Assembly (NCBI GenBank): GCA_977020255.1 | Contig: CDROCS010001101.1 | Location: forward strand, 62,001-126,000 | DNA length: 64,000 nt | Source of the DNA: Obrimoposthia wandeli | Lineage: Eukaryota | Reading direction: 5' to 3' | Part shown: positions 1 to 64,000 of the stretch, in pieces | Numbering within the stretch: the stretch's first letter is position 1 | How the letters are laid out: every line of letters starts with the position of its first letter | Translations under genes and position numbers: made by a program | The notes under the pieces: model-generated | Seen by the model: the letters and a program-made list of their open reading frames with translations, nothing else | What the model was told of the DNA's origin: nothing | The model's database searches: none

Positions 1-1833
1 GAACCGCATGTAGAAGATAATAACGATGCTTCAGAACAAGCGATTAATGACGGTGAAGATCAATCAACAAAACTGGAAAACTTCTCAACTAATCTGAATA
101 AATCAGTTGTTGAAGGCCGTATCGATCCGTTAATTGGTCGTGATGAAGAGCTTAACCGTACGATTCAAATTTTGTGTCGTCGACGCAAAAACAATCCATT
201 ATTGGTGGGTGAAGCCGGTGTTGGTAAAACTGCGATAGCGGAAGGTCTTGCCTACAGAATTGTGCATGAAGAAGTGCCTGATGTAATGAAAAATACCCAA
301 GTATTCTCCCTTGATCTTGGTGCATTACTTGCTGGTACTAAATACCGTGGCGATTTCGAAAAACGCTTTAAATCGTTATTGAAACAGCTACAAAAACATG
401 ATGATGCGATTCTATTTATTGATGAAATTCATACCATCATCGGTGCTGGTGCTGCTTCTGGTGGACAGCTTGATGCTGCGAACTTAATTAAGCCACTACT
501 GAGTAATGGTACGTTACGTTGTATCGGTTCAACGACATACTCTGAATACAGCCAAATCTTTGAGAAAGACAGTGCGCTTGCACGACGTTTCCAAAAAGTA
601 GATGTTGTAGAGCCTTCTATTGACGATACAGTTAAGATCCTGCAAGGGCTTAAGTCTCGTTACGAAGAACATCATGATGTACGTTACACTGCGAAAGCGC
701 TTCGTGCTGCAACTGAATTATCTGCAAAATACATTAATGAACGTCAGTTACCTGACAAAGCCATTGATGTGATGGATGAAGCGGGTGCTAAACAGCGTTT
801 ACTACCAGTAAACAAACGTAAGAAAACAATTGGTATCAGTGAAATCGAGTCTATTGTGGCGAAGATGGCGCGTATACCAGAAAAATCAGTATCTTCAAAT
901 GATCGCGATGTGCTTAAGAACTTAGAGCGTAATCTGAAGATGGTTGTATTTGGTCAAGACCCTGCTATTGAGGTGCTAACTGATGCAATCCGTTTATCTC
1001 GCTCTGGTCTGGGTGCTGAAAGAAAACCAATCGGTTCATTCTTATTTGCAGGTCCCACTGGTGTCGGTAAAACAGAGGTCACTCAACGTTTAGCTAAAAT
1101 CATGGGTGTTGAACTGATCCGTTTTGATATGTCTGAATATATGGAACGCCATACGGTGTCTCGTTTAATCGGCGCACCTCCTGGTTATGTTGGTTATGAT
1201 CAAGGTGGTTTATTAACTGACGCAGTCATTAAGCAACCACATGCTGTAGTGCTGCTAGATGAGATTGAAAAAGCTCACCCTGATGTGTTTAACCTACTGT
1301 TGCAAGTGATGGATAACGGTACATTAACTGATAATAACGGCCGTAAAGCTGACTTCCGTAATATTATCCTTGTGATGACGACAAATGCCGGCGCAACAGA
1401 AACAGTGCGTCAGTCAATTGGCTTTAAAGAGCAAGACAACAATAGTGATGCGCTTGGCGAAGTGAATAAATTGTTCGCCCCTGAATTCCGTAACCGCTTA
1501 GATAATATCATTTGGTTTAATCATTTAGATATGGATGTGATCCATATGGTGGTTGATAAATTCTTAGTTGAATTAGAAGCCCAGTTAGATGATAAACAAG
1601 TGGCATTGAATGTATCAAATGATGCACGAAAATGGCTGGCGAATAAAGGTTATGATAAAACGATGGGCGCAAGACCAATGGCACGTGTTATTCAAGATAA
1701 AATTAAGCGTAATCTTGCTAATGAAATCTTGTTTGGCAAATTGTCTAATGGTGGTGCGGTTGACATTCAGTTGAAAGATGATGAGTTAGCTTTTACCTTT
1801 ACTGATGTTAAGGTAACTGCAACAGAAACATAA
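1..1833 (+). CDS. clpA: ATP-dependent Clp protease ATP-binding subunit ClpA (5'-truncated by window edge)
   Basis: Frame is open from base 1 (EPHVED...IDPLIGRDEEL). Two AAA+ modules with Walker A GEAGVGKT and GPTGVGKT, plus RFDMSEYMERH, LLDEIEKAH and GARPMAR motifs. Confidence 0.95.
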   Translation, partial: EPHVEDNNDASEQAINDGEDQSTKLENFSTNLNKSVVEGRIDPLIGRDEELNRTIQILCRRRKNNPLLVGEAGVGKTAIAEGLAYRIVHEEVPDVMKNTQVFSLDLGALLAGTKYRGDFEKRFKSLLKQLQKHDDAILFIDEIHTIIGAGAASGGQLDAANLIKPLLSNGTLRCIGSTTYSEYSQIFEKDSALARRFQKVDVVEPSIDDTVKILQGLKSRYEEHHDVRYTAKALRAATELSAKYINERQLPDKAIDVMDEAGAKQRLLPVNKRKKTIGISEIESIVAKMARIPEKSVSSNDRDVLKNLERNLKMVVFGQDPAIEVLTDAIRLSRSGLGAERKPIGSFLFAGPTGVGKTEVTQRLAKIMGVELIRFDMSEYMERHTVSRLIGAPPGYVGYDQGGLLTDAVIKQPHAVVLLDEIEKAHPDVFNLLLQVMDNGTLTDNNGRKADFRNIILVMTTNAGATETVRQSIGFKEQDNNSDALGEVNKLFAPEFRNRLDNIIWFNHLDMDVIHMVVDKFLVELEAQLDDKQVALNVSNDARKWLANKGYDKTMGARPMARVIQDKIKRNLANEILFGKLSNGGAVDIQLKDDELAFTFTDVKVTATET

Positions 1834-1915
1834 TTTGTTGAATGTTGTATAAGCTTGTTTTTTTTCGAATTAGTGTTACTTTGTATCTAAGCTTGATTTA
1901 AAGAGGGAATGCAAT

Positions 1916-2281
1916 ATGGATATTTCCGCATTAACTAGGGTCGAAGTTAGTATCCCAGATGGGATTAATTTTGATTCATTAGGACTAGAACTTGATGATG
2001 ATGGTAGTATTTCCTTTGATATTGAAACATTGGAAGCAGTAGCATTAGAAAGTGGTATCGACGTAGCTTTATTGGATGAAGGTTATGTATTACAAGTTTT
2101 ACTGATTAGTTTTTATCAATGGCACCGAGTTCATAATGGCGAACTAAATTCTGTTATGGAAAACCTTATAGAGCAAGCTAACGACTTATCCGCTTATTCT
2201 GATGACGAGCTGATTATGATTTTAGGCTCTGCAGAAATGGATAAACAAGCTAACGTTTCTATTTCGCAAATAGTACATTAA
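1916..2281 (+). CDS. Hypothetical, highly acidic 121-aa protein
   Basis: ORF with GAGG RBS upstream; 24 D/E versus 3 K/R; followed by a terminator. Confidence 0.7.
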   Translation: MDISALTRVEVSIPDGINFDSLGLELDDDGSISFDIETLEAVALESGIDVALLDEGYVLQVLLISFYQWHRVHNGELNSVMENLIEQANDLSAYSDDELIMILGSAEMDKQANVSISQIVH

Positions 2282-2333
2282 TTTACGACGAGATATGCAT
2301 TAGTTCACTATCTAAATAATAAAGACGTAAATG

Positions 2334-2363
2334 AAAAATGGAAGCCAATTGGCTTCCATTTTT
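2334..2363. terminator. Bidirectional intrinsic terminator
   Basis: Perfect palindrome AAAAATGGAAGCC-AATT-GGCTTCCATTTTT between convergent genes. Confidence 0.85.
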
Positions 2364-2448
2364 ATTTGTTCACTGTTTTCCTAATCATTATAAGTTATTT
2401 TGGTATTACCGACTGAGTCGACAATACCATAGTGACATCTAGTCTAGG

Positions 2449-3297
2449 TTATTCAGTGTCTTTAACTTGTAAGCCAACGTTACCTGTCTTAACAATATCA
2501 ATTATACCTTTCTTGAATAATTGACCTACTGCACTTTTGAATGTCTTCTTACTAACACCAAATAAGCGAGAGATTGTTTCTGGGTCAGTTTTATCTGTCA
2601 CTGGCATGAAACCGCCGTGTTTGTTTAGCTCAGATAATAATACTTGGCTAAAGTCAGTTACTTTACCGTGACCTGGTTCGTTAAGTAAGATATCAATTTT
2701 GCCGTCTTCACGTACTTTTTGGATATATGCTTTTTGTTTTTCGCCACGGTTTAATTTCTTAAACATTTCGTTCTTATAAACAACACCCCAATGCGTATTA
2801 TTTACAATTACTTTGTAACCCAGTTCAGTTGGGTCAACTGGCGTGATTTCAACTTCTTCGTGGATCTTGTAACGCGCTGGTACGTTGTCTACGTGACGAT
2901 CTAGTTTTGTTGTTGCTGTGATACGACCGTGGATACGATCTAAGTAGATAGCAACAAGGTATTCACGACCAACTTGTAGTGGGGTACGTTGTTCGCTATA
3001 AGGAACTAACAAGTCTTTATCTAAACCCCAATCAAGGAATGCACCAACATTGTTTACTTGTTTTACTTTTAGCATGACGAATTCGCCAACAGCACCAAGT
3101 ACTTTTTGTGTTGTTGCAATAATACGGTCTTCTGAATCAAGGTAGATAAATACCTCAAGATCATCACCGATATCAATATCTAATGGTGAGTTTGTAAAAG
3201 GTAATAGAATTTCACCCAATACACCGCCATCCAGGTAGAAACCTGATCCAGTTTCTTTGATAATTTCTAGGGTATTTAATTTACCTAATTCTGCCAT
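2449..3297 (-). CDS. S1 RNA-binding domain protein, CvfB/YitL family
   Basis: MAELGKLNTLEI start, GAFLDWGLDKDLLVPYSEQ, and a C-terminal winged helix with FGVSKKTFKSAVGQLFK. Start moved from 3366 to the ATG at 3297. Confidence 0.85.
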   Translation of the reverse strand: MAELGKLNTLEIIKETGSGFYLDGGVLGEILLPFTNSPLDIDIGDDLEVFIYLDSEDRIIATTQKVLGAVGEFVMLKVKQVNNVGAFLDWGLDKDLLVPYSEQRTPLQVGREYLVAIYLDRIHGRITATTKLDRHVDNVPARYKIHEEVEITPVDPTELGYKVIVNNTHWGVVYKNEMFKKLNRGEKQKAYIQKVREDGKIDILLNEPGHGKVTDFSQVLLSELNKHGGFMPVTDKTDPETISRLFGVSKKTFKSAVGQLFKKGIIDIVKTGNVGLQVKDTE

Positions 3298-3559
3298 AAT
3301 TCTTTGCTCTGTCTTGAAATAATGAGGGTTATTATAGTTCACCCAATAATGTGGGCAATGTACCACGAAGAGTGAAAAAAACCCAATTTTTGCGGATGAA
3401 TAAATATTAATTACTTGAACGGTTAAATATATGCACTAATATTGCTTGATAATAATGCCTTCTGTTATACTTCGGCCACTTAATTGCGCTCTTTCTGAAG
3501 TTTAAATTCTCAAAATCTTAACGCAATTCCAAATTCCTTTAATATTAGTATAAGTTATC

Positions 3560-4771
3560 ATGACACAACAAGACATCAAACTAACACGACTTAATAAATA
3601 CATCAGTGACACGGGTTACTGCTCTCGCCGTGAGGCTGACCGCCTGATTGAACAAGGTCGCGTAACCATTAATGGTAAAATTCCAGAAATGGGTACAAAA
3701 GTGTCAGATGATGATGTGGTATCTGTAAACGGTAAACCAGTTAAAGAAAAGCAAAAGCGTATCTATATTGCCTTGAACAAACCAGAAGGTATTACTTGTA
3801 CAACTGAACGCCATATTCAAGGTAACGTAATTGATTTGATCGATTACAGCACGCGTATATTCCCAATTGGCCGACTTGATAAACCTTCAGAAGGTCTTAT
3901 CTTTTTAACCAACGATGGTGATATCGTTAATAAAATCTTACGTGCCGGTAATGCGCACGAAAAAGAATACATGGTTAAAGTAGATAGTACTGTGACAGAC
4001 CGTTTCTTAAAAGATATGGCGCGCGGTGTACCGATCCTCGATACGGTAACTAAACCGTGTAAAGTAACACGTGAAGGCCGCTTTGAATTTAAGATCATTT
4101 TAACACAAGGTCTTAACCAACAGATCCGTCGTATGTGTGAATATTTCGGATTCCAAGTTAAATCACTGACGCGTACTCGTATCATGAATATTGATATGAA
4201 AGGTTTAAAAACCGGTGAATGGCGTTTACTGACTGATAAAGAAATGGCTGAAATCAACAGCATGGTTGAAAGCTCTAGCAGTACTGAAGAAGCGTCAGAT
4301 TACGGCCAAGAGAAACCGAAAACAAAAGGCCTGCATTCAAAACGTGGTGTGAACAGTGCTGCTCGTCAGAAACGATTCGGTTACGGCGACTATGCTGCAA
4401 CACCGGGTCAAGTTGAAAGTGATGTACCGGCGACAGACTTTTGGTCTAACAATCAAGAAGACACAAGCGCTAGTGCCGATGAACAAGATGATTCAACAAC
4501 TAACTTTTGGACTGAAAACGCAAAAGCCAATGCGAATGAAGCATTGAACGAACAGTCGAATGAAGTTGTAGAAGATAAATCAACGTCTTTTTCTGATGAA
4601 CAAATCGCATCAAAAGCGCGTTTTGAATCTGAAGCAAAGCGTAAAGAACGCAAAAAACCAGCGACTCGCTTCAGTATTATTGCTGATCGTGAAAAAGCAA
4701 AATTAGCTAATGTTAAAGTTGAATCTGCAGCGCCGCGCGTTAAAGGCACTCTAACGTTGAAAAAGAAGTAG
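3560..4771 (+). CDS. rluF: 23S rRNA pseudouridine synthase F with long C-terminal extension
   Basis: S4 domain RLNKYISDTGYCSRREAD, catalytic IGRLDKPSEGL, NAHEKEY and QIRRMCE motifs. Confidence 0.88.
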   Translation: MTQQDIKLTRLNKYISDTGYCSRREADRLIEQGRVTINGKIPEMGTKVSDDDVVSVNGKPVKEKQKRIYIALNKPEGITCTTERHIQGNVIDLIDYSTRIFPIGRLDKPSEGLIFLTNDGDIVNKILRAGNAHEKEYMVKVDSTVTDRFLKDMARGVPILDTVTKPCKVTREGRFEFKIILTQGLNQQIRRMCEYFGFQVKSLTRTRIMNIDMKGLKTGEWRLLTDKEMAEINSMVESSSSTEEASDYGQEKPKTKGLHSKRGVNSAARQKRFGYGDYAATPGQVESDVPATDFWSNNQEDTSASADEQDDSTTNFWTENAKANANEALNEQSNEVVEDKSTSFSDEQIASKARFESEAKRKERKKPATRFSIIADREKAKLANVKVESAAPRVKGTLTLKKK

Positions 4772-4780
4772 TCCGATATA

Positions 4781-5437
4781 ATGCCAGTCGCTAATTACAC
4801 TCAGATAGATATTCCGTTTAATGCTCGCTACACATGCTTATTTTGTGGCGAGCCATCTAACGATGCCGTTAATATCCCATTTTCAGCTGACGATATACAT
4901 CAGACGCCACATGAGCCTTTATCTGTACCTGTGTGTACCGAGTGTATCGTGGTGGTAAAAAAAGCCCGTTGTCAGTCTATTTATCAGTATCGTAATGCTG
5001 TGAAAGCAGCGTTAACACGAAAATACCAAAAAGCATTAGGCATAGGTTCAAACTGGACTGAGCAAGAGTTACAAGAATCTGAATTCGAAGGCGCAGCATT
5101 TGAAGGTTTCAAACGCAGTGCATGGATGATGTATACCATTGCAAAGGAAAGGGTTAACTACGCAGGATGGCCACTGTGTGTGGACGGTATTCCGCTTGCT
5201 GAAGATGATGATACTGATGGGTTTAGCTTTGATGGTACTGATTTTGTTAGTATCGAGCATGCTATAGAACACTACATAAAAACATTCCATCTTGATGCAG
5301 TGTTGCTGCCTGAGCTTGTTAAGTTATTAGGTAGAGATAAGTTTGGTTATTCGGTACGTGTTAGTCGTCTGTATCTGACTATAACAGCCGCTGAACGAAC
5401 GCAAATTATTGCTGATATCGTCGAGAATCAATCTTAA
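4781..5437 (+). CDS. Conserved hypothetical protein with two CxxC motifs (putative Zn finger)
   Basis: CLFC and CTEC motifs; starts 9 nt after the rluF stop; followed by a terminator. Confidence 0.7.
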   Translation: MPVANYTQIDIPFNARYTCLFCGEPSNDAVNIPFSADDIHQTPHEPLSVPVCTECIVVVKKARCQSIYQYRNAVKAALTRKYQKALGIGSNWTEQELQESEFEGAAFEGFKRSAWMMYTIAKERVNYAGWPLCVDGIPLAEDDDTDGFSFDGTDFVSIEHAIEHYIKTFHLDAVLLPELVKLLGRDKFGYSVRVSRLYLTITAAERTQIIADIVENQS

Positions 5438-5468
5438 ACTTGTTCTATCGATAACAGTAAGTTTGTAT

Positions 5469-5513
5469 AACGCCGCATGGGTATATTTAATCATATCCAT
5501 GTGGCGTTTTTTT
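5469..5513 (+). terminator. Intrinsic terminator
   Basis: Stem AACGCCGCATGG / CCATGTGGCGTT followed by a T run; lies between convergent genes. Confidence 0.75.
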
Positions 5514-5539
5514 CGTCTAAAAAAGATGAAATAAATAAC

Positions 5540-6592
5540 TTAGAAGATAAAGTTAAGCATTACAGTATACAGCTGAGCATCATAGTCACCATCGGTAGGA
5601 TTTTTGAGTAACTCACCGTTATCGCCACCATTTGCATCGGTATATTTCCATTCAGCATTTAGCGATACGGTTGTTGTTAAATCATAACGAACACCGAACA
5701 ATAATGAGTTATTCTTTTGATTATGATGCGATTCTGCATAGGTCACATACGGCGTGAACTTATCGATATTGTACGCCAAGCTGGAGTACCAATTGAAATG
5801 CATTGTATCGATCAATACTTCTGTTGTTAAAACCAATTGATCCCATGACTTTTCAAGACCTAATGTATAAATATTAATGTTATCAGCGGGGTATGCTTGG
5901 TTTATTTGTGGTGTTGTCACGTCAACTGCATATTTGAAGTGAGAATAGTTAAACATAATACGGTAGTCGAATCCGCTAATTTCACTATTGAAACCAATCG
6001 TTCTCTCGATATCAAAATCATATCGAGTCGTTCCTATATCCACTTTTGCATCACTCTCGATACCGACATAAGGCGTTAGTGTTAAGTAACTGTCATCATT
6101 CAGTTCAATATCCCATGTTGCAGAAATACCATCATAAGATGTAATACCTAAAATCGAATTATATACTTCCTGTGGGGGACGTGCTGACGTATAAGCTTGT
6201 CCGACATAATAGTATTCTGAGCTGAGAAACAGTGGCAGACGCAGTCGACCAACTTTTAAATTGAAGTTGGAAATATTATAGCCAAGGTATGCCCATTCCA
6301 ATTCTGGTGTAGACCACTCATCCTGAGGACGTTTTACGACTTGAACAGAGGCATTAAAGCTATCGTTAAAACGAACATCACCTTGTAAACCTAATGTAGT
6401 ATCACAATCGTAGCAAGTATCATCAGTGATTTCTCTGTTCACATACAGTGGTGTTGCATTATTAGATTGCGTAATCGATGTCGAACCGAAGCCACTTAAC
6501 GAAATATCATCAGTAATGTTGATTTTGGCATTAGTTGCGAATGTTGTGAGCGTCAGTGCTGTTGCCGTAAAGCAATATTTAGATATATTCAT
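5540..6592 (-). CDS. Outer-membrane beta-barrel, porin-like protein
   Basis: Signal peptide, SLSGFGS start of barrel, WAYLGY and GRLRLPLFLSSEY motifs, C-terminal aromatic VMLNFIF. Confidence 0.75.
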   Translation of the reverse strand: MNISKYCFTATALTLTTFATNAKINITDDISLSGFGSTSITQSNNATPLYVNREITDDTCYDCDTTLGLQGDVRFNDSFNASVQVVKRPQDEWSTPELEWAYLGYNISNFNLKVGRLRLPLFLSSEYYYVGQAYTSARPPQEVYNSILGITSYDGISATWDIELNDDSYLTLTPYVGIESDAKVDIGTTRYDFDIERTIGFNSEISGFDYRIMFNYSHFKYAVDVTTPQINQAYPADNINIYTLGLEKSWDQLVLTTEVLIDTMHFNWYSSLAYNIDKFTPYVTYAESHHNQKNNSLLFGVRYDLTTTVSLNAEWKYTDANGGDNGELLKNPTDGDYDAQLYTVMLNFIF

Positions 6593-6595
6593 GCT

Positions 6596-7075
6596 TTATT
6601 CCTCCGGATCTAAAACGAATAAAACATTAACATCTTCTGGTAATGACTTGATGGTGGCGTAAGCTATGCCATTGGGGTTTTCTTCTAACCAATCGAGAAT
6701 GGACGCAATATCATTATCTGATATGGTTGTTGGTAAATTCCCTTTACCTGAAAAGGCTAAACTTGCCCTATATCCATTCATTTGTGATAAAGATTTACCC
6801 AGTAAACCATCGTAAAAATCTGCTTTATCATTATCATCATCGGTCAAATCAACAAGATTGATATTCTCCTTGTTAATTCGTTTTACTTTTCCTTTATATA
6901 TCATTCTGACTTTACTTTTACTGAGCTCAGGAAAGTCGTTATTTAATGAAAAGACGGCAAAACTCCGACCTTCATCTTTGGCTATTTCTTCTTTCGCGTA
7001 GGCAGAAAGTGGTGTTGAGATAGAAATAATGAGTAGTGTGACGCAAAAACTGCGTAAGTTTAATCCTTTAAACAT
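6596..7075 (-). CDS. Small periplasmic protein, phosphate-ABC substrate-binding-like family
   Basis: Signal peptide; LSKSKVRMIYKGK, FSGKG and NPNGIAY motifs; 3 nt from the porin gene. Confidence 0.65.
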   Translation of the reverse strand: MFKGLNLRSFCVTLLIISISTPLSAYAKEEIAKDEGRSFAVFSLNNDFPELSKSKVRMIYKGKVKRINKENINLVDLTDDDNDKADFYDGLLGKSLSQMNGYRASLAFSGKGNLPTTISDNDIASILDWLEENPNGIAYATIKSLPEDVNVLFVLDPEE

Positions 7076-7170
7076 GTTTACCTGCTAATTTTAGTTCTGT
7101 TATCTATCATTTAAGTTAGACAGAAAAAGCGCAAATAACAAATAAATTTTTACATGGAAGTCATAATCTT

Positions 7171-9867
7171 ATGCTAAATACGGTATCGATCAAAAAACGG
7201 CTGATAATTTTATTATTATGCCCCTTATTATTACTCACGTTGTTGATTGGCGATCGAGTCAGTGAGTCTGTTTCAACACTAAATCAACTTGATAAATTAA
7301 AATACAGGTTGGAGTTGTTAACCGAGTCGCTAAATCTGAATGCGCTATTACATAGTATGAGAGTTAATGCGCTAGCAAGTGACCACGTTACAGCTACAGA
7401 TGAGTTGAATGCATTCACAGCATCGGTTAATAAATTAAAGCAATTAGCCCCTCTGGCACTGCAGGATAGCGGAGCAGCCGTTGATTTATTATCTGACCTT
7501 GAGGGCGTAGAGGAAGAGTTTGTTGATATTGCAGCTGCCGATGTCAATGATTGGTCTAGTTGGATATCAGATTCAACAAGCCAATTACTTTTTATTCTTG
7601 AAAAAAATAGCCTTGATATAAACGATAAAGAGATTGAAAGTAATATTGAGGTTTTGTATCAATTGCAGTGGCTTTATTTTTGGGCAAACGAAGAAAATTG
7701 GTATATTAATTTAATGGTTAGAGATATCGGTATGGATATTAAGCCTTTATTACAGCCTATCGTTGAAAGACAGCAGCTTTTTATCGAACGCTTCATTGCC
7801 ATTAGTGCCGATAATAATCAAATTTCATTATTACAAAATACATTTTCAGATAAAGCATTTACAGATAGTTATGCATTACGCAGCTTAATTCAAAACGGAC
7901 ATTTTAAAACAACAAGTAATTACGATATATCGGCGTTGGATAAACGCTTAGTCTTAATCAACCAAGTTGTGTCAAATGTGGGTGCTAATTTATCAATCAA
8001 AATTAAAGCCAAAGTGGCTGAAGCTAAAATGCATGTCGCCGGCTTTTCAATTTTCATTACTGCATTATTATTCTGTGTATCCTATTTAGGTTGGATGTTA
8101 ATACAGCGTATTATTGGTAATCTAAAAGAAATAATTTCAACCTTGACCCATATTGAAGACAGTCATGACTACTCTCTTAAAATAAACATTGATGGCAAAG
8201 ATGAATTTAGTGCATTTGCAAAAATGCTCAATAAATTGATTGAAGAACGCTACATCAATGAAAGCCAGATTATTCAAGCTAAGGAATCTGCAGAGCAGGC
8301 TAATGTGGCAAAAAGTTCATTTTTGGCCAATATGTCTCATGAAATTAGAACCCCGTTAAATGGTGTTATCGGTATGTCTAATATTTTATCGAGCACAAAA
8401 CTAACTCCGACCCAGCAAGATTATCTCGCGATCATTGAAAATTCATCGCAAACGTTACTGATATTAATTAATGATATTCTCGATTTTTCAAAAATTGAAT
8501 CTGGCCACTTAGCCATCTCACATCACAATTGTAATTTACGCGAAGTTGTTTACGACACCGTCGCGATTGTGATACCAAGCGCAGCATTTAAACATCTAGA
8601 TCTTGTTGTTAATATCGATGCCGACTTACCTGATGATCTGTTACTTGATGAGCACAGACTACGCCAAGTGCTCATGAATTTACTGTCTAATGCTGTTAAG
8701 TTTACCAACAGTGGATCCGTTTGTTTAACACTCAAGTCCAAACCATTAGCTGATAACCGCGCAGAGTTGTATTTTTCTGTTGCCGATACCGGCACCGGAA
8801 TTGAAGCGGATAAACAGAAGAAAATCTTTGAACCATTTACGCAAGAAGATGGCTCTATCACCCGTGAGTTTGGTGGTACAGGTTTAGGTTTAGCTATTAG
8901 CACACAATTAGTTGAATTAATGGGTGGCAAAATTGATATCAATTCAACGAAAGGTAAGGGCAGTGACTTCTTCTTTACTATCTACGCAGATGTAGCTGTG
9001 GATGTGAGACCGCAAAAATTCGTCGACTCGAATACTCAAATTACAGTGATCACGAATGAAGTCGATTCAAGTGTAAAAATACAAGCTGACTTATTACACA
9101 GTGATATAACAAATGTATCGTTTCTCGAGTATATGCAGGACCTCCCGAATCATTTAGCGGCCAATTCAGTGGATTCAAAAGTCGAACAAGTTATAATTTA
9201 CTGTCAAAACACCATTCAACTGACGTTAAAAGACATCGACTTTCTCAATAAGCTTAACCTTAAGCATGCGTTTGTTTTAGTACAATCACATAAAGATGAG
9301 AAATATGATTTTGACCATCGGATTGATGGTTTAGTGACAACACCACTACTTGGTAATCGTTTGTTAAAAACAATTCAATCGGCGTTAGTGAATAAGGTTG
9401 AATCACTCGGTGCTAAAGAAGGTACGCCAGGGGAATTACAAGGGCAATCTAAACAACTAGATGTTGCTGATACTAACGTAGAGAACAACTTGATACTGAT
9501 AGTAGAAGACAATTTGATTAATCAAAAAGTAGCGACACTATTACTTAAGCAGTGTGGTTACGATAGTCATATCGCCAATAACGGTGAGGAGGCTGTAACG
9601 AAAGTGACGTCTGGTGAGTTCAAATACAAAGCAATCTTAATGGATTGTATGATGCCAATTATGGATGGGTTTACTGCCACAGTACATATCCGAGAGTGGG
9701 AAGTATCATCTACAACAACAGCAACGCCAATTATTGCATTGACGGCGAGTGTGCTCGACGCCGATATACAACGTTGCTTTGATGTTGGCATGAACGATTA
9801 TGTACCTAAACCGTTTAAAAAGGACTTACTCATGGATAAAATTGACCGACTAGCAAACGTTGCTTAA
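7171..9867 (+). CDS. Hybrid sensor histidine kinase (periplasmic sensor, HAMP, HisKA, HATPase, receiver)
   Basis: Two TM helices; H-box FLANMSHEIRTPLNG; N box NLLSNAVKFT; DTGTGI and GGTGLGL; receiver ILMDCMMPIMDG. Confidence 0.92.
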   Translation: MLNTVSIKKRLIILLLCPLLLLTLLIGDRVSESVSTLNQLDKLKYRLELLTESLNLNALLHSMRVNALASDHVTATDELNAFTASVNKLKQLAPLALQDSGAAVDLLSDLEGVEEEFVDIAAADVNDWSSWISDSTSQLLFILEKNSLDINDKEIESNIEVLYQLQWLYFWANEENWYINLMVRDIGMDIKPLLQPIVERQQLFIERFIAISADNNQISLLQNTFSDKAFTDSYALRSLIQNGHFKTTSNYDISALDKRLVLINQVVSNVGANLSIKIKAKVAEAKMHVAGFSIFITALLFCVSYLGWMLIQRIIGNLKEIISTLTHIEDSHDYSLKINIDGKDEFSAFAKMLNKLIEERYINESQIIQAKESAEQANVAKSSFLANMSHEIRTPLNGVIGMSNILSSTKLTPTQQDYLAIIENSSQTLLILINDILDFSKIESGHLAISHHNCNLREVVYDTVAIVIPSAAFKHLDLVVNIDADLPDDLLLDEHRLRQVLMNLLSNAVKFTNSGSVCLTLKSKPLADNRAELYFSVADTGTGIEADKQKKIFEPFTQEDGSITREFGGTGLGLAISTQLVELMGGKIDINSTKGKGSDFFFTIYADVAVDVRPQKFVDSNTQITVITNEVDSSVKIQADLLHSDITNVSFLEYMQDLPNHLAANSVDSKVEQVIIYCQNTIQLTLKDIDFLNKLNLKHAFVLVQSHKDEKYDFDHRIDGLVTTPLLGNRLLKTIQSALVNKVESLGAKEGTPGELQGQSKQLDVADTNVENNLILIVEDNLINQKVATLLLKQCGYDSHIANNGEEAVTKVTSGEFKYKAILMDCMMPIMDGFTATVHIREWEVSSTTTATPIIALTASVLDADIQRCFDVGMNDYVPKPFKKDLLMDKIDRLANVA

Positions 9868-9893
9868 GGTGCTGTTGATTATTTGTAATAGCA

Positions 9894-10691
9894 TTAATTA
9901 TCGTGTTTAGATTGTAAAAGTTGATGTTGCTGGCTAATGAGTACTTTTAGTTCGGCAATATCTTGCTTTAAATCACCAACTTCAGTTTTTAACTCACCCA
10001 CACTTGTTGTATTTTTAAGGTTTTCTTCTCCACCATCAACAAACCAAGATGAAATGAAACCGGTAAACGTACCAAACAGGCCTACACCGGCAGTCATTAG
10101 CAATGCGGCAATGATACGGCCTCCTGTGGTGACGGGATAGTAATCACCATAACCGACAGTGGTTATTGTCACAAATGACCACCAAAGTGCGTCGATACCA
10201 TTATTGATGTTACTGCCAGCCTGATCTTGCTCTAATAACAAAATACCAACAGCACCAAAAGTGACAAGGATAAATGAGATTGCTGATACTAGCGAGAAGG
10301 TCGCTTTAAAGCGATGTTCAAAAATCATTTTTAAGATAATTTTTGATGAGCGTATATTCTGGACCGATCTTAATACTCTGGCAATACGGATGATGCGAAT
10401 AAACTGCAGTTGCTCGACCATCGGGATACTCGACAATAAGTCAATCCAACCCCATTTCATAAACTGCCATTTATTATCAGCTTGGTGAAAGCGAATGACA
10501 AAATCAGTGAAAAAGAATAAACAAATCGTATTATCTACGCTTGTTAATATTTCAGTGACGCTACTCGAAAGGGTGAAAACGAGTTGCAGTAGTGATGACA
10601 CCACAACATGCAGTGATAAAATAAGCATGAAAATTTGAAATGGATTTACGTCACTGTTATTTTTGATGTCACTTTTAATATTAGTTTTCAC
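9894..10691 (-). CDS. Voltage-gated-type potassium channel (ion transporter)
   Basis: Selectivity filter TTVGYGD; Arg-rich S4 helix RIIRIARVLR; GTG start with GAGG RBS. Confidence 0.9.
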   Translation of the reverse strand: MKTNIKSDIKNNSDVNPFQIFMLILSLHVVVSSLLQLVFTLSSSVTEILTSVDNTICLFFFTDFVIRFHQADNKWQFMKWGWIDLLSSIPMVEQLQFIRIIRIARVLRSVQNIRSSKIILKMIFEHRFKATFSLVSAISFILVTFGAVGILLLEQDQAGSNINNGIDALWWSFVTITTVGYGDYYPVTTGGRIIAALLMTAGVGLFGTFTGFISSWFVDGGEENLKNTTSVGELKTEVGDLKQDIAELKVLISQQHQLLQSKHDN

Positions 10692-10848
10692 AATCTGCGC
10701 CTCGATTCATTGATTTTGTTAATATAAACCTTAGTCGTTAGCAAAACAAAATATATTTACATCAATGTAGTTGTATCACTACACCAGCCTAGGCATATAT
10801 TAATACCAATATAGCCATATGCTTATCGCACTATAGGAGAAACAAGTT

Positions 10849-11172
10849 ATGTTCGTTATTATTTTTTACGTTCCTCAAGTCAATGTTGAAGAGGTAAAGC
10901 ACGCATTATTTAAAGTTGGCGCGGGCACCATTGGTGATTATGATAGTTGTGCTTGGCAATGTTTGGGGACAGGGCAGTTTCAACCCTTACTTGGTAGCCA
11001 ACCGCATATCGGAAAGTTAAATGAGGTTGAATTTGTTGATGAGTTTAGAGTGGAAATGGTTTGTCGCGCAGAGAATGTAAGGGCGGCAGTCAATGCACTT
11101 ATTGCTGCACACCCTTACGAGGAACCTGCTTATCATATTCTGCAAACATTGAACCTTGATGATTTACCTTAA
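10849..11172 (+). CDS. YqfO / NIF3-like (PII-like) small protein
   Basis: GAGTIGDYDSC, GTGQFQPL and AHPYEEPAY motifs; AGGAG RBS. Confidence 0.85.
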   Translation: MFVIIFYVPQVNVEEVKHALFKVGAGTIGDYDSCAWQCLGTGQFQPLLGSQPHIGKLNEVEFVDEFRVEMVCRAENVRAAVNALIAAHPYEEPAYHILQTLNLDDLP

Positions 11173-11213
11173 ACTTTAGCCGTTGTTGTACTTTATTAGT
11201 TCGCAACTCTCGG

Positions 11214-11945
11214 TTAGTTATTCGCAATTTTTACAATGTCAGCGATAGTTTTGGCACAAGTGATCGATATTAAACTATCCGATTCAGACCCCATTTTTAC
11301 GTCTGAGTTAGGTTTCATTACGCTCGTTCTAGTGGTTTTTCCCGACAGGTGTAATTCTGTTACTTGCGTAAGCTTGATTATCTCTACTGCATTAGCAGGG
11401 TTTACACCAGCACCTGGCATAATACTAATTCTGCCATCAGCTTGGTTAACTAGATCTTTAATTAAGTCACAGCCTTGTAATGCTTGGGCTTGTTGACCAG
11501 AGGTTAAAATACGCTCACAACCTGCTGTGATTAAGATTTCCAAGGCTTGTTGTGGATCATTACACAAGTCGAAAGCTCGGTGGAAGGTAACGCCGAGATC
11601 ACGTGATGCTGCCATTAAGCGTTTCAAAGCTGCTTCGTCAATATTCCCATCTGCTGTTAATGCGCCAATAACGACCCCTTGCACACCAAGTAACTTCATG
11701 AATTTGATGTCGGAAACCATGATATCGATTTCTTGTTCACTATATACAAAATCGCCAGCACGAGGGCGAATAATGGCGTAAATAGGGATAGTTGCTAGAT
11801 CAAGTGATTTTTGTACAAACCCTGCGTTGGCGGTTAAACCACCCAGTGCTAATGCCGAGCACAATTCAATACGATTGGCTCCAGATGCTTGAGCCGTCAA
11901 CAGTGACTCTATATTATCGACACATACTTCGATTGTAATTGTCAT
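11214..11945 (-). CDS. cutC: CutC family protein
   Basis: IEVCVD, RIELCSALALGGLT, IRPRAGDFVY, TFHRAFD and RILTSG motifs. Confidence 0.92.
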   Translation of the reverse strand: MTITIEVCVDNIESLLTAQASGANRIELCSALALGGLTANAGFVQKSLDLATIPIYAIIRPRAGDFVYSEQEIDIMVSDIKFMKLLGVQGVVIGALTADGNIDEAALKRLMAASRDLGVTFHRAFDLCNDPQQALEILITAGCERILTSGQQAQALQGCDLIKDLVNQADGRISIMPGAGVNPANAVEIIKLTQVTELHLSGKTTRTSVMKPNSDVKMGSESDSLISITCAKTIADIVKIANN

Positions 11946-12188
11946 AGGTTTCTCATTTAAAAATTAGATACAAATAATAAGCTAGCATAGGTCGTTTTAT
12001 ATAATATGAAAGGGAAAAAGGCGACTTAGCTCGCCTAGATCAATAATTATGGAAGAATACTGCTGCGTTGTGGTTAGTACTTTACTTTGGAAGTTAAATT
12101 GGTGAATCCGTAATCGGTTTATGCAAGTTAGGTCAAATACTTCAGCTAAACTCGTTACTCAAACGTTTGATAATGTTAAAGTGACTAA

Positions 12189-13214
12189 TTGAATAAAGAT
12201 TTTAGTGGAATAAATATGCAAGATGCGGGTATGTTGTTACGCATTGCTTATGAGGCAATGAAAGAGTTAGATATCGATGTGTCTGAAGTGCTCTCTCGTT
12301 GTCACATTAGTGAAGATGTATTGAATGATAAAGATTTGCGCACACCTAATGCCGCGCAAGCACATTTTTGGCAGGTCCTTGAAGATGTAACAAAAGATCC
12401 TGATATTGGCATTTCACTTGGTCAGCACATGCCTGTATTTACAGGGCAGGTATTACAGTATCTTTTTCTGAGTAGTCCGACATTCGGCACTGGTTGGGAA
12501 CGTGCAACAAAATATTTTCGATTAATCAGTGATGCGGCGAGTGTCTCTATTAAGGCGGAAGGCAATGAAGCGCGATTATCTGTGAACTTAGACGGTTTAA
12601 CAGAAGATGCTAATCGTCACTTGAATGATAGTCTGGTTATTGGTGCATTTAAGTTTTGCCTATATGTAACGGAAGGCGATTTTAAGGCAACAAAAATAGC
12701 CTTTGCCCATCCGCGCCCAAAAGACATTACTGCCTATACTAATATATTTACATGCCCGATTGAGTTTTCTGCAGAAGACAATTATATCTATTTCGATGCC
12801 GACTTACTTGAGCGTCCTTCTTCGCATGCAGAACCTGAGCTATTCGCCTTACACGATCAGCTTGCAAGCCGTAAAATAGCTAAGTTAGAGCTACAAGATT
12901 TAGTGGATAAAGTACGCAAGGTTATAGCCCAGCAACTGGAATCTGGCGTGGTGACATTAGAAAGCATCGCTACGGAACTTGATATGAAACCGCGTATGTT
13001 AAGAGCAAAATTAGCCGATATCGATTATAATTTCAATCAAATCTTAGCTGATTTTCGTTGTGAACTGTCGAAGAAACTATTGGCGAATACCAATGAAACA
13101 ATCGATCAGATCGTTTATCTCACTGGTTTTTCTGAGCCAAGTACTTTTTATCGTGCGTTTAAACGTTGGATGCAGATGACACCCATCGAATACCGTCGTA
13201 GCAAGCGTCGCTAA
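12189..13214 (+). CDS. AraC-family transcriptional regulator
   Basis: C-terminal HTH LTGFSEPSTFYRAFKRWMQMTPIEYR. Start is uncertain (TTG 12189 or ATG 12216). Confidence 0.88.
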   Translation: MNKDFSGINMQDAGMLLRIAYEAMKELDIDVSEVLSRCHISEDVLNDKDLRTPNAAQAHFWQVLEDVTKDPDIGISLGQHMPVFTGQVLQYLFLSSPTFGTGWERATKYFRLISDAASVSIKAEGNEARLSVNLDGLTEDANRHLNDSLVIGAFKFCLYVTEGDFKATKIAFAHPRPKDITAYTNIFTCPIEFSAEDNYIYFDADLLERPSSHAEPELFALHDQLASRKIAKLELQDLVDKVRKVIAQQLESGVVTLESIATELDMKPRMLRAKLADIDYNFNQILADFRCELSKKLLANTNETIDQIVYLTGFSEPSTFYRAFKRWMQMTPIEYRRSKRR

Positions 13215-14638
13215 GCGCCAAGTAACGATTGACCGCAAATCCTGATGGTATTACCGGTCACACCACCAGCCTGTGGTTGCGCAAAAAAAGCAATTGCTTC
13301 AGCAACATCAACAGGCTTACCACCTTGTTTCAATGAATTCATCCGACGACCCGCTTCTCGAACGGTAAAAGGAATGGCTGCGGTCATCTTCGTTTCGATA
13401 AACCCTGGGGCTACGGCATTAATGGTGATGTGTTTTTCTGCGAGCGGTTTCTGCATTGCATCTACATAGCCAATCACTGCCGCCTTCGAGGTCGCATAAT
13501 TAGTTTGACCAAAGTTACCCGCAATCCCACTCATCGAAGATACACATACAATCCGGCCATATTCGTTGAGCAAATCATCGTTTAGCAGTCGCTCATTGAT
13601 TCTTTCCATTGCCGACAGATTAATATCCATCAGCACGTCCCAATGGGTATCCGGCATACGCGCTAGGGTTTTGTCTTTTGTTACCCCTGCATTATGAACA
13701 ATGATATCAAGCGCATGCTCTCGCGACTGTTCTCGCACAAAGTCAGCAATGATATCAGGGGCGTCAGCAGTGGTAATATCAGCAACAATGCTACTACCTT
13801 TCAAGCGATGGGCTACTTTTTCAAGGTCCTGTTTTAATGCTGGTATGTCTAAGCAAATAACATGTGCGCCATCACGGGCAAGTGTTTCAGCAATAGCAGC
13901 CCCGATGCCACGTGATGCACCAGTAACAAGTGCTGTTTTTCCTTGTAGTGGTTTTGCTGTGTTAACAGCGCCTGAAATAGCGCCGGGCTTTACGTTTATA
14001 ACCTGCGCTGAAATATAGGCTGATTTTACTGAGGTTAAGAAACGTAGTGGGGCCTCTAATAATTGCTCACTACCAGGTTGTACATAGATAAGTTGACAGG
14101 TACTACCATTCTTGCCTATTTCTTTGGCGACACTGCGACAAAAACCTTCTAAAGATCGCTGTACAGTCGCGTAGCTTACATCGTCAAGATGTTCACTCGG
14201 CCGACCCAACACTATCACTCTGCTACAGGGCGAGAGTTGCTTAATAACAGGTTGAAAAAAACGGTGTAGCGCGCTTAATTGCTTGCTGGTCTTAATACCA
14301 GAGGCATCAAATATAATACCGTTGAAGCGCTCTGTTTTAGCGATAGCATTAAGGCTAATTGGTGTCGCGACTAAAGACGTTTCATTAAACTCAATATTAA
14401 GGTCAGCTAACGCTGATGTGTTATTAGGATAAGAAATCGTGACTTCAGCATCTTTAAATGTATTAAGAATGGGTTTAATTAATTTGCTGTTGCTGGCTGC
14501 GCCGATGAGTAAATTGCCAGAGATGAGATCGGTTCCCTGTTGATAACGTTTCAACGTGACCGGTTGTGGCAGATTAAGCGCTTTAAATATACCTGATGTC
14601 CACTTGCCATTAGCGAGTTTTGCGTATGTGTCCGTCAT
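13211..14638 (-). CDS. 3-oxoacyl-ACP reductase, long FabG4-like SDR
   Basis: VTGASRGIG, NAGVTKD and YATSK motifs with a long N-terminal domain. ATG at 14638 has an AAGGA RBS. Confidence 0.88.
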   Translation of the reverse strand: MTDTYAKLANGKWTSGIFKALNLPQPVTLKRYQQGTDLISGNLLIGAASNSKLIKPILNTFKDAEVTISYPNNTSALADLNIEFNETSLVATPISLNAIAKTERFNGIIFDASGIKTSKQLSALHRFFQPVIKQLSPCSRVIVLGRPSEHLDDVSYATVQRSLEGFCRSVAKEIGKNGSTCQLIYVQPGSEQLLEAPLRFLTSVKSAYISAQVINVKPGAISGAVNTAKPLQGKTALVTGASRGIGAAIAETLARDGAHVICLDIPALKQDLEKVAHRLKGSSIVADITTADAPDIIADFVREQSREHALDIIVHNAGVTKDKTLARMPDTHWDVLMDINLSAMERINERLLNDDLLNEYGRIVCVSSMSGIAGNFGQTNYATSKAAVIGYVDAMQKPLAEKHITINAVAPGFIETKMTAAIPFTVREAGRRMNSLKQGGKPVDVAEAIAFFAQPQAGGVTGNTIRICGQSLLGA

Positions 14639-14960
14639 TTTATAATCCTTGTTATAGTGAACAGCTTTAATCTCGAAGATGAACATGTGTTAAAAATTAT
14701 CTGATAGCTATGACTTATCTGCCACCACGTAATAATAAATAGACCAGTTCATTACATCGTTAATCGATATAGTATAACTAAATACTAAGTAAATTATAAT
14801 GATAAGACTGTGATCGTATTTGTACTTGGATCATACCCTGATCAACAAATAATCAAATTAGAGTTTTTATTTTAAACTTGTATCAACAATGTTACATTAA
14901 TGTATCTTGCGTCTAATGTGCTACGGGCATATTTAAGTCACTAAATTAAAGGAATAAACC

Positions 14961-16241
14961 ATGACAGGTCAAACAATAAGAAGAGTAGCAATTATCGGCG
15001 GTAACCGTATCCCGTTTGCACGTTCAAATACAGCGTATTCAAAATTAAGTAACCAAGACATGCTGACGGAAACTATCCGTGGCTTGGTGGTTAAATATAA
15101 CCTACGTGGTGAGCAGCTTGGTGAAGTTGTTGCTGGCGCGGTAATTAAGCATTCTCGTGATTTTAACTTAACACGTGAAGCCGTGCTAAGTGCAGGTCTT
15201 GCACCTGAAACTCCTTGTTATGATATTCAACAAGCTTGTGGTACTGGTCTAGCTGCTGCGATCCAAGTAGCAAACAAAATTGCACTTGGTCAAATCGAAG
15301 CCGGTATTGCTGGTGGTTCTGATACGACATCTGATGCTCCGATTGCAGTCAGTGAAGGTATGCGCAGTGTATTACTTGAGCTTAATAGAGCTAAAACGGG
15401 TAAACAACGTTTGAAAGCGCTATCTCGTCTACGTCTAAAACACTTTGCGCCGCTAACGCCTGCAAATAAAGAACCGCGTACTAAAATGGCAATGGGCGAT
15501 CACTGTCAAGTAACAGCGAAAGAGTGGAATATCTCACGTGAAGCACAAGATGCATTGGCCTGTGCCAGTCATCAAAAATTAGCTGCAGCATATGAAGAAG
15601 GTTTCTTCGATACGTTAGTGTCACCTATGGCTGGTCTAACGAAAGATAACGTATTACGTGCAGACACAACTGTTGAAAAATTAGCTAAATTAAAACCTTG
15701 TTTTGATAAAGTTAACGGCACGATGACGGCGGGTAATAGTACCAATCTTACTGATGGCGCATCTGCAGTATTACTTGCAAGTGAAGAGTGGGCTGCGGCA
15801 CATAATTTACCTGTACAAGCTTACTTAACATTTGGCGAAACGGCAGCTATCGACTTCGTTGATAAGAAAGAAGGTCTGTTAATGGCGCCAGCTTATGCTG
15901 TACCAAAAATGCTTAAGCGCGCAGGTCTGACGTTACAAGATTTCGATTACTATGAAATTCATGAAGCATTTGCAGCGCAAGTTCTATCGACGTTAGCAGC
16001 TTGGGAAGATGAAACATTCTGTAAAGAGAAACTAGGCCTAGATGCTGCGCTTGGTTCAATTGATATGACTAAGTTAAACGTGAAAGGTAGCAGCTTAGCA
16101 ACGGGTCATCCATTTGCTGCGACTGGTGGTCGTGTTGTCGCTACATTAGCACAGCTACTTGACCAGAAAGGTTCAGGTCGTGGTTTGATCTCGATTTGTG
16201 CTGCTGGTGGTCAAGGTATCACGGCTATTCTAGAAAAATAG
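14961..16241 (+). CDS. Acetyl-CoA C-acyltransferase (thiolase, FadA2-like)
   Basis: QQACGTG, EIHEAFAAQ, GHPFAATGGR and CAAGGQG motifs; AAGGA RBS. Confidence 0.92.
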   Translation: MTGQTIRRVAIIGGNRIPFARSNTAYSKLSNQDMLTETIRGLVVKYNLRGEQLGEVVAGAVIKHSRDFNLTREAVLSAGLAPETPCYDIQQACGTGLAAAIQVANKIALGQIEAGIAGGSDTTSDAPIAVSEGMRSVLLELNRAKTGKQRLKALSRLRLKHFAPLTPANKEPRTKMAMGDHCQVTAKEWNISREAQDALACASHQKLAAAYEEGFFDTLVSPMAGLTKDNVLRADTTVEKLAKLKPCFDKVNGTMTAGNSTNLTDGASAVLLASEEWAAAHNLPVQAYLTFGETAAIDFVDKKEGLLMAPAYAVPKMLKRAGLTLQDFDYYEIHEAFAAQVLSTLAAWEDETFCKEKLGLDAALGSIDMTKLNVKGSSLATGHPFAATGGRVVATLAQLLDQKGSGRGLISICAAGGQGITAILEK

Positions 16242-16268
16242 TTAATGTGAACACCCAGAAACAGTGTG

Positions 16269-16296
16269 AATCCAGCCCTTATTAGAGGGCTGGATT
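16269..16296. terminator. Hairpin terminator between convergent thiolase and M48 genes
   Basis: AATCCAGCCCT-TATTAG-AGGGCTGGATT, 11-bp stem. Confidence 0.7.
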
Positions 16297-16303
16297 TTAG
16301 GCG

Positions 16304-17338
16304 TTATTGGGAGCCAATGTGGTTTATTTCATTAATACGCTTATCTATGTCAGGATGTGAACTTAACCAACTTGAAGAGGTTAAAGGTTCGCTTTCTAGC
16401 CGTATCAATATCTGCTCTAGTGGTTGCACAGAACCATATTCGGACAATAATACTTCTGCTGCGAATCTATCCGCTTCAAGTTCAGCCTGTTGAGAATAGT
16501 CTAGTGATAGTAGTAGCACACTGGCACTCGCCAAAATATCACCCACACCAGTCGCATCTCCCACTATATAATTGACCAGCACAGATAATATCGATGATTC
16601 AACAAGTTGTTTTAAAATATGGTTGTGATGCTGATGTCCTATTTCATGCAACAATACCGCTCTTAACTCTCGATCATCTTGTGCAAGCAGGATAAGTTCA
16701 TCCGTTAGAATAATCGTGCCATCAGTTAAAGTAAACGCATTGGCCGTATTAGCTAAAGATCGAAATAATAACGTAGGCTCTCGGTGAAAAACGATAGTTG
16801 TTGCGTTGATATTATCTAATAACTGAGTCAGTTCACTTTGTCTTTTGGCTGATAATGTTGATGGCGTGAAATTGTGCTGGTCTAAATATTCTAAGGTGTA
16901 GTCGGCTATATTTTTTTCCACACTAGGAGGGATAGACTGTGCGATCACGCCACTGATCATCGGGATCCCTGAGCTTATGATATACCAAGCCGATAAACAG
17001 CTTAGTAATATACTTGTAAGGATAACGATACTATTTTTTTCTAGTGCATGTAGCCAAGACGGTTTTTTATGTTGGCGTAGCCAGCTGTCGATACTAGCGT
17101 TATCATCGGCCGTAAACGCCCAGCCACTAACAAATGTCACGCTACGAGGAATAGTACCTAAAGCATGAGATATAATTATGTTACTTATATCTGCTTTTAA
17201 GTCAGAATCTTTAGCGGCTAAAATATCATCCGTAACTCTGCTCAGAACACATTCAATACCGCCATCGGAATTAAGTCTTAACTCAGCAGGTATTATAATG
17301 GCTGATGCGGGTGCAACAGCCTTACCCTGAATGATCAT
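16304..17338 (-). CDS. M48-family metallopeptidase
   Basis: HEIGH, YSQQAELEAD and LSSHPD motifs; one TM helix; 4-nt overlap with the upstream gene. Confidence 0.88.
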   Translation of the reverse strand: MIIQGKAVAPASAIIIPAELRLNSDGGIECVLSRVTDDILAAKDSDLKADISNIIISHALGTIPRSVTFVSGWAFTADDNASIDSWLRQHKKPSWLHALEKNSIVILTSILLSCLSAWYIISSGIPMISGVIAQSIPPSVEKNIADYTLEYLDQHNFTPSTLSAKRQSELTQLLDNINATTIVFHREPTLLFRSLANTANAFTLTDGTIILTDELILLAQDDRELRAVLLHEIGHQHHNHILKQLVESSILSVLVNYIVGDATGVGDILASASVLLLSLDYSQQAELEADRFAAEVLLSEYGSVQPLEQILIRLESEPLTSSSWLSSHPDIDKRINEINHIGSQ

Positions 17339-18459
17339 ATAACGCTAATGCCTAGATCAAATGCTTGGGATAATTCATCCGCAATGGCACCGGATTCATT
17401 TTTAATCAGGTCTGTTGCATCAGTGAGGGCCAAGTCACCATCAACTTGTGTAACGGATGCAATATAATTTGCATGTCGAATCATGGTAAATGGTCGGGCT
17501 AAACCAAGGGTACATACGATTATCAGTAAGTTTGTTAAGAGTAAGGTGAGGTAGGGGGTTACAGCCATTGTTGAAATAGGTTGTATTTGATTATCAAGTT
17601 TCGTTGCCGAGTAAATATATTGACGAATTCGAACTGTGAAATATACCTGTGAAAGTAGCATGCCTAATACCATCGCTATGTAAGCCAAGAATAATGTAGC
17701 ACTGATACCTGATTCTTTGCTCAAACTAGTGATGCTATTCATTCCTACATTGAAAAAGCTTAATACGACAGCAATGGCGACGAAAATAAGTGTCGTGAGC
17801 ATGATACATTTGGCAGATATTTTACAAATTTCTTTCGTTTTTAAGTTTGTAGCGAAAAGCAAGTTACCATAACCAGTATTGTCGATGATATATTGATTCA
17901 TCGCCGTTATCACCCAAGCTAATAAGATCGGTGAAGCGATAAAAAACAATGCCAGTAAAAGTATCACACCGAATGTTTTTGAGTGGGGCATAATAAAGAA
18001 CAAAGTGGCAGCAAAGGTTAATCCAATCGCAATATAAGCTGCAAGCGGTTTTAATAGTATAACGATATAAGCACTTTTATAAGAACCAATAAAATTGAAA
18101 CGTACATTTCTAAATTGTGTCATCTTCATATCGAAACGTAGGTTTCGAACCACTAAAACGGGATAAATAAGAAAGAAGGCGAGCATGATAACAACCGCTA
18201 TTTTGGGTGAGAATGCATTTAAGGCGGCCCATATACTGACGGCAATAACGGCAATAATTCGACCAATTAAGATCTGTTTAGGTTGTGCTAAGTAATCAAA
18301 TCGATCACCGGCAAGCTCTGTATTGCCATAGAAATATTTGTGGGTTCGGACCTTAGCCCATGCTGAATAGATACCAAGTGTTATAATACTTAACAGAATA
18401 TTCACGATCCAAATACCAAAATATTCCTTTCCTTTACCATGAAACTTAAACTGATGCAT
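17335..18459 (-). CDS. YjgN / DUF898 inner-membrane protein
   Basis: FHGKGKEYFGIWIVNILLSIITLGIYSAWAKVR signature; multiple TM helices. Confidence 0.88.
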   Translation of the reverse strand: MHQFKFHGKGKEYFGIWIVNILLSIITLGIYSAWAKVRTHKYFYGNTELAGDRFDYLAQPKQILIGRIIAVIAVSIWAALNAFSPKIAVVIMLAFFLIYPVLVVRNLRFDMKMTQFRNVRFNFIGSYKSAYIVILLKPLAAYIAIGLTFAATLFFIMPHSKTFGVILLLALFFIASPILLAWVITAMNQYIIDNTGYGNLLFATNLKTKEICKISAKCIMLTTLIFVAIAVVLSFFNVGMNSITSLSKESGISATLFLAYIAMVLGMLLSQVYFTVRIRQYIYSATKLDNQIQPISTMAVTPYLTLLLTNLLIIVCTLGLARPFTMIRHANYIASVTQVDGDLALTDATDLIKNESGAIADELSQAFDLGISVI

Positions 18460-18485
18460 TTTTATTCCTTTGCGCTTACCGTGTA

Positions 18486-18504
18486 AATGAGAATCATTAT
18501 CAGT
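18486..18504. promoter_or_regulatory. Fur box
   Basis: AATGAGAATCATTATCAGT matches AATGANAATNATTNTCATT at 18/19 positions; 27 nt upstream of the yjgN-like start. Confidence 0.7.
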
Positions 18505-18647
18505 ATGGTAGCATAATTTAAAGTCTACTTAAAAGGGGATATGTCATATTAAGAGGAAAATAGAGGTATTAGTTAAGGTATTTATGTCTTTGTTTATAAA
18601 GATGTTATGTAAAATAAATATACAGTTGCACGACAGGTTATTTACAA

Positions 18648-18675
18648 ATAAAAAAGCAGCACCGAAGTGCTGCTT
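18648..18675 (-). terminator. asnB terminator
   Basis: On the minus strand: AAGCAGCAC-TTCG-GTGCTGCTT followed by a T run. Confidence 0.85.
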
Positions 18676-18712
18676 GATTGTAAATGTGATTTACCGAAAC
18701 GTTAAGATTAGA

Positions 18713-20380
18713 TTAGTCTTCGTAAGCTTCGTTATGAACACCTGCAGCACGACCTGAAGGATCAGCATTGTTTTGGAAACTTGCATCCCATGCTAATGCT
18801 TCTACAGTTGAACAGGCTACAGACTTACCAAACGGTACGCATTTAGCTGCTGAGTCACCAGGGAAGTGATCTTCAAAGATTGCACGGTAGTAGTAACCTT
18901 CTTTAGTATCAGGTGTGTTGATTGGGAACTTGAATGCTGCACTTGCTAGCATTTGATCTGTTACCGCTTCTTCAACGTGTACTTTTAATTGATCAATCCA
19001 AGAATAGCCAACTCCATCAGAGAACTGTTCTTTTTGACGCCATACAATCTCTTCTGGTAATAAATCTTCAAACGCTTCACGAATGATGTTTTTCTCGATG
19101 CGATCGCCCGTGATCATCTTCAATTCAGGGTTGATACGCATTGCAGTATCGACAAACTCTTTATCTAGGAAAGGTACACGTGCTTCGATACCCCAAGCTG
19201 CCATAGATTTGTTTGCGCGTAGGCAGTCAAACATATGTAGTTTAGATACTTTACGCACAGTTTCTTCATGGAACTCTTTCGCATTAGGTGCTTTGTGGAA
19301 ATACAAGTAACCACCAAACAACTCATCGGCACCTTCACCAGAAAGTACCATTTTGATGCCCATCGCTTTAATTTTACGCGCCATCAAATACATAGGTGTT
19401 GACGCACGAATAGTCGTTACATCGTATGTTTCAATATGGTAGATAACATCACGTAATGCATCGATACCGTCTTGTACTGTAAATTCGATCGAGTGATGAA
19501 TCGTACCCAAATGGTCTGCCACTTTTTGTGCAGCCGCTAAATCTGGAGAACCGTTCAAACCTACCGAGAAAGAGTGTAGTTGTGGCCACCAAGCTTCAGT
19601 TTTACCACCGTCTTCAATACGACGTTTTGCATACAGCTGAGTCACAGCTGAAATAACAGATGAATCTAAACCACCAGATAATAATACGCCATAAGGCACA
19701 TCACACATTAGCTGACGTTTAATTGCTTGTTCTAAGCCTTCTTTCACTACTTCTTTGCTACCACCATTGTTTGCAACAGCATCAAACTCTTTCCAATCAC
19801 GTTGGTAATAAGGTGTTACTTGACCATCTTTACTCCACAGGTAATGGCCTGCAGGGAATTCTTCGATTTGTGTACAAACAGGTACTAATGCTTTCATTTC
19901 TGATGCAACGTAGAAGTTACCGTGTTCGTCATAGCCAGTATAGAGTGGGATTATACCAAGATGATCGCGACCAATTAGGTAAGCGTCTTCTGTTTCGTCA
20001 TATAAAGCAAAGGCAAAGATACCATTCAGATCGTCTAAAAACTGAGTACCTTTCTCTTTATATAGCGCAAGGATAATTTCACAATCTGATTCTGTTTGAA
20101 ATTCAAAATCTACATTGAGTGTTTTCTTTAAATCTTTATGGTTATAAATTTCACCATTAACAGCAAGTACGTGCGTCTTTTCTTCATTGTATAACGGTTG
20201 AGCACCATTATTAACATCAACAATTGCAAGGCGTTCATGAACTAAAATAGCATTATCGTTAGTATAGATACCTGACCAATCTGGGCCACGGTGACGTAAC
20301 AGTTTTGATAGCTCTAATGCTTTTTCACGAAGAGGTTTAATGTCTGACTTGATGTCTAAAATTCCGAATATTGAGCACAT
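18713..20380 (-). CDS. asnB: Asparagine synthetase B (glutamine-hydrolysing)
   Basis: N-terminal MCSIFG, RHRGPDW, LLSGGLDSS and SGEGADE motifs. Confidence 0.96.
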   Translation of the reverse strand: MCSIFGILDIKSDIKPLREKALELSKLLRHRGPDWSGIYTNDNAILVHERLAIVDVNNGAQPLYNEEKTHVLAVNGEIYNHKDLKKTLNVDFEFQTESDCEIILALYKEKGTQFLDDLNGIFAFALYDETEDAYLIGRDHLGIIPLYTGYDEHGNFYVASEMKALVPVCTQIEEFPAGHYLWSKDGQVTPYYQRDWKEFDAVANNGGSKEVVKEGLEQAIKRQLMCDVPYGVLLSGGLDSSVISAVTQLYAKRRIEDGGKTEAWWPQLHSFSVGLNGSPDLAAAQKVADHLGTIHHSIEFTVQDGIDALRDVIYHIETYDVTTIRASTPMYLMARKIKAMGIKMVLSGEGADELFGGYLYFHKAPNAKEFHEETVRKVSKLHMFDCLRANKSMAAWGIEARVPFLDKEFVDTAMRINPELKMITGDRIEKNIIREAFEDLLPEEIVWRQKEQFSDGVGYSWIDQLKVHVEEAVTDQMLASAAFKFPINTPDTKEGYYYRAIFEDHFPGDSAAKCVPFGKSVACSTVEALAWDASFQNNADPSGRAAGVHNEAYED

Positions 20381-20974
20381 AGCTAATTCCTTCTGATGCT
20401 GCGTTTGCAGCTAACTTTCTAAGTAGTGTGTCTAATTTGCCACATTGTAGATTTATTGCAAACTTTAATGATAAAACATTTATAAAAAATGCAATTCAAT
20501 GTGGAATCGTTAATATAATGGCTTAAAAGTGAAGATCCATTAATTGTAATGGCGAGGTTATAGACCAATGTAGACCTTAATGAATAAAGCAGGCACGATT
20601 GAATCCATTCAACGCAAAGTGGTACTAATTAATTTCTTAAACGTTGTAAGTAGTATTCTAAACGTTATAAGTAAATAATTTAAAAACAATAATATCCCAC
20701 ATGGGTTAAATTTATCATGATAAACCGCTATATCTCAATGGCAATTTGGGATAAGTGTAAAAATTTTGTAAATTAATGAGTTAAAAGGGGATTTAAGCAA
20801 AAATGAGTCTATAGATCGTATATTTAATTAACAACCTTGCTTAAGCCTTTATTAAAACGGCACAAATTGTACGGTAAATATAAAAAATGGTTGGATTCCA
20901 AAGCATAACTGCATAAACTAATTGGCTATAGCTTTGTAATAATCTTGTCATTTAAACAGGTTTGATAAAATTTT

Positions 20975-21916
20975 ATGTCTGATAAATATAAACCGTACGA
21001 CCTTTCTTTCAAAAAAACGTTTTTACTCCCTAAGTTTTGGCCTGTGTGGTTCGGCGTGTTTGCAATATACTTATTAGCTTTTATGCCAGTGAAGCCACGT
21101 GACAAATTTGCTCGATTTATAGCGAAAAAATTATTTAGTCTAAAAATGATGGCAAAGCGTAAGAAGGTAGCAAAGATCAATCTATCTATGTGTTTTCCTG
21201 AAATGGATGATGCAGAGCAAGACCGTATTATCATGGTTAACCTCGTTACCTTTTGTCAAACGATCTTAAGTTATGCAGAGCCAAGCGCTCGCAGTCGTGC
21301 CTATAATCGTAATCGTATGATAGTTCATGGTGGCGAGAATTTATTCCCATTACTGGAACAAGGTAAGGCGTGTATCTTATTAGTGCCGCATAGTTTCGCT
21401 ATTGATTTTGCAGGCTTACACATTGCTTCTTATGGCGCACCATTTTGTACTATGTTTAATAATTCTGAGAATGAATTATTCGATTGGCTGATGACACGCC
21501 AGCGCGCTATGTTTGGTGGTACTGTTTATCACCGCAAGGCTGGGTTAGGGGCTTTAGTTAAATCACTTAAAAGTGGCGAAAGCTGTTATTACTTACCTGA
21601 TGAAGATCATGGACCTAAACGCAGTGTTTTCGCTCCTTTATTTGCGACTCAAAAAGCCACATTACCTGTTATGGGTAAACTGGCGGAAAAAACAGATGCT
21701 GTGGTAGTTCCTGTTTATGCTGCATATAATGAATCATTGGGTAAATTCGAAACCTTTATTCGACCAGCAATGCAGAACTTCCCATCTGAAAGCCCAGAAC
21801 AAGATGCTGTAATGATGAATCAAGAAATCGAAGCCTTAATTAATTGTGGTGTTGACCAATACATGTGGACACTGAGATTATTGAGAACACGTCCAGATGG
21901 TAAAAAGATCTATTAA
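20975..21916 (+). CDS. Lipid A late acyltransferase (LpxM/MsbB-like)
   Basis: HSFAID (HxxxxD), YLPDEDHG and DQYMWTLR motifs. The exact paralog (LpxL/M/P) is not determinable here. Confidence 0.82.
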   Translation: MSDKYKPYDLSFKKTFLLPKFWPVWFGVFAIYLLAFMPVKPRDKFARFIAKKLFSLKMMAKRKKVAKINLSMCFPEMDDAEQDRIIMVNLVTFCQTILSYAEPSARSRAYNRNRMIVHGGENLFPLLEQGKACILLVPHSFAIDFAGLHIASYGAPFCTMFNNSENELFDWLMTRQRAMFGGTVYHRKAGLGALVKSLKSGESCYYLPDEDHGPKRSVFAPLFATQKATLPVMGKLAEKTDAVVVPVYAAYNESLGKFETFIRPAMQNFPSESPEQDAVMMNQEIEALINCGVDQYMWTLRLLRTRPDGKKIY

Positions 21917-22320
21917 TTAAGTGTTATAAACACCATAAGCTTCGTTGAGTATGGTGTTTATCCCCCCGAATACCCTCCAAAGTAATAACAAAAAAAGCCA
22001 TTTACGTAACATCTAATGATGATTTAGCCTGTACTTGCTTTGTTTTTAGTCTTAAGAGTCAAATAAACTTGATCTAGGTATAGATTCTGTCTTTCTTTAC
22101 ATAACACTATCTATTTTTTTTAATAGATAGTGTTATAATTGGTTTCATATGAAAGCGAAGTCGTTTCAGTAAAAGCTATTTCGTTTCAATAGATAATTTA
22201 TTTATAGTCGTATTCTCAGTTATAACAATAATTTTCTCATTTAGACTATAAGTAACAATACGAATTTAGTAAGCACTCAAATTTTACAAGAATATAAAAT
22301 ATCCCATCGGAGCTATAAGA

Positions 22321-23733
22321 ATGAAAAAGACTAAAATTGTTTGTACAATTGGTCCAAAGACTGAATCAGTAGAGAAACTTACAGAGCTTGTTAATGCAGG
22401 CATGAACGTTATGCGTTTAAACTTCTCTCATGGTAACTTTGCTGAACACTCAGTTCGTATTCAAAATATCCGTCAAGTAAGTGAAAACTTAAACAAAAAA
22501 ATTGCTGTATTATTGGATACTAAAGGTCCAGAAATCCGCACAATTAAACTAGAAAACGGCGAAGATGTTACGTTAACAGTTGGCCAGTCATTTACTTTTA
22601 CAACAGACATTAGTGTTGTAGGTAATAAAGACTGTGTTGCAGTAACGTATGCTGGTTTTGCTAAAGACCTTAATCCTGGCGCAATCATTCTTGTTGATGA
22701 TGGCCTGATTGAAATGAAAGTTGTGGAAACAACAGATACAGAAGTTAAGTGTACAGTACTTAATACTGGCGCACTTGGTGAAAACAAAGGTGTTAACTTA
22801 CCTAACATCAGCGTAGGTCTACCTGCATTATCTGAAAAAGATAAAGCGGATCTAGCGTTTGGTTGTGAACAAGAAGTTGATTTTGTTGCTGCATCATTTA
22901 TTCGTAAAGCAGATGATGTTAGAGAAATCCGTGAAGTATTATTTAATCACGGCGGCGAAAACATTCAGATTATTTCTAAAATTGAAAACCAAGAAGGCGT
23001 TGATAACTTCGACGAAATTCTTGCTGAATCTGACGGCATCATGGTTGCTCGTGGCGATCTAGGTGTTGAGATCCCAGTTGAAGAAGTGATCATGGCTCAG
23101 AAAATGATGATCAAGAAATGTAATAAAGCAGGTAAAGTTGTAATCACTGCAACTCAAATGCTTGATTCAATGATCAGCAACCCACGTCCAACACGTGCAG
23201 AAGCGGGCGATGTTGCCAATGCTGTACTTGATGGTACCGATGCGGTAATGCTTTCTGGCGAAACTGCTAAAGGTAAATACCCAGTTGAAGCTGTGTCTAT
23301 CATGGCAAACATCTGTGAGCGTACTGATAACTCAATGACATCAGATCTTGGTGCGAACATTGTTGCTAAAAGCATGCGTATTACAGAAGCTGTGTGTAAA
23401 GGCGCGGTAGAAACAACTGAAAAGTTATGTGCTCCGCTAATCGTTGTAGCTACTCGTGGTGGTAAATCTGCTAAGTCAGTACGTAAGTACTTCCCGAAAG
23501 CAAATATCTTAGCGATTACAACTAACGAAAAAACAGCACAACAATTATGCCTTACTAAAGGTGTAAGCAGCTGTATCGTTGAACAGATTGATAGCACTGA
23601 TGAGTTCTACCGTAAAGGTAAAGAACTTGCGCTATCAACTGGCCTTGCTAAAGAAGGCGATATCGTTGTTATGGTTTCAGGTGCACTTGTACCATCTGGC
23701 ACAACCAATACAGCTTCAGTTCACCAACTATAA
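22321..23733 (+). CDS. pykF: Pyruvate kinase I
   Basis: [27 protein letters not shown] and TATQMLDSM motifs; 470 aa. Confidence 0.96.
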
Positions 23734-23754
23734 GTTGCTAAATTGATATTGTAT

Positions 23755-23781
23755 AAAAGAGAGCGTATGCTCTCTTTTTTT
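23755..23781 (+). terminator. pykF terminator
   Basis: AAAAGAGAGC-GTAT-GCTCTCTTTT followed by T residues. Confidence 0.85.
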
Positions 23782-23835
23782 ATATCTGTAGTTTATAAAT
23801 TACTTTATAGAAAAGTTGTAGCGAGAATGACAGAT

Positions 23836-23886
23836 AGTAATGTAAGGGTGTTATAAAGAGTAATGTAAAGGGTGCTATAAAGAGTA
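23836..23886. repeat. Tandem 23/24-bp direct repeat
   Basis: AGTAATGTAAGGGTGTTATAAAG followed by AGTAATGTAAAGGGTGCTATAAAG. Confidence 0.8.
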
Positions 23887-23949
23887 CATAAACTATTAAT
23901 TTAGCGTAATATAAAGTGATTAACGTTGATGGAAGGGTTAAAGAAATAG

Positions 23950-24810
23950 ATGGATAGTGCTAAACATAAAATTGGCTTAGTCCTTTCTGGCGGCGGCGCG
24001 AAAGGCATAGCTCATCTTGGGGTATTAAAGTACCTGATAGAGCAAGATGTAAGACCGAATGTAATCGCCGGAACAAGTGCAGGATCTATGGTCGGTGCGC
24101 TTTATTGCTCCGGATTGGAAATCGATGAGATTTTACAGTTTTTTATTGATGTGAAACCTTTCTCGTGGAAGTTTACCAGAGCAAAAGCTGGTTTTATCGA
24201 TCCTGCTAAATTATATCCTGAAGTATTGAAGTACATACCTGAAGATAGTTTTGCTCACCTTAATCCTGAGTTACGCATTGTTGCGACCAATATGCTACTT
24301 GGTAAAGAGCATATATTTAAAGATGGCTCCGTGATTAATGCATTACTGGCTTCGGCAAGTTATCCTTTAGTTTTCTCTCCAATGATTATTGACGATCAAG
24401 TGTATTCAGATGGCGGCATTGTTAATCATTTCCCCGTGAGTGTAATTGAAGACGACTGCGATAAAATCATTGGTGTGTACGTGTCGCCAATTCGTCAGGT
24501 TGAAGCTGAAGAACTCTCGAGTATCAAAGATGTGGTATTACGTGCTTTCACATTGCAGGGTAGTGGTGCTGAATTAGATAAATTGTCGCAATGTGACGTG
24601 CAAATTTATCCAGAGGCGCTGTTGAATTACAACACGTTTGCAACGGATGAAAAATCATTACGCGAGATCTATCAGATTGGTTATGATGCTGCAAAAGAGC
24701 AACATGACAGTCTTATGGAGTTGAAAGAAAGCATTGCCGCTAGCGAGGTCAAAAAGAACGTCTTTAGCAAATGGCTTGGTGATAAACTTGCTAGCAATAG
24801 CGTTAAATAG
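23950..24810 (+). CDS. Patatin-like phospholipase
   Basis: GGGAKG oxyanion motif, GTSAG nucleophile and DGG motif. Confidence 0.9.
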   Translation: MDSAKHKIGLVLSGGGAKGIAHLGVLKYLIEQDVRPNVIAGTSAGSMVGALYCSGLEIDEILQFFIDVKPFSWKFTRAKAGFIDPAKLYPEVLKYIPEDSFAHLNPELRIVATNMLLGKEHIFKDGSVINALLASASYPLVFSPMIIDDQVYSDGGIVNHFPVSVIEDDCDKIIGVYVSPIRQVEAEELSSIKDVVLRAFTLQGSGAELDKLSQCDVQIYPEALLNYNTFATDEKSLREIYQIGYDAAKEQHDSLMELKESIAASEVKKNVFSKWLGDKLASNSVK

Positions 24811-24943
24811 CGGGTCCACAAGAATTTATACACTAGGCGAATAGGTGATAATAGCCCTCACAGTCGTGGTGTGATGTCTAAATTTAGTTAACACTTGTGT
24901 TATACTCTTTGCTATTAACTATAAATAACATATTACGGTAAAC

Positions 24944-25162
24944 ATGACTCAAATAAATAACCCGCTTCACGGCATTACTCTCGAAAACGTAATTAACAGC
25001 CTTGTTGCTAAATATGGTTGGGACGGTCTTGGATACTACATCAATGTTCGTTGTTTTACTGAAGATCCAAGTGTTAAGTCTAGCCTTAAGTTTTTACGTA
25101 AAACTCCCTGGGCACGTGACAAAGTAGAAGCGCTATATATTAAAATGGTGTCTGAAGACTAA
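24944..25162 (+). CDS. VF530 / DUF2132 family small protein
   Basis: [15 protein letters not shown] and [21 protein letters not shown] motifs. Confidence 0.85.
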
Positions 25163-25398
25163 ATGTCTCCACACTAACGAGCCTCTGTTTATAGTTAATA
25201 TAAGTACTATAAGCAGGACTCGTTAATTCTGCATGTAATCAATCCCGAATATCAGCCACTCGTTTCAACATTGTACTTTCAACATAACTCCCTAACTAAC
25301 TGTCCTACATAACATCCGATGACCTAGCACTGTTATTTTTCACATTTATCTATATGCTATATATTTTAGCCATTTGATCAACTGAGTTAATTTCTGCA

Positions 25399-25800
25399 AT
25401 GACAAAGATATACCACCATCCAGTACAGATTTATTATGAAGATACCGACCACTCAGGTGTTGTTTACCATCCTAATTTTTTGAAGTATTTTGAACGTGCA
25501 CGTGAGCATGTGATTAATAGTGATTTATTAGCAACATTGTGGAATGAACGCGGTTTAGGTTTTGCGGTGTATAAAGCCAATATGACTTTTCAGGATGGGG
25601 TCGAATTTGCTGAAGTTTGCGATATTCGCACTTCTTTTGTCCTCGATGGTAAATACAAAACGATCTGGCGCCAAGAAGTATGGCGTCCCAATGCGACAAG
25701 GGCTGCCGTTATCGGTGATATTGAAATGGTGTGCTTAGATAAACAAAAACGTTTACAGCCCATTCCTGATGATGTGTTAGCTGCAATGCTGAATCCATAA
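25399..25800 (+). CDS. Acyl-CoA thioesterase, YbgC/4HBT family (pfa-linked Orf6 type)
   Basis: YYEDTDHSGVVYHPNFLKYFERAR motif; directly upstream of pfaA. Confidence 0.88.
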   Translation: MTKIYHHPVQIYYEDTDHSGVVYHPNFLKYFERAREHVINSDLLATLWNERGLGFAVYKANMTFQDGVEFAEVCDIRTSFVLDGKYKTIWRQEVWRPNATRAAVIGDIEMVCLDKQKRLQPIPDDVLAAMLNP

Positions 25801-25841
25801 ATAGTTAATGCATGAATAGTTAATACATAAATCGTTTATAC
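25797..25841. repeat. Degenerate 15-bp tandem repeat, 3 copies
   Basis: ATAAATAGTTAATGC / ATGAATAGTTAATAC / ATAAATCGTTTATAC. Confidence 0.6.
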
Positions 25842-26052
25842 ATGATTCTATCCGTCACGTTTACAGATAAGAGGCATTTGATGCCTCCTCCCATTACTCA
25901 TACTACTGTTTATCTCTTCTAACTGCTTCCTAACTACCTTATAACGTTCCATCACGCACTGAGCATTTATTCTATTATTCATTGATTGTGATTTAATTAT
26001 CTTCTATATATGTAATTTAATGTAATTCTCAATTTATTTTTAGCTACATTAA

Positions 26053-26070
26053 GGCGTACAAATGTACGCT
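26053..26070. promoter_or_regulatory. FabR-type operator (distal)
   Basis: GGCGTACAAATGTACGCT; 17/18 identical to the E. coli fabB FabR site as recalled (GGCGTACAAGTGTACGCT). Confidence 0.7.
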
Positions 26071-26242
26071 AAAGTGAGATGTCAGACTAATTTTAGCTTA
26101 TTAATTTGTTAGTTGTTTATATTTAATAAAGACGTAATTTAACTTAAATGCAATTAATTATGGCGTAAATAGAGTGAAAACATGGCTAATATTCACTAAG
26201 TCCTAAATTTTATATAAAGTTTAATCTGTTATTTTAGCGTTT

Positions 26243-26259
26243 ACCTGGTCTAATCAGTG
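26243..26259. promoter_or_regulatory. Possible FadR-like site
   Basis: ACCTGGTCTAATCAGTG versus consensus AACTGGTCNGACCAGTT; 4 mismatches. Confidence 0.35.
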
Positions 26260-26452
26260 AGGTTTTTAGCCATTATTGGTGGGATTGAAGTGATTTTCAA
26301 AGCTATGTATATTATTGCAAATATAAATTGTAACAATTAAGACTTTGAACACTTGAGTTCAATTTCAAATTGATTGGCATAAAATTTAAAACAGCTAAAT
26401 CTACCTCAATCATTTTAGCAAATGTATGCAGGTAGATTTTTTTCGCCATTTA

Positions 26453-26470
26453 AGAGTACACTTGTACGCT
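26453..26470. promoter_or_regulatory. FabR-type operator (proximal)
   Basis: AGAGTACACTTGTACGCT; 16/18 identical to the reverse complement of the same site; about 85 nt upstream of the pfaA ATG. Confidence 0.7.
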
Positions 26471-26555
26471 AGGTTTTTATTTAGTGTGCAAATGAACGTT
26501 TTGATGAGCATTGTTTTTAGTGCACAAAATAGATCCTTACAGGAGCAATAACGCA

Positions 26556-29500
26556 ATGGCTAAAAAGAACACCACATCGATTAAGCACGCCAAGGATGTG
26601 TTAAGTAGTGATGATCAACAGTTAAATTCTCGCTTGCAAGAATGTCCGATTGCCATCATTGGTATGGCATCGGTTTTTGCAGATGCTAAAAACTTGGATC
26701 AATTCTGGGATAACATCGTTGACTCTGTGGACGCTATTATTGATGTGCCTAGCGATCGCTGGAACATTGACGACCATTACTCGGCAGATAAAAAAGCAGC
26801 TGACAAGACATACTGCAAACGCGGTGGTTTCATTCCAGAGCTTGATTTTGATCCGATGGAATTTGGTTTACCGCCAAATATCCTCGAGTTAACTGACATC
26901 GCTCAACTGTTGTCATTAATTGTTGCTCGTGATGTATTAAGTGATGCTGGCATTGGTAGTGATTATGACCATGATAAAATTGGTATCACGCTGGGTGTCG
27001 GTGGTGGTCAGAAACAAATTTCGCCATTAACGTCGCGCCTACAAGGTCCGGTATTAGAAAAAGTATTAAAAGCTTCAGGCATTGATGAAGATGATCGCGC
27101 TATGATCATCGACAAATTTAAAAAGGCCTACATCGGCTGGGAAGAGAACTCATTCCCGGGCATGCTAGGTAACGTCATTGCTGGTCGTATCGCCAATCGT
27201 TTTGATTTTGGTGGTACTAACTGTGTGGTTGATGCGGCATGTGCCGGCTCCCTTGCAGCAGTAAAAATGGCGATTTCAGACTTACTTGAATATCGCTCTG
27301 AAGTAATGATCTCGGGTGGCGTATGTTGTGATAACTCGCCATTCATGTATATGTCATTCTCAAAAACACCGGCATTTACCACCAACGATGATATCCGTCC
27401 GTTTGATGACGATTCAAAAGGCATGCTCGTTGGTGAAGGTATCGGCATGATGGCGTTTAAACGCCTTGAAGATGCTGAACGTGACGGCGACAAAATTTAT
27501 TCTGTACTGAAAGGTATCGGTACATCTTCAGATGGTCGTTTCAAATCTATTTATGCTCCGCGCCCAGATGGCCAAGCAAAGGCGTTGAAACGTGCTTATG
27601 AAGATGCAGGTTTTGCCCCTGAAACATGTGGACTAATTGAAGGCCATGGTACGGGTACCAAAGCCGGTGATGCAGCAGAATTTGCTGGTCTAACTAAGCA
27701 CTTTGGCGCTGCCAGTGATGAAAAACAACATATCGCGTTAGGCTCAGTTAAATCGCAAATTGGTCATACAAAATCTGCGGCTGGCTCTGCGGGTATGATT
27801 AAGGCTGCATTAGCGCTGCATCATAAAATCCTACCAGCAACAATTCATATCGATAAGCCAAGCGAAGCCTTGGATATCAAAAACAGCCCGTTATACCTAA
27901 ACAGCGAAACGCGTCCTTGGATGCCACGTGAAGATGGTATTCCACGTCGTGCTGGTATCAGCTCATTTGGTTTTGGTGGTACGAACTTCCATATTATTTT
28001 AGAAGAGTACCGTCCAGGTCACGATAGTGCATATCGCTTAAACTCAGTGAGTCAAACGCTGTTGATCTCGGCAAACGATCAACAAGGTATCATTGCAGAA
28101 TTAAATAACTGGCGTACTAAACTGGCTGTCGATGCCGAACAGCAAGCATTTGTGTTTAACGACTTAGTGACAACGTGGCCATTAAAAACACCATCAGTTA
28201 ATCAAGCTCGTTTAGGTTTTGTTGCGCGTAATGCCAACGAAGCGATTGCAATGATTGATACGGCATTAAAACAATTTAACGCTAATGCAGATAAAACCAC
28301 ATGGTCAGTGCCTACCGGGGTTTACTATCGCCAAGCTGGTATTGATGCAACAGGTAAAGTCGTGGCGCTATTCTCAGGACAAGGTTCGCAATATGTGAAC
28401 ATGGGTCGAGAATTAACCTGCAACTTCCCAAGCATGATGGACAGTGCTGCGGCAATGGATAAAGAATTCAGCGGGGCTGGCTTAGGTCAGTTATCTGCCG
28501 TTACTTTCCCAATCCCTGTTTACACGGATGCCGAGCGTAAGCTACAAGAAGATCAATTACGTTTAACTCAACATGCACAACCAGCGATTGGTAGTTTGAG
28601 TGTTGGTCTGTTCAAGACTTTCCAACAAGCAGGCTTTAAAGCTGATTTCGCTGCCGGTCATAGTTTCGGTGAATTAACGGCATTATGGGCTGCAGATGTA
28701 CTGAGCGAAAGCGATTACATGATGTTAGCACGTAGTCGTGGTCAAGCAATGGCTGCACCAGAGCAACAAGATTTTGATGCGGGTAAGATGGCCGCTGTTG
28801 TTGGCGATCCAAAGCAAGTAGCCGTCATCATTGATACTATTGATGATGTCTCTATTGCTAACTACAACTCGAATAACCAAGTTGTTATTGCTGGTACTAC
28901 GGCACAGGTTGCTGTAGCAGTTACAACCTTAGGCAATGCTGGTTTCAAAGTTGTGCCACTGCCGGTATCCGCTGCGTTCCATACACCTCTAGTGGGTCAT
29001 GCTCAAAAACCATTTGCTAAAGCGGTTGATCGCGCTAAATTTAAAGCGCCAAGCATCCCTGTATTTGCTAATGGCACAGGCTTAGTTCATTCAAGTAAAC
29101 CGAATGACATTAAGAAAAACCTGAAAAACCACATGCTGGAATCTGTTCATTTCAATCAAGAAATTGACAACATCTATGCTGATGGTGGTCGTGTATTTAT
29201 CGAATTTGGTCCGAAGAATGTATTAACTAAATTGGTTGAAAACATCCTTGTAGACAAATCTGATGTAATGGCAATTGCCGTTAATGCTAATCCAAAACAA
29301 CCTGCTGATGTACAAATGCGTCAAGCTGCGCTGCAAATGGCAGTGCTTGGTGTCGCATTAGACAATATTGACCCGTACGACGCCGTTAAGCGCCCACTTG
29401 TTGCGCCAAAAGCATCGCCAATGTTGATGAAATTATCTGCAGCGTCTTATGTTAGTCCAAAAACGAAGAAAGCGTTTGCAGATGCATTAACGGATGGTTG

Positions 29501-32500
29501 GACGGTGAAACAAGCCAAAGCCGCACCAGTTGTTGTGTCACAACCACAAGTGATTGAAAAGATCGTTGAAGTTGAAAAGATAGTCGAACGCATTGTCGAA
29601 GTTGAGCGTATCGTTGAAGTAGAAAAAATTGTCTACGTTAATGCTGATGGTTCACATGCAACGACGAACAATAGCGCTATTAATAATGGCATGCATAGCT
29701 CTGACGCCGATCTCGTTGCCTCAATTGAACAGAGTGTTGGTCAGTTTGTTGCACACCAACAGCAATTATTAAATGTACATGAACAGTTTATGCAAGGTCC
29801 ACAAGACTATGCAAAAACAGTGCAAAACGTACTTGCTGCGCAAACCAATAATGAATTACCGGAAAGTTTAGACCGTACATTGTCTATGTATAACGAGTTC
29901 CAATCAGAAACGCTACGTGTACATGAAACGTACCTGAACAATCAGACTAGCAGCATGAACACTATGCTTACTGGTGCTGAAACTGATGTGCTAGTAGCTC
30001 CAGTAACTCAAGTATTGAATACAGCCGTTGCCGCTAGTCACAAGGCAGTTGCTCCAGTGATTGCTAATACAGTGACGAATGTTGTATCTAGTGTCAGTAA
30101 TAACGCGGCGGTTGCAGTGCAAACTGTGGCATTAGCGCCTACGCAAGAAATCGCTCCAGCAGTCGTTACTACGCCAGCACCCGCATTGGTTGCTATCGTG
30201 GCTGAACCTGTGATTGTTGCGCATGTTGCTACAGACGTTGCACCAATTACATCATCAGTTACACCTGTTGTCGCAACTCAAGCGGCTATCGATGTAGCAA
30301 CTATAAACAAAGTAATGTTAGAAGTTGTTGCTGATAAAACCGGTTATCCAACAGATATGCTTGAACTGAGCATGGACATGGAAGCTGATTTAGGTATCGA
30401 CTCAATCAAACGTGTTGAAATTCTAGGCGCAGTACAGGAATTGATCCCTGACTTACCTGAGCTTAACCCTGAAGATCTTGCTGAGCTACGTACGCTTGGT
30501 GAGATTGTCGATTATATGAATGTTAAAGCGCAAGAGGCTGCTCCTGTATCAGCATCTTCAACATCGACTAATGCTGTTGTAGCAGCACCTGCATCTGCTG
30601 GTATTGATTTAGCCCACATCCAAAACGTAATGTTAGAAGTGGTTGCAGATAAAACCGGTTACCCAACTGACATGCTTGAACTGAGCATGGATATGGAAGC
30701 TGACTTAGGTATTGATTCAATCAAACGTGTGGAAATCTTAGGCGCAGTGCAGGAGATCATCACTGATTTACCTGAGCTAAATCCTGAAGACTTAGCTGAG
30801 CTACGCACCTTAGGTGAAATCGTTAGTTACATGCAAAGCAAAGCGCCCGTCGCTGAAAGTGTGACTGTTACAGATTCAGACGTTACTTCTGTCGCAAGCT
30901 CTGCACCATCTATCGATTTGAACCACATTCAAACAGTGATGATGGATGTAGTTGCAGATAAGACTGGTTATCCAACAGACATGCTAGAACTTGGCATGGA
31001 CATGGAAGCTGACTTAGGTATCGATTCAATCAAACGTGTTGAAATCTTAGGCGCAGTGCAGGAGATCATTACTGATTTACCTGAGCTAAACCCTGAAGAT
31101 CTTGCTGAATTACGCACGCTAGGTGAAATCGTTAGTTACATGCAAAGCAAAGCGCCCGTAGCTGAAGCACCTGCAGCTGTAGAAAGTGCACCTATTGGTG
31201 TAACAAGTTCAGCACCGTCTATCGATTTAAACCACATCCAAACTGTGATGATGGAAGTTGTTGCAGACAAAACCGGTTATCCAGTAGACATGTTAGAACT
31301 TGCTATGGACATGGAAGCTGACCTTGGTATCGATTCAATCAAGCGTGTAGAAATTTTAGGTGCGGTACAGGAAATCATTACTGACTTACCTGAGCTAAAC
31401 CCTGAAGATCTTGCTGAACTACGTACGTTAGGTGAAATCGTTAGTTACATGCAAAGCAAAGCGCCCGTAGCTGAAGCGCCTGTTGCTGTAGAAAGTGCAC
31501 ATACTGGTGTAACAAGTTCAGCACCGTCTATCGATTTAGACCATATCCAAAATGTAATGATGGATGTTGTTGCTGATAAGACTGGTTATCCTGCCAATAT
31601 GCTTGAACTAGCAATGGACATGGAAGCTGACCTTGGTATTGATTCAATCAAACGTGTTGAAATTCTAGGCGCGGTACAGGAGATCATTACTGATTTACCT
31701 GAACTAAACCCAGAAGACTTAGCGGAACTGCGTACGTTAGAAGAAATTGTAACTTACATGCAGAGTAAAGCTCGTGGTGTTACTGCAAATGTAGTAGCTA
31801 GCCCTGAAAATAATGCTGTGTCAGATGCATTTATGCAAAGCAATGTTGCAACTATTACAGCTGCCGCAGAACACAAAGCAGAGTTTCAACCAGCGCCGAG
31901 CGCAACGGTTGCTATCTCGCGTCTAAGCTCTATCAGTAAAATAAGCCAAAATTGCCAAGGCGCTAATGCCTTAATCGTGGCTGATGGCACTGATAATGCA
32001 GTGTTACTCGCAGACCACCTACTGCAAACTGGCTGGAATGTAACTGCATTGCAACCAACTTGGGTAGCAGTAACAACGACGAAAGCATTTAATCAATCAG
32101 TAAACCTGGTGAGCTTAAATGGCGTTGATGAAACTGAAATCAACAACATCATTGCTGCTAACGCACAACTGGATGCAGTTATCTATCTGCACGCAAGTAG
32201 CGAAATTAATGCTATCGAATACCCACAAGCATCTAAGCAAGGCCTGATGTTAGCCTTCTTATTAGCGAAATTGAGTAAAGTAACTCAAGCCGCTAAAGTG
32301 CGTGGTTCTTTCATGGTCGTTACTCAGCAGGGCGGTTCACTTGGTTTTAGCAATGACGCACAAGCTGACCTTGTACAGACAGACTTAGTTCAGACAGACC
32401 TTGTACAAAGCGGCTTAAACGGTTTAGTTAAAACACTGTCACACGAATGGGATAACGTATTCTGTCGTGCGGTAGATATGCCAACATCATTAGCTGCAGC

Positions 32501-34460
32501 GCAAGTCGCAACTCTTGTTTGTGATGAACTGTTTGACGCAGATAGCGTGTTAACTGAAGTAGGTTATCAACAAGCAGAGCAAAATGGTGTTGCCCGCATT
32601 ACCTTAACTGGTGTTGCGACTGACAGTTATGCACTGACTGCTGGTAATAACATTGATGCTAATTCGGTATTCTTAGTGAGTGGTGGCGCAAAAGGCGTAA
32701 CAGCCCATTGCGTAGTACGTATTGCTGAAGAGTATCAAGCTAAGTTCATCTTATTAGGACGCTCAAAATTTTCAAATGATGAGCCGAGCTGGGCAAACGG
32801 TATTACTGAAGAAGCGGCATTAAAGAAAGCAGCAATGCAGGCTTTAATTGCAGCAGGTGATAAACCAACGCCCGTTAAGATCGTGCAGTTAATCAAACCA
32901 ATTCAAGCTAATCGTGAAATTGCGCAAACTTTGTCTGCAATTACCGCTGCTGGAGGCCAAGCTGAATATGTTTCTGCAGATGTAACCAATGCAGCAAGCG
33001 TACAAACGGCAGTCACTCCAGCTATCGCTAAGTTCGGTGCTATCACTGGCATCATTCATGGCGCTGGCGTTTTAGCTGACCAATTCATTGAGCAAAAAAC
33101 ATTGAGCGATTTTGAGTCTGTATACAGCACTAAAATCGATGGTTTGTTATCACTGTTATCAGTAACTGAAGCAAGCAACATCAAGCAATTGGTATTGTTC
33201 TCGTCAGCGGCTGGTTTCTACGGTAACCCTGGCCAATCTGATTACTCGATTGCCAATGAGATCTTAAACAAGACGGCATACCGCTTTAAATCATTGCACC
33301 CACAAGCACAGGTTCTGAGCTTTAACTGGGGTCCTTGGGACGGTGGCATGGTAACGCCTGAGCTAAAACGTATGTTTGATCAGCGTGGTGTTTACATTAT
33401 TCCACTTGATGCCGGTGCGCAGCTGTTACTGAATGAATTAGCCGCTAATGATAACCGTTGTCCACAAATCCTCGTGGGTAATGACTTATCTAAAGATGCT
33501 GCTGATGAAAAGAGTACTGCTGTAAAAAAGCCACAAGTTAGTCGTTTATCAGATGCTTTAGTAACTAAAAGCATCAAAGCGACTAACAGTGACTCTTTGA
33601 ACGATCATTTTCAAGTGAACGACAACCGCTTTTTAGCTGACCACATGATCAAAGGCAATCAGGTATTACCAACGGTATGCGCGATTGCTTGGATGAGTGA
33701 TGCAGCACAAGCAACTTATAGTAACCGAGACTGTGCATTGAAATATGTCGGTTTCGAAGACTATAAATTGTTTAAAGGGGTGGTTTTTGATGGTAATGAG
33801 GCGGCGGATTATCAAATCCAATTGTCGCCTGTGGCCGCTGTTTCAGAGCATGAAACAGTAGTCCGTATTGCCGCAAAAGTGTTTAGCCTGAAAAGTGATG
33901 GTAAGCCAGTATTTCATTATGCCGCAACAATATTGTTAGCTTCTCAGCCTCTTGATGCGGTAACGCTGCAATTACCGGTATTAGCTGTAGATATTAACAA
34001 TTTGGTTAGCGATGAAGCACAAGCGTTATACAGCAATGGCACCTTGTTCCACGGTGAAAGTCTGCAGGGTATTAAGCAGATATTAAGTTGTGACGACAAG
34101 GGCCTGCTATTGGCTTGTCAGATAACAGATGTTGCAGCAGCTAAGCAGGGGGCATTCCCCGTAGCTGCTAACAATATCTTTGCTAATGATTTGGTTTATC
34201 AGGCGATGTTGGTCTGGGTGCGCAAGCAATTTGGTTTAGGTAGCTTACCTTCGGTAACAGCTGCTTGGACTGTGTATCGTGAAGTGGCTGTAGATGAAGT
34301 GTTTTATCTGCAACTCAATGTTGTTGAACACGATCTATTGGGTTCACGCGGCAGTAAAGCCCGTTGTGATATTCAATTGATTGCTGCAGATATGCAGATA
34401 CTTGCAGAAGTTAAATCAGCGCAAGTTAGTGTCAGCGACATTTTGAACGATATGTCTTGA
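26556..34460 (+). CDS. pfaA: Omega-3 PUFA synthase PfaA (KS-MAT-ACPx5-KR-DH)
   Basis: KS DAACAGS/EGHGTGT, MAT GHSFGE, five LGIDSIKRVEIL ACPs, KR GGAKGVT, DH HMIKGNQVLP. ATG at 26556 has an AGGAG RBS. Confidence 0.97.
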   Translation: MAKKNTTSIKHAKDVLSSDDQQLNSRLQECPIAIIGMASVFADAKNLDQFWDNIVDSVDAIIDVPSDRWNIDDHYSADKKAADKTYCKRGGFIPELDFDPMEFGLPPNILELTDIAQLLSLIVARDVLSDAGIGSDYDHDKIGITLGVGGGQKQISPLTSRLQGPVLEKVLKASGIDEDDRAMIIDKFKKAYIGWEENSFPGMLGNVIAGRIANRFDFGGTNCVVDAACAGSLAAVKMAISDLLEYRSEVMISGGVCCDNSPFMYMSFSKTPAFTTNDDIRPFDDDSKGMLVGEGIGMMAFKRLEDAERDGDKIYSVLKGIGTSSDGRFKSIYAPRPDGQAKALKRAYEDAGFAPETCGLIEGHGTGTKAGDAAEFAGLTKHFGAASDEKQHIALGSVKSQIGHTKSAAGSAGMIKAALALHHKILPATIHIDKPSEALDIKNSPLYLNSETRPWMPREDGIPRRAGISSFGFGGTNFHIILEEYRPGHDSAYRLNSVSQTLLISANDQQGIIAELNNWRTKLAVDAEQQAFVFNDLVTTWPLKTPSVNQARLGFVARNANEAIAMIDTALKQFNANADKTTWSVPTGVYYRQAGIDATGKVVALFSGQGSQYVNMGRELTCNFPSMMDSAAAMDKEFSGAGLGQLSAVTFPIPVYTDAERKLQEDQLRLTQHAQPAIGSLSVGLFKTFQQAGFKADFAAGHSFGELTALWAADVLSESDYMMLARSRGQAMAAPEQQDFDAGKMAAVVGDPKQVAVIIDTIDDVSIANYNSNNQVVIAGTTAQVAVAVTTLGNAGFKVVPLPVSAAFHTPLVGHAQKPFAKAVDRAKFKAPSIPVFANGTGLVHSSKPNDIKKNLKNHMLESVHFNQEIDNIYADGGRVFIEFGPKNVLTKLVENILVDKSDVMAIAVNANPKQPADVQMRQAALQMAVLGVALDNIDPYDAVKRPLVAPKASPMLMKLSAASYVSPKTKKAFADALTDGWTVKQAKAAPVVVSQPQVIEKIVEVEKIVERIVEVERIVEVEKIVYVNADGSHATTNNSAINNGMHSSDADLVASIEQSVGQFVAHQQQLLNVHEQFMQGPQDYAKTVQNVLAAQTNNELPESLDRTLSMYNEFQSETLRVHETYLNNQTSSMNTMLTGAETDVLVAPVTQVLNTAVAASHKAVAPVIANTVTNVVSSVSNNAAVAVQTVALAPTQEIAPAVVTTPAPALVAIVAEPVIVAHVATDVAPITSSVTPVVATQAAIDVATINKVMLEVVADKTGYPTDMLELSMDMEADLGIDSIKRVEILGAVQELIPDLPELNPEDLAELRTLGEIVDYMNVKAQEAAPVSASSTSTNAVVAAPASAGIDLAHIQNVMLEVVADKTGYPTDMLELSMDMEADLGIDSIKRVEILGAVQEIITDLPELNPEDLAELRTLGEIVSYMQSKAPVAESVTVTDSDVTSVASSAPSIDLNHIQTVMMDVVADKTGYPTDMLELGMDMEADLGIDSIKRVEILGAVQEIITDLPELNPEDLAELRTLGEIVSYMQSKAPVAEAPAAVESAPIGVTSSAPSIDLNHIQTVMMEVVADKTGYPVDMLELAMDMEADLGIDSIKRVEILGAVQEIITDLPELNPEDLAELRTLGEIVSYMQSKAPVAEAPVAVESAHTGVTSSAPSIDLDHIQNVMMDVVADKTGYPANMLELAMDMEADLGIDSIKRVEILGAVQEIITDLPELNPEDLAELRTLEEIVTYMQSKARGVTANVVASPENNAVSDAFMQSNVATITAAAEHKAEFQPAPSATVAISRLSSISKISQNCQGANALIVADGTDNAVLLADHLLQTGWNVTALQPTWVAVTTTKAFNQSVNLVSLNGVDETEINNIIAANAQLDAVIYLHASSEINAIEYPQASKQGLMLAFLLAKLSKVTQAAKVRGSFMVVTQQGGSLGFSNDAQADLVQTDLVQTDLVQSGLNGLVKTLSHEWDNVFCRAVDMPTSLAAAQVATLVCDELFDADSVLTEVGYQQAEQNGVARITLTGVATDSYALTAGNNIDANSVFLVSGGAKGVTAHCVVRIAEEYQAKFILLGRSKFSNDEPSWANGITEEAALKKAAMQALIAAGDKPTPVKIVQLIKPIQANREIAQTLSAITAAGGQAEYVSADVTNAASVQTAVTPAIAKFGAITGIIHGAGVLADQFIEQKTLSDFESVYSTKIDGLLSLLSVTEASNIKQLVLFSSAAGFYGNPGQSDYSIANEILNKTAYRFKSLHPQAQVLSFNWGPWDGGMVTPELKRMFDQRGVYIIPLDAGAQLLLNELAANDNRCPQILVGNDLSKDAADEKSTAVKKPQVSRLSDALVTKSIKATNSDSLNDHFQVNDNRFLADHMIKGNQVLPTVCAIAWMSDAAQATYSNRDCALKYVGFEDYKLFKGVVFDGNEAADYQIQLSPVAAVSEHETVVRIAAKVFSLKSDGKPVFHYAATILLASQPLDAVTLQLPVLAVDINNLVSDEAQALYSNGTLFHGESLQGIKQILSCDDKGLLLACQITDVAAAKQGAFPVAANNIFANDLVYQAMLVWVRKQFGLGSLPSVTAAWTVYREVAVDEVFYLQLNVVEHDLLGSRGSKARCDIQLIAADMQILAEVKSAQVSVSDILNDMS
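30290..31770 (+). repeat. Five tandem acyl-carrier-protein repeats within pfaA
   Basis: Five near-identical DKTGYP..MDMEADLGIDSIKRVEILGAVQE..LRTLGEIV units separated by Ala/Pro/Ser/Val linkers; boundaries approximate. Confidence 0.95.
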
Positions 34461-34486
34461 GCTAGTCAGTAACAAAAAATTATACG

Positions 34487-34522
34487 ATAGGCGTCATGGT
34501 TAGCATGGCGTCTATTTTTCTT
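34487..34522 (+). terminator. Terminator-like hairpin inside the pfa operon
   Basis: ATAGGCGTCATG-GTTAG-CATGGCGTCTAT (12 bp with 2 G-U pairs) followed by TTTTCTT. Confidence 0.55.
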
Positions 34523-34631
34523 CATTGCTTAGCAAGAACAAAACAATATTAATAACTAAAAGCTATTGATTTAAAACAAGTAAACCAGCGCTTTTAGTTA
34601 TTACTATTCGAAATAGGATATTAAAGAGAAT

Positions 34632-37280
34632 ATGACGGAATTAGCTGTTATTGGTATGGATGCTAAATTTAGCGGACAGGACAATATTGATCGTGTGGAA
34701 CGTGCTTTATATCAAGGTGCTTATGTAGATAATGTTAGCCGCGTTAGTATCGACTCTAACGTTATTAGCGATGGCGAAGAACAAGTTATTACTGCCGCAA
34801 CAGTACTTAACTCTGTCGGTCTACTAGCGCAAAAAAATCAGTTAAACATGGCGAATATAGCGGTATTGCTTATTGCTGATATGAGCAGTGATGTTGATAA
34901 CCAGCTTATAGCGCAAATTGCAGCAGAAATTGAAAAACAGTGTGCGAGTTGTATTGTTATTGCTGATTTAGGCCAAGCATTAAAGCAAGTAACAGATTTG
35001 GTTAATAACCAAGACTGTCCTGTGGCTGTGATTGGTATGAATAACCTAGTTCATGCGCCTAGCCATGATATTGAAGCTGCGGCAACAGCCACTGCAACAA
35101 TAAGCTTTGATGAAACCTTCATTGGTTATAACAGTGTAGCTGGGTTCGCTAGTTTACTTATCGCTTCAACTACGTTTGCCAATGCTAAGCAATGTTATAT
35201 ATACGCCAACATTAAGGGCTTTGCTCAGTCTGGTGTCAGTGTTCAATTTAACGCTGCAAACATTACCGATACTGCAAACATCGCATTACAGCAAGCTGGC
35301 ATGAATGCAGAGCAGGTTGGTTTGTTAGAAGTTTCAGCAGTCGCTGATTCGGCAATTGCATTGTCTGAAAGCCAAGGTTTAATGTCTGCTTATAACCATG
35401 CTCAAACTTTGCATACCGCATTAAGCAGTGCGCGTAGTGTGACTGGCGAAGGCGGTTGCTTCTCGCAGGTTGCAGGTTTATTGAAATGTGTGATCAGTTT
35501 GCATCAGCGTTATATTCCGGCGATTAAAGATTGGCAACAGCCGAGTGATACTCAAATGTCACAATGGCAGCACTCACCATTTTATATGCCTGTTGATGCT
35601 CGACCTTGGTTTCCACATGCTGATGGTTCTGCACACGTTGCGGCTTATAGTTGTGTATCTGCTAACAGCTATTGTCATATTGTGTTAGAAGAAAATGTTT
35701 TACAAGAAAATGACTTAACTGAAAGCAAACTTCAGACTGCCGAACAAAACCATCCAGTAGCTGATCTGCGCACTAATGGTTACTTTGCATCGAGCGAGTT
35801 AGCACTAGTTATAGTGCAAGGTAATAGCGAAGCTCAATTACGCAGTGAATTAGAAACTATTGCTGGGCAGTTAAGTACTACTGGTATAAATACTGCCGAT
35901 ATTAAACAGATCGCGGCTGATTGTTATGCCCGTAATGATATTAACAAAGCCTACAGCGCAGTACTTATTGCTGAAACTGCTGAAGAGTTAAGCAAAGAGA
36001 TCACTTTAGCGTTTGCTGGTATTGCTAGCGTGTTTAATGGCGATGCTAAAGAATGGAAAACCCCGAAGGGCAGTTACTTTACTGCGTCGCCAGCCAACAA
36101 AGACGCTGGAAACCCAGATTCAAATAACAGCACACAGAATGGCGTCACCTTCATGTACCCAGGTATTGGCGCTACGTATGTTGGTTTAGGGCGTGATCTA
36201 TTTCATCTATTCCCACAGATTTATCAGCCTGTAGCGGCTTTAGCCGATGACATTGCTGCCACGCTAAAAGACACCTTACTTAATCCACGCAGCATTAGCC
36301 GTTATAGCTTTAAAGAACTCAAGCAGCTGGATCTGGATCTACGTGGCAACTTAGCCAATATCGCTGAAGCCGGTGTAGGTTTTGCTTGCGTATTTACCAA
36401 GGTATTTGAAGAAGTATTTGCCGTTAAAGCTGACTTTGCTACAGGTTATAGCATGGGTGAAGTAAGCATGTATGCGGCACTAGGCTGCTGGCAACAACCG
36501 GGATTGATGAGTGCTCGTCTTGCACAATCGAATACCTTTAATCATCAACTTTGCGGCGAGTTAAGAACACTACGTCAGCATTGGGGTATGGATGATGTTG
36601 CTAACGGTACGTTCGAGCAGATCTGGGAAACGTATACCATTAAAGCAACGATTGAACAGGTCGAAATTGCCTCTGCAGATGAAGACCGTGTGTATTGCAC
36701 CATTATCAATACGCCTGATAGCTTGCTGTTAGCGGGTTATCCAGAAGCGTGTCAGCGAGTCATTAAGAATTTAGGTGTGCGCGCAATGGCATTAAACATG
36801 GCAAACGCGATTCACAGCGCGCCAGCTTATGCCGAATACGATCATATGGTTGAGTTATACCATATGGACGTTACCCCGCGTATTAATACCAAAATGTATT
36901 CAAGCTCATGTTATTTACCTATTCCACAACGCAGCAAAGCCATTTCACACAGTATTGCGAAATGTTTGTGTGATGTAGTGGATTTCCCGCGTTTGGTTAA
37001 TACCTTACATGACAAAGGTGCGCGAGTATTCATTGAAATGGGTCCAGGTCGTTCGTTATGTAGCTGGGTAGATAAGATCTTAGTTAATGGCAATGGCGAT
37101 AATCAAAAGCAAAGCCAGCATGTATCTGTTCCTGTGAATGCCAAAGGCACCAGTGATGAACTTACTTATATTCGTGCGATTGCTAAGTTAATTAGTCATG
37201 GCGTGAATTTGAATTTAGATAGCTTGTTTAACGGGTCAATCCTAGTTAAAGCAGGCCGTATAGAAAATACAAATAAATAG
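34632..37280 (+). CDS. pfaB: PUFA synthase PfaB (KS-like plus acyltransferase)
   Basis: FMYPGIG and GYSMGE AT motifs; FIEMGPG; degenerate KS-like N-terminal half; position between pfaA and pfaC. Confidence 0.93.
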   Translation: MTELAVIGMDAKFSGQDNIDRVERALYQGAYVDNVSRVSIDSNVISDGEEQVITAATVLNSVGLLAQKNQLNMANIAVLLIADMSSDVDNQLIAQIAAEIEKQCASCIVIADLGQALKQVTDLVNNQDCPVAVIGMNNLVHAPSHDIEAAATATATISFDETFIGYNSVAGFASLLIASTTFANAKQCYIYANIKGFAQSGVSVQFNAANITDTANIALQQAGMNAEQVGLLEVSAVADSAIALSESQGLMSAYNHAQTLHTALSSARSVTGEGGCFSQVAGLLKCVISLHQRYIPAIKDWQQPSDTQMSQWQHSPFYMPVDARPWFPHADGSAHVAAYSCVSANSYCHIVLEENVLQENDLTESKLQTAEQNHPVADLRTNGYFASSELALVIVQGNSEAQLRSELETIAGQLSTTGINTADIKQIAADCYARNDINKAYSAVLIAETAEELSKEITLAFAGIASVFNGDAKEWKTPKGSYFTASPANKDAGNPDSNNSTQNGVTFMYPGIGATYVGLGRDLFHLFPQIYQPVAALADDIAATLKDTLLNPRSISRYSFKELKQLDLDLRGNLANIAEAGVGFACVFTKVFEEVFAVKADFATGYSMGEVSMYAALGCWQQPGLMSARLAQSNTFNHQLCGELRTLRQHWGMDDVANGTFEQIWETYTIKATIEQVEIASADEDRVYCTIINTPDSLLLAGYPEACQRVIKNLGVRAMALNMANAIHSAPAYAEYDHMVELYHMDVTPRINTKMYSSSCYLPIPQRSKAISHSIAKCLCDVVDFPRLVNTLHDKGARVFIEMGPGRSLCSWVDKILVNGNGDNQKQSQHVSVPVNAKGTSDELTYIRAIAKLISHGVNLNLDSLFNGSILVKAGRIENTNK

Positions 37281-37349
37281 TCAACATCGATATCTAGCGC
37301 TGGTGAGTTATACCTCATCAGTTGAAATATGGATTTAAAGAGAGTAATT

Positions 37350-40300
37350 ATGGAAAATATTGCAGTAGTAGGTATTGCTAATTTGTTCCCGGGCTCACAA
37401 GCACCGGATCAATTTTGGCAGCAATTGCTTGAACAACAAGATTGCCGCAGTAAGGCGACCGCTGTTCAAATGGGCGTTGATCCTGCTAAATATACCGCTA
37501 ACAAAGGCGACACAGATAAGTTTTACTGTGTGCACGGCGGTTACATCAGTGATTTCAATTTTGATGCTTCAGGTTATCAACTCGATAATGATTATTTAGC
37601 CGGTTTAGACGACCTTAATCAGTGGGGGCTTTATGTAACGAAACAAGCGCTTACCGATGCAGGTTATTGGGGCAGTACTGCACTAGAAAACTGTGGTGTG
37701 ATTTTAGGTAATTTGTCATTCCCAACCAAGTCATCTAATCAGCTGTTTATGCCTTTGTATCATCAAGTTGTTGATAATGCATTAAAGTCGGTATTACATC
37801 CTGATTTTCAACTATCACATTACACGGCACCGAAAAAAATACATGCCGATAATGCATTAGTAGCAGGTTATCCCGCTGCATTGATCGCGCAAGCTGCGGG
37901 TCTTGGTGGTTCACACTTTGCACTGGATGCGGCTTGTGCTTCATCTTGCTATAGCGTTAAGTTAGCGTGTGATTACCTGCATACGGGTAAAGCAGACATG
38001 ATGCTTGCTGGTGCGGTATCTGCAGCAGATCCAATGTTCGTTAATATGGGTTTCTCGATATTCCAAGCTTATCCAGCTAACAATGTTCACGCCCCGTTTG
38101 ACCAAAATTCACAAGGTCTATTTGCCGGTGAAGGCGCGGGCATGATGGTATTGAAACGTCAGAGTGATGCAGTACGCGATGGTGATCATATTTACGCCAT
38201 TATTAAAGGCGGTGCATTATCGAATGACGGTAAAGGCGAGTTTGTATTAAGCCCGAACACCAAGGGCCAAGTATTAGTATATGAACGTGCTTATGCCGAT
38301 GCAGATGTTGACCCGAGTACCGTTGATTATATCGAATGTCATGCAACGGGCACACCTAAAGGTGACAATGTTGAATTGCGTTCGATGGAAACCTTTTTCA
38401 GTCGCGTAAATAACAAACCATTACTGGGCTCGGTTAAATCTAACCTTGGTCATTTGTTAACAGCCGCTGGTATGCCGGGCATGACGAAAGCTATGTTAGC
38501 GTTAGGTAAAGGTCTTATTCCTGCAACGATTAACTTAAAGCAACCGCTGCAATCTAAAAACGGTTACTTTACTGGCGAGCAAATGCCAACGACGACTGTG
38601 CCTTGGCCAACAACGCCGGGTGCCAAGACAGATAAACCGCGTACCGCAGGTGTGAGTGTATTTGGTTTTGGTGGCAGTAACGCCCATTTGGTATTACAAC
38701 AGCCAACGCAAACACTCGAGACTAATTTTAGTGTTGCTAAACCTCGTGAGTCATTGGCAATTATTGGTATGGACAGCCATTTTGGTAGTGCCAGTAATTT
38801 AGCGCAGTTCAAAACCTTATTAAATAATAATCAGAACACCTTCCGTGAATTACCAGAACAACGCTGGAAAGGCATGGAAAGTAACGCTAACGTCATGCAG
38901 TCGTTACAATTACGCAAAGCGCCTAAGGGTAGTTACGTTGAACAGCTTGATATTGATTTCTTGCGTTTCAAAGTACCGCCTAATGAAAAAGATTGCTTGA
39001 TCCCGCAACAGTTAATGATGATGCAAGTGGCAGACAATGCTGCGAAAGACGCAGGTCTCGTTGAAGGTCGTAATGTTGCTGTATTAGTGGCAATGGGCAT
39101 GGAACTGGAATTACATCAGTATCGTGGCCGCGTTAATCTAACGACGCAAATTGAAGACAGCTTATTACAGCAGGGTATTAACCTGACTGTTGAGCAACGT
39201 GAAGAACTAACCAATATTGCTAAAGATGGTGTCGCTTCGGCTGCCCAGCTAAATCAGTATACTAGCTTCATTGGTAATATCATGGCGTCACGTATTTCGG
39301 CGTTATGGGATTTCTCTGGTCCTGCTATTACGGTATCGGCTGAAGAAAACTCGGTTTATCGTTGTGTTGAATTAGCTGAAAACCTATTTCAAACCAGTGA
39401 TGTTGAAGCCGTTATTATTGCTGCTGTTGATTTGTCTGGTTCAATTGAAAACATTACCTTACGTCAACACTACGGTCCAGTTAATGAAAGCGGAGCTGTT
39501 AGCGAAAGCAGTTCAGTAACCAACAATATTCTTGATCAGCAACAATGGCTGGTGGGTGAAGGCGCAGCGGCTATTGTCGTTAAACCGTCATCACAAGTAA
39601 CTGCCGAGCAAGTCTATGCGCGTATTGATGCAGTTAGTTTTGCCCCTGGTAGCGATGCCAAAGCAATTACGATTGCAGCGGATAAAGCATTAACACTTGC
39701 TGGTATCAGTGCTGCGGATGTAGCTAGCGTTGAAGCACATGCAAGTGGTTTTAGTGCCGAAAATAATGCTGAAAAAACCGCGTTACCGACTTTATACCCA
39801 AGTGCAAATATCAGTTCGGTGAAAGCCAATATTGGTCATACGTTTAATGCATCGGGTATGGCGAGTATTATTAAAACTGCCTTGCTGTTAGATCAACAGA
39901 CGAGTCAAGATCAGAAAAGCAAACATATTGCTATTAACGGTCTAGGTCGTGATAACAGCTGTGCGCATCTTATCTTATCGAGTTCAGCGCAAGCACATCA
40001 AGCTGCACCAGCGCCTGTATCTGGTATGGCCAAGCAACGCCCACAATTAGTTAAAACCATCAAACTGGGTGGTCAGTTAATTAGCAACGCGATTGTTAAC
40101 AGTGCGAGTTCATCTTTGGATGCGATTAAAGCGCAGTTTGCAGGTAAACACTTAAACAAAGTTAACCAGCCAGTAATGATGGATAACCTGAAACCACAAG
40201 GCATTCGCGCTCATTCAATGAATGAACATGTGGTGACGAGACCGTCTAGTACTCAAGTGTCTCATACCCAAGCGTCTATTCAAGAACAAGAACAAGAGCA

Positions 40301-43300
40301 AGTACAAAATATGCAAGCTACAGCAGCCGCTGTAAGTTCACCCCTTTCTCAACATCAACATACAACGCAGCCCGTAGCGGCACCGAGCGTTGTTGGAGTG
40401 ACTGTGAAACATAAAGCAAGTAACCAAATTCATCAGCAAGCGTCTACGCATAAAGCATTTTTAGAAAGTCGTTTAGCTGCACAGAAAAACCTATCACAAC
40501 TTGTTGAACTGCAAACCAAGCTATCAACACAAACTGCTAGTGACAATACGTCTAACAATACATCTAGCAATACAGTGTTAACAAATCCTGTATCAGCAAC
40601 TGCAACGCCATTAACACTCGTATCTAATGCGCCTGTAGTAGCGACAAACCTAACGAGCACTGAAGCAAAAGCGCAAGCAGCAGCGACACAAGCTGGTTTT
40701 CAGATAAAAGGACCTGTTGGTTACAACTATCCACCACTGCAGTTAATTGAGCGTTATAACAAACCTGAAAAAGTGATTTACGATCAAGCTGATTTGGTTG
40801 AATTCGCTGAAGGTGATATTGGTAAGGTATTTGGTGCTGAATACAATATTATTGATGGCTATTCGCGTCGTGTACGTCTACCAACCTCAGATTATCTATT
40901 AGTAACACGTGTTACTGAACTTGATGCCAAGGTGCATGAATACAAGAAATCATACATGTGTACTGAATATGATGTACCTGTTGATGCACCGTTCTTAATC
41001 GATGGTCAGATCCCTTGGTCTGTTGCAGTAGAATCAGGCCAGTGTGATTTGATGTTGATTTCATACATCGGCATTGATTTCCAAGCTAAAGGCGAACGTG
41101 TTTACCGTTTACTTGATTGTGAATTAACTTTCCTTGAAGAGATGGCTTTCGGTGGCGATACTTTACGTTACGAGATCCACATTGATTCGTATGCACGTAA
41201 CGGCGAGCAATTATTATTCTTCTTCCATTACGATTGTTACGTAGGGGATAAGAAGGTACTTATCATGCGTAATGGTTGTGCTGGTTTCTTTACTGACGAA
41301 GAACTTTCTGATGGTAAAGGCGTTATTCATAACGATAAAGACAAAGCTGAATTTAGCAATGCTGTGAAATCATCATTCACGCCGTTATTACAACATAACC
41401 GTGGTCAATACGATTATAACGACATGATGAAGCTGGTTAATGGTGACGTGGCGAGTTGTTTTGGTCCGCAATATGATCAAGGTGGCCGTAATCCATCATT
41501 GAAATTCTCGTCTGAGAAGTTCTTGATGATTGAACGTATTACCAAGATAGATCCAACCGGTGGTCATTGGGGACTAGGCCTGTTAGAAGGTCAGAAAGAT
41601 TTAGACCCTGAGCATTGGTATTTCCCTTGTCACTTTAAAGGTGATCAAGTGATGGCTGGTTCGTTGATGTCGGAAGGTTGTGGCCAAATGGCGATGTTCT
41701 TCATGCTGTCTCTTGGTATGCATACCAATGTGAACAACGCTCGTTTCCAACCGCTACCAGGTGAATCACAAACGGTACGTTGTCGTGGGCAAGTACTGCC
41801 ACAGCGCAATACCTTAACTTACCGTATGGAAGTTACTGCGATGGGTATGCATCCACAGCCATTCATGAAAGCCAATATTGATATTTTGCTTGATGGTAAA
41901 GTGGTTGTTGATTTCAAAAACTTGAGCGTGATGATCAGCGAACAAGATGAGCATTCAGATTACCCTGTAACACTGCCGAGTAATGTGCAGCTGAAAGCAA
42001 TCTCGTCTGCTGCTTTAACTGCTGCGCCTGTTGCTTTAGCTACAACGAACAATGTAGATTTGGATGAACGTGGTGTTGAACCGTTTAAGTATCCTGAACG
42101 TCCGTTAATGCGCGTAGAGTCAGACTTGTCTGCACCGAAAAGCAAAGGTGTGACACCGATTAAGCATTTTGAAGCGCCTGCTGTTGCTGGTCACCATAGA
42201 GTGCCTAACCAAGCACCGTTTACACCTTGGCATATGTTTGAGTTTGCGACGGGTAATATTTCTAACTGCTTTGGTCCTGACTTTGATGTTTATGAAGGTC
42301 GTATTCCACCACGTACGCCTTGTGGCGATTTACAAGTTGTTACTCAGGTTGTGGAAGTGCAGGGCGAACGTCTTGATCTTAAAAATCCATCAAGCTGTGT
42401 AGCTGAATACTATGTACCTGAAGATGCTTGGTACTTTACTAAAAACAGCCATGAAAACTGGATGCCTTATTCATTAATCATGGAAATTGCATTGCAACCA
42501 AATGGCTTTATTTCTGGTTACATGGGCACGACGCTTAAATACCCTGAAAAAGATCTGTTCTTCCGTAACCTTGATGGTAGCGGCACGTTATTAAAGCAGA
42601 TTGATTTACGCGGTAAAACGATTGTGAATAAATCAGTATTAGTGAGTACGGCTATTGCTGGTGGCGCGATTATTCAAAGCTTCACGTTTGATATGTCTGT
42701 AGATGGCGAGCTATTTTATACCGGTAAAGCTGTATTTGGTTACTTTAGTGGTGAATCACTGACTAACCAACTGGGCATTGATAACGGTAAGACGACTAAT
42801 GCTTGGTTTGTTGATAACAATACGCCTGCAGCTAATATTGATGTGTTCGATTTAACGGATCAGTCTTTAGCGTTATACAAAGCGCCTGTCGATAAGCCGC
42901 ATTATAAATTGGCTGGTGGCCAGATGAACTTCATCGATACTGTGTCTGTTGTTGAAGGCGGCGGTAAAGCGGATGTGGCTTATGTTTATGGCGAACGTAC
43001 GATTGATGCTGATGATTGGTTCTTCCGTTATCACTTCCACCAAGATCCGGTGATGCCTGGTTCGTTAGGTGTTGAAGCTATTATTGAGCTGATGCAAACC
43101 TATGCGCTTAAAAATGACTTGGGTGCACAGTTTACTAGCCCTCGTTTTGTTGCGCCGATGACGAAAGTTGATTGGAAATATCGTGGTCAAATTACGCCGT
43201 TGAATAAGCAGATGTCACTGGACGTGCATATTACCGAGATCATTACTGAATCAGGTGAAGTAAGACTCGTTGGTGATGCGAACCTGTCTAAAGATGGTCT

Positions 43301-43349
43301 GCGTATTTATGAAGTTAAAAACATCGTACTGAGTATTGTTGAAGCTTGA
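37350..43349 (+). CDS. pfaC: PUFA synthase PfaC (KS-CLF-FabA-like DH domains)
   Basis: KS DAACASS/ECHATGT, CLF SAEENS, DH motifs HWYFPCHFKGDQVMAGSL and FRYHFHQDPVMPGSL. Alternative ATG at 37329. Confidence 0.96.
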   Translation: MENIAVVGIANLFPGSQAPDQFWQQLLEQQDCRSKATAVQMGVDPAKYTANKGDTDKFYCVHGGYISDFNFDASGYQLDNDYLAGLDDLNQWGLYVTKQALTDAGYWGSTALENCGVILGNLSFPTKSSNQLFMPLYHQVVDNALKSVLHPDFQLSHYTAPKKIHADNALVAGYPAALIAQAAGLGGSHFALDAACASSCYSVKLACDYLHTGKADMMLAGAVSAADPMFVNMGFSIFQAYPANNVHAPFDQNSQGLFAGEGAGMMVLKRQSDAVRDGDHIYAIIKGGALSNDGKGEFVLSPNTKGQVLVYERAYADADVDPSTVDYIECHATGTPKGDNVELRSMETFFSRVNNKPLLGSVKSNLGHLLTAAGMPGMTKAMLALGKGLIPATINLKQPLQSKNGYFTGEQMPTTTVPWPTTPGAKTDKPRTAGVSVFGFGGSNAHLVLQQPTQTLETNFSVAKPRESLAIIGMDSHFGSASNLAQFKTLLNNNQNTFRELPEQRWKGMESNANVMQSLQLRKAPKGSYVEQLDIDFLRFKVPPNEKDCLIPQQLMMMQVADNAAKDAGLVEGRNVAVLVAMGMELELHQYRGRVNLTTQIEDSLLQQGINLTVEQREELTNIAKDGVASAAQLNQYTSFIGNIMASRISALWDFSGPAITVSAEENSVYRCVELAENLFQTSDVEAVIIAAVDLSGSIENITLRQHYGPVNESGAVSESSSVTNNILDQQQWLVGEGAAAIVVKPSSQVTAEQVYARIDAVSFAPGSDAKAITIAADKALTLAGISAADVASVEAHASGFSAENNAEKTALPTLYPSANISSVKANIGHTFNASGMASIIKTALLLDQQTSQDQKSKHIAINGLGRDNSCAHLILSSSAQAHQAAPAPVSGMAKQRPQLVKTIKLGGQLISNAIVNSASSSLDAIKAQFAGKHLNKVNQPVMMDNLKPQGIRAHSMNEHVVTRPSSTQVSHTQASIQEQEQEQVQNMQATAAAVSSPLSQHQHTTQPVAAPSVVGVTVKHKASNQIHQQASTHKAFLESRLAAQKNLSQLVELQTKLSTQTASDNTSNNTSSNTVLTNPVSATATPLTLVSNAPVVATNLTSTEAKAQAAATQAGFQIKGPVGYNYPPLQLIERYNKPEKVIYDQADLVEFAEGDIGKVFGAEYNIIDGYSRRVRLPTSDYLLVTRVTELDAKVHEYKKSYMCTEYDVPVDAPFLIDGQIPWSVAVESGQCDLMLISYIGIDFQAKGERVYRLLDCELTFLEEMAFGGDTLRYEIHIDSYARNGEQLLFFFHYDCYVGDKKVLIMRNGCAGFFTDEELSDGKGVIHNDKDKAEFSNAVKSSFTPLLQHNRGQYDYNDMMKLVNGDVASCFGPQYDQGGRNPSLKFSSEKFLMIERITKIDPTGGHWGLGLLEGQKDLDPEHWYFPCHFKGDQVMAGSLMSEGCGQMAMFFMLSLGMHTNVNNARFQPLPGESQTVRCRGQVLPQRNTLTYRMEVTAMGMHPQPFMKANIDILLDGKVVVDFKNLSVMISEQDEHSDYPVTLPSNVQLKAISSAALTAAPVALATTNNVDLDERGVEPFKYPERPLMRVESDLSAPKSKGVTPIKHFEAPAVAGHHRVPNQAPFTPWHMFEFATGNISNCFGPDFDVYEGRIPPRTPCGDLQVVTQVVEVQGERLDLKNPSSCVAEYYVPEDAWYFTKNSHENWMPYSLIMEIALQPNGFISGYMGTTLKYPEKDLFFRNLDGSGTLLKQIDLRGKTIVNKSVLVSTAIAGGAIIQSFTFDMSVDGELFYTGKAVFGYFSGESLTNQLGIDNGKTTNAWFVDNNTPAANIDVFDLTDQSLALYKAPVDKPHYKLAGGQMNFIDTVSVVEGGGKADVAYVYGERTIDADDWFFRYHFHQDPVMPGSLGVEAIIELMQTYALKNDLGAQFTSPRFVAPMTKVDWKYRGQITPLNKQMSLDVHITEIITESGEVRLVGDANLSKDGLRIYEVKNIVLSIVEA

Positions 43350-43513
43350 TGCTGCTTGCTCAATGTCGAATTGGTTAAAGACGCGTATAGATATTCTTTA
43401 ATCAATACGGTTTAGTAGATTATGCGATCGCTTTAGATTATTAACAGAATAGATCAGTTGTTGAGTTAAGACTTTAGGTTAAGCGCTTAGCAACTGCAAA
43501 AAAGGAATTAAGA

Positions 43514-45130
43514 ATGTCGAGTTTAGGTTTTAACAATAGCAATGCCATCAATTGGGCTTGGAAAGTAGATCCAGCGTCAGTTCATACACAGGATGTTGGC
43601 ATTAAAGCAGCTTTAATGGATCTGACGAATCCGCTTTACGTGGCTAATAACGCAGGTGTTACAGGTATAACGAATCATACGTCAGTAGCGGGTGCTATTA
43701 GCAATAATGTTGACGTAGATGTACTGGCATTTGCACAAAAGCTAACACCTGAAGATCTGGGTGATGATGCGTATAAGAAACAACATGGGGTTAAATACGC
43801 TTACCATGGCGGCGCTATGGCTAACGGTATTGCGTCGGTTGAACTTGTTGTCGCATTAGGTAAAGCAGGGTTGTTATGTTCGTTCGGTGCGGCAGGTTTA
43901 GTTCCTGACGCGGTTGAAGATGCTATTCGTCGTATTCAAGCTGAATTACCAAATGGCCCTTATGCGGTTAACTTGATCCATGCACCTGCAGAAGAAGCAT
44001 TAGAGCGTGGCGCGGTTGAACGTTTCCTTAAACTGGGTGTTAAGACTGTAGAGGCTTCGGCTTACCTTGGTTTAACTGAGCACATTGTTTGGTATCGTGT
44101 TGCTGGTTTATCTAAAAACAGTGATGGGTCGGTTAATATTGGTAACAAGGTTATCGCTAAAGTATCGCGTACTGAAGTTGGTCGCCGCTTTATGGAACCT
44201 GCACCGCAAAAGTTACTGGATAAGTTATTAGCACAAAACAAGATCACCCCTGAACAAGCTGCATTAGCGCTGCTTGTACCTATGGCTGATGACATTACTG
44301 CGGAAGCTGATTCTGGTGGCCATACTGATAACCGACCATTTTTAACTTTATTACCGACTATCATTGGTCTGCGTGATGAAGTGCAAGCGAAGTATAACTT
44401 CTCTCCTGCATTACGTGTTGGTGCTGGTGGTGGTATCGGAACGCCTGAAGCAGCACTCGCTGCATTTAACATGGGCGCGGCTTATATCGTTCTGGGTTCT
44501 GTGAATCAGGCATGTGTTGAAGCGGGCGCATCTGAATATACCCGTAAGCTGTTATCGACAGTTGAAATGGCCGATGTGACTATGGCACCAGCTGCTGATA
44601 TGTTTGAAATGGGCGTGAAGCTACAAGTATTAAAACGCGGTTCTATGTTCGCTATGCGTGCGAAGAAACTGTATGACTTGTATGTGACTTATGACTCGAT
44701 TGAAGATATCCCAGCTGCAGAACGTGAGAAGATTGAAAAACAAATCTTCCGTTCAAACCTAGACGAGATCTGGGATGGCACTATCGCTTTCTTCACTGAA
44801 CGCGATCCAGAAATGCTAGCCCGTGCAATGAGCAGCCCTAAACGTAAAATGGCACTTATCTTCCGTTGGTATCTTGGTCTTTCTTCACGCTGGTCAAACA
44901 CAGGCGAGAAGGGACGTGAAATGGATTATCAGATTTGGGCTGGCCCAAGTTTAGGCGCATTTAATAGCTGGGTGAAAGGTTCTTACCTTGAAGACTATAC
45001 CCGCCGCGGCGCAGTTGATGTTGCTTTGCATATGCTTAAAGGTGCTGCGTACTTACAACGTGTAAACCAGTTGAAGCTGCAAGGTGTTAGCTTAAGTACA
45101 GAATTGGCAAGTTATCGTACGAGTGATTAA
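43514..45130 (+). CDS. pfaD: PUFA synthase enoyl reductase PfaD
   Basis: GGAMANGI, TAEADSGGHTDNRP and DYQIWAGP motifs; AAGGA RBS. Confidence 0.96.
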   Translation: MSSLGFNNSNAINWAWKVDPASVHTQDVGIKAALMDLTNPLYVANNAGVTGITNHTSVAGAISNNVDVDVLAFAQKLTPEDLGDDAYKKQHGVKYAYHGGAMANGIASVELVVALGKAGLLCSFGAAGLVPDAVEDAIRRIQAELPNGPYAVNLIHAPAEEALERGAVERFLKLGVKTVEASAYLGLTEHIVWYRVAGLSKNSDGSVNIGNKVIAKVSRTEVGRRFMEPAPQKLLDKLLAQNKITPEQAALALLVPMADDITAEADSGGHTDNRPFLTLLPTIIGLRDEVQAKYNFSPALRVGAGGGIGTPEAALAAFNMGAAYIVLGSVNQACVEAGASEYTRKLLSTVEMADVTMAPAADMFEMGVKLQVLKRGSMFAMRAKKLYDLYVTYDSIEDIPAAEREKIEKQIFRSNLDEIWDGTIAFFTERDPEMLARAMSSPKRKMALIFRWYLGLSSRWSNTGEKGREMDYQIWAGPSLGAFNSWVKGSYLEDYTRRGAVDVALHMLKGAAYLQRVNQLKLQGVSLSTELASYRTSD

Positions 45131-45157
45131 TGTTGCTTGATGACATGTGAATTAATT

Positions 45158-45181
45158 AAAGCGCCTGAGGGCGCTTTTTTT
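45158..45181 (+). terminator. pfa operon terminator
   Basis: AAAGCGCC-TGAG-GGCGCTTT followed by a T run. Confidence 0.88.
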
Positions 45182-45622
45182 GATTTTTAATTTCGAATTC
45201 TAAATCAAAATAGTCCAGTTTTGCTTGGTGCATTTACTAAATCCCGATATGCATAATTTTATTATTAAAAAGTGAACCTCTAATCGGCAATACTTATTTT
45301 TAATGAAATAGGCTAAATAGTATAGTTCCATACAGTATCACTACCCTTTCCTTAAGCAGTCTCTAATTGACTGAATACAATCATGTTTATCTTGCCTGTT
45401 AAAATCAATACCAATACAATAAGTTGCATAGCTAGTCTTATTATAACTTACAAGACTAATGAAATAATTTACAGGACGTCTCGATTTGTCAGAAAAAGGC
45501 AACGAGTTAAATCCCAACATCATCTTAACTTTTAACTGTTTAGTAGATATTAGTGATGGTTATTAGGTTTGTCGATCCAAGACGTCCTATTCTAAAAAAT
45601 TAGAATTTTAAGGTTAGTCATT

Positions 45623-46498
45623 ATGAAAAAACCATCTTCTTTTTTCAAATTTGTATCCTATGAAAGAAAAGACATCCTAGAAAATGGACAAATACGATTT
45701 GCCCCAATTGGTGAGTTCAATGACCCTTTTGAGCTAGAGCCTGTGATAACACCTATTTCTAGAGAATATATTGAATTCTCTATTGGATTGTCGGAAAAAG
45801 AACAACAGGAAATAGAGTTCTCTGAGGAAGATAGTAGATACTTATCGGAAAGAGAGTTACAAGTGGATGAGTATGAAAAAATATACAAAGACAAAATCAA
45901 AAAATATGGTGTTTTTAGTTTAAGCTCTAATGCGGACATAAATCCACTTTTGACAGTATGTGTTCCTGAAAAGAAAGATCCAAGGACTAATATTTTAATG
46001 TGGTCACATTATGCCAATTCACACAAGGGCTTTATTATCGAGTTTGATAGTGATTTTATATCTGGTATCGAAATCGAAAAAGTTGAGTATAGCAACTACA
46101 GAGATTTTTTAACTTTCGAAGATATAGATGATTATGACTTTCATAAGGTTTTTTATAAAAAATCGGAAGAGTGGAAGTATGAGCAAGAATACAGAGTAGT
46201 ACTGCCATTGAGTGAGTCATCAGAGGTTAAAAATGACAAATATCACTTGTTTAATTTTAATAAAAAAAGTGTAAAGTCAATTACGTTTGGTTGTGCAATG
46301 GTTGAGTATAATAAGCAAGAGATCATGGACCTGATAGAAAATGATAAGGAATTCGGTTCTGTTTTATTTAATCACGCATTATTAAATGATGATGATTTCT
46401 GCTTACAGTTCTATCACACGACAGGAAAGTGGACCAACCATCCATCACCATTTGGTTTTAAAATGATGAGGAAAATCCCACAGCAAAAAAAAATCTAA
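45623..46498 (+). CDS. DUF2971 domain protein (cassette 1)
   Basis: IRFAPIGEFNDPFE, NILMWSHYANSHKGFIIEFD and KSEEWKYEQEYR motifs; stop codon overlaps the attC R'' box. Confidence 0.85.
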   Translation: MKKPSSFFKFVSYERKDILENGQIRFAPIGEFNDPFELEPVITPISREYIEFSIGLSEKEQQEIEFSEEDSRYLSERELQVDEYEKIYKDKIKKYGVFSLSSNADINPLLTVCVPEKKDPRTNILMWSHYANSHKGFIIEFDSDFISGIEIEKVEYSNYRDFLTFEDIDDYDFHKVFYKKSEEWKYEQEYRVVLPLSESSEVKNDKYHLFNFNKKSVKSITFGCAMVEYNKQEIMDLIENDKEFGSVLFNHALLNDDDFCLQFYHTTGKWTNHPSPFGFKMMRKIPQQKKI

Positions 46499-46595
46499 CA
46501 AGCGCTTGAAATCGGATTCAAAGTTATGCCACATTTTTTGCAAAGGCCTACAAAATAAGCACCATAACTTTTCGTCGCTTAAGCGGGCATTATGT
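46493..46595 (+). mobile_element. attC site (about 103 bp), R' core mutated to ATT
   Basis: R'' ATCTAAC; L'' CGCTT[G]AA pairs with L' TTAAGCG via an extrahelical G; inner IR AAGTTATG/CATAACTT; ends GCGGGC-ATTATGT. Confidence 0.85.
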
Positions 46596-46627
46596 TTTAT
46601 AGATTTTATTAAGGAGTAGTAGTTTCA

Positions 46628-47902
46628 ATGAATGTAATAGATGATTTTCTAGATCAATATAGTAGACAGTACGATTATTATTCTGAGCTTGCCAAAATAG
46701 GTTCTAATTTATTAGAGCTAGAGCTTGAAAAGAGAGGAATTAAGGCAATTGTTTCATTCAGAGCCAAAAGGCCTGAACGTTTAAAGTTAAAATTGGAACA
46801 AAGAAATGAGAAATCTTTATATAAAGTAGTTGAAGATATTTTTGAGGATATCGTTGATTTAGCAGGTGTTCGTGTTGCTTTATATTTCCCCAAGGATAGA
46901 GAATTAGTTGAACAAATAATAAATGATTTATTTAGTGTCAAAAAACGAAAGGTATTTCCAGAAAAAACGCATCAACCTAAGTTTGATAAGCGCTTTTCAG
47001 GGTATTGGGCTTCTCATTACAGAGTTAATATTAAAAATGCATCAAAAAATGAAAAGCGTTATGAAAGTGCTCTGTTTGAAATTCAAGTTGCATCGGTATT
47101 AATGCATGCTTGGTCAGAAGTCGAACATGATCTTGTTTATAAACCTTTTTCAGGTGATCTGTCAGAAGAAGAATATTCTATACTTGATGAAATCAATGGT
47201 CTTGTTTTGACGGGGGAGATTGCTCTTGAAAGGCTTCAAAAAGCTATAACTAAAAGAACTAAAGAGTCAGATGACATTTCAAATAGGTTTGAACTTACAA
47301 GTTTAATTACAAACTCGCTTAACAAAAACTATATAAATAAGCTGAAATTAGGTGATACAAAATTACTTTTCAATTTATTGAAAGACTCAGGTAAAGTTAG
47401 CCCACGTGATATTTCAAACTATTTGAATAAAATTAATCAAAGTGAAAAAGAAACAATTACTGATCAATTATTCACTATGATTCTTAATGATACTTTTTCT
47501 AATTCTAAAAAAGACATAAAGTTAACTAATTATTTTAAACGTTCTTTAGGTAATTTAACTGATGTTTCTGGGTTTGAATCATTTGTTAAAACCTGGATAA
47601 TATTAGAGAAGTCAGTATCAATAATTTACAGTGAAAAGAACAAACATCACAAAAAATTCTTTACTGCTAAGTTCGAACCTTTAGCGTCAGAGGGGTTGAT
47701 AACGAAGGAGGAGGCTATTGAACTTAATCACTTTAAAAGAGTTAGAAACAATTTACTTCACGGGGTCGAAACTCCAAATGACGAAGAGTTGAATGCAGGA
47801 TTCATACGTTTGATAGAATTATCAGAAAAAATAATTTCTGCTATTGAAAATGATGAAGAAAAAGAAAAATTAATGAATGCTATTAAAGTATTGCGAAGTT
47901 AA
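46628..47902 (+). CDS. RelA/SpoT (small alarmone synthetase-type) domain protein with C-terminal HEPN-like domain (cassette 2)
   Basis: SFRAK, DLAGVR, GYWASHY and EIQVASVLMHAWSEVEHDLVYK motifs; C-terminal FVKTWIILE...RVRNNLLHG. Confidence 0.8.
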   Translation: MNVIDDFLDQYSRQYDYYSELAKIGSNLLELELEKRGIKAIVSFRAKRPERLKLKLEQRNEKSLYKVVEDIFEDIVDLAGVRVALYFPKDRELVEQIINDLFSVKKRKVFPEKTHQPKFDKRFSGYWASHYRVNIKNASKNEKRYESALFEIQVASVLMHAWSEVEHDLVYKPFSGDLSEEEYSILDEINGLVLTGEIALERLQKAITKRTKESDDISNRFELTSLITNSLNKNYINKLKLGDTKLLFNLLKDSGKVSPRDISNYLNKINQSEKETITDQLFTMILNDTFSNSKKDIKLTNYFKRSLGNLTDVSGFESFVKTWIILEKSVSIIYSEKNKHHKKFFTAKFEPLASEGLITKEEAIELNHFKRVRNNLLHGVETPNDEELNAGFIRLIELSEKIISAIENDEEKEKLMNAIKVLRS

Positions 47903-47903
47903 A

Positions 47904-47948
47904 ACATAATATCTGCATATTAGAAAACGTGTTATACAGGCGTTAAAA
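47904..47948 (+). mobile_element. Internally deleted attC relic
   Basis: ACATAAT directly after the stop complements ATTATGT at the cassette start; ends AGGC-GTTAAAA; only 45 bp, with no clear L boxes. Confidence 0.55.
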
Positions 47949-47981
47949 GCACAAGTAAATTTACAATAACCTGAGAGTATA

Positions 47982-48779
47982 ATGAGTATAGAATTTTTAG
48001 AGACAGATTTTGAAAAGGTTAGTTATCTAGCAAGTTTAGTGACTGCTCATGCTACAGGGGAAGATGCATCTGATGAGGAATTTGGTCAGCTTCGTCATGA
48101 ATTATTGAGTAATAAGAACCTACAAATATTGCTTCCTAGCTGGTTAAAAGTTCATAGGAATTTGGGATCTTTTTGGGGGTATATTCAGCCCAAATTTGGC
48201 ACTTACTCTGATAGACGTAAATTTATCTCCGAAGAGTTCTCTCCTGCTTTAAGCTTATTAGAGTTCGGGCATACAGTGGAAATGCAAAAAACAGATTTAA
48301 ATGCACCTGTTCAGAGTTCACCCTTTGCACAGACATATACACGACCAAAGAAAAAGATATTCATTGTTCATGGTCGTGATAATGAATCTAAACAAGAATT
48401 GTCTCGTTATATAGAAAGTTTAGGCATTGAAGTTATTATCCTACATGAACAAGCTAGTAGCGGTATGACAATAATTGAAAAGATAGAGCATTATTCAAAT
48501 GAAGTTGATTTTGCATTTGTTCTTTATACCGCATGTGATCACGGACGAGGCATTCATGAAACTAAAGTCCATCCTAAAAATAGAGCTAGGCAAAATGTAG
48601 TCTTTGAGCATGGTTATTTAATGGCTAAATTAGGTCGAAAAAATGTTTGTGCTTTAGTCAAAGGTGAAATTGAGACACCAAACGATATTAGTGGTGTAGT
48701 TTATGTTGGTTTGGACTCCGCAGGATCTTGGAAAATGGAAGTAAATAAAGAACTTAATGCCTGTGGTTACAATATATAA
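47982..48779 (+). CDS. TIR-domain protein (CAP12/Pycsar-type TIR) with helical N-terminal domain (cassette 3)
   Basis: KIFIVHGRD, ILHEQ, TIIEKIE and RARQNVVFEHG (catalytic Glu position) motifs; ETPNDISGVVY. Confidence 0.85.
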   Translation: MSIEFLETDFEKVSYLASLVTAHATGEDASDEEFGQLRHELLSNKNLQILLPSWLKVHRNLGSFWGYIQPKFGTYSDRRKFISEEFSPALSLLEFGHTVEMQKTDLNAPVQSSPFAQTYTRPKKKIFIVHGRDNESKQELSRYIESLGIEVIILHEQASSGMTIIEKIEHYSNEVDFAFVLYTACDHGRGIHETKVHPKNRARQNVVFEHGYLMAKLGRKNVCALVKGEIETPNDISGVVYVGLDSAGSWKMEVNKELNACGYNI

Positions 48780-48795
48780 GTTCTACGTAAAGATA

Positions 48796-48911
48796 GTTTA
48801 ACAAGACGTCAGAAAGGCGTTTAAACAGGACGGAAAAAGTGGGGTAGTTTTCGATCCGCTTCGCTACACATTTTAACCAACAATTAAAAGCCTCTTAATG
48901 GGGCGTTATGC
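48796..48911 (+). mobile_element. attC site (about 116 bp) with apparent small insertion
   Basis: R'' GTTTAAC (complement matches GTTAAAA at 47942 at 6/7), AAGGCGTTTAAACAGG, CGCTTCGCTAC apex, CCTCTTAATGGGGC-GTTATGC end. Confidence 0.8.
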
Positions 48912-48937
48912 ATTAAATCGGGAACGTTTCATCTCAT

Positions 48938-49882
48938 ATGTTAAATAAAATATTTAAAAACCCACTAACTTGGTTTGTTACTTTTACTCTTGGTTTTGGT
49001 GTAGTTATATTTGGGCTGTACTTTAATAACTTCTCTGGTGAATTCAGTACTAGTCAATCAGATTGGGGGAGTTTTGGTTCATATGTTGGAGGTACAGTTG
49101 GGGCTGTATTTGCATCATTATCATTCCTAGCATTGGTGTATACCGTTTACTTACAGAGAAAAGAACTGAAATTAGCGATCGAAGCTCTTAATAAAAGTGC
49201 GGAGGCACATGAACAACAAGTAGAAAACAATAAACTTCAAAAGTTTGAATCTACATTTTATTCTCTATTGGATCTTCATAATAATGCTTTGAAAGACTTG
49301 ATGTCATCAAATTCCAAATACAAAAGTATTCCGAATCGTATTGAAGAGCACTATATATCATCAGAGCCAGAGTTCTTGAAAATAAAGCAGAAGCTAATTT
49401 TAGAAGATGAATTGCTCTCTCAGTACTTTAGGATTCTGTATCAATTACTCAAATTTGTAGCAAAAAACAACGTGAAAAACTCAGATAAACGTTTCGATGC
49501 TGTAATACTTTGTAATAAAGAATCAGTTGAAGAAAATAACAACGAAGAAAAAATGTATGTGAGTATTATTCGAGGTTTTGTACCAGTTAATTTGTTACCT
49601 GCTCTGGCGCTAAACAGTATTCCATCTTACAACTGCATAAATAATCTTGGCTTGTATTGGGAAATGTTAGAAAGGTATGAATTTTTGGAACATATTAAGC
49701 TGGAAAATCTAAATAAAGGGCTATCTGCATTTACAATCCTAAATAACTACGCATTTGCACTTGGTCATAATAATTCTATAGAAAAAAAGTACCATGAATT
49801 GAAGGAAGAAAATTTAAACTTTTGTGACTTAGAGTTAACAGAGGGGTGCTATCTTCATGTTAGATGTGAAGCTGGGATGTGA
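48938..49882 (+). CDS. Putative phage abortive-infection membrane protein, putAbiC-like (cassette 4)
   Basis: Two N-terminal TM helices with DWGSFGSYVGG; QKFESTFYSLL, SQYFRILYQLLKF and LERYEFLEH motifs. Confidence 0.75.
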   Translation: MLNKIFKNPLTWFVTFTLGFGVVIFGLYFNNFSGEFSTSQSDWGSFGSYVGGTVGAVFASLSFLALVYTVYLQRKELKLAIEALNKSAEAHEQQVENNKLQKFESTFYSLLDLHNNALKDLMSSNSKYKSIPNRIEEHYISSEPEFLKIKQKLILEDELLSQYFRILYQLLKFVAKNNVKNSDKRFDAVILCNKESVEENNNEEKMYVSIIRGFVPVNLLPALALNSIPSYNCINNLGLYWEMLERYEFLEHIKLENLNKGLSAFTILNNYAFALGHNNSIEKKYHELKEENLNFCDLELTEGCYLHVRCEAGM

Positions 49883-49884
49883 AT

Positions 49885-49939
49885 GCATAACAAATAAGAA
49901 TAGGTGTCGCGCAGCCGACACCTTATTCGGGTGTTGAAC
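49885..49939 (+). mobile_element. Short intact attC site (55 bp)
   Basis: R'' GCATAAC is the exact complement of GTTATGC at 48905; stem GAATAGGTGTCG / CGACACCTTATTC; R' GTTGAAC. Confidence 0.88.
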
Positions 49940-49994
49940 AAGTCCGAAGCCCTTCTTTATATAGTAAATAACGTGTTTGATCTTGGTGGGCACT

Positions 49995-50020
49995 TCGTCT
50001 TGGGATTAAACCCAAGACGA
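49995..50020. repeat. Perfect 10-bp inverted repeat
   Basis: TCGTCTTGGG-ATTAAA-CCCAAGACGA, with no T tract on either side. Confidence 0.75.
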
Positions 50021-50173
50021 GCGAAATTGAGATAAATAACAGACCTGTTATTTATCAATTAACTAGCTAGTTGTACCATAAATTTAATATCTCCAACTGT
50101 AATGTTAATGCCATTCTTTCTATTATGTTCGCCTTTCGGCCAAGTCGCTTATGTGATGTCCAGGTACTTAATT

Positions 50174-50305
50174 TTATGCGATAAAGTACAACGGATAACC
50201 TAAAGCAACTAAAAACACAATCCAAGAAATGCCTTCGGCAATGACATAGGCGTAAACAACGCCACAAGCGATATCTATAAGTTTTAGCGCACAAAACAGA
50301 ACTAT
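50174..50305 (-). pseudogene. Possible C-terminal fragment of a membrane protein
   Basis: Start-less 43-codon frame IVLFCALKLIDIACGVVYAYVIAEGISWIVFLVALGYPLYFIA*, hydrophobic. Confidence 0.3.
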
Positions 50306-50316
50306 TTAAAGATCTC

Positions 50317-50354
50317 AACAAGGCGATGATTTGATAATGAATTATCGCCTTGTT
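50317..50354. repeat. Perfect 11-bp inverted repeat, possibly attC-derived
   Basis: AACAAGGCGAT...ATCGCCTTGTT, with AAC and GTT termini. Confidence 0.6.
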
Positions 50355-50391
50355 ACTATCAAGAGACTGTAAATGACTGAGATAGAAAGAT

Positions 50392-51141
50392 ATGACACGG
50401 AAGAACATATTGATCACAGGCGCAAGTTCAGGGTTGGGCCGAGGTATGGCCATCGAATTTGCAAAATCAGGTCATAACTTAGCACTTTGTGCACGTAGAC
50501 TTGATAATTTAGTTGCACTGAAAGCAGAACTCTTAGCCCTCAATCCTCACATCCAAATCGAAATCAAACCTCTTGATGTCAACGAACATGAACAAGTCTT
50601 CACTGTTTTCCATGAATTCAAAGCTGAATTTGGTACGCTTGATCGTATTATTGTTAATGCTGGATTAGGCAAGGGCGGATCCGTCGGTACAGGTTTTTTC
50701 AAAGCTAATCTGCAAACAGCACAAACCAATTTTATTGCGGCGCTCGCACAGTGTGAAGCGGCGCTCGAAATTTTTAGGGCGCAAAATGCTGGGCATCTAG
50801 TAACGATTTCTTCTATCAGTGCTGTACGAGGATTCCGCCGTGCGTTAACTGTGTATGCAGCCACTAAAGCAGCACTAACATCATTAACGGAAGGCATCAG
50901 GATTGACGTGATGGATACGCCAATCAAAGTGAGTTGTGTCCATCCTGGATTTATTCGCACCGAGATGAATGAAAAAGTAAAAACAGCACCTTTCATGATA
51001 GATGCTGAAGCGGGTTGTAAAGCGATAGTGAAAGCAATTAATAAAGAAAAAGCGAATAGTTATGTACCAAGTTACCCTTGGGCTATTATGCATTTATTAC
51101 TACGTGTGGCTCCTACAAGTCTGATTCGAAAAATGAGTTAA
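50392..51141 (+). CDS. Short-chain dehydrogenase/reductase
   Basis: ITGASSGLG, NAG and YAATK motifs. Confidence 0.9.
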   Translation: MTRKNILITGASSGLGRGMAIEFAKSGHNLALCARRLDNLVALKAELLALNPHIQIEIKPLDVNEHEQVFTVFHEFKAEFGTLDRIIVNAGLGKGGSVGTGFFKANLQTAQTNFIAALAQCEAALEIFRAQNAGHLVTISSISAVRGFRRALTVYAATKAALTSLTEGIRIDVMDTPIKVSCVHPGFIRTEMNEKVKTAPFMIDAEAGCKAIVKAINKEKANSYVPSYPWAIMHLLLRVAPTSLIRKMS

Positions 51142-51177
51142 TACGCTATCGTTAAGATTATTGAGCTTGGGGTACAT

Positions 51178-51858
51178 ATGAACATCTTCTTGCATAAGTT
51201 AAATGCACATGGAAAATTTGATGGCCTTCTGACTAGGGTAGATAGTCTTTTTGATAAAGCACTCGAATGTATTGGTGAAAAACTGCCTTTGGAAGAAATT
51301 AATATTGATGTGATTATTTCTGAAGGTGACTTTGTAATACCTGAATTTGGTTTCTGTGGATACAGTCCATCATCGGGACAAATAATGTTGTTTTTTGATT
51401 TGAATAATGAAAATTTGGATACTTGTCTTGATGCCGAATTCATGCCGAGCCTTGGACATGAAATTCATCACTGCTTTCGACATAAAGGCGTTGGGTATGG
51501 TAAGACGCTTCAGGAAGCAGTAATAAGCGAAGGGTTAGCTTGCCACTTTGAAGTAGAGCTTAGGGATGGTGATGTTCCATTTTATGCACAAGCAATAAAC
51601 CAAGATATGATTGATGTCCTACATTCAAAAATGCTAAATGAAGCTGCTAATTTGACTTACGACCACAATGTTTGGTTTTTTGGGGCTGAGCCTGATTCAA
51701 TACCTTTACATGCGGGATATACATTGGGATATTATATTGTTTCAAAATATATAAAAGCAACTGGAACTCCTGCATCACAGCTATGGAATGTATCGGCAAA
51801 TGAGTTTTTTGATGGCTCTTATGCTACAGAGAATAGATTGACCTTTAAGGCATTGTAA
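51178..51858 (+). CDS. DUF2268-type predicted Zn-dependent peptidase
   Basis: HEIHH plus downstream SEGLA, and GYTLGY motif. Confidence 0.8.
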   Translation: MNIFLHKLNAHGKFDGLLTRVDSLFDKALECIGEKLPLEEINIDVIISEGDFVIPEFGFCGYSPSSGQIMLFFDLNNENLDTCLDAEFMPSLGHEIHHCFRHKGVGYGKTLQEAVISEGLACHFEVELRDGDVPFYAQAINQDMIDVLHSKMLNEAANLTYDHNVWFFGAEPDSIPLHAGYTLGYYIVSKYIKATGTPASQLWNVSANEFFDGSYATENRLTFKAL

Positions 51859-51961
51859 TTTAAGTTTAATATGGTCTTTAAGATAGGTATTAAATTGGAA
51901 TTTTATTGGTGTTATACGAGATTTCATATAACAGCTGTCAGTAGAGAATAAGGTATGTGGT

Positions 51962-52543
51962 ATGAATTGGTTATCCGAATCCCAACTAAAAGGTAATTAC
52001 GTTACTCTAGAACCACTGGGTATTGAACACCTTGATGAACTAAAAGAGGCCGTTTTGGATGGCGAATCTTGGAAGTTATGGTATGCAAATGTTCCGTCCC
52101 CTGAACGAATGAGTGAATATGTAAGAGAAGCTATTACAGAATCAAAGAAAGGTAATATTGCATTTGCGATAAGATGTAATAATACAAATAAAGTTGTAGG
52201 AACCAGCAGGTTTTATAACGTCGATGCTAAAAATAAGCGGGCGATGTTAGGCTATACATGGTATTCATCGTCAGTGCGACGATCACCAGTTAATACAGAG
52301 TGCAAATTACTTTTACTCTTGCACGTTTTTGAAAAGCATTCTGCAATAGCTGTTGAGTTTAGAACTCACTTCTTTAACCAAAGTTCTAGAAAAGCTATAG
52401 AAAGGCTAGGAGCTAAGCAAGATGGTATTATTCGAAACCATCAAATTTTAAAAGATGGCTCTATTAGAGATACAGTTGTTTACTCAATTATTAATTCTGA
52501 GTGGCCAGCGGTAAAAAACAATTTGCAGAGTAAGCTCGGCTAA
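51962..52543 (+). CDS. GNAT acetyltransferase, RimJ/RimL-like
   Basis: VTLEPL, LGYTWY and SRKAIERLGAKQDG motifs; stop lies within GGCTAAC. Confidence 0.88.
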   Translation: MNWLSESQLKGNYVTLEPLGIEHLDELKEAVLDGESWKLWYANVPSPERMSEYVREAITESKKGNIAFAIRCNNTNKVVGTSRFYNVDAKNKRAMLGYTWYSSSVRRSPVNTECKLLLLLHVFEKHSAIAVEFRTHFFNQSSRKAIERLGAKQDGIIRNHQILKDGSIRDTVVYSIINSEWPAVKNNLQSKLG

Positions 52544-52725
52544 CAAAAATTTATTATGGGCATTTTCTAATCATGGTGAAAATTATCAGCTTATGAATGT
52601 TAGTAACTGTTATTGATATGTCGTAGGGCTCAACAAATAATAGATTTCGGTTCGCTACGTAAAATCTAGCGAACTAACTCCCAACTTTTTCTCATGACAA
52701 CTAATCGGAAACTGTCATATCTATC

Positions 52726-53751
52726 CTACATTGGGAGCAAAATGATTTTCCCATGTATAGGTGTAGATTTAGACTCAATAAGTTCAATAGCGGATTGAAC
52801 TTGATCTAATGGAATACAGCGGTCTACATCTAGTTGTATCTTATTGATTATGAAATGGTCTAACATCATCGTAAATTTTTCACGTCTGACATCTTTACCA
52901 ACCGTGTTTTCCCAGTAACGTAAGAAAAATGTACTGAAATCGATATTCTGGTTTTTCGCATATTCATAAAAACGAGGCTCATAAAATTCCAGTGAAAGAG
53001 TTCCATAGTTGATATACCGACCCTTGATACCCACGGTATGAATCAGTTCAGTGCCCACTTTGCCTCCAATAGCATCAAATGCTACATTGGGTCTAGGCAA
53101 ATTGCGCTGTTGAATTTGAGTAATTAGATCACCTTTAGCATCTATGACAATGCTTGAATCATATGCATAAGTTTCAGGTTTTGAAGTTACAACAAGAAGA
53201 GTAAACCCCAGCGATGAAGATAACTGCGCAAAAATCTTACCTATAGCAGAACTACCTGCATTGACAATCAGTACATCATCTCTTGTCAACTGAGCGACTT
53301 CTGTGGTCAAAACCCAAGCTGTTAACGCATTAATATATAATTGGCATGCGTAGCCGTTTTCCAGATGGTGAGGAATATGAAAGAGGTTATCTGGTGATAC
53401 ATCGATATATTTCTGCCAAGTACCACTGGTAGCCACAACGACTCTTTGACCTATGATAAATTTTTCATGGTTAGACTCGATGACTTGCCCGACGGCTTCG
53501 AATCCAGGAACTCTGGGTGGCTGATGACTATGCCGATATTGACCTATGCCATGAATAGACAACAGATCGCTTGGGTTAATATTTGTAGCTTCGATTTTGA
53601 CCCTAATGTTATCTTTTTCAAGCGATTCCAACGGTAAATGCTCTACCGTCAATGAGTCCTTTGGGTGCCCGAAACAGATCTGGTTAATTCTTGTATTTGT
53701 CGTGGTGTCAGTCATCTCTTGACCATAAGTGGTTGAATTATTAACTTGCAT
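52726..53751 (-). CDS. MDR-family (quinone/enoyl reductase-like) oxidoreductase
   Basis: INPSDL, VPGFEAVG, NAGSSAIG and GKIILL motifs. Start may be the ATG at 53715. Confidence 0.85.
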   Translation of the reverse strand: MQVNNSTTYGQEMTDTTTNTRINQICFGHPKDSLTVEHLPLESLEKDNIRVKIEATNINPSDLLSIHGIGQYRHSHQPPRVPGFEAVGQVIESNHEKFIIGQRVVVATSGTWQKYIDVSPDNLFHIPHHLENGYACQLYINALTAWVLTTEVAQLTRDDVLIVNAGSSAIGKIFAQLSSSLGFTLLVVTSKPETYAYDSSIVIDAKGDLITQIQQRNLPRPNVAFDAIGGKVGTELIHTVGIKGRYINYGTLSLEFYEPRFYEYAKNQNIDFSTFFLRYWENTVGKDVRREKFTMMLDHFIINKIQLDVDRCIPLDQVQSAIELIESKSTPIHGKIILLPM

Positions 53752-54182
53752 CTAGGTATACTGGCGTTTTTTATCGTGAATGTCCATCTCTATACTTACC
53801 AGTGATGTGGCTCACTTTTTCCCCTTTTTACGTTAGAGTTGCTACTCACTCAAAATATGTTCATATCGGTTTGCCATAGATTTTCTAATTTCACATGATT
53901 TGCAAGAATGAATCTAAAACGGTGTCCAGTATTACTTAATCACTTCATTCCTGTTTGTAAACGGTAGTAGCCAAAATATGAACGAAGTTATTCTAGAAAA
54001 GAAAATATTTTGATGAACTGCATAGGTCGACCCATGAAATCATCCTACATCGATGACTTTATCTTAAAATTAAGAATGCTACGAAGAAAGCCAATTTCAA
54101 TAAGTCACTACAATTTATAAGATAGTGTGTAAATTTTTCTTTGACTATGCCAAAATCACAAACAATAAATTCGTAAAAGGAT

Positions 54183-54974
54183 ATGTACATGGTTGATGGT
54201 CAACTAATTATGCCTAAAGGTAATGTGATAAAACATCAATGGATAAGCTCATTTTTCCTTCTTGGTAAAACTACTCGTGATTATTGGTTATATGTTCCTA
54301 AACAATATGACCCTGAAACACCGATTGGTTTAATGGTATTCCAAGACGGTGAGGAATACGTGGATGAGAATGGCTGTTTCAAAGCACCTCAAGTATTTGA
54401 TGAATTAATCCATAAAGAAGCAATACCACCTATCATTGGATTATTCGTAAACTCAGGGCATAACGCCAACGTGCCTAGCCCAAAATCACATTGGGAATCT
54501 AGCTTTCGTAGTTATGAATATGATTCACTAGGAGATGAGTACACAAGATTCCTAATTGAGGAACTAATACCTGAAATAGGTAAAGAATATAACCTCACTA
54601 ATAACCCTAAGATGAGAGCTATATGCGGAATGTCATCAGGAGGCATCTGTGCATTTACAGCAGCATGGGAACGCCCCGATTACTTTCATAAGGTAATGAG
54701 TCACATTGGAAGTTTTACCGATATTAGAGGCGGTCATGTTTATCCCAATCTAGTTCGTAAATCTTCTAAAAAGGACATTAAGGTATTTTTACAAGATGGC
54801 AGCAACGACCTTGATATTCATTTTGGTAATTGGTGGTTAAGTAATTTACAAATGGAAAGTGCTCTTAAATTTAAGGGGTATATTCATAAATTTGTTGGTG
54901 GTACTGGAGGGCATGACGGGAAACATGGTGGTTCTATTTTTGCTGAATCATTGATGTGGCTTTGGGGGGAATAA
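54183..54974 (+). CDS. Alpha/beta-hydrolase esterase (enterochelin-esterase-like)
   Basis: LMVFQDG, GMSSGG nucleophile elbow and GGHDGKHG motifs. Confidence 0.85.
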   Translation: MYMVDGQLIMPKGNVIKHQWISSFFLLGKTTRDYWLYVPKQYDPETPIGLMVFQDGEEYVDENGCFKAPQVFDELIHKEAIPPIIGLFVNSGHNANVPSPKSHWESSFRSYEYDSLGDEYTRFLIEELIPEIGKEYNLTNNPKMRAICGMSSGGICAFTAAWERPDYFHKVMSHIGSFTDIRGGHVYPNLVRKSSKKDIKVFLQDGSNDLDIHFGNWWLSNLQMESALKFKGYIHKFVGGTGGHDGKHGGSIFAESLMWLWGE

Positions 54975-55226
54975 CATCAAATAAATACTTCAGATGAATA
55001 TAAATTATATATTCAAGTAGCCAAAATTATATACCCGTAGCGGTCTTAGGATCCCAATAATAGCCCGTACCTGTTGAAGGACGAAATTGACCGCAGGTTA
55101 TGGTTAATCGGGGGGAGAATCAAATAGACTGTTTACTTCCCCTACAAATCATTGTGTTAAGTGGTTAAATTGAATTTTATTGTCATAGTGAAATACGTGT
55201 GATGGCGCCATTAATAGGTTAGGAAA

Positions 55227-55796
55227 ATGGAACTAAAACTACAGCAATTAATTAAGTCGGTTCCAGAGTTAATGGAAACAGCTGAAGCGTGCAGAGATGT
55301 TGGTTTGCCTAATTTCTACATTGCTGGCGGTGCGATTACTCAATTAATTTGGAACAGCTTGGATGAAAAAGAGTTGCTCGATAAAGTCAAAGATTTTGAC
55401 ATTGTTTATTTTGATAAGACCAATACTGTTTCAGAAGAGTCTTTTGAAAGAAGTATTGCTAAACGTATACGGCATTGTGTCAAAGTGGATCTTAAGAATC
55501 AAGCTACAATGCATGAGCGATATGTCCAAAGGTTTGGTTGCTCAATCCTAGCATATGTTCGTGTGGAACAAGGTATTGAGTCTTGGTTACCTGCGTTTGC
55601 TATAGGCTTTACCCTTGACTCTTATGGAAATATAACTATCTATGCTCCTTATGGTTTGGAAGATGCTTTCAGTATGTTAGTGAAACCTAATAAGCGAGCA
55701 ATGACAGAGAGCAATTACAACAACATGACCGCTGGCTATAAGGCTCGTTGGCCGAAAGTAAAGGTGCTCCCATGGAATCCATCTGCTAATAAATGA
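55227..55796 (+). CDS. Nucleotidyltransferase family protein (DUF925-like), cassette
   Basis: IAGGAITQLIWN, KDFDIVYFD, KNQATMH and APYGLED motifs; preceded by GTTAGGA and running into an attC. Confidence 0.8.
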   Translation: MELKLQQLIKSVPELMETAEACRDVGLPNFYIAGGAITQLIWNSLDEKELLDKVKDFDIVYFDKTNTVSEESFERSIAKRIRHCVKVDLKNQATMHERYVQRFGCSILAYVRVEQGIESWLPAFAIGFTLDSYGNITIYAPYGLEDAFSMLVKPNKRAMTESNYNNMTAGYKARWPKVKVLPWNPSANK

Positions 55797-55911
55797 CTTA
55801 AGAGTGATTCGTAACGCGTAGCATTTTTACTATGTGTTTGGTTAAGCTAGTAAGGTGGTGTTTAATGGCTAGGGTATCAGTAAGTTATTCACTTAATGGC
55901 AAGGGTTAATA
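55784..55911 (+). mobile_element. Long Vibrio-type attC (128 bp), R'' mutated to AAT
   Basis: TGCTAAT-AAATGACTTAAGAGTGATTCGTAACGCGTAGCATTTTTACTATG...TAAGGTGGT...CACTTAATGGCAAGG-GTTAATA resembles Vibrio superintegron repeats (from recall). Confidence 0.8.
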
Positions 55912-56188
55912 TTACAGACGCATCAATAAAATTTTAAGGCTATAAAATTGATGAAGTCTCATGTCTGGTTCAAGGCCGGCATAGTTATCATATATGACTC
56001 ATCTTAGATGCCTCTCCTCATCGTCATCATACAATCAATTAGCTTGGTCCCAAGATGGTTATTGTTTCAAACTCGATAATAAAGCGTATTGACTCCTCCA
56101 AGGGGCTCCGTAATAAATTAGTGTAAATAATGGTACTTGAAAATTCAGATGCAGTAGACTCGAATAAACAGTGATTTAGGAAGTAGAT

Positions 56189-57034
56189 ATGATACTGACA
56201 GCATTAATTGATAATACTCGATTAGATGATAGAACAGACCTTGCGGTTGAGAGAGGGCTATCTTTTCACATAAAAACGATGGGGCAAGAAATTCTATTTG
56301 ATGCTGGTAGCAGTAAAGCTTTTTGTGATAATGCTATTTTATTAGGTATTAAGATGGAAGATGTAGATGCTGCCATTATTTCACATCGTCATCATGACCA
56401 CTGTAATGGTGTAACGCATTTCCTCGACCGTAATTCTAAGGCTCAGGTCTATTTTCGCGAGTGTGCAGAAACTGATTATAGTTTTAAAGCGTTTGGCTTC
56501 AAAAGTAATGTCGGTATTGATAAGACCCTATTAGATAAAGACCGTAGACGATTCACCTTCATTGATAAAACCACTGAGATAAGTCCAAATATTTTTATCA
56601 TTACAAGTATTAGTCGTAAGTATGATCAACCAAAAGGTAATAAATATCTGTTTACTGATTCAGGTGATGGCTGTAAACCAGACACTTTTGATCATGAGCT
56701 ACTCTTAGTTATTAAAGAAGATGATGGTCTTATCGTATTTACTGGTTGTGCTCATAGCGGTGTACTTAATATGATTGAAACCGCGATTGAATTGTTTCCG
56801 AACACCAGAATTAAAGCTGTTGTCGGTGGATTTCATTTGGTCGGGTTACCTTTGTTTAATAGCATTGGCGGAACTAAGAAAGACATTGAAGCAATCGGTG
56901 AAACCATGCTCACTTATCCAATCGATAAGCTCTATACTGGCCATTGTACTGGCATGAAAGCCTATGAAATATTAAAAGACGTACTTGGTGATACCCTTGA
57001 GTACTTCCCAACTGGGCGTCGTATCACTATCTAA
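56189..57034 (+). CDS. Metallo-beta-lactamase-fold hydrolase
   Basis: ILFDAG, SHRHHDH (HxHxDH), TGCAHSG, GGFHL and GHCTG motifs. Confidence 0.88.
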   Translation: MILTALIDNTRLDDRTDLAVERGLSFHIKTMGQEILFDAGSSKAFCDNAILLGIKMEDVDAAIISHRHHDHCNGVTHFLDRNSKAQVYFRECAETDYSFKAFGFKSNVGIDKTLLDKDRRRFTFIDKTTEISPNIFIITSISRKYDQPKGNKYLFTDSGDGCKPDTFDHELLLVIKEDDGLIVFTGCAHSGVLNMIETAIELFPNTRIKAVVGGFHLVGLPLFNSIGGTKKDIEAIGETMLTYPIDKLYTGHCTGMKAYEILKDVLGDTLEYFPTGRRITI

Positions 57035-57109
57035 TTAAAAACACCCTAATGACTTAGTCTGCCAATTCAATGCTACCTTTATAGTAAACAAACACATAAG
57101 GGCATTGAA

Positions 57110-57730
57110 ATGGATTTTGATTGGGTAGAGTGGTTTGGTTATCTCGCATCGTTAGTTGTACTCGTGTCCCTTACTATGACGTCAATTATCAAGCTGCGGG
57201 TCATTAACTTCATTGGCTGTATTCTATTTGCGATATTTGCCTATTTTATTGATTCCTTACCGACCATGTTAATGAACCTAGGGATAGCCGGCATCAATGT
57301 TTACTTCTTATGGAAAATTCATTCGACCGAGGAACAGTTCAAACTGATTGTGGCAGCGGTTCATTCTGAATATTTTGAGCATTTCATAGCAACAAACCTA
57401 AGTGACATTGAACGCCAAACCACAGTAGATGAACTTCGAGAAGCCAATACGGTGTTTTATATGCTCAGGAATAACAGTATAGCGGGTGTACTAGCCGGGA
57501 ATAATAATGCACAAGGCGAACTGTCAGTGTTACTGGACTTTGTTACACCTGAATTCCGTGATTTTAAGTTGGCGGATTATTACTATAAGTCTCACCCTGA
57601 TGTACTCAAACACAGGGGGGTCAATACACTGATTGCTAAAGCTACGACACCGGAACATAGAGACTACTTACTCAAAGTGGGTTTTCAGGTTGCTGGTGGC
57701 TTTGAAGGTGTTTATCAGAAACAGCTTTAA
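57110..57730 (+). CDS. YgjV-like membrane protein
   Basis: Three N-terminal TM helices (GYLASLVVLVSLTM..LRVINFIG) followed by a soluble C-terminal domain. Confidence 0.7.
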   Translation: MDFDWVEWFGYLASLVVLVSLTMTSIIKLRVINFIGCILFAIFAYFIDSLPTMLMNLGIAGINVYFLWKIHSTEEQFKLIVAAVHSEYFEHFIATNLSDIERQTTVDELREANTVFYMLRNNSIAGVLAGNNNAQGELSVLLDFVTPEFRDFKLADYYYKSHPDVLKHRGVNTLIAKATTPEHRDYLLKVGFQVAGGFEGVYQKQL

Positions 57731-57853
57731 GGGTGCTAGCTAGTATCCTCCTACCTCGTTCAGATTTACTTAACTCTAGGTTAACTTCATTCTAATATTC
57801 TTAACTTACAGTGAGGGGTATACTCTCGGCTCTTAGAAAGGGAGAGCCAAAAC

Positions 57854-58042
57854 ATGTTTGAATTCGTTACTAATTCCTCATTAAAAACACACCTATCACT
57901 ACCGGCTTATTGTGTCTTACGCCGCAGCTTCTCTAATGACAATGCTGTGCGCTCTAAGGCTGATCATATCAGTCCAGGAGCAAAGGCGGACAATCGTATA
58001 GATCACTATACTCGTAGCATGATGGTGCAAGCTGCAGCTTAA
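57854..58042 (+). CDS. Hypothetical 62-aa ORF
   Basis: GGAGAG RBS-like sequence upstream; no recognised motif. Confidence 0.3.
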   Translation: MFEFVTNSSLKTHLSLPAYCVLRRSFSNDNAVRSKADHISPGAKADNRIDHYTRSMMVQAAA

Positions 58043-58116
58043 TTTAAACGCCTGCCTAGGTATTTGACCATTAAAAAAACACATCACATTAACCGATGTA
58101 AACAGGGAACATCCCC

Positions 58117-59514
58117 ATGTATGAAAATGAAGAAAAACTAACGAAAGCATTTGTTATTGCCGCCATCATTTGGGGCGTTATAGGCATGTGCATGGGTTTA
58201 ATGGCAGCTCTACAGCTATATTTACCGCAATTGAATTTTGCCAATGAGTATATAAATTTCGGGAAAATAAGACCCTTGCATACTAACGCTATCATCTTTG
58301 GATTGGTTTGCAACTTTATAATCGGTCTGTCGTTATACATAGTGGCAAAAACATCCGTCGTGAATCTAGTATCTAAAGGTTTATCGTGGTTCTTGTTCTG
58401 GGGTTGGCAGATAACATTGGTAATCGGTCTTATCTCAATCGCTTTAGGGTATACATCAACCAAAGAATACGCCGAATTTGAGTGGCCAATTGATATCGCT
58501 ATTGTGGTTCTCTGGTTAACGTTTGGATATATCTTCTTTGGAACGCTAGCGAAAAGAAAAACAAAGCATATATTTGTTTCAAACTGGTTTAGTGGCGGTG
58601 TCATTATTGTCATCGGCTTAATTTACTTAATCAATAATTTAGCCATTCCCGTGTATGCATTTAAAGGTTACTCCATATTTTCTGGTGCGAGTGATGCACT
58701 TGTACAGTGGTGGTGGGGACATAATGCAGTTGGCTTCTTATTGACAGCTGGTTTTGTGGGTACCAATTACTATTTCATTCCCAAGTTAGTTAATAGACCC
58801 ATTTATTCATATCGACTGTCTTTAATTACTTTTTGGGGCTTAATCGGCTTTTATACTTGGGCTGGTACACACCATTTACTCTTTACATCCGTTCCATCTT
58901 GGATTCAAAATATTGGCGTAGTGATGTCTATTCTATTATGGATCCCGTCATGGGCTGGCGCATTTAACGCTTGGATGACGTGTACTTCCAATAAAGAAGA
59001 ATTGAAAACTAATCCTGTTGTCTGGTTTTTCTTATCGTCAATCGCCTATTACGCATTAGCAACGTTTGAAGGGCCTCTTATGGCTATCAGATGGTTCAAT
59101 ATGATAGCTCACAATACGAGTTGGGTTATCGGACATGTTCACTCTGGCGCGCTAGGTTGGGTTGGCATGACGTGTATAGCAACCTTCTACTATTTCATTC
59201 CTAAGTTATACAAAAAAGAACTCTACTCATATGGCTTAGTTAAGGTGCATTTTGTACTCGCTCATATAGGCGTATTGTTCTACATAGTCTCCCTGTGGAT
59301 CGGTGGCATAGGTCAAGGTGTTAAATCGTTAAGCCTTACTGAGTCTGGTTCTCTTACTTATTCGTTTGTTGATATTTTACGATTTATGGAACCTTACATG
59401 CTCGGACGTGCCATTGGTGGCGCGCTGTTTATCTTGGGTATGTTAGTGATGGTATATAACCTCATCATGACGGTGAAAAAACCACAAAAAGTAGTTATTG
59501 AAGGAGCATATTAA
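58117..59514 (+). CDS. ccoN: cbb3-type cytochrome c oxidase subunit I (divergent paralog)
   Basis: RPLHTN, KEYAEFEWP, WWWGHNAVGF, YTWAGTHH, TFEGP and GHVHSG motifs. Confidence 0.9.
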   Translation: MYENEEKLTKAFVIAAIIWGVIGMCMGLMAALQLYLPQLNFANEYINFGKIRPLHTNAIIFGLVCNFIIGLSLYIVAKTSVVNLVSKGLSWFLFWGWQITLVIGLISIALGYTSTKEYAEFEWPIDIAIVVLWLTFGYIFFGTLAKRKTKHIFVSNWFSGGVIIVIGLIYLINNLAIPVYAFKGYSIFSGASDALVQWWWGHNAVGFLLTAGFVGTNYYFIPKLVNRPIYSYRLSLITFWGLIGFYTWAGTHHLLFTSVPSWIQNIGVVMSILLWIPSWAGAFNAWMTCTSNKEELKTNPVVWFFLSSIAYYALATFEGPLMAIRWFNMIAHNTSWVIGHVHSGALGWVGMTCIATFYYFIPKLYKKELYSYGLVKVHFVLAHIGVLFYIVSLWIGGIGQGVKSLSLTESGSLTYSFVDILRFMEPYMLGRAIGGALFILGMLVMVYNLIMTVKKPQKVVIEGAY

Positions 59515-60131
59515 TGGAAGAGTCAATATCCAAGTCAGTAATGGCTTTTATCACTATCACGACAGTCGTGGTTTTATTCTCATTCTTTGTGTGGGTTTTC
59601 CCAGGGTTCTTCTTCACTAACGATCTTAAAGAAATAACGACAGCCAAACCATACACAGCTTTAGAATTAGCAGGGCGTGATGTTTATATGGCTGAAGGTT
59701 GTGTGGCATGCCATACCCAGATGGTGAGAAACTTGGAACCGGAAAGAAAAAGATACGGTCGCCCTAATAAAATGGAAGATGATGTTTATGAGTTTAACTT
59801 TTTGTGGAGCTCACAAAGAACTGGCCCTGATTTAACTAATATTGGTTTGAAGTACACAGAAGGCTGGCACAAACAGCACCTCATCAATCCTCAGGCCGTT
59901 GTACCAGCCTCAATCATGCCGCAATATCCGTGGCTGTTTGAAAAGCAACTTAACGTTAGTCATGTTATTGCTTCAATGAAAGCGATGAAAAAACTAGGTG
60001 TTCCGTATACAGACACGCAAATTGAAAATTCATCAAGCAAAGTTAAAGGTAAAACAAAAGGTGATGCCCTTGTTGCTTACTTGATGAGTCTTGGCGTAGA
60101 TACGCGTGAAAAAGGTGGGGATTTAAATTAA
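59514..60131 (+). CDS. ccoO: cbb3-type oxidase subunit II
   Basis: EGCVACHTQMVR, RTGPDL and SIMPQYPWL motifs; 1-nt overlap with ccoN. Confidence 0.92.
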   Translation: MEESISKSVMAFITITTVVVLFSFFVWVFPGFFFTNDLKEITTAKPYTALELAGRDVYMAEGCVACHTQMVRNLEPERKRYGRPNKMEDDVYEFNFLWSSQRTGPDLTNIGLKYTEGWHKQHLINPQAVVPASIMPQYPWLFEKQLNVSHVIASMKAMKKLGVPYTDTQIENSSSKVKGKTKGDALVAYLMSLGVDTREKGGDLN

Positions 60132-61597
60132 TGGAATCCATGAACATATTATCAAGCGTACTATCGATTATCTTCTTTTTTATCATGGTTGCAGTTATTT
60201 ATTCACAGTTCCGCAAGAACAAAACTGCAGACAGTAATAAAACAGTAGAGCAATTTGATGGGATAGATGAAAAAGATGCACCAATTCCTAAGGTTTTCTT
60301 TGTTGCGTATCTTATTGCATTTATAGGCGCAATTGTTTACGTCCTTCTATATCCAAGTTTAGCTTCTTGGAAAGGGTTTATCGGTTGGACCGAGAATGAT
60401 GACGCGTATGTGGCTAAATCAATTGATATAAACAATAACATTAACGCCATAATCAATGCGAATACCGATGAACAAGTCTTTACGCTGTTACAAAAAGATC
60501 CGCTTGTTTTACAGAGTGGTAAATCGTTATTTGGTGATAATTGTTCTGCTTGTCATGGTCAAGATGCTAAGGGGCAATATAACTACCCGAGTTTAGTTGA
60601 TAAAGACTGGTTATACGGCGGCTCACCTCAAGATGTCTATACGACCATACATAATGGACGTAAGGGTAAAATGCCAGCTTGGAAAGGTGTACTGAGCGGT
60701 AAAGACATAGATGAGCTTACCCAGTATGTTTCTGATCTAAATAAAGGACCATTTAAAAGCAATGCGCTTTTCGATGCTAATTGTTCATCATGTCACGGCA
60801 AAGATGCTCAAGGTACACATGGCGTAGGAGCACCTAACTTAACGGATGATATCTGGCTTCATGGTTCAACCAAAGCTGATATCAAACGTAATATTGAGAA
60901 TGGCATGAGTAACGAAATGCCTGATTTTGGTGAGCGACTTAGCAGAAATCAAATATTGTCTTTAACCTCTTATATTGTGTCCCTACAGAGTGAACCACAA
61001 GACAATATCGATTTTATGCAAGCGAACACTTATATCTTCTCTCGAAATGAACAGCAATTGCCAGCGGTGCTAACGACTTGTGTGGCCTGTCATGGTACGG
61101 ATGGTCTTGGTGTTATTCCTGGAACGCCTAAGCTAGCCGGATTAAAGCAAGCGTATATCTATAACCAATTGCACTTGTTTGTATCTGGTTTAAGAAACAA
61201 TACGACGATGCAAAATATAGTTGCTGATTTAGATGTGAAAGACAAGTTACTTGCTGCTAGCTATTTTAGCTCTCTCGATTCACCGGCGATAAGTAAAGTC
61301 ATCCTAGATAAATCAGCAGACGGTCTCATTAAAGATCCTACTGAGCGCCTGATATTCCAAGGTGATTGGCAACGCGCTATTCCTGCTTGTTCTACTTGTC
61401 ACGGTCAAGAAACGCAAGGTAGCCCATCATTTCCAAGATTGGCAGGTCAATCATCGGACTATTTAGAGAAGCAATTATTTGACTGGAGAACGGGCGATAG
61501 AACCGGTGATCAAGGTCATATGATGCAAAACGTCGTTAACAAGCTAACAGATGATGAAATTAAATCCCTGTCGAAATATTTATCAAAAATGAAATAA
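60131..61597 (+). CDS. CcoP-like subunit III fused to a cytochrome c4-like diheme (four CxxCH), with a CcoQ-like N-terminal helix
   Basis: CSACH, CSSCH, CVACH and CSTCH; FDGIDEKDAPIP CcoP N-terminal motif; c4 motifs PKLAG and FPRLAGQSSDYLEKQL. Confidence 0.85.
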   Translation: MESMNILSSVLSIIFFFIMVAVIYSQFRKNKTADSNKTVEQFDGIDEKDAPIPKVFFVAYLIAFIGAIVYVLLYPSLASWKGFIGWTENDDAYVAKSIDINNNINAIINANTDEQVFTLLQKDPLVLQSGKSLFGDNCSACHGQDAKGQYNYPSLVDKDWLYGGSPQDVYTTIHNGRKGKMPAWKGVLSGKDIDELTQYVSDLNKGPFKSNALFDANCSSCHGKDAQGTHGVGAPNLTDDIWLHGSTKADIKRNIENGMSNEMPDFGERLSRNQILSLTSYIVSLQSEPQDNIDFMQANTYIFSRNEQQLPAVLTTCVACHGTDGLGVIPGTPKLAGLKQAYIYNQLHLFVSGLRNNTTMQNIVADLDVKDKLLAASYFSSLDSPAISKVILDKSADGLIKDPTERLIFQGDWQRAIPACSTCHGQETQGSPSFPRLAGQSSDYLEKQLFDWRTGDRTGDQGHMMQNVVNKLTDDEIKSLSKYLSKMK

Positions 61598-61611
61598 CCT
61601 GTGCGCGAATG

Positions 61612-61687
61612 AAAGGCTAATAGAACAAAGGCTAATAGAACAAAGGCTAATAGATCGAAGGTTAACAGATTGAAAGGTTAATAGGAT
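61612..61687. repeat. 15-bp tandem repeat, 5 copies
   Basis: AAAGGCTAATAGAAC x2, AAAGGCTAATAGATC, GAAGGTTAACAGATTG, AAAGGTTAATAGGAT. Confidence 0.9.
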
Positions 61688-61696
61688 ACCGTAATT

Positions 61697-62950
61697 ATGA
61701 AAATGAATAAGTTAAGAAGGGAAATCATTAAAGCTGGTGGCTATGTCGCTTTAGCTGCTGCACCATTAACGGCTTTCTCTAAAGAGTTTATGAAAGACGG
61801 CAAGATGTATTCAGATGGTGAAGGGGTGAGCTATGCAGATGGCCCTAAGCCTGTATTAAGCAATTTTCCGCAAAAAGATAATGTTGTGATCGTACATACT
61901 CGACCACCTCATCTTGAAACGCCTTTTAATGTATTTAATGAAGGACTAATAACACCAAACAACCGTTTCTTTGTTCGTTATCACTTAGCTGACGTCCCTG
62001 TTGCCATAGACACTGATAAATACACTATTACTATTTCAGGGGCTGTTGATAAGGAAGTCACATTAAGTTTGGCTGAATTAAAGTCAATTGAAGGCCAACA
62101 AGAAATTGTAGCTGTACAACAGTGTACTGGTAATAGCCGAGGTTATTCATCACCACGTGTTTTTGGTGCGCAATTAAGTAATGGCGCTATGGGTAATGCG
62201 AAGTTCAAAGGTGTGCCACTTAAAAACGTGTTAGCGAAAGCGGGTATTTCTAGTGCAGCGACAAGTGTCATCATTGATGGTTTAGATAAGCCAGTTAGAG
62301 AGACGACTCCAGACTTTCAAAAATCATTACCTATTGATCATATTATGACAGGCGAACCTATGCTTGTTTGGGAAATGAATGGTGAACCTTTACCATTTTT
62401 AAATGGCTTTCCAGTGAAATTAATCGTTCCGGGTTGGTATGCAACATATTGGGTTAAGCATGTATCGCACCTTAAAGTCATAGAGGACAAGTTTGATAAC
62501 TTTGATGCGTTCTTTATGACAACTGCATACCGTCTACCTGATAATGATTCTAAGAGTGAATTACCAACTGCCAGAGCGAAAAAGACGTTACCTGTAAATC
62601 GATTCCCAATAAGAAGTTTTGTTACTAGTTTAGAAAATGGTGATGAAGTTAACGCTGCAACCAGTATTGAAATTAAAGGGATAGCTTTTGATAGTGGTAG
62701 TGGTATCAAAAAAGTTGAAGTTTCAATCGATGGTGGGAATAAGTGGATGCAAGCAGCGCTTGGTGAAAATCTTGGTCGCTTTTCCTTTCGAGGTTGGAAG
62801 TTAAGTCATAGCTTCAATGAAAAAGGCAGAACGCTTGTGATGGTAAGAGCAACAGGTAAGAGTGGTGAGACACAACCTGTTAATGCATCTTGGAATCATG
62901 GTGGTTATAACCGAAACGCGATTGAACGAACAAGTATTAAGGTGGTTTAA
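61697..62950 (+). CDS. Tat-exported molybdopterin sulfite dehydrogenase, SorA-like
   Basis: LRREIIK twin-Arg signal; FFVRYHL, QCTGNSR (Mo-ligating Cys), GAMGNA and AYRLPD motifs. Confidence 0.88.
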   Translation: MKMNKLRREIIKAGGYVALAAAPLTAFSKEFMKDGKMYSDGEGVSYADGPKPVLSNFPQKDNVVIVHTRPPHLETPFNVFNEGLITPNNRFFVRYHLADVPVAIDTDKYTITISGAVDKEVTLSLAELKSIEGQQEIVAVQQCTGNSRGYSSPRVFGAQLSNGAMGNAKFKGVPLKNVLAKAGISSAATSVIIDGLDKPVRETTPDFQKSLPIDHIMTGEPMLVWEMNGEPLPFLNGFPVKLIVPGWYATYWVKHVSHLKVIEDKFDNFDAFFMTTAYRLPDNDSKSELPTARAKKTLPVNRFPIRSFVTSLENGDEVNAATSIEIKGIAFDSGSGIKKVEVSIDGGNKWMQAALGENLGRFSFRGWKLSHSFNEKGRTLVMVRATGKSGETQPVNASWNHGGYNRNAIERTSIKVV

Positions 62951-63553
62951 ATGCGGTTTTTACTTATTATATTAGCGCTATGTTCATTGACTGTTAAAGC
63001 TGAGATCGTATCTATTACCTTGCCTATGGATAATACCAAGCTTAAGCCGTCGATATTACCAGGGTATGGCCTCGCGCAATCTAAATGTCACCTTTGTCAT
63101 TCAGTTGATTACGTGATGTATCAACCACCAGAGATGGATCTAAAAGAGTGGACTGGTGAGATGTATAAAATGCGTAATGCCTATGGTGCACCTATCAGTA
63201 TGGGGGAGGCTAAGGTTATTGCCGCTTATTTGTCAGTTGCTTATGGCTCTGCAAAAGAAACGGATGCAGAAATAATGGCCTTAACTAAACTCGCTAGCAC
63301 CAAAAAAATATATCAGCCTGATAACTTAGATGTGAAATCACTCTTATCTGATAATGATTGTTTAACATGTCATAAAGATGCGGGCGCTTCTTCTATTAAA
63401 GACATACGAGCTAAATATGAAGGAACGGATAATGCGGTTGATAGATTGGGAGTGGCTATTAAGTCAGGTGGTCTTGGCATGCCTAAACCACCTATCAATC
63501 GCCATGAATCAGAGGCGATTGCAAAATACATCCTAGGGGAAAGTACGAAATAG
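62951..63553 (+). CDS. SorB-like cytochrome c with a second heme domain
   Basis: Signal peptide; CHLCHSVDYVMYQPP and KMRNAYGAPI motifs; second CLTCH; starts immediately after the sorA stop. Confidence 0.82.
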   Translation: MRFLLIILALCSLTVKAEIVSITLPMDNTKLKPSILPGYGLAQSKCHLCHSVDYVMYQPPEMDLKEWTGEMYKMRNAYGAPISMGEAKVIAAYLSVAYGSAKETDAEIMALTKLASTKKIYQPDNLDVKSLLSDNDCLTCHKDAGASSIKDIRAKYEGTDNAVDRLGVAIKSGGLGMPKPPINRHESEAIAKYILGESTK

Positions 63554-63583
63554 ACCATTTTTGACTACACTTTATCTTCCGAT

Positions 63584-63620
63584 AAAAAGGCCCTGAGTAT
63601 TTAACGCTTAGGGCCTTTTT
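63584..63620. terminator. Intrinsic terminator of the cco-sor operon
   Basis: AAAAAGGCCCT...AGGGCCTTTTT. Confidence 0.82.
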
Positions 63621-63822
63621 ACCATAAATTTAATCTATCAAAATCATAGCGTTAATACTATTACCCTTACTATATTCAGCCATAACTAGTACCTACCTTT
63701 TTGTAAAATACAATCAAACACAACAAAACGCTTCAATACATGAATATAACAGTCGGCGTTCTACCTATACGGAACCGATAGATCATTGAGCGTTGTAATT
63801 TAATATGAAAGTAGGTGAAACG

Positions 63823-64000
63823 ATGAGCTTTTGGACAAAACTATTTGGTGGTGCTACTGCAGAGCCTATTGATGCATTGGGTTCTGCAGTGGATAGAATC
63901 TTTACTAATGATGAAGAACGCATGCAGGCACAAGCGGTGCTCGATAAAATAGCCCAGCAACCAGCCATTCTGCAGGCCGAGATTAATAAGATTGAAGCTC
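63823..64000 (+). CDS. 3TM-holin-like protein (3'-truncated; absent from the ORF track)
   Basis: MSFWTKLFGGATAEPIDALGSAVDRIFTNDEERMQAQAVLDKIAQQPAILQAEINKIEA; AGGTG RBS; frame open to the window end. Confidence 0.7.
   Translation, partial: MSFWTKLFGGATAEPIDALGSAVDRIFTNDEERMQAQAVLDKIAQQPAILQAEINKIEA

What the first reader, a model, noticed from the sequence alone, without database searches (positions are those of the whole stretch)
45613..55911. Integrase-less integron cassette array with anti-phage-like cargo parked at the 3' end of the pfa operon
Seen: attC sites at 46493-46595, 48796-48911, 49885-49939 and 55784-55911, and relics at 47904, 50317, 51864-51917, 52538, 52628 and about 55200. 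Each follows a same-strand AT-rich ORF, and cassette-start TTRRRY sequences complement the same cassette's R'' box. The attCs are of four unrelated lengths (about 103, 116, 55 and 128 bp), and there is no intI. Knowledge: integron cassettes are known reservoirs of phage-defence genes. Inference: a defence hotspot assembled from several donor integrons, whose first four cassettes (DUF2971, RelA/SpoT-HEPN, NTD-TIR, putAbiC) are candidate undescribed single-gene defences.
Basis: partly seen in the sequence, partly recalled or inferred. Interest (0 to 1): 0.85.

Follow-up and report, generated by a model that had tools for sequence, protein, structure and literature searches.

The report
Decayed integron cassette array beside pfaD

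Summary
The core observation holds. These are 46493-46595 (30.9 bits), 48796-48911 (44.3 bits) and 55784-55911 (18.7 bits).

A fourth attC survives as a 44-nt relic at 47905-47948.

The "55-bp attC" at 49885-49939 is a chimera. Only GCATAAC belongs to the putAbiC cassette. The rest is the attC-like end of an inserted unit (IS91-family transposase plus tyrosine recombinase in other genomes), of which only about 300 bp remain here.

The relics at 50317, 51864, 52538, 52628 and about 55200 are not supported. The 50317 hairpin is native DNA upstream of a conserved SDR gene.

So there is a four-cassette, integrase-less array at about 45613-49891 (DUF2971, RelA/SpoT-HEPN, TIR, putAbiC) and a separate single cassette at about 55.2-55.9 kb. 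It is not one 10-kb array.

Homologues of three of the four genes are attC-flanked cassettes elsewhere, two of them with the same cassette boundaries. Several core sites are mutated, so the array looks immobilised.

The defence role is inferred. DUF2971 has a validated relative (Aristaios), and three proteins match PADLOC candidate families, one only weakly. This is a new member of a known kind.

The parts
43514..45130 (+). pfaD, last gene of the pfa operon (context; left neighbour of the array)
   Evidence: 96% aa identity to pfaD of Moritella sp. JT01. Nucleotide homology to JT01 stops at 45131.
45158..45177 (+). terminator-like hairpin plus T run after pfaD
   Evidence: It argues against read-through from pfaD as the source of cassette expression (inference).
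45613..45619 (+). possible start of cassette 1 (GTTAGTC); the left boundary is unresolved
   Evidence: 5 of 7 bases complementary to R'' ATCTAAC. No attC or attI-like half-site in 45131-45640. Homology to a 69% identical homologue (L183) starts at 45602.
45623..46498 (+). cassette 1 gene: DUF2971 protein, 291 aa
   Evidence: Pfam DUF2971 1.8e-6; PADLOC PDC-S31 2.3e-35. Distant homologues are attC-flanked in L197 and L199.
46493..46595 (+). attC 1, 103 nt; R'' ATCTAAC overlaps the stop codon; R' ATTATGT carries G to A at the invariant G
   Evidence: R1 30.9 bits, E 2e-5. Both half-sites are significant. The bottom strand folds as a long imperfect hairpin.
46628..47902 (+). cassette 2 gene: RelA/SpoT-type synthetase fused to a HEPN-like domain, 424 aa (the cassette starts at TTATGT, 46590)
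   Evidence: Pfam RelA_SpoT 2.5e-14, weak HepT-like 0.0047. The model has pLDDT 85, and its N-terminal domain matches RelP/RelQ with target-normalised TM 0.7. The synthetase motifs and R373-N-x-L-L-H378 are conserved in 38 homologues. The homologue cassette in L104 is flanked by GTTATGT and ACATAAC, and L123 (cut inside the gene) has ACATAAC after the stop.
47905..47948 (+). attC 2 relic, 44 nt: R'' ACATAAT (C to T), internal deletion, 3' half ending in GGCGTTAAAA
   Evidence: Half-site score 13.4, expected 0.006. Compared with the intact 92-nt attC of L123.
47982..48779 (+). cassette 3 gene: N-terminal domain plus CAP12/Pycsar-type TIR domain, 265 aa
   Evidence: Pfam PF10137 7.3e-39; PADLOC PDC-S35 3.3e-75. 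Homologues on Vibrio and Photobacterium plasmids and on viral contigs have no RelA/SpoT neighbour.
48796..48911 (+). attC 3, 116 nt; R'' GTTTAAC, R' GTTATGC; the L'' half pairs poorly
   Evidence: R1 44.3 bits, E 1e-8. The 3' half is 77-83% identical to repeated attC ends of a Pseudoalteromonas array.
48938..49882 (+). cassette 4 gene: putAbiC-family membrane protein, 314 aa (the cassette starts at TTATGC, 48906)
   Evidence: Pfam putAbiC 3e-8. Homologues are 89% identical in Pseudoalteromonas arrays and 51% identical as attC-flanked cassettes in V. cholerae and V. vulnificus, with the same GTTATGC start in V. cholerae and Pseudoalteromonas.
49885..49891 (+). R'' box GCATAAC, all that is left of attC 4
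   Evidence: Exact complement of GTTATGC at 48905-48911. V. cholerae has the same R'', and Colwellia has GCATACC followed by a full attC.
49892..50200 (.). remnant end of an attC-targeting unit (IS91-family transposase plus tyrosine recombinase elsewhere). Its first 48 nt form an attC-like hairpin ending in GTTGAAC
   Evidence: No transposase or second end in the window.
50269..51151 (+). conserved SDR gene with its own upstream region, including the 50317-50354 hairpin; not a cassette
   Evidence: 97% nt identity to contigs L223-225 over exactly this span. 75-79% aa identity across Alteromonadales.
55227..55796 (+). separate cassette gene: NTP_transf_6 nucleotidyltransferase, 189 aa
   Evidence: Pfam PF06042 1.4e-37.
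55784..55911 (+). attC 5, 128 nt, VCR-like and decayed; R'' TGCTAAT (C to T), R' GTTAATA
   Evidence: R1 18.7 bits, E 0.026 over the whole window and 0.005 over the region. 85% identity over 41 nt to a V. cholerae repeat.

Best explanation
Bases 45613-49891 are a fossil, integrase-less integron cassette array (CALIN) of four single-gene cassettes abutting the 3' end of pfaD. The genes are a DUF2971 ADP-ribosyltransferase-like protein, a RelA/SpoT synthetase fused to a HEPN-like domain, a CAP12-type TIR protein, and a putAbiC membrane protein.

Each cassette was originally a unit that an integron integrase moves by recombination at its attC. That origin is shown by a model-detected attC, by conserved cassette boundaries, or by attC-flanked homologues in other genomes.

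The array is now stranded and decaying (shown). No intI or attI is present. R' of attC1 is G to A. attC2 has a C to T change and an internal deletion. The L'' half of attC3 pairs poorly. attC4 was cut after its R'' box by an attC-targeting unit, most of which was later deleted, together with whatever followed, up to the native SDR gene at 50269.

A separate decayed cassette (NTP_transf_6 with a VCR-like attC) lies at about 55.2-55.9 kb in a further variable segment.

The function of the four genes as independent single-gene abortive-infection or anti-phage modules is inferred from family membership. The likely activities are ADP-ribosylation, nucleotide pyrophosphokinase plus RNase, NAD+ hydrolysis, and membrane damage.
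For: attC calls at the exact coordinates with a model trained on other genomes, backed by an independent half-site test.

Cassette boundaries are conserved across genomes. TTATGC...GCATAAC flanks the putAbiC gene in the window and in V. cholerae, Pseudoalteromonas shares the GTTATGC start, and homology breaks upstream of GTTATGC. TTATGT...ACATAAC flanks the RelA/SpoT-HEPN gene in the window and in L104, and L123 shares the ACATAAC R''.

Homologues sit inside attC arrays: L096, L101, L098, L123, L197, L199.

The inserted unit is defined.

The genes do not depend on each other: none of 80 RelA/SpoT-HEPN loci holds a TIR homologue, and none of 13 TIR loci holds a RelA/SpoT homologue.

Literature: integron cassettes are defence reservoirs (bioRxiv 10.1101/2024.07.02.601686), and the DUF2971 protein Aristaios protects against phage (PMC11381338).
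Against: No phage assay exists for any of the four proteins. The PADLOC PDC families are unvalidated candidates, and the PDC-S33 match of the RelA/SpoT protein is weak (1.8e-8).

The left boundary of cassette 1 is not defined, and no attI is recognisable.

Model R1 is biased towards long Vibrio- and Alteromonadales-type attC sites, so short or decayed sites between 50 and 55 kb could have been missed. Its E-values are rough, and its Pseudoalteromonas training sites were found through a homologue of a window gene.

No promoter signal stands above chance, so expression is unknown.

The rest of the genome was not available, so an IntI elsewhere cannot be excluded.
Confidence: 0.8

Rival explanations
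1. One reading: one continuous cassette array from 45613 to 55911, in which SDR, DUF2268, GNAT, ADH, esterase and NTP_transf_6 are all cassettes with decayed attC sites.
For: Most of these genes are on the same strand. The GNAT stop lies in GGCTAACAAAAA..., which resembles the 5' end of a short Pseudoalteromonas attC (28 nt, E 0.008). Bases 51152-57531 are absent from a close relative. R1 is insensitive to short attC sites.
Against: No significant attC or half-site lies in any spacer between 50.4 and 55.2 kb. The SDR gene and its upstream hairpin are conserved, native-like DNA. ADH is on the opposite strand with a 430-bp upstream region. Only 36 nt separate SDR from DUF2268.
Confidence: 0.08
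2. The array is still active: an integron integrase encoded elsewhere in the genome excises and reshuffles these cassettes in trans.
For: attC3 keeps canonical R'' and R' boxes. An earlier scan note (s1-229448) reports other integrase-less cassette platforms 37 kb upstream, so cassette traffic has occurred in this genome.
Against: The invariant G of R'(1) and the invariant C of R''(2) and R''(5) are mutated. attC2 lost about 50 nt. attC4 is truncated. The L'' half of attC3 does not pair. No intI was found in the 64-kb window.
Confidence: 0.1
3. The cargo is not anti-phage. The genes are addiction or toxin modules, or stress enzymes, that persist because they are costly to lose or are neutral leftovers.
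For: Toxin-antitoxin cassettes are common in chromosomal integrons (seen in L096). The RelA/SpoT-HEPN protein resembles a fused toxin-antitoxin. No assay exists, and the array is decaying.
Against: All four ORFs are intact, while their attC sites have decayed. Catalytic motifs are conserved. Two proteins match PADLOC defence-candidate families strongly. A DUF2971 relative is a validated antiphage gene (PMC11381338). Homologues occur on prophage or viral contigs and in defence-type neighbourhoods.
Confidence: 0.2
4. The attC-like sites are chance palindromes in an ordinary AT-rich genomic island.
For: Two of the sites (48796-48911 and 55784-55911) show no better-than-random fold energy (z about 0). 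AT-rich DNA is full of GTTA and TAAC.
Against: Model E-values are 1e-8 and 2e-5 at the exact predicted coordinates. There is sequence homology to attC repeats of real arrays, and the cassette boundaries are conserved in other genomes.
Confidence: 0.02

Closest known systems
[quoted passage not shown]
   Same: At least two attC sites on one strand, each following a promoterless-looking ORF. No intI nearby. Cassettes are shared with true integrons in Vibrio.
   Different: Heavily decayed: mutated core triplets, one collapsed attC and one truncated attC. It is wedged directly against a housekeeping operon (pfaD), and its attC types are heterogeneous.
Defence cassettes of sedentary chromosomal integrons (V. 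cholerae superintegron 'biobank'; bioRxiv 10.1101/2024.07.02.601686)
   Same: Small single-gene defence-type cargo carried as cassettes. The putAbiC cassette has a 51% identical counterpart inside V. cholerae and V. vulnificus arrays.
   Different: No integrase and no uniform species-specific attC. None of the four genes corresponds to a system named in that study as far as a term search showed.
Aristaios (lactococcal single-gene DUF2971 antiphage system; PMC11381338)
   Same: Cassette 1 encodes a protein of about 300 aa with the DUF2971 domain. That domain is described as an ADP-ribosyltransferase fold (PMC11381338, PMC12522546).
   Different: The only link is the shared Pfam family. Direct similarity to Aristaios was not tested. 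The host phylum and genetic context are different.
CapRel and other toxic small alarmone synthetases; HepT/MntA (HEPN-MNT) toxin-antitoxin pairs
   Same: Cassette 2 has a complete RelP/RelQ-like synthetase fold (Foldseek also lists CapRel, E 2.8e-4). It is fused to a C-terminal regulatory or effector domain, which carries the HEPN Rx4H motif.
   Different: The C-terminal domain is HEPN-like, not the pseudo-zinc-finger antitoxin of CapRel. The nucleotidyltransferase is RelA/SpoT-type and fused, not a separate MNT protein.
attC-targeting mobile elements (IS1111-attC group, group IIC-attC introns; from my own knowledge)
   Same: The unit at 49892 sits inside attC sites at a fixed position (after the YAAC of R'') in many genomes.
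   Different: It encodes an IS91-family transposase plus a tyrosine recombinase and ends in its own attC-like hairpin. I found no description of it in the searchable library.

Membership tests
integron attC site / gene cassette | R'' (RYYYAAC) and R' (GTTRRRY) core boxes at the two ends | tested here: met
   attC1 ATCTAAC / ATTATGT (G to A); attC3 GTTTAAC / GTTATGC; attC5 TGCTAAT (C to T) / GTTAATA; attC2 relic ACATAAT / GTTAAAA. The boxes are present, but three of them carry a transition at an invariant base.
integron attC site / gene cassette | Detection by a structure-plus-sequence model of attC | tested here: met
In the control scan of 1.49 Mb, most of the strong hits fell in ORF-attC arrays. 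IntegronFinder's own model was not available.
integron attC site / gene cassette | L''/L' pairing with extrahelical bases on the '' arm of the folded bottom strand | tested here: inconclusive
   attC1 pairs CGCTT/AAGCG plus AA/TT with a 2-nt bulge on the '' side. The L'' half of attC3 is marked non-pairing by cmsearch, and its fold z-score is 0. attC5 is only partly paired.
integron attC site / gene cassette | Cassette start TTRRRY complementary to the cassette's own R'', with boundaries conserved in other genomes | tested here: met
   Cassette 4: TTATGC / GCATAAC in the window and V. cholerae, with the GTTATGC start also in Pseudoalteromonas. Cassette 2: TTATGT / ACATAAC in the window and L104, with the ACATAAC R'' also in L123. 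Cassettes 1 and 3 match at 5 of 7 and 6 of 7 bases.
integron attC site / gene cassette | Recombination by an integron integrase | not testable with these tools
   Needs an excision or integration assay with IntI.
CALIN | At least two attC sites with no integron integrase nearby | tested here: met
   There are two full attC sites, one relic and one truncated site within 3.4 kb. pfaD lies upstream. No integrase was found among the tested ORFs of the window.
complete integron | intI gene, attI site and Pc promoter next to the first cassette | tested here: not met
   Bases 45131-45622 hold only the pfaD terminator and AT-rich DNA. There is no half-site, no similarity in phage records or earlier scan notes, and no promoter signal above chance.
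Aristaios / DUF2971 defence | DUF2971 (ART-like) domain in a single protein of about 300 aa | tested here: met
   Pfam 1.8e-6 and PADLOC PDC-S31 2.3e-35 over residues 3-263.
Aristaios / DUF2971 defence | Protection against phage | not testable with these tools
   Needs plaque assays.
CapRel-type fused toxic alarmone synthetase | toxSAS domain plus C-terminal pseudo-zinc-finger antitoxin/sensor domain | tested here: not met
   The synthetase fold is present (RelP target-normalised TM 0.72; CapRel 7ztb E 2.8e-4 but TM about 0.3). The C-terminal domain is all-helical with a conserved R-N-x-L-L-H motif, so it is HEPN-like.
CBASS Cap12 / Pycsar PycTIR effector | TIR effector encoded next to a cyclase (CD-NTase or pyrimidine cyclase) | tested here: not met
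   The TIR domain is present (7.3e-39). The neighbours are unrelated cassettes. NCBIfam Cap12 scores are far below cutoff (27 against 450 bits).
lactococcal AbiC-type abortive infection protein | putAbiC domain (PF16872) plus N-terminal membrane segment | tested here: met
   Pfam 3e-8 over residues 158-257. A hydrophobic N-terminus is visible in the translation of 48938 onward. No PADLOC AbiC hit, only a weak AbiP hit.

The most novel reading that the evidence does not exclude
The 424-aa RelA/SpoT-HEPN protein of cassette 2 represents an uncharacterised, widespread single-polypeptide abortive-infection family that travels as an integron cassette. In this family a small-alarmone-synthetase-type pyrophosphokinase is coupled in cis to a HEPN RNase. 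One domain would gate or license the other, like a fused version of MNT-HEPN or CapRel logic.
Probability: 0.35. Interest if true: 0.65.

Novelty: new member of a known kind. Interest (0 to 1): 0.45.

Why it matters
The finding shows how integron cassettes end up as fixed chromosomal genes. An array loses its integrase, its recombination sites decay by point mutation, deletion and insertion, and the open reading frames stay intact. That pattern suggests selection for the cargo.

It also gives four compact candidate defence genes for cold-adapted marine bacteria. One of them, the RelA/SpoT-HEPN protein, belongs to a large family that I could not find characterised in the searchable literature.

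Finally, it exposes a mobile unit that homes to attC sites, including those of clinical class 1 integrons.

The general principle, integrase-less arrays and cassettes as defence reservoirs, is already established.

Tried and rejected
- Exact-sequence look-ups of pfaD, the TIR protein and the putAbiC protein found nothing on record.
- The single genome-contig scan returned only one Moritella (JT01), so a within-genus comparison was not possible.
- The phage database had no match to the array or to the pfaD-cassette 1 spacer.
- I looked for the second end and the transposase of the inserted unit in the window and found none.
- I considered the 50311-50360 hairpin as the missing remainder of attC4. 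I rejected this because it is conserved upstream of SDR in a relative that lacks the array.
- I considered ORF2 plus ORF3 as a two-gene signalling system. I rejected this because homologues never co-occur and a collapsed attC lies between them.
- I considered 58162-58183, a strong attC 3' half-site, as the end of the array. I rejected this because it lies inside ccoN coding sequence.
- The single-sequence structure model of ORF2 was unusable (pLDDT 45). The alignment-based model was good, but only the N-terminal domain produced PDB matches.
- Promoter scanning was uninformative.
- Literature searches for PDC-S31/33/35, for RelA/SpoT-HEPN fusions and for the IS91-plus-recombinase attC-targeting unit returned nothing specific.

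Full report
**Setting.** The window carries pfaA-D on the + strand, with pfaD at 43514-45130. Its product is 96% identical to pfaD of Moritella sp. JT01. GC content drops from 0.40-0.46 in pfa to 0.29-0.36 between 45.0 and 50.0 kb. Four same-strand ORFs fill that stretch. Nucleotide homology to JT01 ends exactly at the pfaD stop. JT01 has unrelated metabolic genes downstream and no attC.

**Gene content.**

| Coordinates | Strand | Assignment |
|---|---|---|
| 45623-46498 | + | DUF2971; PADLOC candidate PDC-S31, 2e-35 |
| 46628-47902 | + | RelA_SpoT 2.5e-14, plus a weak HepT-like hit; weak PDC-S33 |
| 47982-48779 | + | CAP12/Pycsar-type TIR, 7e-39; PDC-S35, 3e-75 |
| 48938-49882 | + | putAbiC, 3e-8 |
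| 50392-51141 | + | SDR |
| 51178-51858 | + | DUF2268 |
| 51962-52543 | + | GNAT |
| 52726-53751 | - | Zn-ADH |
| 54183-54974 | + | esterase |
| 55227-55796 | + | NTP_transf_6 |
| 56189-57034 | + | MBL-fold protein |

None of the tested ORFs in the window is an integrase.

**Testing the attC claim.** IntegronFinder's model was not available, so I collected genuine attC sites from elsewhere. Homologues of the putAbiC protein led to three sources:
- a V. cholerae superintegron contig (L096), with classical VCR repeats;
- Pseudoalteromonas arrays (L091-095);
- an E. coli class 1 integron (L084), which supplied the attC sites of aadA2 and cmlA1.

Fifteen sites, none from the window, were aligned. 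I annotated the R-box and L-box pairs, which most of the sequences satisfy, and built covariance model R1.

Searching the whole window gave four hits:

| Coordinates | Strand | Bits | E-value | Comment |
|---|---|---|---|---|
| 40360-40398 | - | 16.1 | 0.12 | inside pfaC, taken as a false positive |

A half-site weight matrix built from 30 foreign sites agreed. It also showed that scores of about 15-18 can arise inside coding sequence, for example in ccoN at 58162. In 1.49 Mb of control loci, most of the strong hits fell in evident ORF-attC arrays.

**The collapsed site between ORF2 and ORF3.** The half-site matrix finds an attC 3' half at 47927-47948, ending in GGCGTTAAAA, with 0.006 expected by chance in that spacer.

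A metagenome contig with an 85% identical ORF2 homologue (L123) has an intact 92-nt attC directly after the stop, beginning TAAAACATAAC. The window reads TAAAACATAAT and lacks about 50 nt of the interior.

A 66% identical homologue (L104) is preceded by an attC ending in GTTATGT and followed by one starting ACATAAC. The window's cassette 2 is likewise bounded by ATTATGT (46589-46595) and ACATAAT. ORF2 is therefore a single-gene cassette whose boundaries recur in independent contexts. In the window both invariant bases have mutated: G of GTT in R'(1) and C of AAC in R''(2).

**The putAbiC cassette.** Homology to the 89% identical Pseudoalteromonas gene, and to the V. cholerae cassette, begins at GGCGTTATGC. 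Upstream of that, each of the three genomes has a different attC. V. cholerae and the window share the R'' GCATAAC. The homologue is attC-flanked in V. cholerae, V. vulnificus and Colwellia.

**The "55-bp attC".** Bases 49892 to about 50200 are 76-95% identical to non-coding sequence found in 16 plasmids, directly after a YAAC box in all eight aligned copies. In an E. coli IncC plasmid and a Photobacterium plasmid, this sequence is the end of a unit that encodes an IS91-family transposase and a tyrosine recombinase.

In E. coli the unit splits attC of aadA1 between GTCTAAC and AATTCG. Its other end reads ...GTTCAAC, followed by the remainder of attC(aadA1). Its first 48 nt form a hairpin with compensatory changes between copies and end in GTTGAAC, the complement of GTTCAAC. 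The unit therefore carries its own attC-like site and sits in inverted orientation at the R'' box.

In the window only this end survives, with no transposase and no second end. R1 gives it 8.9 bits.

**Right-hand limit of the array.** Metagenome contigs from a close relative (SDR 99% aa, 97% nt) match the window only from 50269 to 51151. They then jump to 57532-57753 and to 63675-64000. The 50317-50354 hairpin is inside this conserved block, so it is not an attC relic.

The SDR gene is 75-79% identical across Alteromonadales. No spacer between 50.4 and 55.2 kb has a significant attC or half-site. The GNAT stop region weakly resembles a short attC 5' end, which leaves a small chance of further decayed cassettes.

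**Function (inference).** The four genes do not depend on one another. None of 80 ORF2 loci holds a TIR homologue, and none of 13 TIR loci holds an ORF2 homologue.

- **DUF2971.** This family has been assigned to DarT-like ADP-ribosyltransferases (PMC12522546). One member, Aristaios, is a validated abortive-infection gene (PMC11381338).
- **ORF2.** An alignment-based model (pLDDT 85) shows a RelP/RelQ-like synthetase domain followed by a helical domain. Across 38 homologues the synthetase motifs are invariant, and R373-N-x-L-L-H378, which fits the HEPN Rx4H signature, is at least 90% conserved. The likeliest mechanism is a fused toxin with two activities, pyrophosphokinase and RNase, released on infection. 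Which domain controls which is unknown.
- **TIR protein.** It probably depletes NAD+.
- **putAbiC protein.** It is a membrane protein of the AbiC type.

**Verdict.** This is a real but decayed CALIN of four defence-type cassettes, followed by the stump of an attC-targeting element, and then a separate solitary cassette 5 kb further on. The phenomenon is known (IntegronFinder's CALIN class; integron cassettes as defence reservoirs, bioRxiv 10.1101/2024.07.02.601686). The finding is a new member of a known kind, with one cargo family worth experimental follow-up.

Noticed in passing
window 49892-50200; L084:3010-5347; L083:5001-7290; also L081, L082, L085, L086, L087: A mobile unit (IS91-family transposase plus tyrosine recombinase) ends in an attC-like hairpin. 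In its own orientation it starts with TTGAAC and ends with GTTCAAC-hairpin. It sits directly after the YAAC of an R'' box, which in several copies immediately follows a gene's stop codon. The copies are in Vibrio, Photobacterium, Shewanella, Pseudoalteromonas, Salinivibrio, Proteus/Providencia and an E. coli class 1 integron, where it splits attC of aadA1. Many copies are about 300-bp stumps. I found no description in the searchable literature.
   Followed up: partly
L015:16035-20862, L007:15623-19287, L057:13228-13311, L075:18979-19093, L004:5242-5350, L060-L062: attC sites, either arrays or single cassettes, occur within 10 kb downstream of pfaD in Colwellia, Shewanella, Motilimonas, Psychrobium and Photobacterium. 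The Colwellia array starts 4.4 kb from pfaD and truncates a TonB-receptor gene. No proper background control was possible, so enrichment at this locus is unproven.
   Followed up: partly
window 52649-52683; L090:1426-1459 and 18969-18997: A 34-nt hairpin-containing repeat (TTCGCTACGTRAAATCTAGCGAACTAACTCCCA) is shared at 97% identity with two places on Moritella sp. 24 plasmid pMR24b. Its function is unknown.
   Followed up: partly
window 51152-57531 and 57754-63674 versus L223-L225: A close relative (97% nt identity over the SDR block) lacks both segments, including the cbb3-oxidase/sulfite-dehydrogenase operon. It retains only the 3' end of the 206-aa gene at 57110-57730. The whole zone downstream of pfaD is therefore plastic.
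   Followed up: partly
L087:3010-3070, 4300-4360, 4905-4965 (Moritella sp. 24 pMR24b): A repeat of about 55 bp, preceded in two of its three copies by GTTATG, follows several small same-strand genes on this plasmid. GCATAAC-GCAT-GTTATGC mini-palindromes also occur. This may be a Moritella-specific cassette-like system.
   Followed up: no
L098-L100 (Colwellia contigs): The 73% identical putAbiC homologue sits in a defence-island-like neighbourhood together with a DUF2971 homologue, HEPN_RiboL-PSP, FRG and Endonuclease_1 genes. It keeps a recognisable attC (6270-6364).
   Followed up: no
window 40360-40398 (-) and 58162-58183 (+): These attC-model and half-site hits lie inside the pfaC and ccoN coding sequence. 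They are useful as examples of false positives at 16-18 bits or score units.
   Followed up: yes

What the first reader, a model, noticed from the sequence alone, without database searches (positions are those of the whole stretch)
46628..47902. RelA/SpoT-type synthetase fused to a HEPN-like RNase domain in one polypeptide
Seen: the N-terminal ~190 aa carry small-alarmone-synthetase motifs with deviations (RAKRPER for RxKxxxS; EIQVAS for EIQxRT). The C-terminal ~110 aa have FVKTWIILE and R-x4-H (RNNLLH, 47744-47761). There is no hydrolase domain and no obvious antitoxin gene. Knowledge: toxic SAS enzymes and HEPN RNases are abortive-infection effectors, and NTase domains can neutralise HEPN toxins by nucleotidylation. 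Inference: a self-contained phage-triggered toxin, either dual-effector or NTase-regulated HEPN.
Basis: partly seen in the sequence, partly recalled or inferred. Interest (0 to 1): 0.75.

Follow-up and report, generated by a model that had tools for sequence, protein, structure and literature searches.

The report
Alarmone synthetase fused to HEPN RNase
One mobile gene joins a RelQ-like alarmone-synthetase enzyme to a HEPN RNA-cutting domain; the fusion is real, widespread and apparently unstudied, and is most likely a self-contained anti-phage toxin.

Summary
ORF 46628-47902 (+) encodes 424 aa.

- **N-terminal domain (1-215):** a complete small-alarmone-synthetase fold. It passes the Pfam RelA_SpoT cut-off and matches RelQ at Z 17.1.
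- **C-terminal domain (308-424):** a HEPN fold. The R373-x4-H378 motif aligns with the HepT catalytic motif.
- **Connector (216-307):**

The family is large: 469 of about 185,000 species genomes, in at least nine phyla.

- The synthetase half is strongly conserved (58% mean pairwise identity).
- The C-terminal half evolves fast (25-29%). In the HEPN part only W323, E327, R373 and H378 stay fixed.
- The C-terminal module occurs only with this synthetase.
- No neighbouring gene is conserved across 80 loci, so the gene works alone.

In this window it sits in a low-GC island of defence-type genes, between two attC-like elements.

Best reading (0.45): a CapRel-like fused toxin/sensor that carries a second, RNase activity. 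Toxicity, trigger and substrates are untested. A HepT/MntA-style covalent switch is disfavoured.

I found no description of this fusion in the searched literature. Earlier scan notes cover this same stretch only, not other DNA.

The parts
46493..46593 (+). attC-like element upstream of the gene. Its 5' box ATCTAAC fits RYYYAAC. Its 3' box ends GGGCATTAT, so the R' site is degenerate (ATTATGT).
   Evidence: The bottom strand folds better than shuffles (z -2.4). The same element lies just upstream of the homologues in Colwellia and Shewanella.
46611..46616 (+). Ribosome-binding site AAGGAG, 11 nt before the ATG.
   Evidence: Sequence read.
46628..47902 (+). CDS of 424 aa: RelQ/RelP-like synthetase, helical connector, HEPN domain.
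46628..47272 (+). Small-alarmone-synthetase domain, residues 1-215: N-terminal helix, catalytic core 36-175, and a very conserved C-terminal helix 180-213.
   Evidence: PF04607 at 53.9 bits. VIA-align: RelQ 5dec Z 17.1 (182 aligned, rmsd 3.0), RelP 6ewz Z 16.6, CapRel 7ztb Z 11.3. 66 of 215 columns are at least 95% conserved.
46760..46780 (+). Syn1-type motif RAKRPER. R45 and K47 are conserved; the canonical Ser position is Arg (R51).
46856..46873 (+). Syn2 motif DLAGVR, with D77, G80 and R82.
   Evidence: The D-x-x-G-x-R pattern is present in 80 of 80 loci.
46988..47017 (+). Substrate-loop motif KRFSGYWASH. K121, R122, G125, Y126 and H130 are conserved. Residues 113-126 are predicted flexible.
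   Evidence: Y126 is taken to correspond to the G-loop Tyr that CapRel needs (PMC9712102); I did not align the two sequences.
47078..47095 (+). Syn4 motif EIQVAS. E151 and Q153 are kept; the canonical Arg-Thr is replaced by Ala-Ser.
   Evidence: The E-x-Q pattern is in 80 of 80 loci; 69 read EIQVAS exactly, and all but three of the rest end in Ala-Ser. The sister Rhizobium protein has EIQVCS. More distant sisters keep the canonical Arg-Thr (EIQIRT in the Klebsiella plasmid protein, EIQVRT in the Vibrio phage protein).
47273..47548 (+). Helical connector domain, residues 216-307, fold unassigned. It evolves fast; only L223, G242 and Q280 are conserved.
   Evidence: No Pfam or structural match covers it.
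47549..47899 (+). HEPN domain, residues 308-424.
   Evidence: VIA-align: 1wwp Z 9.1-9.2, 4pqz (Swt1) 7.8-8.3, 2hsb 7.8-8.5, HepT 7ae2/8xdj/5yep 7.5-8.0. The family profile hits 7ae9 at E 9.7e-4.
47573..47608 (+). First HEPN helix, with conserved F316, E317, W323 and E327.
47744..47761 (+). R-x4-H motif RNNLLH, the putative RNase active site (R373, N374, H378).
   Evidence: Kept in 75 of the 77 homologues that can be assessed. The His is lost in L028 and L033. It aligns with the HepT motif.
48796..48911 (+). Second attC-like element: GTTTAAC at the 5' end, GGGGCGTTATGC at the 3' end. It closes a unit that holds this gene and the TIR-like gene.
47982..48779 (+). Context only: a CAP12/Pycsar-type TIR protein (PADLOC PDC-S35), 79 nt downstream. 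It is not a conserved partner.
   Evidence: Homologues occur in only 2 of 80 loci, about 4 kb away on the other strand.
45623..46498 (+). Context only: a DUF2971 protein (PADLOC PDC-S31).
48938..49882 (+). Context only: a membrane protein with an AbiC-like domain.

Best explanation
This is a stand-alone, horizontally mobile conflict module carried on one polypeptide.

**Synthetase half.** The N-terminal RelQ/RelP-type pyrophosphokinase keeps its ATP-binding and Mg-binding residues: R45, K47, D77, R82, Y126, E151 and Q153. It is expected to move pyrophosphate from ATP to the 3'-OH of a purine nucleotide or of an RNA 3' end.

**HEPN half.** The C-terminal HEPN domain keeps an R-x4-H site and is expected to be a metal-independent endoribonuclease.

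**Regulation.** In the resting state the fast-evolving C-terminal half (connector plus HEPN) packs against the synthetase and holds the activities off. [quoted passage not shown] A phage-derived cue that engages the variable half would release the enzyme, perhaps together with HEPN dimerisation. Translation would then be shut down by RNA damage plus tRNA or nucleotide pyrophosphorylation, aborting the infection.

**Shown here:** domain identities, conserved active-site residues, autonomy, mobility, defence-type context, and the asymmetry in evolutionary rate.

**Inferred:** toxicity, autoinhibition, the trigger and the substrates.
For: - **Two enzyme folds with intact catalytic motifs**.
- **Compact two-domain model:** full-length AF2 model has pLDDT 83.9 and pTM 0.80.
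- **Rate asymmetry:** the synthetase half has 58% mean pairwise identity with 66 near-invariant columns. The connector has 29% and HEPN 25%. The only fixed HEPN residues are W323, E327, R373 and H378. CapRel shows the same pattern: a conserved toxin domain and a variable sensor (PMC9712102).
- **Exclusive pairing:** in a library of 1.8 billion proteins, all ten atypical-length hits I scanned among the best 150 carry a RelA_SpoT match at the N-terminus.
- **No conserved neighbour in 80 loci:** downstream genes range from an HD hydrolase to a beta-lactamase.
- **Patchy spread:** 469 of about 185,000 species genomes, at least nine phyla, with 92-95% identity across phyla in some pairs.
- **Defence neighbours in relatives:** ThsB, SIR2, DUF4145 (three), PD-Lambda-3, McrB-N and restriction enzymes.
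- **Defence neighbours here:** DUF2971/PDC-S31, CAP12-type TIR/PDC-S35 and an AbiC-like protein, in a 31% GC island bounded by attC-like sites.
- **Sister fusions on mobile elements:** synthetase-plus-other-C-terminus proteins are cargo of a 3.5 kb ColE1-type plasmid and of a Vibrio filamentous phage.
Against: - No experiment was done, and no RNA-seq run is available.
- The N-domain resembles housekeeping RelQ/RelP (Z about 17) more than the toxic CapRel (11.3), Tas1 (10.0) or FaRel (7.4).
- Many neighbours in other genomes are ordinary metabolic genes.
- The homodimer prediction gave no verdict.
- I could not inspect model coordinates, so the proposed packing of the C-terminal half over the active site was not checked.
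- The Ala-Ser replacement in Syn4 might alter or weaken catalysis.
Confidence: 0.45

Rival explanations
1. A dual-domain regulatory alarmone synthetase, not a toxin. The protein makes (p)ppGpp or (p)ppApp, and the HEPN domain binds or trims RNA to couple alarmone output to RNA status. The precedents are the RNase HII-synthetase fusion MS_RHII-RSD of Mycobacterium smegmatis and, from my own knowledge, the RNA-sensitive RelQ.
For: - The N-domain is closest to RelQ/RelP over its whole length (Z 16-17).
- All synthetase motifs except part of Syn4 are present.
- Active enzymes with Syn4 deviations are known, and an RNase-synthetase fusion exists (PMC5566576).
- Many neighbours are housekeeping genes.
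Against: - The gene is present in only about 0.25% of species, with near-identical copies across phyla.
- It sits in cassette and defence-island settings.
- The fast-evolving C-terminal half is unusual for a housekeeping regulator.
Confidence: 0.2
2. A fused type VII-like toxin-antitoxin. The HEPN RNase is the toxin, and the NTase-fold synthetase keeps it off by covalently modifying it, as MntA does to HepT and as the fused FhepTA does to itself.
For: - A Pol-beta-fold NTase paired with a HEPN domain carrying R-x4-H repeats the MntA/HepT logic.
- A fused MNT-HEPN system is proven (PMC13000451; PMC7641770).
- HepT structures are among the best structural matches.
Against: - The HepT modification site (Tyr two residues after the His) is Ile or Val here: H-G-[IV]-E.
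- No Tyr, Ser or Thr is conserved in residues 212-424 across 49 diverse members.
- The N-domain is a RelA_SpoT domain, not a minimal NTase.
- As far as I know, no RelA/SpoT enzyme is known to modify a protein.
- The synthetase is far better conserved than its supposed target, and it stays intact where the HEPN His is lost (L028, L033).
Confidence: 0.12
3. A KNTase/GlnE-style enzyme. The HEPN-like domain is only the substrate-binding lobe of the nucleotidyl or pyrophosphoryl transferase and has no RNase activity.
For: - HEPN-derived helical domains serve as substrate-binding lobes in several Pol-beta NTases (PMC3710099).
- HI0074 (1jog) is among the structural matches.
Against: - Those substrate-binding HEPN families lack the R-x4-H motif (Table 1 of PMC3710099).
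- Here R373, N374 and H378 are among the very few fixed residues of a fast-evolving domain.
- No solved NTase matched across both domains of the model.
Confidence: 0.1

Closest known systems
CapRel-SJ46, a fused toxSAS toxin-antitoxin and phage capsid sensor (PMC9712102)
   Same: - A single gene.
- An N-terminal RelA/SpoT synthetase with the conserved G-loop Tyr and ATP-binding Arg residues.
- A C-terminal half that is the least conserved part.
- No separate antitoxin, and a mobile, defence-type context.
   Different: - The C-terminal domain here is a helical connector plus HEPN with a catalytic-type R-x4-H motif. It is not a pseudo-zinc-finger with a YXXY hinge.
- The N-domain is structurally nearer to RelQ/RelP (Z 17) than to CapRel (Z 11.3).
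- tRNA pyrophosphorylation was not shown here.
HepT/MntA type VII toxin-antitoxin and the fused FhepTA (PMC7641770, PMC13000451)
   Same: A Pol-beta-fold transferase combined with a HEPN RNase domain carrying R-N-x-x-x-H. FhepTA is also a single polypeptide found on mobile elements.
   Different: - The transferase is a 215-aa RelA/SpoT synthetase, not a minimal NTase.
- A 90-aa domain replaces the 3-5 residue linker.
- The Tyr that gets AMPylated is absent.
RelQ/RelP small alarmone synthetases (PDB 5dec, 6ewz)
   Same: The whole fold of residues 1-210, including both flanking helices, and the Syn1, 2, 3 and 5 motifs.
   Different: - Syn4 reads EIQVAS in place of E-x-Q-I-R-T, and the Syn1 Ser is Arg.
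- About 210 extra C-terminal residues.
- Patchy, mobile distribution.
- It scores 35.6 bits against the 320-bit cut-off of the NCBIfam YjbM model.
MS_RHII-RSD, an actRel dual-domain synthetase of Mycobacterium smegmatis (cited in PMC5566576)
   Same: A small alarmone synthetase fused to a ribonuclease domain in one protein.
   Different: - The RNase there is RNase HII (RNA-DNA hybrids), not HEPN.
- It belongs to a different synthetase subgroup.
- It is described as a stress-response enzyme, not a mobile defence gene.
PADLOC candidate PDC-S33
   Same: A RelA/SpoT-type N-terminal region gives a weak match (E 1.8e-8).
   Different: - Only 125 of 349 model positions match, and the C-terminus is unrelated.
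- The sister plasmid and phage proteins match it better, at E 1e-15 to 1e-17.

Membership tests
RelA/SpoT homologue (RSH) synthetase domain, small alarmone synthetase type | Pfam RelA_SpoT (PF04607) above the gathering score | tested here: met
   53.9 bits against 27, E 2.5e-14, residues 45-172.
RelA/SpoT homologue (RSH) synthetase domain, small alarmone synthetase type | Synthetase motifs Syn1 (R-x-K), Syn2 (D-x-x-G-x-R), Syn3 (G-Y-x-x-x-H) and Syn5 (H-x-x-x-Y-K) | tested here: met
   R45/K47, D77/G80/R82, G125/Y126/H130 and H167/Y171/K172 are invariant or at least 95% conserved.
RelA/SpoT homologue (RSH) synthetase domain, small alarmone synthetase type | Full Syn4 motif E-x-Q-I-R-T | tested here: not met
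   The motif reads EIQVAS. E151 and Q153 are kept, while Arg-Thr is replaced by Ala-Ser across the family. Syn4 deviations are reported in active enzymes (PMC5566576).
RelA/SpoT homologue (RSH) synthetase domain, small alarmone synthetase type | Synthetase fold without an HD hydrolase domain | tested here: met
   RelQ 5dec Z 17.1 and RelP 6ewz Z 16.6. No HD match.
RelA/SpoT homologue (RSH) synthetase domain, small alarmone synthetase type | Pyrophosphate transfer from ATP to a nucleotide or RNA 3'-OH | not testable with these tools
   This needs an enzyme assay.
HEPN superfamily | Four-helix HEPN fold | tested here: met
   Eight of the top eleven VIA-align hits to residues 308-424 are HEPN domains, with Z 7.3-9.1, repeated with the full model. 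The Z values are modest for a helical bundle. The weight rests on the enrichment of HEPN hits together with the motif alignment.
HEPN superfamily | R-x4-6-H motif with a polar residue after the Arg | tested here: met
   R373-N374-x-x-x-H378 is kept in 75 of 77 assessable homologues and aligns with the HepT motif.
HEPN superfamily | Match to a HEPN-clan Pfam model above its cut-off | tested here: not met
   HepT-like scores 17.1 bits against 23.5. Members hit DUF4145 (17 of 49), HepT-like (14 of 49) and RiboL-PSP-HEPN (8 of 49) at best E-values of only 2.6e-4 to 5e-4; the window's own protein is below the cut-off for both DUF4145 and HepT-like.
HEPN superfamily | Dimer forming a composite RNase site, and RNA cleavage | tested here: inconclusive
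   The homodimer prediction returned no verdict. RNase activity needs an assay.
[quoted passage not shown] | A minimal NTase (MNT) as the modifying partner | tested here: not met
   The N-domain is a RelA_SpoT domain. No MNT-type Pfam match was found.
[quoted passage not shown] | A modifiable Tyr next to the RNase motif (R-x4-H-x-Y) | tested here: not met
   The family has H-G-[IV]-E. No conserved Tyr, Ser or Thr occurs in residues 212-424.
CapRel-type fused toxSAS | Single-gene unit with an N-terminal synthetase and a more variable C-terminal regulatory half | tested here: met
   No conserved neighbour. Identity is 58% in the N-terminal half against 25-29% in the C-terminal half.
CapRel-type fused toxSAS | C-terminal pseudo-zinc-finger domain with a YXXY hinge | tested here: not met
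   The C-terminal half is all-helical and ends in a HEPN fold.
CapRel-type fused toxSAS | Phage-triggered tRNA pyrophosphorylation and defence | not testable with these tools
   This needs phage and biochemical assays.
Integron gene cassette | Flanking attC sites with R'' (RYYYAAC) and R' (GTTRRRY) boxes and a folded bottom strand | tested here: inconclusive
   - Two attC-like elements are present. The upstream one runs from ATCTAAC to ATTATGT. The downstream one runs from GTTTAAC to GTTATGC.
- Only the upstream one folds better than shuffles (z -2.4).
- The upstream element is conserved before the homologues in Colwellia and Shewanella.
- The unit holds two genes.
- I did not search for an integrase.

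The most novel reading that the evidence does not exclude
The two enzymes may form one reaction circuit instead of being a toxin plus a regulator. There are two versions of this idea.

1. The synthetase makes an alarmone, (p)ppGpp or (p)ppApp, that gates its own HEPN RNase. That would be a self-contained second-messenger immune switch on one polypeptide.
2. The HEPN domain captures or cuts a specific RNA such as a tRNA, and the synthetase then pyrophosphorylates its 3' end. That would be a double lesion that phage tRNA-repair enzymes could not undo.

The exclusive, ancient pairing of this C-terminal module with this synthetase, and the conservation of both active sites, allow either version.
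Probability: 0.2. Interest if true: 0.8.

Novelty: new variant of a known kind. Interest (0 to 1): 0.6.

Why it matters
Toxic alarmone synthetases and HEPN RNases are two of the main effector types in bacterial immunity and toxin-antitoxin biology. So far they have been studied separately.

This work defines a large, cross-phylum family in which the two are permanently joined, with both active sites conserved and no partner gene. The family counts 469 species hits and 172 clusters at E below 1e-30.

- **If it defends against phage:** it would be a compact single-gene system with two ways to stop translation. It would also be a new example of a fused sensor-effector whose variable half can be mined for phage triggers.
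- **If it is regulatory instead:** it would link alarmone synthesis directly to RNA cleavage.

Either way the residues to mutate are now known: D77, E151, Y126, R373 and H378. A close homologue set is available for experiments.

Tried and rejected

I took genomic context from the search for related loci instead.
- Foldseek against the PDB with the C-terminal model found nothing (best E 0.67). Only the VIA-align wide search found the HEPN fold.
- Complex prediction on two copies of the C-terminal half gave no answer, score 0.00, which is neither for nor against binding.
- The ESM Atlas search on residues 214-424 gave no usable hit.
- The genome search on relatives was impossible. The assembly is a 1.35 Gb, 6912-contig mixture with no relatives on record.
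- No RNA sequencing run holds the gene, so I did not use read laying.
- Rfam found no RNA family in 45100-50450. I take the three weak, far-sub-threshold sRNA hits as chance; two lie at the pfaD terminator.
- Promoter and terminator scans inside the island were at chance level.

**Ideas rejected**
- The repeat finder found no attC repeat family. The two attC-like sites came from reading the spacers.
- The TIR gene is not a signalling partner. It is absent next to all 80 homologues.
- A small antitoxin ORF is unlikely. Many loci have flanking gaps of only 2-140 bp.
- The sister C-termini (Klebsiella plasmid, Rhizobium) are not related to this one: hhalign probability is below 1%.

**Literature**
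- Searches for a RelA/SpoT-HEPN fusion found no description.
- Closed-access papers were not covered. The RSH subfamily name of this clade could not be established.
Full report
**Observation.** The ORF at 46628-47902 (+) is real. It encodes 424 aa and is preceded by AAGGAG 11 nt upstream. The gene lies in a stretch of about 31% GC that starts right after the strong terminator of the pfaD-like gene (45158-45177). The pfa genes upstream have about 43% GC.

**N-terminal half.**
- Pfam RelA_SpoT is well above its cut-off: 53.9 against 27 bits, residues 45-172.
- The full-length AlphaFold model is confident (pLDDT 83.9, pTM 0.80). Only the loop 113-126 is uncertain.
- Residues 1-210 superpose on complete small alarmone synthetases: RelQ 5dec at Z 17.1 (182 aligned, rmsd 3.0), RelP 6ewz at Z 16.6 and B. 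subtilis SAS2 at Z 16.2.
- The toxic relatives score lower: CapRel 11.3, Tas1 10.0 and FaRel 7.4 (Foldseek agrees).
- The ATP and Mg residues and the substrate-loop Tyr are invariant: R45, K47, D77, G80, R82, Y126, H130, E151, Q153, H167, Y171 and K172.
In 80 loci the D-x-x-G-x-R and E-x-Q patterns are always present, and nearly all read EIQVAS. A Rhizobium sister protein has EIQVCS. More distant sisters keep the canonical Arg-Thr (EIQIRT or EIQVRT).
- Syn4 deviations are reported in active synthetases (PMC5566576).

**C-terminal half.**
- A single-sequence Pfam scan gives only a sub-threshold HepT-like hit (17.1 against 23.5 bits).
- I built a 49-member alignment of residues 212-424 from loci in many phyla. 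Its profile hits the HEPN toxin 7ae9 at E 9.7e-4, with the family's R-N-x-L-V-H aligned on the HepT catalytic motif.
- Members scanned singly hit HEPN-clan models: DUF4145 17 of 49, HepT-like 14 of 49, RiboL-PSP-HEPN 8, Swt1 4, Cthe_2314 4 and Csm6 1.
- A separate model of 212-424 (pLDDT 87.1) found nothing with Foldseek.
- The Foldseek-independent search placed HEPN domains at eight of the top eleven ranks for residues 308-424: 1wwp Z 9.1, Swt1 4pqz 8.3, 2hsb 7.8, HepT 7ae2, 8xdj and 5yep at 7.5-7.7, 1jog 7.6, 1ylm 7.5 and AbiA-CTD 7.3. The full model repeated this.
- These Z values are modest for helical bundles. The case rests on the enrichment of HEPN hits plus the motif alignment.
- Residues 216-307 form a helical connector with no match.

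**The family.**
- The word-index search found 2646 relatives. The best 120 are almost all 417-435 aa, cover the full length, and come from Colwellia, Serratia, Pectobacterium, Vibrio, Aeromonas, Rufibacter and a Calditrichaceae bacterium.
- In one-genome-per-species contigs, 469 species carry a relative. They include Pseudomonadota, Desulfobacterota, Bacteroidota, Bacillota, Actinomycetota, Cyanobacteriota, Acidobacteriota, Chloroflexota, Spirochaetota and Latescibacterota.
- Some pairs are 92-95% identical across phyla: Dyadobacter with a cyanobacterial MAG, and Clostridium with a Prevotella bin. This points to recent transfer, although mis-binned MAG contigs cannot be excluded.
- The two halves evolve very differently. 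Mean pairwise identity is 58% for residues 1-215, with 66 columns at least 95% conserved. This includes an almost invariant helix at 182-203.
- The connector has 29% identity, with only L223, G242 and Q280 conserved. HEPN has 25%, with only W323, E327, R373 and H378 conserved.
- R-x4-H is kept in 75 of 77 assessable homologues. Two Paludibacter MAG copies have lost the His while keeping every synthetase motif.

**Exclusive pairing and autonomy.**
- A profile of the C-terminal half was run against 1.8 billion representatives. It gave 1305 hits at E up to 0.001 and 172 below 1e-30.
- Among the best 150, most have the match starting near residue 215 of a protein of about 420 aa. I scanned ten of atypical length. 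All ten carry a RelA_SpoT match at the N-terminus: the four of 305-414 aa and the 355-aa P0152 start inside the synthetase domain, so they are N-truncated fragments, and the five of 535-580 aa have a full synthetase domain plus a C-terminal extension.
- So among the hits I scanned this module always sits behind the synthetase; I saw no sign that it is a shuffled sensor domain.
- Around 80 homologues, the flanking genes form no conserved cluster beyond closely related genomes.
- The tightly following genes are unrelated to each other: an HD_3 hydrolase, a methyltransferase, a beta-lactamase, a nuclease-like protein, isopropylmalate dehydrogenase and a Ymh-type HEPN protein.
- Many flanking gaps are too short for a hidden small gene.
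- Among 60 immediate neighbours there are clearly more defence-type genes than chance would give: ThsB, SIR2, three DUF4145, PD-Lambda-3_B, McrB-N, restriction enzymes, a NucC-like effector, PDC-S54 and PDC-S66. They sit beside ordinary metabolic genes.

**Local setting.**
- The gene is flanked by a DUF2971/PDC-S31 gene, a CAP12-type TIR/PDC-S35 gene 79 nt downstream, and an AbiC-like membrane protein.
- Two attC-like elements bracket this gene together with the TIR gene: 46493-46593 and 48796-48911. They are the only two such elements in the 64 kb window.
- The 79-nt spacer between the two genes has no such structure.
- The upstream element is conserved immediately before the homologues of Colwellia and Shewanella. 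The gene therefore appears to travel as a cassette in marine gammaproteobacteria.
- This partly supports earlier scan notes of a cassette array.
- The TIR gene is not a conserved partner. Homologues occur in only two of 80 loci, about 4 kb away on the other strand.
- Integron cassettes are known carriers of phage-defence genes (bioRxiv 10.1101/2024.07.02.601719). Neither cassette paper I read mentions this fusion.

**Sister proteins.** The nearest relatives of the N-domain with other C-termini sit on mobile elements:
- a 378-aa protein on a 3.5 kb ColE1-type Klebsiella plasmid, which otherwise carries only small replication and regulatory genes;
- a 336-aa protein in a Vibrio filamentous phage;
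- a 361-aa protein on a Rhizobium conjugative plasmid.

The Klebsiella and Rhizobium C-termini are unrelated to this one. A conserved synthetase with swappable C-terminal halves is the CapRel theme (PMC9712102).

**Mechanism.**
- *Best reading (0.45).* A CapRel-like single-gene toxin/sensor. The variable C-terminal half restrains the synthetase until a phage cue engages it, and the HEPN site provides a second, RNase activity.
- *Type VII-like covalent switch (0.12).* It is disfavoured. The HepT Tyr at H+2 is Ile or Val, no hydroxyl residue is conserved in the C-terminal half, the N-domain is not a minimal NTase, and the synthetase persists where the HEPN His is lost.
- *Purely substrate-binding HEPN (0.10).* It is disfavoured because such HEPN families lack R-x4-H (PMC3710099). 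Here those residues are the only fixed ones in the domain.
- *Non-toxic regulatory synthetase coupled to RNA (0.20).* It remains a serious rival, given the RelQ/RelP-like fold and the RNase HII-synthetase precedent.
- *Not established.* Substrates, toxicity and trigger are all inferred.

**Novelty.** Searches of the open literature found toxSAS systems, CapRel, HepT/MntA and the fused MNT-HEPN FhepTA, but no RelA/SpoT-HEPN fusion. Databases name the protein only 'GTP pyrophosphokinase' or 'RelA/SpoT domain protein'. PADLOC's PDC-S33 matches only part of the N-domain. I class the finding as a new variant of known kinds.

**Limits.**
- There is no experimental or expression evidence.
- The dimer prediction gave no verdict.
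- The assembly holding the window is a 1.35 Gb mixture, so an analysis of the organism's own genome was not meaningful.
- The Moritella attribution comes from earlier scan notes and was not checked here.

Noticed in passing
window 46493-46593 and 48796-48911; L001 about 6868-6966; L003 about 6790-6880: Two attC-like elements of 100-115 nt are the only ones in the window. Each runs from an RYYYAAC box to a box ending GGGC[A/G]TTAT. They bracket the synthetase-HEPN gene together with the TIR gene. The upstream element is conserved just before the homologues in Colwellia and Shewanella.
   Followed up: partly
window 47982-48779: A CAP12/Pycsar-type TIR protein (PADLOC PDC-S35, E 3e-75) has a 120-aa N-terminal region with no match. 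It shares the attC-bounded unit with the synthetase-HEPN gene but is not linked to it in other genomes.
   Followed up: partly
window 45623-46498 and 48938-49882: A DUF2971/PDC-S31 protein and a membrane protein with an AbiC-like domain lie on the same strand. Together with the two genes above they form a four-gene, low-GC defence-type island directly after the pfaD terminator at 45158-45177.
   Followed up: no
L082 436-1572 (Klebsiella plasmid NZ_CP058965.1); L083 6571-7581 (Vibrio phage PQ189320.1): Sister synthetase fusions with unrelated or unassigned C-termini (the phage one was not compared). One is the only large non-replication gene of a 3.5 kb ColE1-type plasmid. The other is a cargo gene of a filamentous vibriophage. 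Both match PADLOC PDC-S33 better than the window protein does.
   Followed up: partly
residues 182-203 of the protein (window 47171-47236): The helix after the synthetase core (consensus L-D-E-I-N-G-L-V-L-x-G-E-I-A-L-E-R-L) is almost invariant across phyla. It is more conserved than much of the catalytic core, which suggests a hinge or an interface with the C-terminal half.
   Followed up: no
L007, L008, L009; L060, L064, L066: Copies are 83-95% identical between genomes assigned to different phyla: an Actinomycetes MAG, a cyanobacterial MAG and Dyadobacter; and Clostridium with a Prevotella bin. This means either very recent transfer or mis-binned MAG contigs.
   Followed up: no
P0134, P0136, P0141, P0164, P0217, P0152: Some family members of 535-580 aa have an extra 100-130 residues after the HEPN domain. 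One fragment (P0152) ends in a LuxR/GerE helix-turn-helix.
   Followed up: no
G000 (whole assembly): The assembly holding the window is 1.35 Gb in 6912 contigs, with 28 RelA_SpoT matches. It is therefore a mixture of many organisms, or a host plus its microbes, and not one bacterial genome.
   Followed up: no
L004 8301-8948: In Photobacterium lipolyticum the homologue is followed 19 nt later by an HD_3/YfbR-like phosphohydrolase. That enzyme could in principle degrade a nucleotide product. The pairing was seen in one genome only.
   Followed up: no

What the first reader, a model, noticed from the sequence alone, without database searches (positions are those of the whole stretch)
58117..63620. 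cbb3-type oxidase and SorAB sulfite dehydrogenase in one operon: a candidate dedicated sulfite-to-oxygen respiratory module
Seen: ccoN-ccoO-(ccoP/c4 fusion)-sorA-sorB lie on one strand with overlapping or abutting ends, one 99-nt gap, and a single terminator; no ccoGHIS or sox genes are adjacent. Knowledge: SorA(Mo)/SorB oxidise periplasmic sulfite and pass electrons to c-type cytochromes, and cbb3 oxidases reduce O2 at low tension. Inference: a continuous heme wire (Mo, 2 SorB hemes, 2 c4 hemes, 2 CcoP hemes, CcoO, CcoN) bypasses quinone/bc1, for sulfite detoxification or energy gain in a heterotroph. I do not know this arrangement as a characterised system.
Basis: partly seen in the sequence, partly recalled or inferred. 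Interest (0 to 1): 0.85.

Follow-up and report, generated by a model that had tools for sequence, protein, structure and literature searches.

The report
Sulfite dehydrogenase wired to its own cbb3 oxidase
A Moritella bacterium carries, besides its normal cbb3 oxidase, a second cbb3 oxidase whose cytochrome subunit is fused to a cytochrome c4 domain and which is always inherited together with a periplasmic sulfite (or, in sister lineages, thiosulfate) dehydrogenase, which suggests a compact, transferable sulfite-to-oxygen respiratory module that nobody has tested.

Summary
Window 58117-63553 (+) holds ccoN'-ccoO'-ccoP'(c4 fusion)-sorA-sorB'. Gene ends overlap by 1 nt or abut, there is one 99-nt gap, and one strong terminator follows.

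The host is a Moritella. A canonical ccoNOQP with ccoI, ccoS and fnr lies about 110 kb away on the same contig.

- **Intact parts:** metal ligands and catalytic residues of CcoN' and SorA are all present, and all five genes are under purifying selection (dN/dS 0.05-0.17).
- **Always linked:** the same five-gene block occurs in Moritella, Shewanella and Vibrio with unrelated flanks. Moritella-Shewanella homology covers only the operon.
- **Sister lineage:** there the same oxidase carries tsdA (thiosulfate dehydrogenase) instead of sorAB. All 13 loci of this CcoN' clade have one or the other.
- **The adaptor:** the extra CcoP' domain resembles cytochrome c4 and TsdB, the known acceptor of TsdA.

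Best reading (0.62, inferred): a hard-wired route from sulfite through SorAB' and the c4 domain to cbb3 and O2, bypassing quinone and bc1.

Corrections: the second SorB haem motif is lost in the Vibrio copies, no FNR box was found, and co-transcription is not shown. I found no paper describing this arrangement. The scan's note s1-198772 had already flagged the same fused ccoP' gene. New variant of a known kind (sulfite respiration); rare; testable in culturable strains.

The parts
58007..58116 (+). 5' leader/promoter region that travels with the operon. It contains an inverted repeat ACATC-N9-GATGT at 58081-58099.
   Evidence: Moritella-Shewanella nucleotide homology (86%) starts at window ~58007. 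The repeat is conserved in both Shewanella copies and folds as a small hairpin. No FNR-box match with 2 or fewer mismatches. The 62-aa ORF at 57854-58042 is frame-broken in M. dasanensis and has a stop in Shewanella, so it is not a conserved gene.
58117..59514 (+). ccoN': catalytic subunit I of a second, divergent cbb3-type oxidase (465 aa).
   Evidence: PF00115 322 bits. TIGR00780 550 bits, below the 583 cut-off. PDB cbb3 CcoN 9g6b/3mk7, E 1e-156/1e-154. Ligand motifs are present: H55, H202, Y246, H252/H253, H340, H342. Only 47% identical to the canonical CcoN of the same contig.
59514..60131 (+). ccoO': monohaem subunit II (205 aa).
   Evidence: PF02433 214 bits. NF011055 237 bits, above the 218 cut-off. 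One CVACH at residue 63.
60131..61597 (+). ccoP'-c4: tetrahaem subunit III, that is membrane-anchored dihaem CcoP (residues ~1-290) fused to a dihaem cytochrome c4/TsdB-like domain (residues ~295-488, nt 61013-61597). No separate ccoQ gene.
   Evidence: TIGR00782 221 bits over residues 31-286, and FixP_N. The C-terminal part matches cytochrome c4 (6q2u 3e-23, 1etp 4e-22) and the TsdB part of TsdBA (5lo9 2.6e-20). Four CxxCH motifs and the Met ligands are invariant in 8 orthologues.
61598..61696 (+). 99-nt ccoP'-sorA spacer made of about 4 copies of a 15-nt unit (AAAGGCTAATAGAAC, 61612-61684). No terminator.
   Evidence: Tandem repeat found. No stable fold. Spacer length is 68 nt in M. marina, 87 nt in the C5637 strain, 143 nt in M. 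dasanensis, 85 nt in Shewanella and 21-32 nt in Vibrio. A 30-nt deletion variant appears in a public run.
61697..62950 (+). sorA: Tat-exported molybdopterin sulfite dehydrogenase catalytic subunit (417 aa).
   Evidence: NF052245 552 bits, cut-off 600. PF00174 plus PF03404. S. novella SorA 2blf_A, E 1e-121. The FFVRYH, QCTGNSRG and AYRLPDN motifs align with R55/H57, C104 and Y236 of 2BLF. RR at residues 7-8 sits in a signal-peptide-like N-terminus.
62951..63553 (+). sorB': two-domain cytochrome (200 aa). It has a Sec signal, a SorB-like haem domain (residues 18-98) and a c551/c552-like C-terminal domain (~125-197).
   Evidence: NF052246 90.7 bits, cut-off 93. 2blf_B 1.9e-15 on residues 22-98. 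c551/c552 structures 1e-5 on residues 128-197. CHLCH at 46 and CLTCH at 137. Only 14 clusters of this architecture exist in 5.8 billion proteins, all from Moritella, Shewanella or Vibrio.
63583..63621 (+). Intrinsic terminator hairpin (A-tract, 16-bp stem, T-tract).
   Evidence: -23.9 kcal/mol, z = -6.2, 0 of 200 shuffles as stable. Homology to other Moritella strains and to Shewanella ends at the sorB' stop.

Best explanation
This is a self-contained, horizontally mobile respiratory module.

Proposed route: Tat-exported SorA (Mo-pterin) oxidises periplasmic sulfite to sulfate. The two electrons go to the SorB-like haem of SorB' and, in Moritella and Shewanella, on through its c551-like second haem. 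From there they pass to the cytochrome c4 domain that is covalently fused to CcoP' of a dedicated second cbb3 oxidase, then through the two CcoP' haems and the CcoO' haem to haem b and haem b3-CuB of CcoN', where O2 is reduced.

The route needs neither quinone, nor bc1, nor a soluble carrier. Energy would be conserved only at the oxidase.

The fused c4 domain acts as a built-in adaptor for a co-encoded periplasmic sulfur-oxyanion dehydrogenase. In the sister lineage that enzyme is TsdA (thiosulfate to tetrathionate).

Assembly factors (ccoGHIS-type) are borrowed from the canonical cbb3 locus.

Shown: gene content, intact catalytic residues, domain fusion, strict co-inheritance, purifying selection.
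Inferred: the direction and exclusivity of electron flow, co-transcription, physiological role.
For: 1. Architecture and intact active sites of all five proteins.

2. Co-inheritance.
- ccoN'O'P'c4-sorA-sorB' is present in M. dasanensis, M. marina, a second Moritella strain on contig C5637 of the same assembly, Shewanella psychropiezotolerans, Shewanella UCD-KL12, Vibrio TBV020, V. mediterranei iso50 and a metagenome contig.
- The neighbouring genes differ from genus to genus.
- Moritella-Shewanella DNA homology starts ~110 nt before ccoN' and ends inside the 3' end of sorB'.

3. Partner swap.
- The sister group (Vibrio 10N.286.49, V. inusitatus, Vibrio E150, Vibrio SS-MA-C1-2, contig C998) has the same oxidase followed by a TsdA homologue (5lo9 1e-65, 4wq7 1e-32) and no tsdB gene.
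- The CcoP' extension matches the TsdB part of the TsdBA fusion as well as it matches c4.
- TsdB is the known acceptor of TsdA, and c4-type cytochromes are known donors to cbb3 (PMC9237845, citing Kurth et al. 2016).

4. Phylogeny.
- The CcoN' clade is monophyletic (100/99), and the sorAB-linked subclade is monophyletic (100/100).
- All 13 loci of the clade have sorAB' or tsdA downstream. None of 3 loci examined from the nearest outgroup does.

5. dN/dS is 0.05-0.17 for all five genes, Moritella versus Shewanella.

6. Each host also has a canonical ccoN scoring 750-760 bits, so this oxidase is an extra one.

7. A marine metatranscriptome holds contigs 95-98% identical over ccoO', ccoP', sorA and sorB'.

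8. Precedent for the principle: the sulfite respiration chains of C. jejuni (PMC4178425) and T. thermophilus (PMC3561395).
Against: - No experiment exists, and the electron path is inferred from adjacency and domain homology only.
- No RNA contig bridges the ccoP'-sorA gap, and DNA carry-over in the RNA library cannot be excluded.
- The Moritella spacer is 68-143 nt and could hold an internal promoter.
- The second SorB' haem motif is degenerate in the Vibrio copies (CxxC followed by D, G or N), so that haem is not an obligatory link.
- The complex prediction of SorB' with the c4 domain gave no answer.
- The source of sulfite is unknown. No Xsc or SoxB was found in four host genomes.
- ccoP' is split in two loci (Vibrio SS-MA-C1-2 and DRR018010), which is either decay or sequencing error.
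- NCBIfam scores of CcoN', SorA and SorB' fall just below the equivalog cut-offs.
Confidence: 0.62

Rival explanations
1. The second cbb3 oxidase is a general-purpose alternative high-affinity oxidase. Its fused c4 domain simply replaces soluble cytochrome c4 and takes electrons mainly from bc1. SorAB' (or TsdA) feeds the common periplasmic cytochrome c pool. The genes are linked only because they are co-regulated, for example under low O2 in sulfur-rich niches.
For: Cytochrome c4 is the normal bc1-to-cbb3 carrier: PDB 8smr/8snh contain both c4 and cbb3 subunits. The nearest relatives of CcoN' are alternative cbb3 oxidases with a pentahaem CcoP and no adjacent dehydrogenase, so extended CcoPs exist without a dedicated donor. 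In S. novella, SorAB uses a soluble cytochrome c (my own knowledge).
Against: All 13 loci of this clade keep a periplasmic sulfur-oxyanion dehydrogenase immediately downstream, across three genera and two enzyme types. Horizontal transfer moved exactly the five genes. The two-domain SorB' exists nowhere outside these clusters.
Confidence: 0.24
2. The module is mainly protective rather than bioenergetic. The oxidase is a sulfite- or sulfide-tolerant enzyme, or an O2 scavenger, expressed together with SorAB'/TsdA to detoxify reactive sulfur oxyanions. Its electron supply is not tied to the dehydrogenase.
For: There is an analogy with methanotrophs, which co-express a sulfide:quinone oxidoreductase with a ba3-type oxidase when exposed to H2S (titles and abstracts of PMC10205796 and bioRxiv 10.1101/2022.08.31.505896). 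The hosts lack Sox and Xsc, so sulfite is unlikely to be a major growth substrate.
Against: This does not explain why a c4/TsdB-like acceptor domain is fused to CcoP', nor why SorB' acquired a cluster-specific extra domain. CcoN' shows no change in the ligand motifs checked.
Confidence: 0.1
3. The adjacency has no functional meaning, or the genes are decaying remnants.
For: ccoP' is split in two of the 13 loci.
Against: All ORFs are intact here. dN/dS is 0.05-0.17. Linkage is strict across genera. Catalytic residues are conserved.
Confidence: 0.03

Closest known systems
SorAB sulfite:cytochrome c oxidoreductase of Starkeya novella (PDB 2BLF)
   Same: SorA matches at E 1e-121 with R55, H57, C104 and Y236 conserved. 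It has a Tat-type signal. The N-terminal domain of SorB' matches SorB at 1.9e-15. The sorA-sorB gene order is the same.
   Different: SorB' carries an extra c551/c552-like C-terminal domain, haem-binding in Moritella and Shewanella and degenerate in Vibrio. The genes follow a cbb3 oxidase in one operon. NCBIfam scores are just under the equivalog cut-offs.
Sulfite respiration chains of Campylobacter jejuni (SorAB to cytochrome c to cb-type oxidase; Myers & Kelly 2005, as cited in PMC4178425) and Thermus thermophilus (SOR to dihaem c550 to c552 to ba3/caa3; PMC3561395)
   Same: Both are heterotrophs that pass electrons from periplasmic sulfite oxidation through c-type cytochromes to a terminal oxidase without using bc1. 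The Thermus carrier is a two-domain dihaem cytochrome, like SorB'.
   Different: Those chains use the cell's general oxidases and soluble carriers encoded elsewhere. Here the oxidase is a dedicated paralogue, the carrier (c4) is fused to its CcoP subunit, and everything is inherited as one five-gene unit.
Canonical ccoNOQP cbb3 oxidase (Pseudomonas stutzeri 3MK7; the host's own copy at C1101:231162-234352)
   Same: Same three core subunits, all metal ligands and the helix-VII Tyr. CcoP' has the two N-terminal helices and the dihaem domain of canonical CcoP.
   Different: CcoN' is only 47% identical, CcoO' 42% and CcoP' 35% to the host's canonical subunits. There is no ccoQ gene, no adjacent ccoGHIS or fnr, and no FNR box. 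CcoP' has an extra c4 domain.
TsdBA thiosulfate dehydrogenase fusion of Marichromatium purpuratum (PDB 5LO9), and the TsdA/TsdB pairs
   Same: In the sister clusters, TsdA (1e-65 to 5LO9) lies next to a TsdB/c4-like dihaem domain (2.6e-20 to the TsdB part of 5LO9). The logic is the same: the acceptor is fused to one of its redox partners.
   Different: The TsdB-like domain is fused to the oxidase subunit CcoP' rather than to TsdA. The window's own cluster has SorAB' instead of TsdA.
Trihaem CcoP of pathogenic Neisseria (PMC2924362)
   Same: This is a natural precedent for a CcoP carrying an extra haem domain. I know this from memory; the paper surfaced only as a title and abstract start, and I did not read it.
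   Different: That CcoP has one extra haem domain and is linked to nitrite reduction, not a c4 dihaem domain linked to a sulfur-oxyanion dehydrogenase. The partner is not in the same operon (my own knowledge).
Alternative cbb3 oxidases of Vibrio, Photobacterium and Shewanella with a pentahaem CcoP (718-723 aa), preceded by a monohaem cytochrome c gene
   Same: These are the nearest relatives of CcoN' (58-62% identity). They also lack ccoQ and have a CcoP extended by extra haem domains.
   Different: They have no adjacent dehydrogenase. The CcoP extension is longer and not simply c4.

Membership tests
cbb3-type (C-family) haem-copper oxidase, subunit CcoN | His ligands of haem b, haem b3 and CuB, and the cross-linking Tyr on helix VII | tested here: met
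   H55, H202, Y246, H252/H253, H340 and H342 sit in the conserved motifs. They align with solved cbb3 CcoN chains at E 1e-156.
cbb3-type oxidase, subunit CcoN (NCBIfam TIGR00780 equivalog) | Score above the curated cut-off (583 bits) | tested here: not met
   550 bits. The canonical copies in the same hosts score 750-760 bits. This is a divergent paralogue, not the canonical orthologue.
cbb3-type oxidase, subunits CcoO and CcoP | FixO domain with one CxxCH; FixP_N anchor plus a dihaem domain; scores above the curated cut-offs | tested here: met
   NF011055 237 bits, above 218. TIGR00782 221 bits, above 180. Haem motifs confirmed.
Canonical ccoNOQP-ccoGHIS locus | A ccoQ gene between ccoO and ccoP, with assembly genes and FNR-type control nearby | tested here: not met
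   ccoO' and ccoP' overlap by 1 nt. The FixQ profile on the CcoP' N-terminus gives only 14 bits, E 0.047. There is no ccoGHIS in the flanks and no FNR box. All of these features are present at the canonical locus.
SorA family sulfite dehydrogenase | Mo-pterin domain plus dimerisation domain; Cys Mo-ligand; the active-site Arg, His and Tyr of S. novella SorA; Tat export | tested here: met
   PF00174 plus PF03404. C143, R94, H96 and Y278 align with C104, R55, H57 and Y236 of 2BLF. RR signal. The NCBIfam score is 552 bits, under the 600 cut-off.
SorA family sulfite dehydrogenase | Sulfite:cytochrome c oxidoreductase activity | not testable with these tools
   Requires an enzyme assay.
SorB family cytochrome subunit | Small monohaem cytochrome c (about 80 aa mature) encoded directly after sorA | tested here: inconclusive
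   The N-terminal domain matches: 2blf_B 1.9e-15, and NF052246 90.7 bits against a cut-off of 93. The gene abuts sorA. However, the protein has a second domain that classic SorB lacks.
Cytochrome c4 (dihaem class I) | Two class-I domains, each with a CxxCH and a Met sixth ligand | tested here: met
   Residues 295-488 match c4 structures at 3e-23 over both domains. C317/C320/H321, M360, C420/C423/H424 and M464 are invariant in 8 orthologues.
TsdA thiosulfate dehydrogenase (sister clusters only) | Dihaem cytochrome homologous to A. vinosum TsdA, with the Cys-containing motif of haem 1 | tested here: met
   5lo9 1e-65 and 4wq7 1e-32. The IQGCF motif aligns with that of TsdBA. Two CxxCH motifs. 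That this Cys is the haem ligand is my own knowledge, not tested here.

The most novel reading that the evidence does not exclude
The CcoN'O'P'c4 oxidase is a 'plug-in' terminal oxidase. Its c4/TsdB-like domain is a universal docking adaptor that forms a stable or semi-stable supercomplex with whichever periplasmic sulfur-oxyanion dehydrogenase is encoded behind it (SorAB' or TsdA). The result is in effect a membrane-bound sulfite:O2 (or thiosulfate:O2) oxidoreductase. During evolution the donor enzyme was exchanged while the oxidase and adaptor were kept, and the whole unit spreads horizontally among cold and deep-sea gammaproteobacteria.
Probability: 0.3. Interest if true: 0.75.

Novelty: new variant of a known kind. 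Interest (0 to 1): 0.62.

Why it matters
How periplasmic dehydrogenases are connected to particular terminal oxidases in branched bacterial respiratory chains is mostly unknown, because the soluble cytochrome c pool hides the wiring.

Here the wiring appears to be written into the genes. The usual cbb3 donor (cytochrome c4) is fused to the oxidase. The oxidase is co-inherited with one of two sulfur-oxyanion dehydrogenases. The c4-like domain resembles TsdB, for which direct electron donation to cbb3 has been proposed but not shown (PMC9237845).

This gives a clean, genetically tractable test case in culturable strains: Moritella marina ATCC 15381, Vibrio mediterranei and Shewanella psychropiezotolerans. 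It could be used to study dedicated electron routes, natural respiratory supercomplexes and modular evolution of oxidases. It may also explain how marine heterotrophs gain energy from, or dispose of, the sulfite and thiosulfate released during organosulfur and sulfide turnover at low O2.

Tried and rejected
- **Complex prediction.** SorB' residues 18-200 against the CcoP' c4 domain 295-488 gave no answer (score 0.01; controls not run). This is neither for nor against binding.
- **FNR/Anr box.** TTGAT-N4-ATCAA with 2 or fewer mismatches is absent upstream of ccoN' in Moritella, and no conserved hit appears across the orthologues.
- **Upstream 62-aa ORF (57854-58042) as a small subunit or leader peptide.** Rejected: it is frame-broken in M. 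dasanensis and interrupted by a stop in Shewanella, and has no Pfam hit.
- **'CcoQ fused to CcoP'' (scan note s1-198772).** Not established. The FixQ profile gives only 14 bits (E 0.047), and the helix aligns with the first helix of the host's canonical CcoP, not with its CcoQ.
- **Upstream MBL-fold gene (56189-57034) as a persulfide dioxygenase supplying sulfite.** Rejected: the best structural relatives are uncharacterised hydrolases, and the gene is not conserved next to the operon in other genera.
- **Sulfite source.** No Xsc (best 327 bits against a 676 cut-off) and no SoxB (best 97 bits against 550) in four host genomes. The source stays unknown.
- **Co-transcription from public RNA.** Metatranscriptome contigs cover both halves, but none spans the gap, and DNA carry-over cannot be excluded.
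- **Literature (ten full-text searches).** No paper describing this operon or a natural CcoP-c4 fusion was found. Subscription journals are not covered.
- **Labelling error of mine.** The rows named '_canon' from Vibrio, Shewanella and Photobacterium are not the canonical oxidases. For the two checked (P0168, P0189) and for the third ccoN of G004, they are the pentahaem-CcoP alternative oxidases. The other rows are assigned by similarity only. L006 was left out of the tree because no motif was found.
- **Exact-sequence look-up of the C998 proteins and SorA.** Found nothing.

Full report
**1. What is in the sequence**

Five ORFs lie on the + strand:

| Gene | Window coordinates | Length | Junction |
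|---|---|---|---|
| ccoN' | 58117-59514 | 465 aa | - |
| ccoO' | 59514-60131 | 205 aa | 1-nt overlap |
| ccoP' | 60131-61597 | 488 aa | 1-nt overlap |
| spacer | 61598-61696 | 99 nt | - |
| sorA | 61697-62950 | 417 aa | - |
| sorB' | 62951-63553 | 200 aa | abuts sorA |

Pfam and NCBIfam assign them as follows:
- CcoN': COX1, and TIGR00780 at 550 bits.
- CcoO': FixO, and NF011055 at 237 bits, above its cut-off.
- CcoP': FixP_N, and TIGR00782 at 221 bits, above its cut-off, plus further cytochrome c domains.
- SorA: NF052245 at 552 bits.
- SorB': NF052246 at 91 bits on residues 18-98.

Haem motifs number 1 in CcoO', 4 in CcoP' and 2 in SorB'.

A 16-bp hairpin flanked by A and T tracts follows at 63583-63621 (-23.9 kcal/mol, z = -6.2). 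The spacer has no stable structure and no terminator-like site. It consists of about four copies of a 15-nt unit.

**2. The individual proteins look functional**

- **CcoN'.** It matches solved cbb3 CcoN chains at E 1e-156. It keeps all six His ligands and the helix-VII Tyr (H55, H202, Y246, H252/253, H340, H342).
- **SorA.** It matches Starkeya novella SorA (2BLF) at E 1e-121. The residues aligned with R55, H57, C104 (the Mo ligand) and Y236 are identical. Its N-terminus has a twin-arginine motif.
- **SorB'.** It has a signal peptide and a SorB-like domain (2blf_B, 1.9e-15). It also has a C-terminal domain resembling cytochromes c551/c552.
- **CcoP' residues 295-488.** These form a complete dihaem cytochrome c4 (6q2u 3e-23, 1etp 4e-22). 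They match the TsdB half of the TsdBA fusion protein nearly as well (5lo9, 2.6e-20). The CxxCH motifs and Met ligands are invariant in eight orthologues.
- **Selection.** Between the Moritella and Shewanella copies, dN/dS is 0.05-0.17 for all five genes.

**3. Host and the canonical oxidase**

CcoP' is 97% identical to that of Moritella dasanensis ArB 0140. The assembly that holds the window is a 1.35-Gb, 6912-contig mixture containing many bacteria.

The window is C1101:62001-126000. About 110 kb further along the same contig lies a canonical locus:
- ccoN (754 bits), ccoO, ccoQ (59 aa) and ccoP (305 aa).
- It is followed by a P-type ATPase (ccoI), ccoS and fnr.

CcoN', CcoO' and CcoP' are only 47%, 42% and 35% identical to these. 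Four host genomes tested each have a canonical ccoN (750-760 bits) in addition to CcoN' (534-550 bits). The oxidase in the finding is therefore an extra paralogue without its own assembly genes.

**4.

The full-length CcoP-c4 fusion is rare:
- About ten 90%-identity clusters among 5.8 billion proteins.
- Six of about 185,000 species representatives. This is a lower bound, because the scan used two peptide patterns.

Every locus was inspected.

The **sorA-sorB' type** occurs in:
- M. dasanensis and M. marina ATCC 15381.
- A second Moritella strain in the same assembly (contig C5637).
- Shewanella psychropiezotolerans (two assemblies) and Shewanella UCD-KL12.
- Vibrio TBV020 and V. mediterranei isolate 50.
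- A Logan contig (DRR018010).

The neighbouring genes differ in each genus. Moritella-Shewanella nucleotide homology (86%) runs from ~110 nt upstream of ccoN' to the 3' end of sorB' and stops there. Even Moritella strains diverge directly after the sorB' stop. The five genes thus move as one unit.

The **tsdA type** occurs in:
- Vibrio 10N.286.49.B1/C2, V. inusitatus, Vibrio E150_011 and Vibrio SS-MA-C1-2.
- Contig C998 of this assembly.

These carry the same ccoN'(465 aa)-ccoO'(205 aa)-ccoP'c4(484-491 aa). They are followed by a 357-376-aa dihaem cytochrome instead of sorAB'. That cytochrome is a clear TsdA homologue (5lo9 1e-65; A. vinosum TsdA 1e-32). No tsdB gene is present.

**5. Phylogeny (midpoint root, used for drawing only)**

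The 15 CcoN' sequences form one clade (100/99). Within it, the nine sorAB-linked sequences form a subclade (100/100). The tsdA-linked sequences form the rest, unresolved.

The nearest outgroup is not the canonical oxidase. It is a further alternative cbb3 of Vibrio, Photobacterium and Shewanella. There a monohaem cytochrome c gene precedes ccoN (469 aa), ccoO and a pentahaem CcoP of 718-723 aa. No dehydrogenase is adjacent.

I had mislabelled these rows as 'canon'.

The true canonical CcoNs sit on a long separate branch. In Vibrio 10N.286.49.B1 the tsdA-linked and the pentahaem loci lie 8.5 kb apart.

**6. Mechanism**

- SorAB passes electrons from sulfite to cytochrome c.
- TsdB is the immediate acceptor of TsdA.
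- c4-type cytochromes donate to cbb3 oxidases. Direct TsdB-to-cbb3 transfer has been proposed but not shown (PMC9237845, citing Kurth et al. 2016).
- Sulfite respiration through c-type cytochromes to a terminal oxidase exists in the heterotrophs C. jejuni (PMC4178425) and T. thermophilus. In Thermus a two-domain dihaem c550 takes the electrons from the sulfite oxidoreductase (PMC3561395).

Against that background, the most economical reading is a hard-wired chain: SorA(Mo), SorB' haem(s), the c4 domain, the CcoP' haems, the CcoO' haem, then CcoN' and O2.

The sister clusters supply a Rosetta-stone type argument. In Marichromatium the TsdB module is fused to TsdA. Here a TsdB/c4-like module is fused to the oxidase. 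In both cases the other partner is encoded next door.

What is shown is the architecture, its integrity and the strict linkage. The electron path, its exclusivity and the physiological role are inferred.

**7. Weak points and corrections**

- Co-transcription is not demonstrated. A marine metatranscriptome contains contigs 95-98% identical over ccoO', ccoP', sorA and sorB'. None bridges the spacer, and DNA carry-over cannot be excluded.
- The Moritella spacer varies from 68 to 143 nt between strains because of repeat copy number. It is only 21-32 nt in Vibrio.
- The second haem motif of SorB' is CxxCH only in Moritella and Shewanella. The Vibrio orthologues have CxxC followed by D, G or N, and lack the Met region. 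That haem is therefore not an essential link, and the extra domain may serve docking.
- No FNR box was found. A conserved inverted repeat (ACATC-N9-GATGT, 58081-58099) is the only candidate operator.
- The hosts lack SoxB and Xsc. They are not Sox lithotrophs, and the sulfite source is unknown.
- ccoP' is split in two loci.
- The complex prediction returned no answer.

**8. Comparison and novelty**

Functionally this works like the known sulfite respiration chains. Each part belongs to a known family: cbb3, cytochrome c4, SorA and SorB.

What I could not find described is the combination (ten full-text searches):
- A dedicated cbb3 paralogue.
- A natural CcoP-c4 fusion.
- A cluster-specific two-domain SorB', found in only 14 protein clusters, all from these clusters' genera.
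- Obligatory linkage to SorAB' or TsdA.
- Horizontal spread as a unit.

I rate it a new variant of a known kind. It is of real interest to respiratory-chain specialists, and it is directly testable in culturable strains.

Noticed in passing
window 61612-61684: The ccoP'-sorA spacer is a 15-nt tandem repeat (AAAGGCTAATAGAAC, about 4 copies). Its copy number differs between Moritella strains: the spacer is 68, 87, 99 or 143 nt, and a public run shows a 30-nt deletion allele. This is a variable-number repeat inside an operon; its effect on sorAB' expression is unknown.
   Followed up: partly
L015:5984-9474 and L018:485-1615 (G000:C998:185983-190615): Another bacterium in the same assembly carries the tsdA-linked version of the module (ccoN'O'P'c4-tsdA). 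An IS5-family transposase and an IS240/IS6-type transposase lie directly upstream. A PCu(A)C copper chaperone gene lies about 2.7 kb downstream.
   Followed up: partly
L108:7623-12176; L109:7665-12181; L110:14649-19324: A widespread but apparently unstudied alternative cbb3 oxidase occurs in Vibrio (harveyi group), Photobacterium and Shewanella. Its gene order is monohaem cytochrome c, ccoN (469 aa), ccoO, then a pentahaem CcoP of 718-723 aa, with no ccoQ. It is the closest relative of the CcoN' clade.
   Followed up: partly
L110 (G004:C2:514000-533999): Vibrio sp. 10N.286.49.B1 has three cbb3 loci. The tsdA-linked one and the pentahaem-CcoP one are divergently oriented and 8.5 kb apart. Between them lie an AraC-family regulator, an MFS transporter, an aminotransferase, a rhodanese and an ECF sigma factor. 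This could be a sulfur-related regulatory island.
   Followed up: no
window 58081-58099: An inverted repeat ACATC-N9-GATGT lies 18 nt upstream of the ccoN' start. It is conserved in the Shewanella copies, and a related ACATTAA...GTAAA motif occurs in the Vibrio copies. It is a candidate operator or 5'-UTR hairpin; the regulator is unknown.
   Followed up: partly
window 50000-58000 and 63554-64000 versus L025, L016/L019, L112: The operon sits at the edge of variable DNA. M. dasanensis has about 2.2 kb extra between the MBL-fold gene and the membrane-protein gene upstream. All similarity to M. dasanensis and to the C5637 strain ends at the sorB' stop codon. M. marina shares the downstream GTA-holin-like gene but has SelO upstream. 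This fits the scan's note of a cassette array at 45613-55911.
   Followed up: partly
G000 as a whole: The assembly is 1.35 Gb in 6912 contigs. It holds more than 20 different full-length ccoN genes and two Moritella strains about 96% identical (contigs C1101 and C5637). It is therefore a host-plus-microbiome or metagenome-like assembly, not a single genome.
   Followed up: no
L105:9016-10469; L106:9229-10484: ccoP'c4 is split into two ORFs in Vibrio sp. SS-MA-C1-2 (119 + 359 aa) and in a Logan contig from DRR018010 (161 + 226 aa). This is either a frameshift pseudogene or a sequencing error; I did not resolve which.
   Followed up: no
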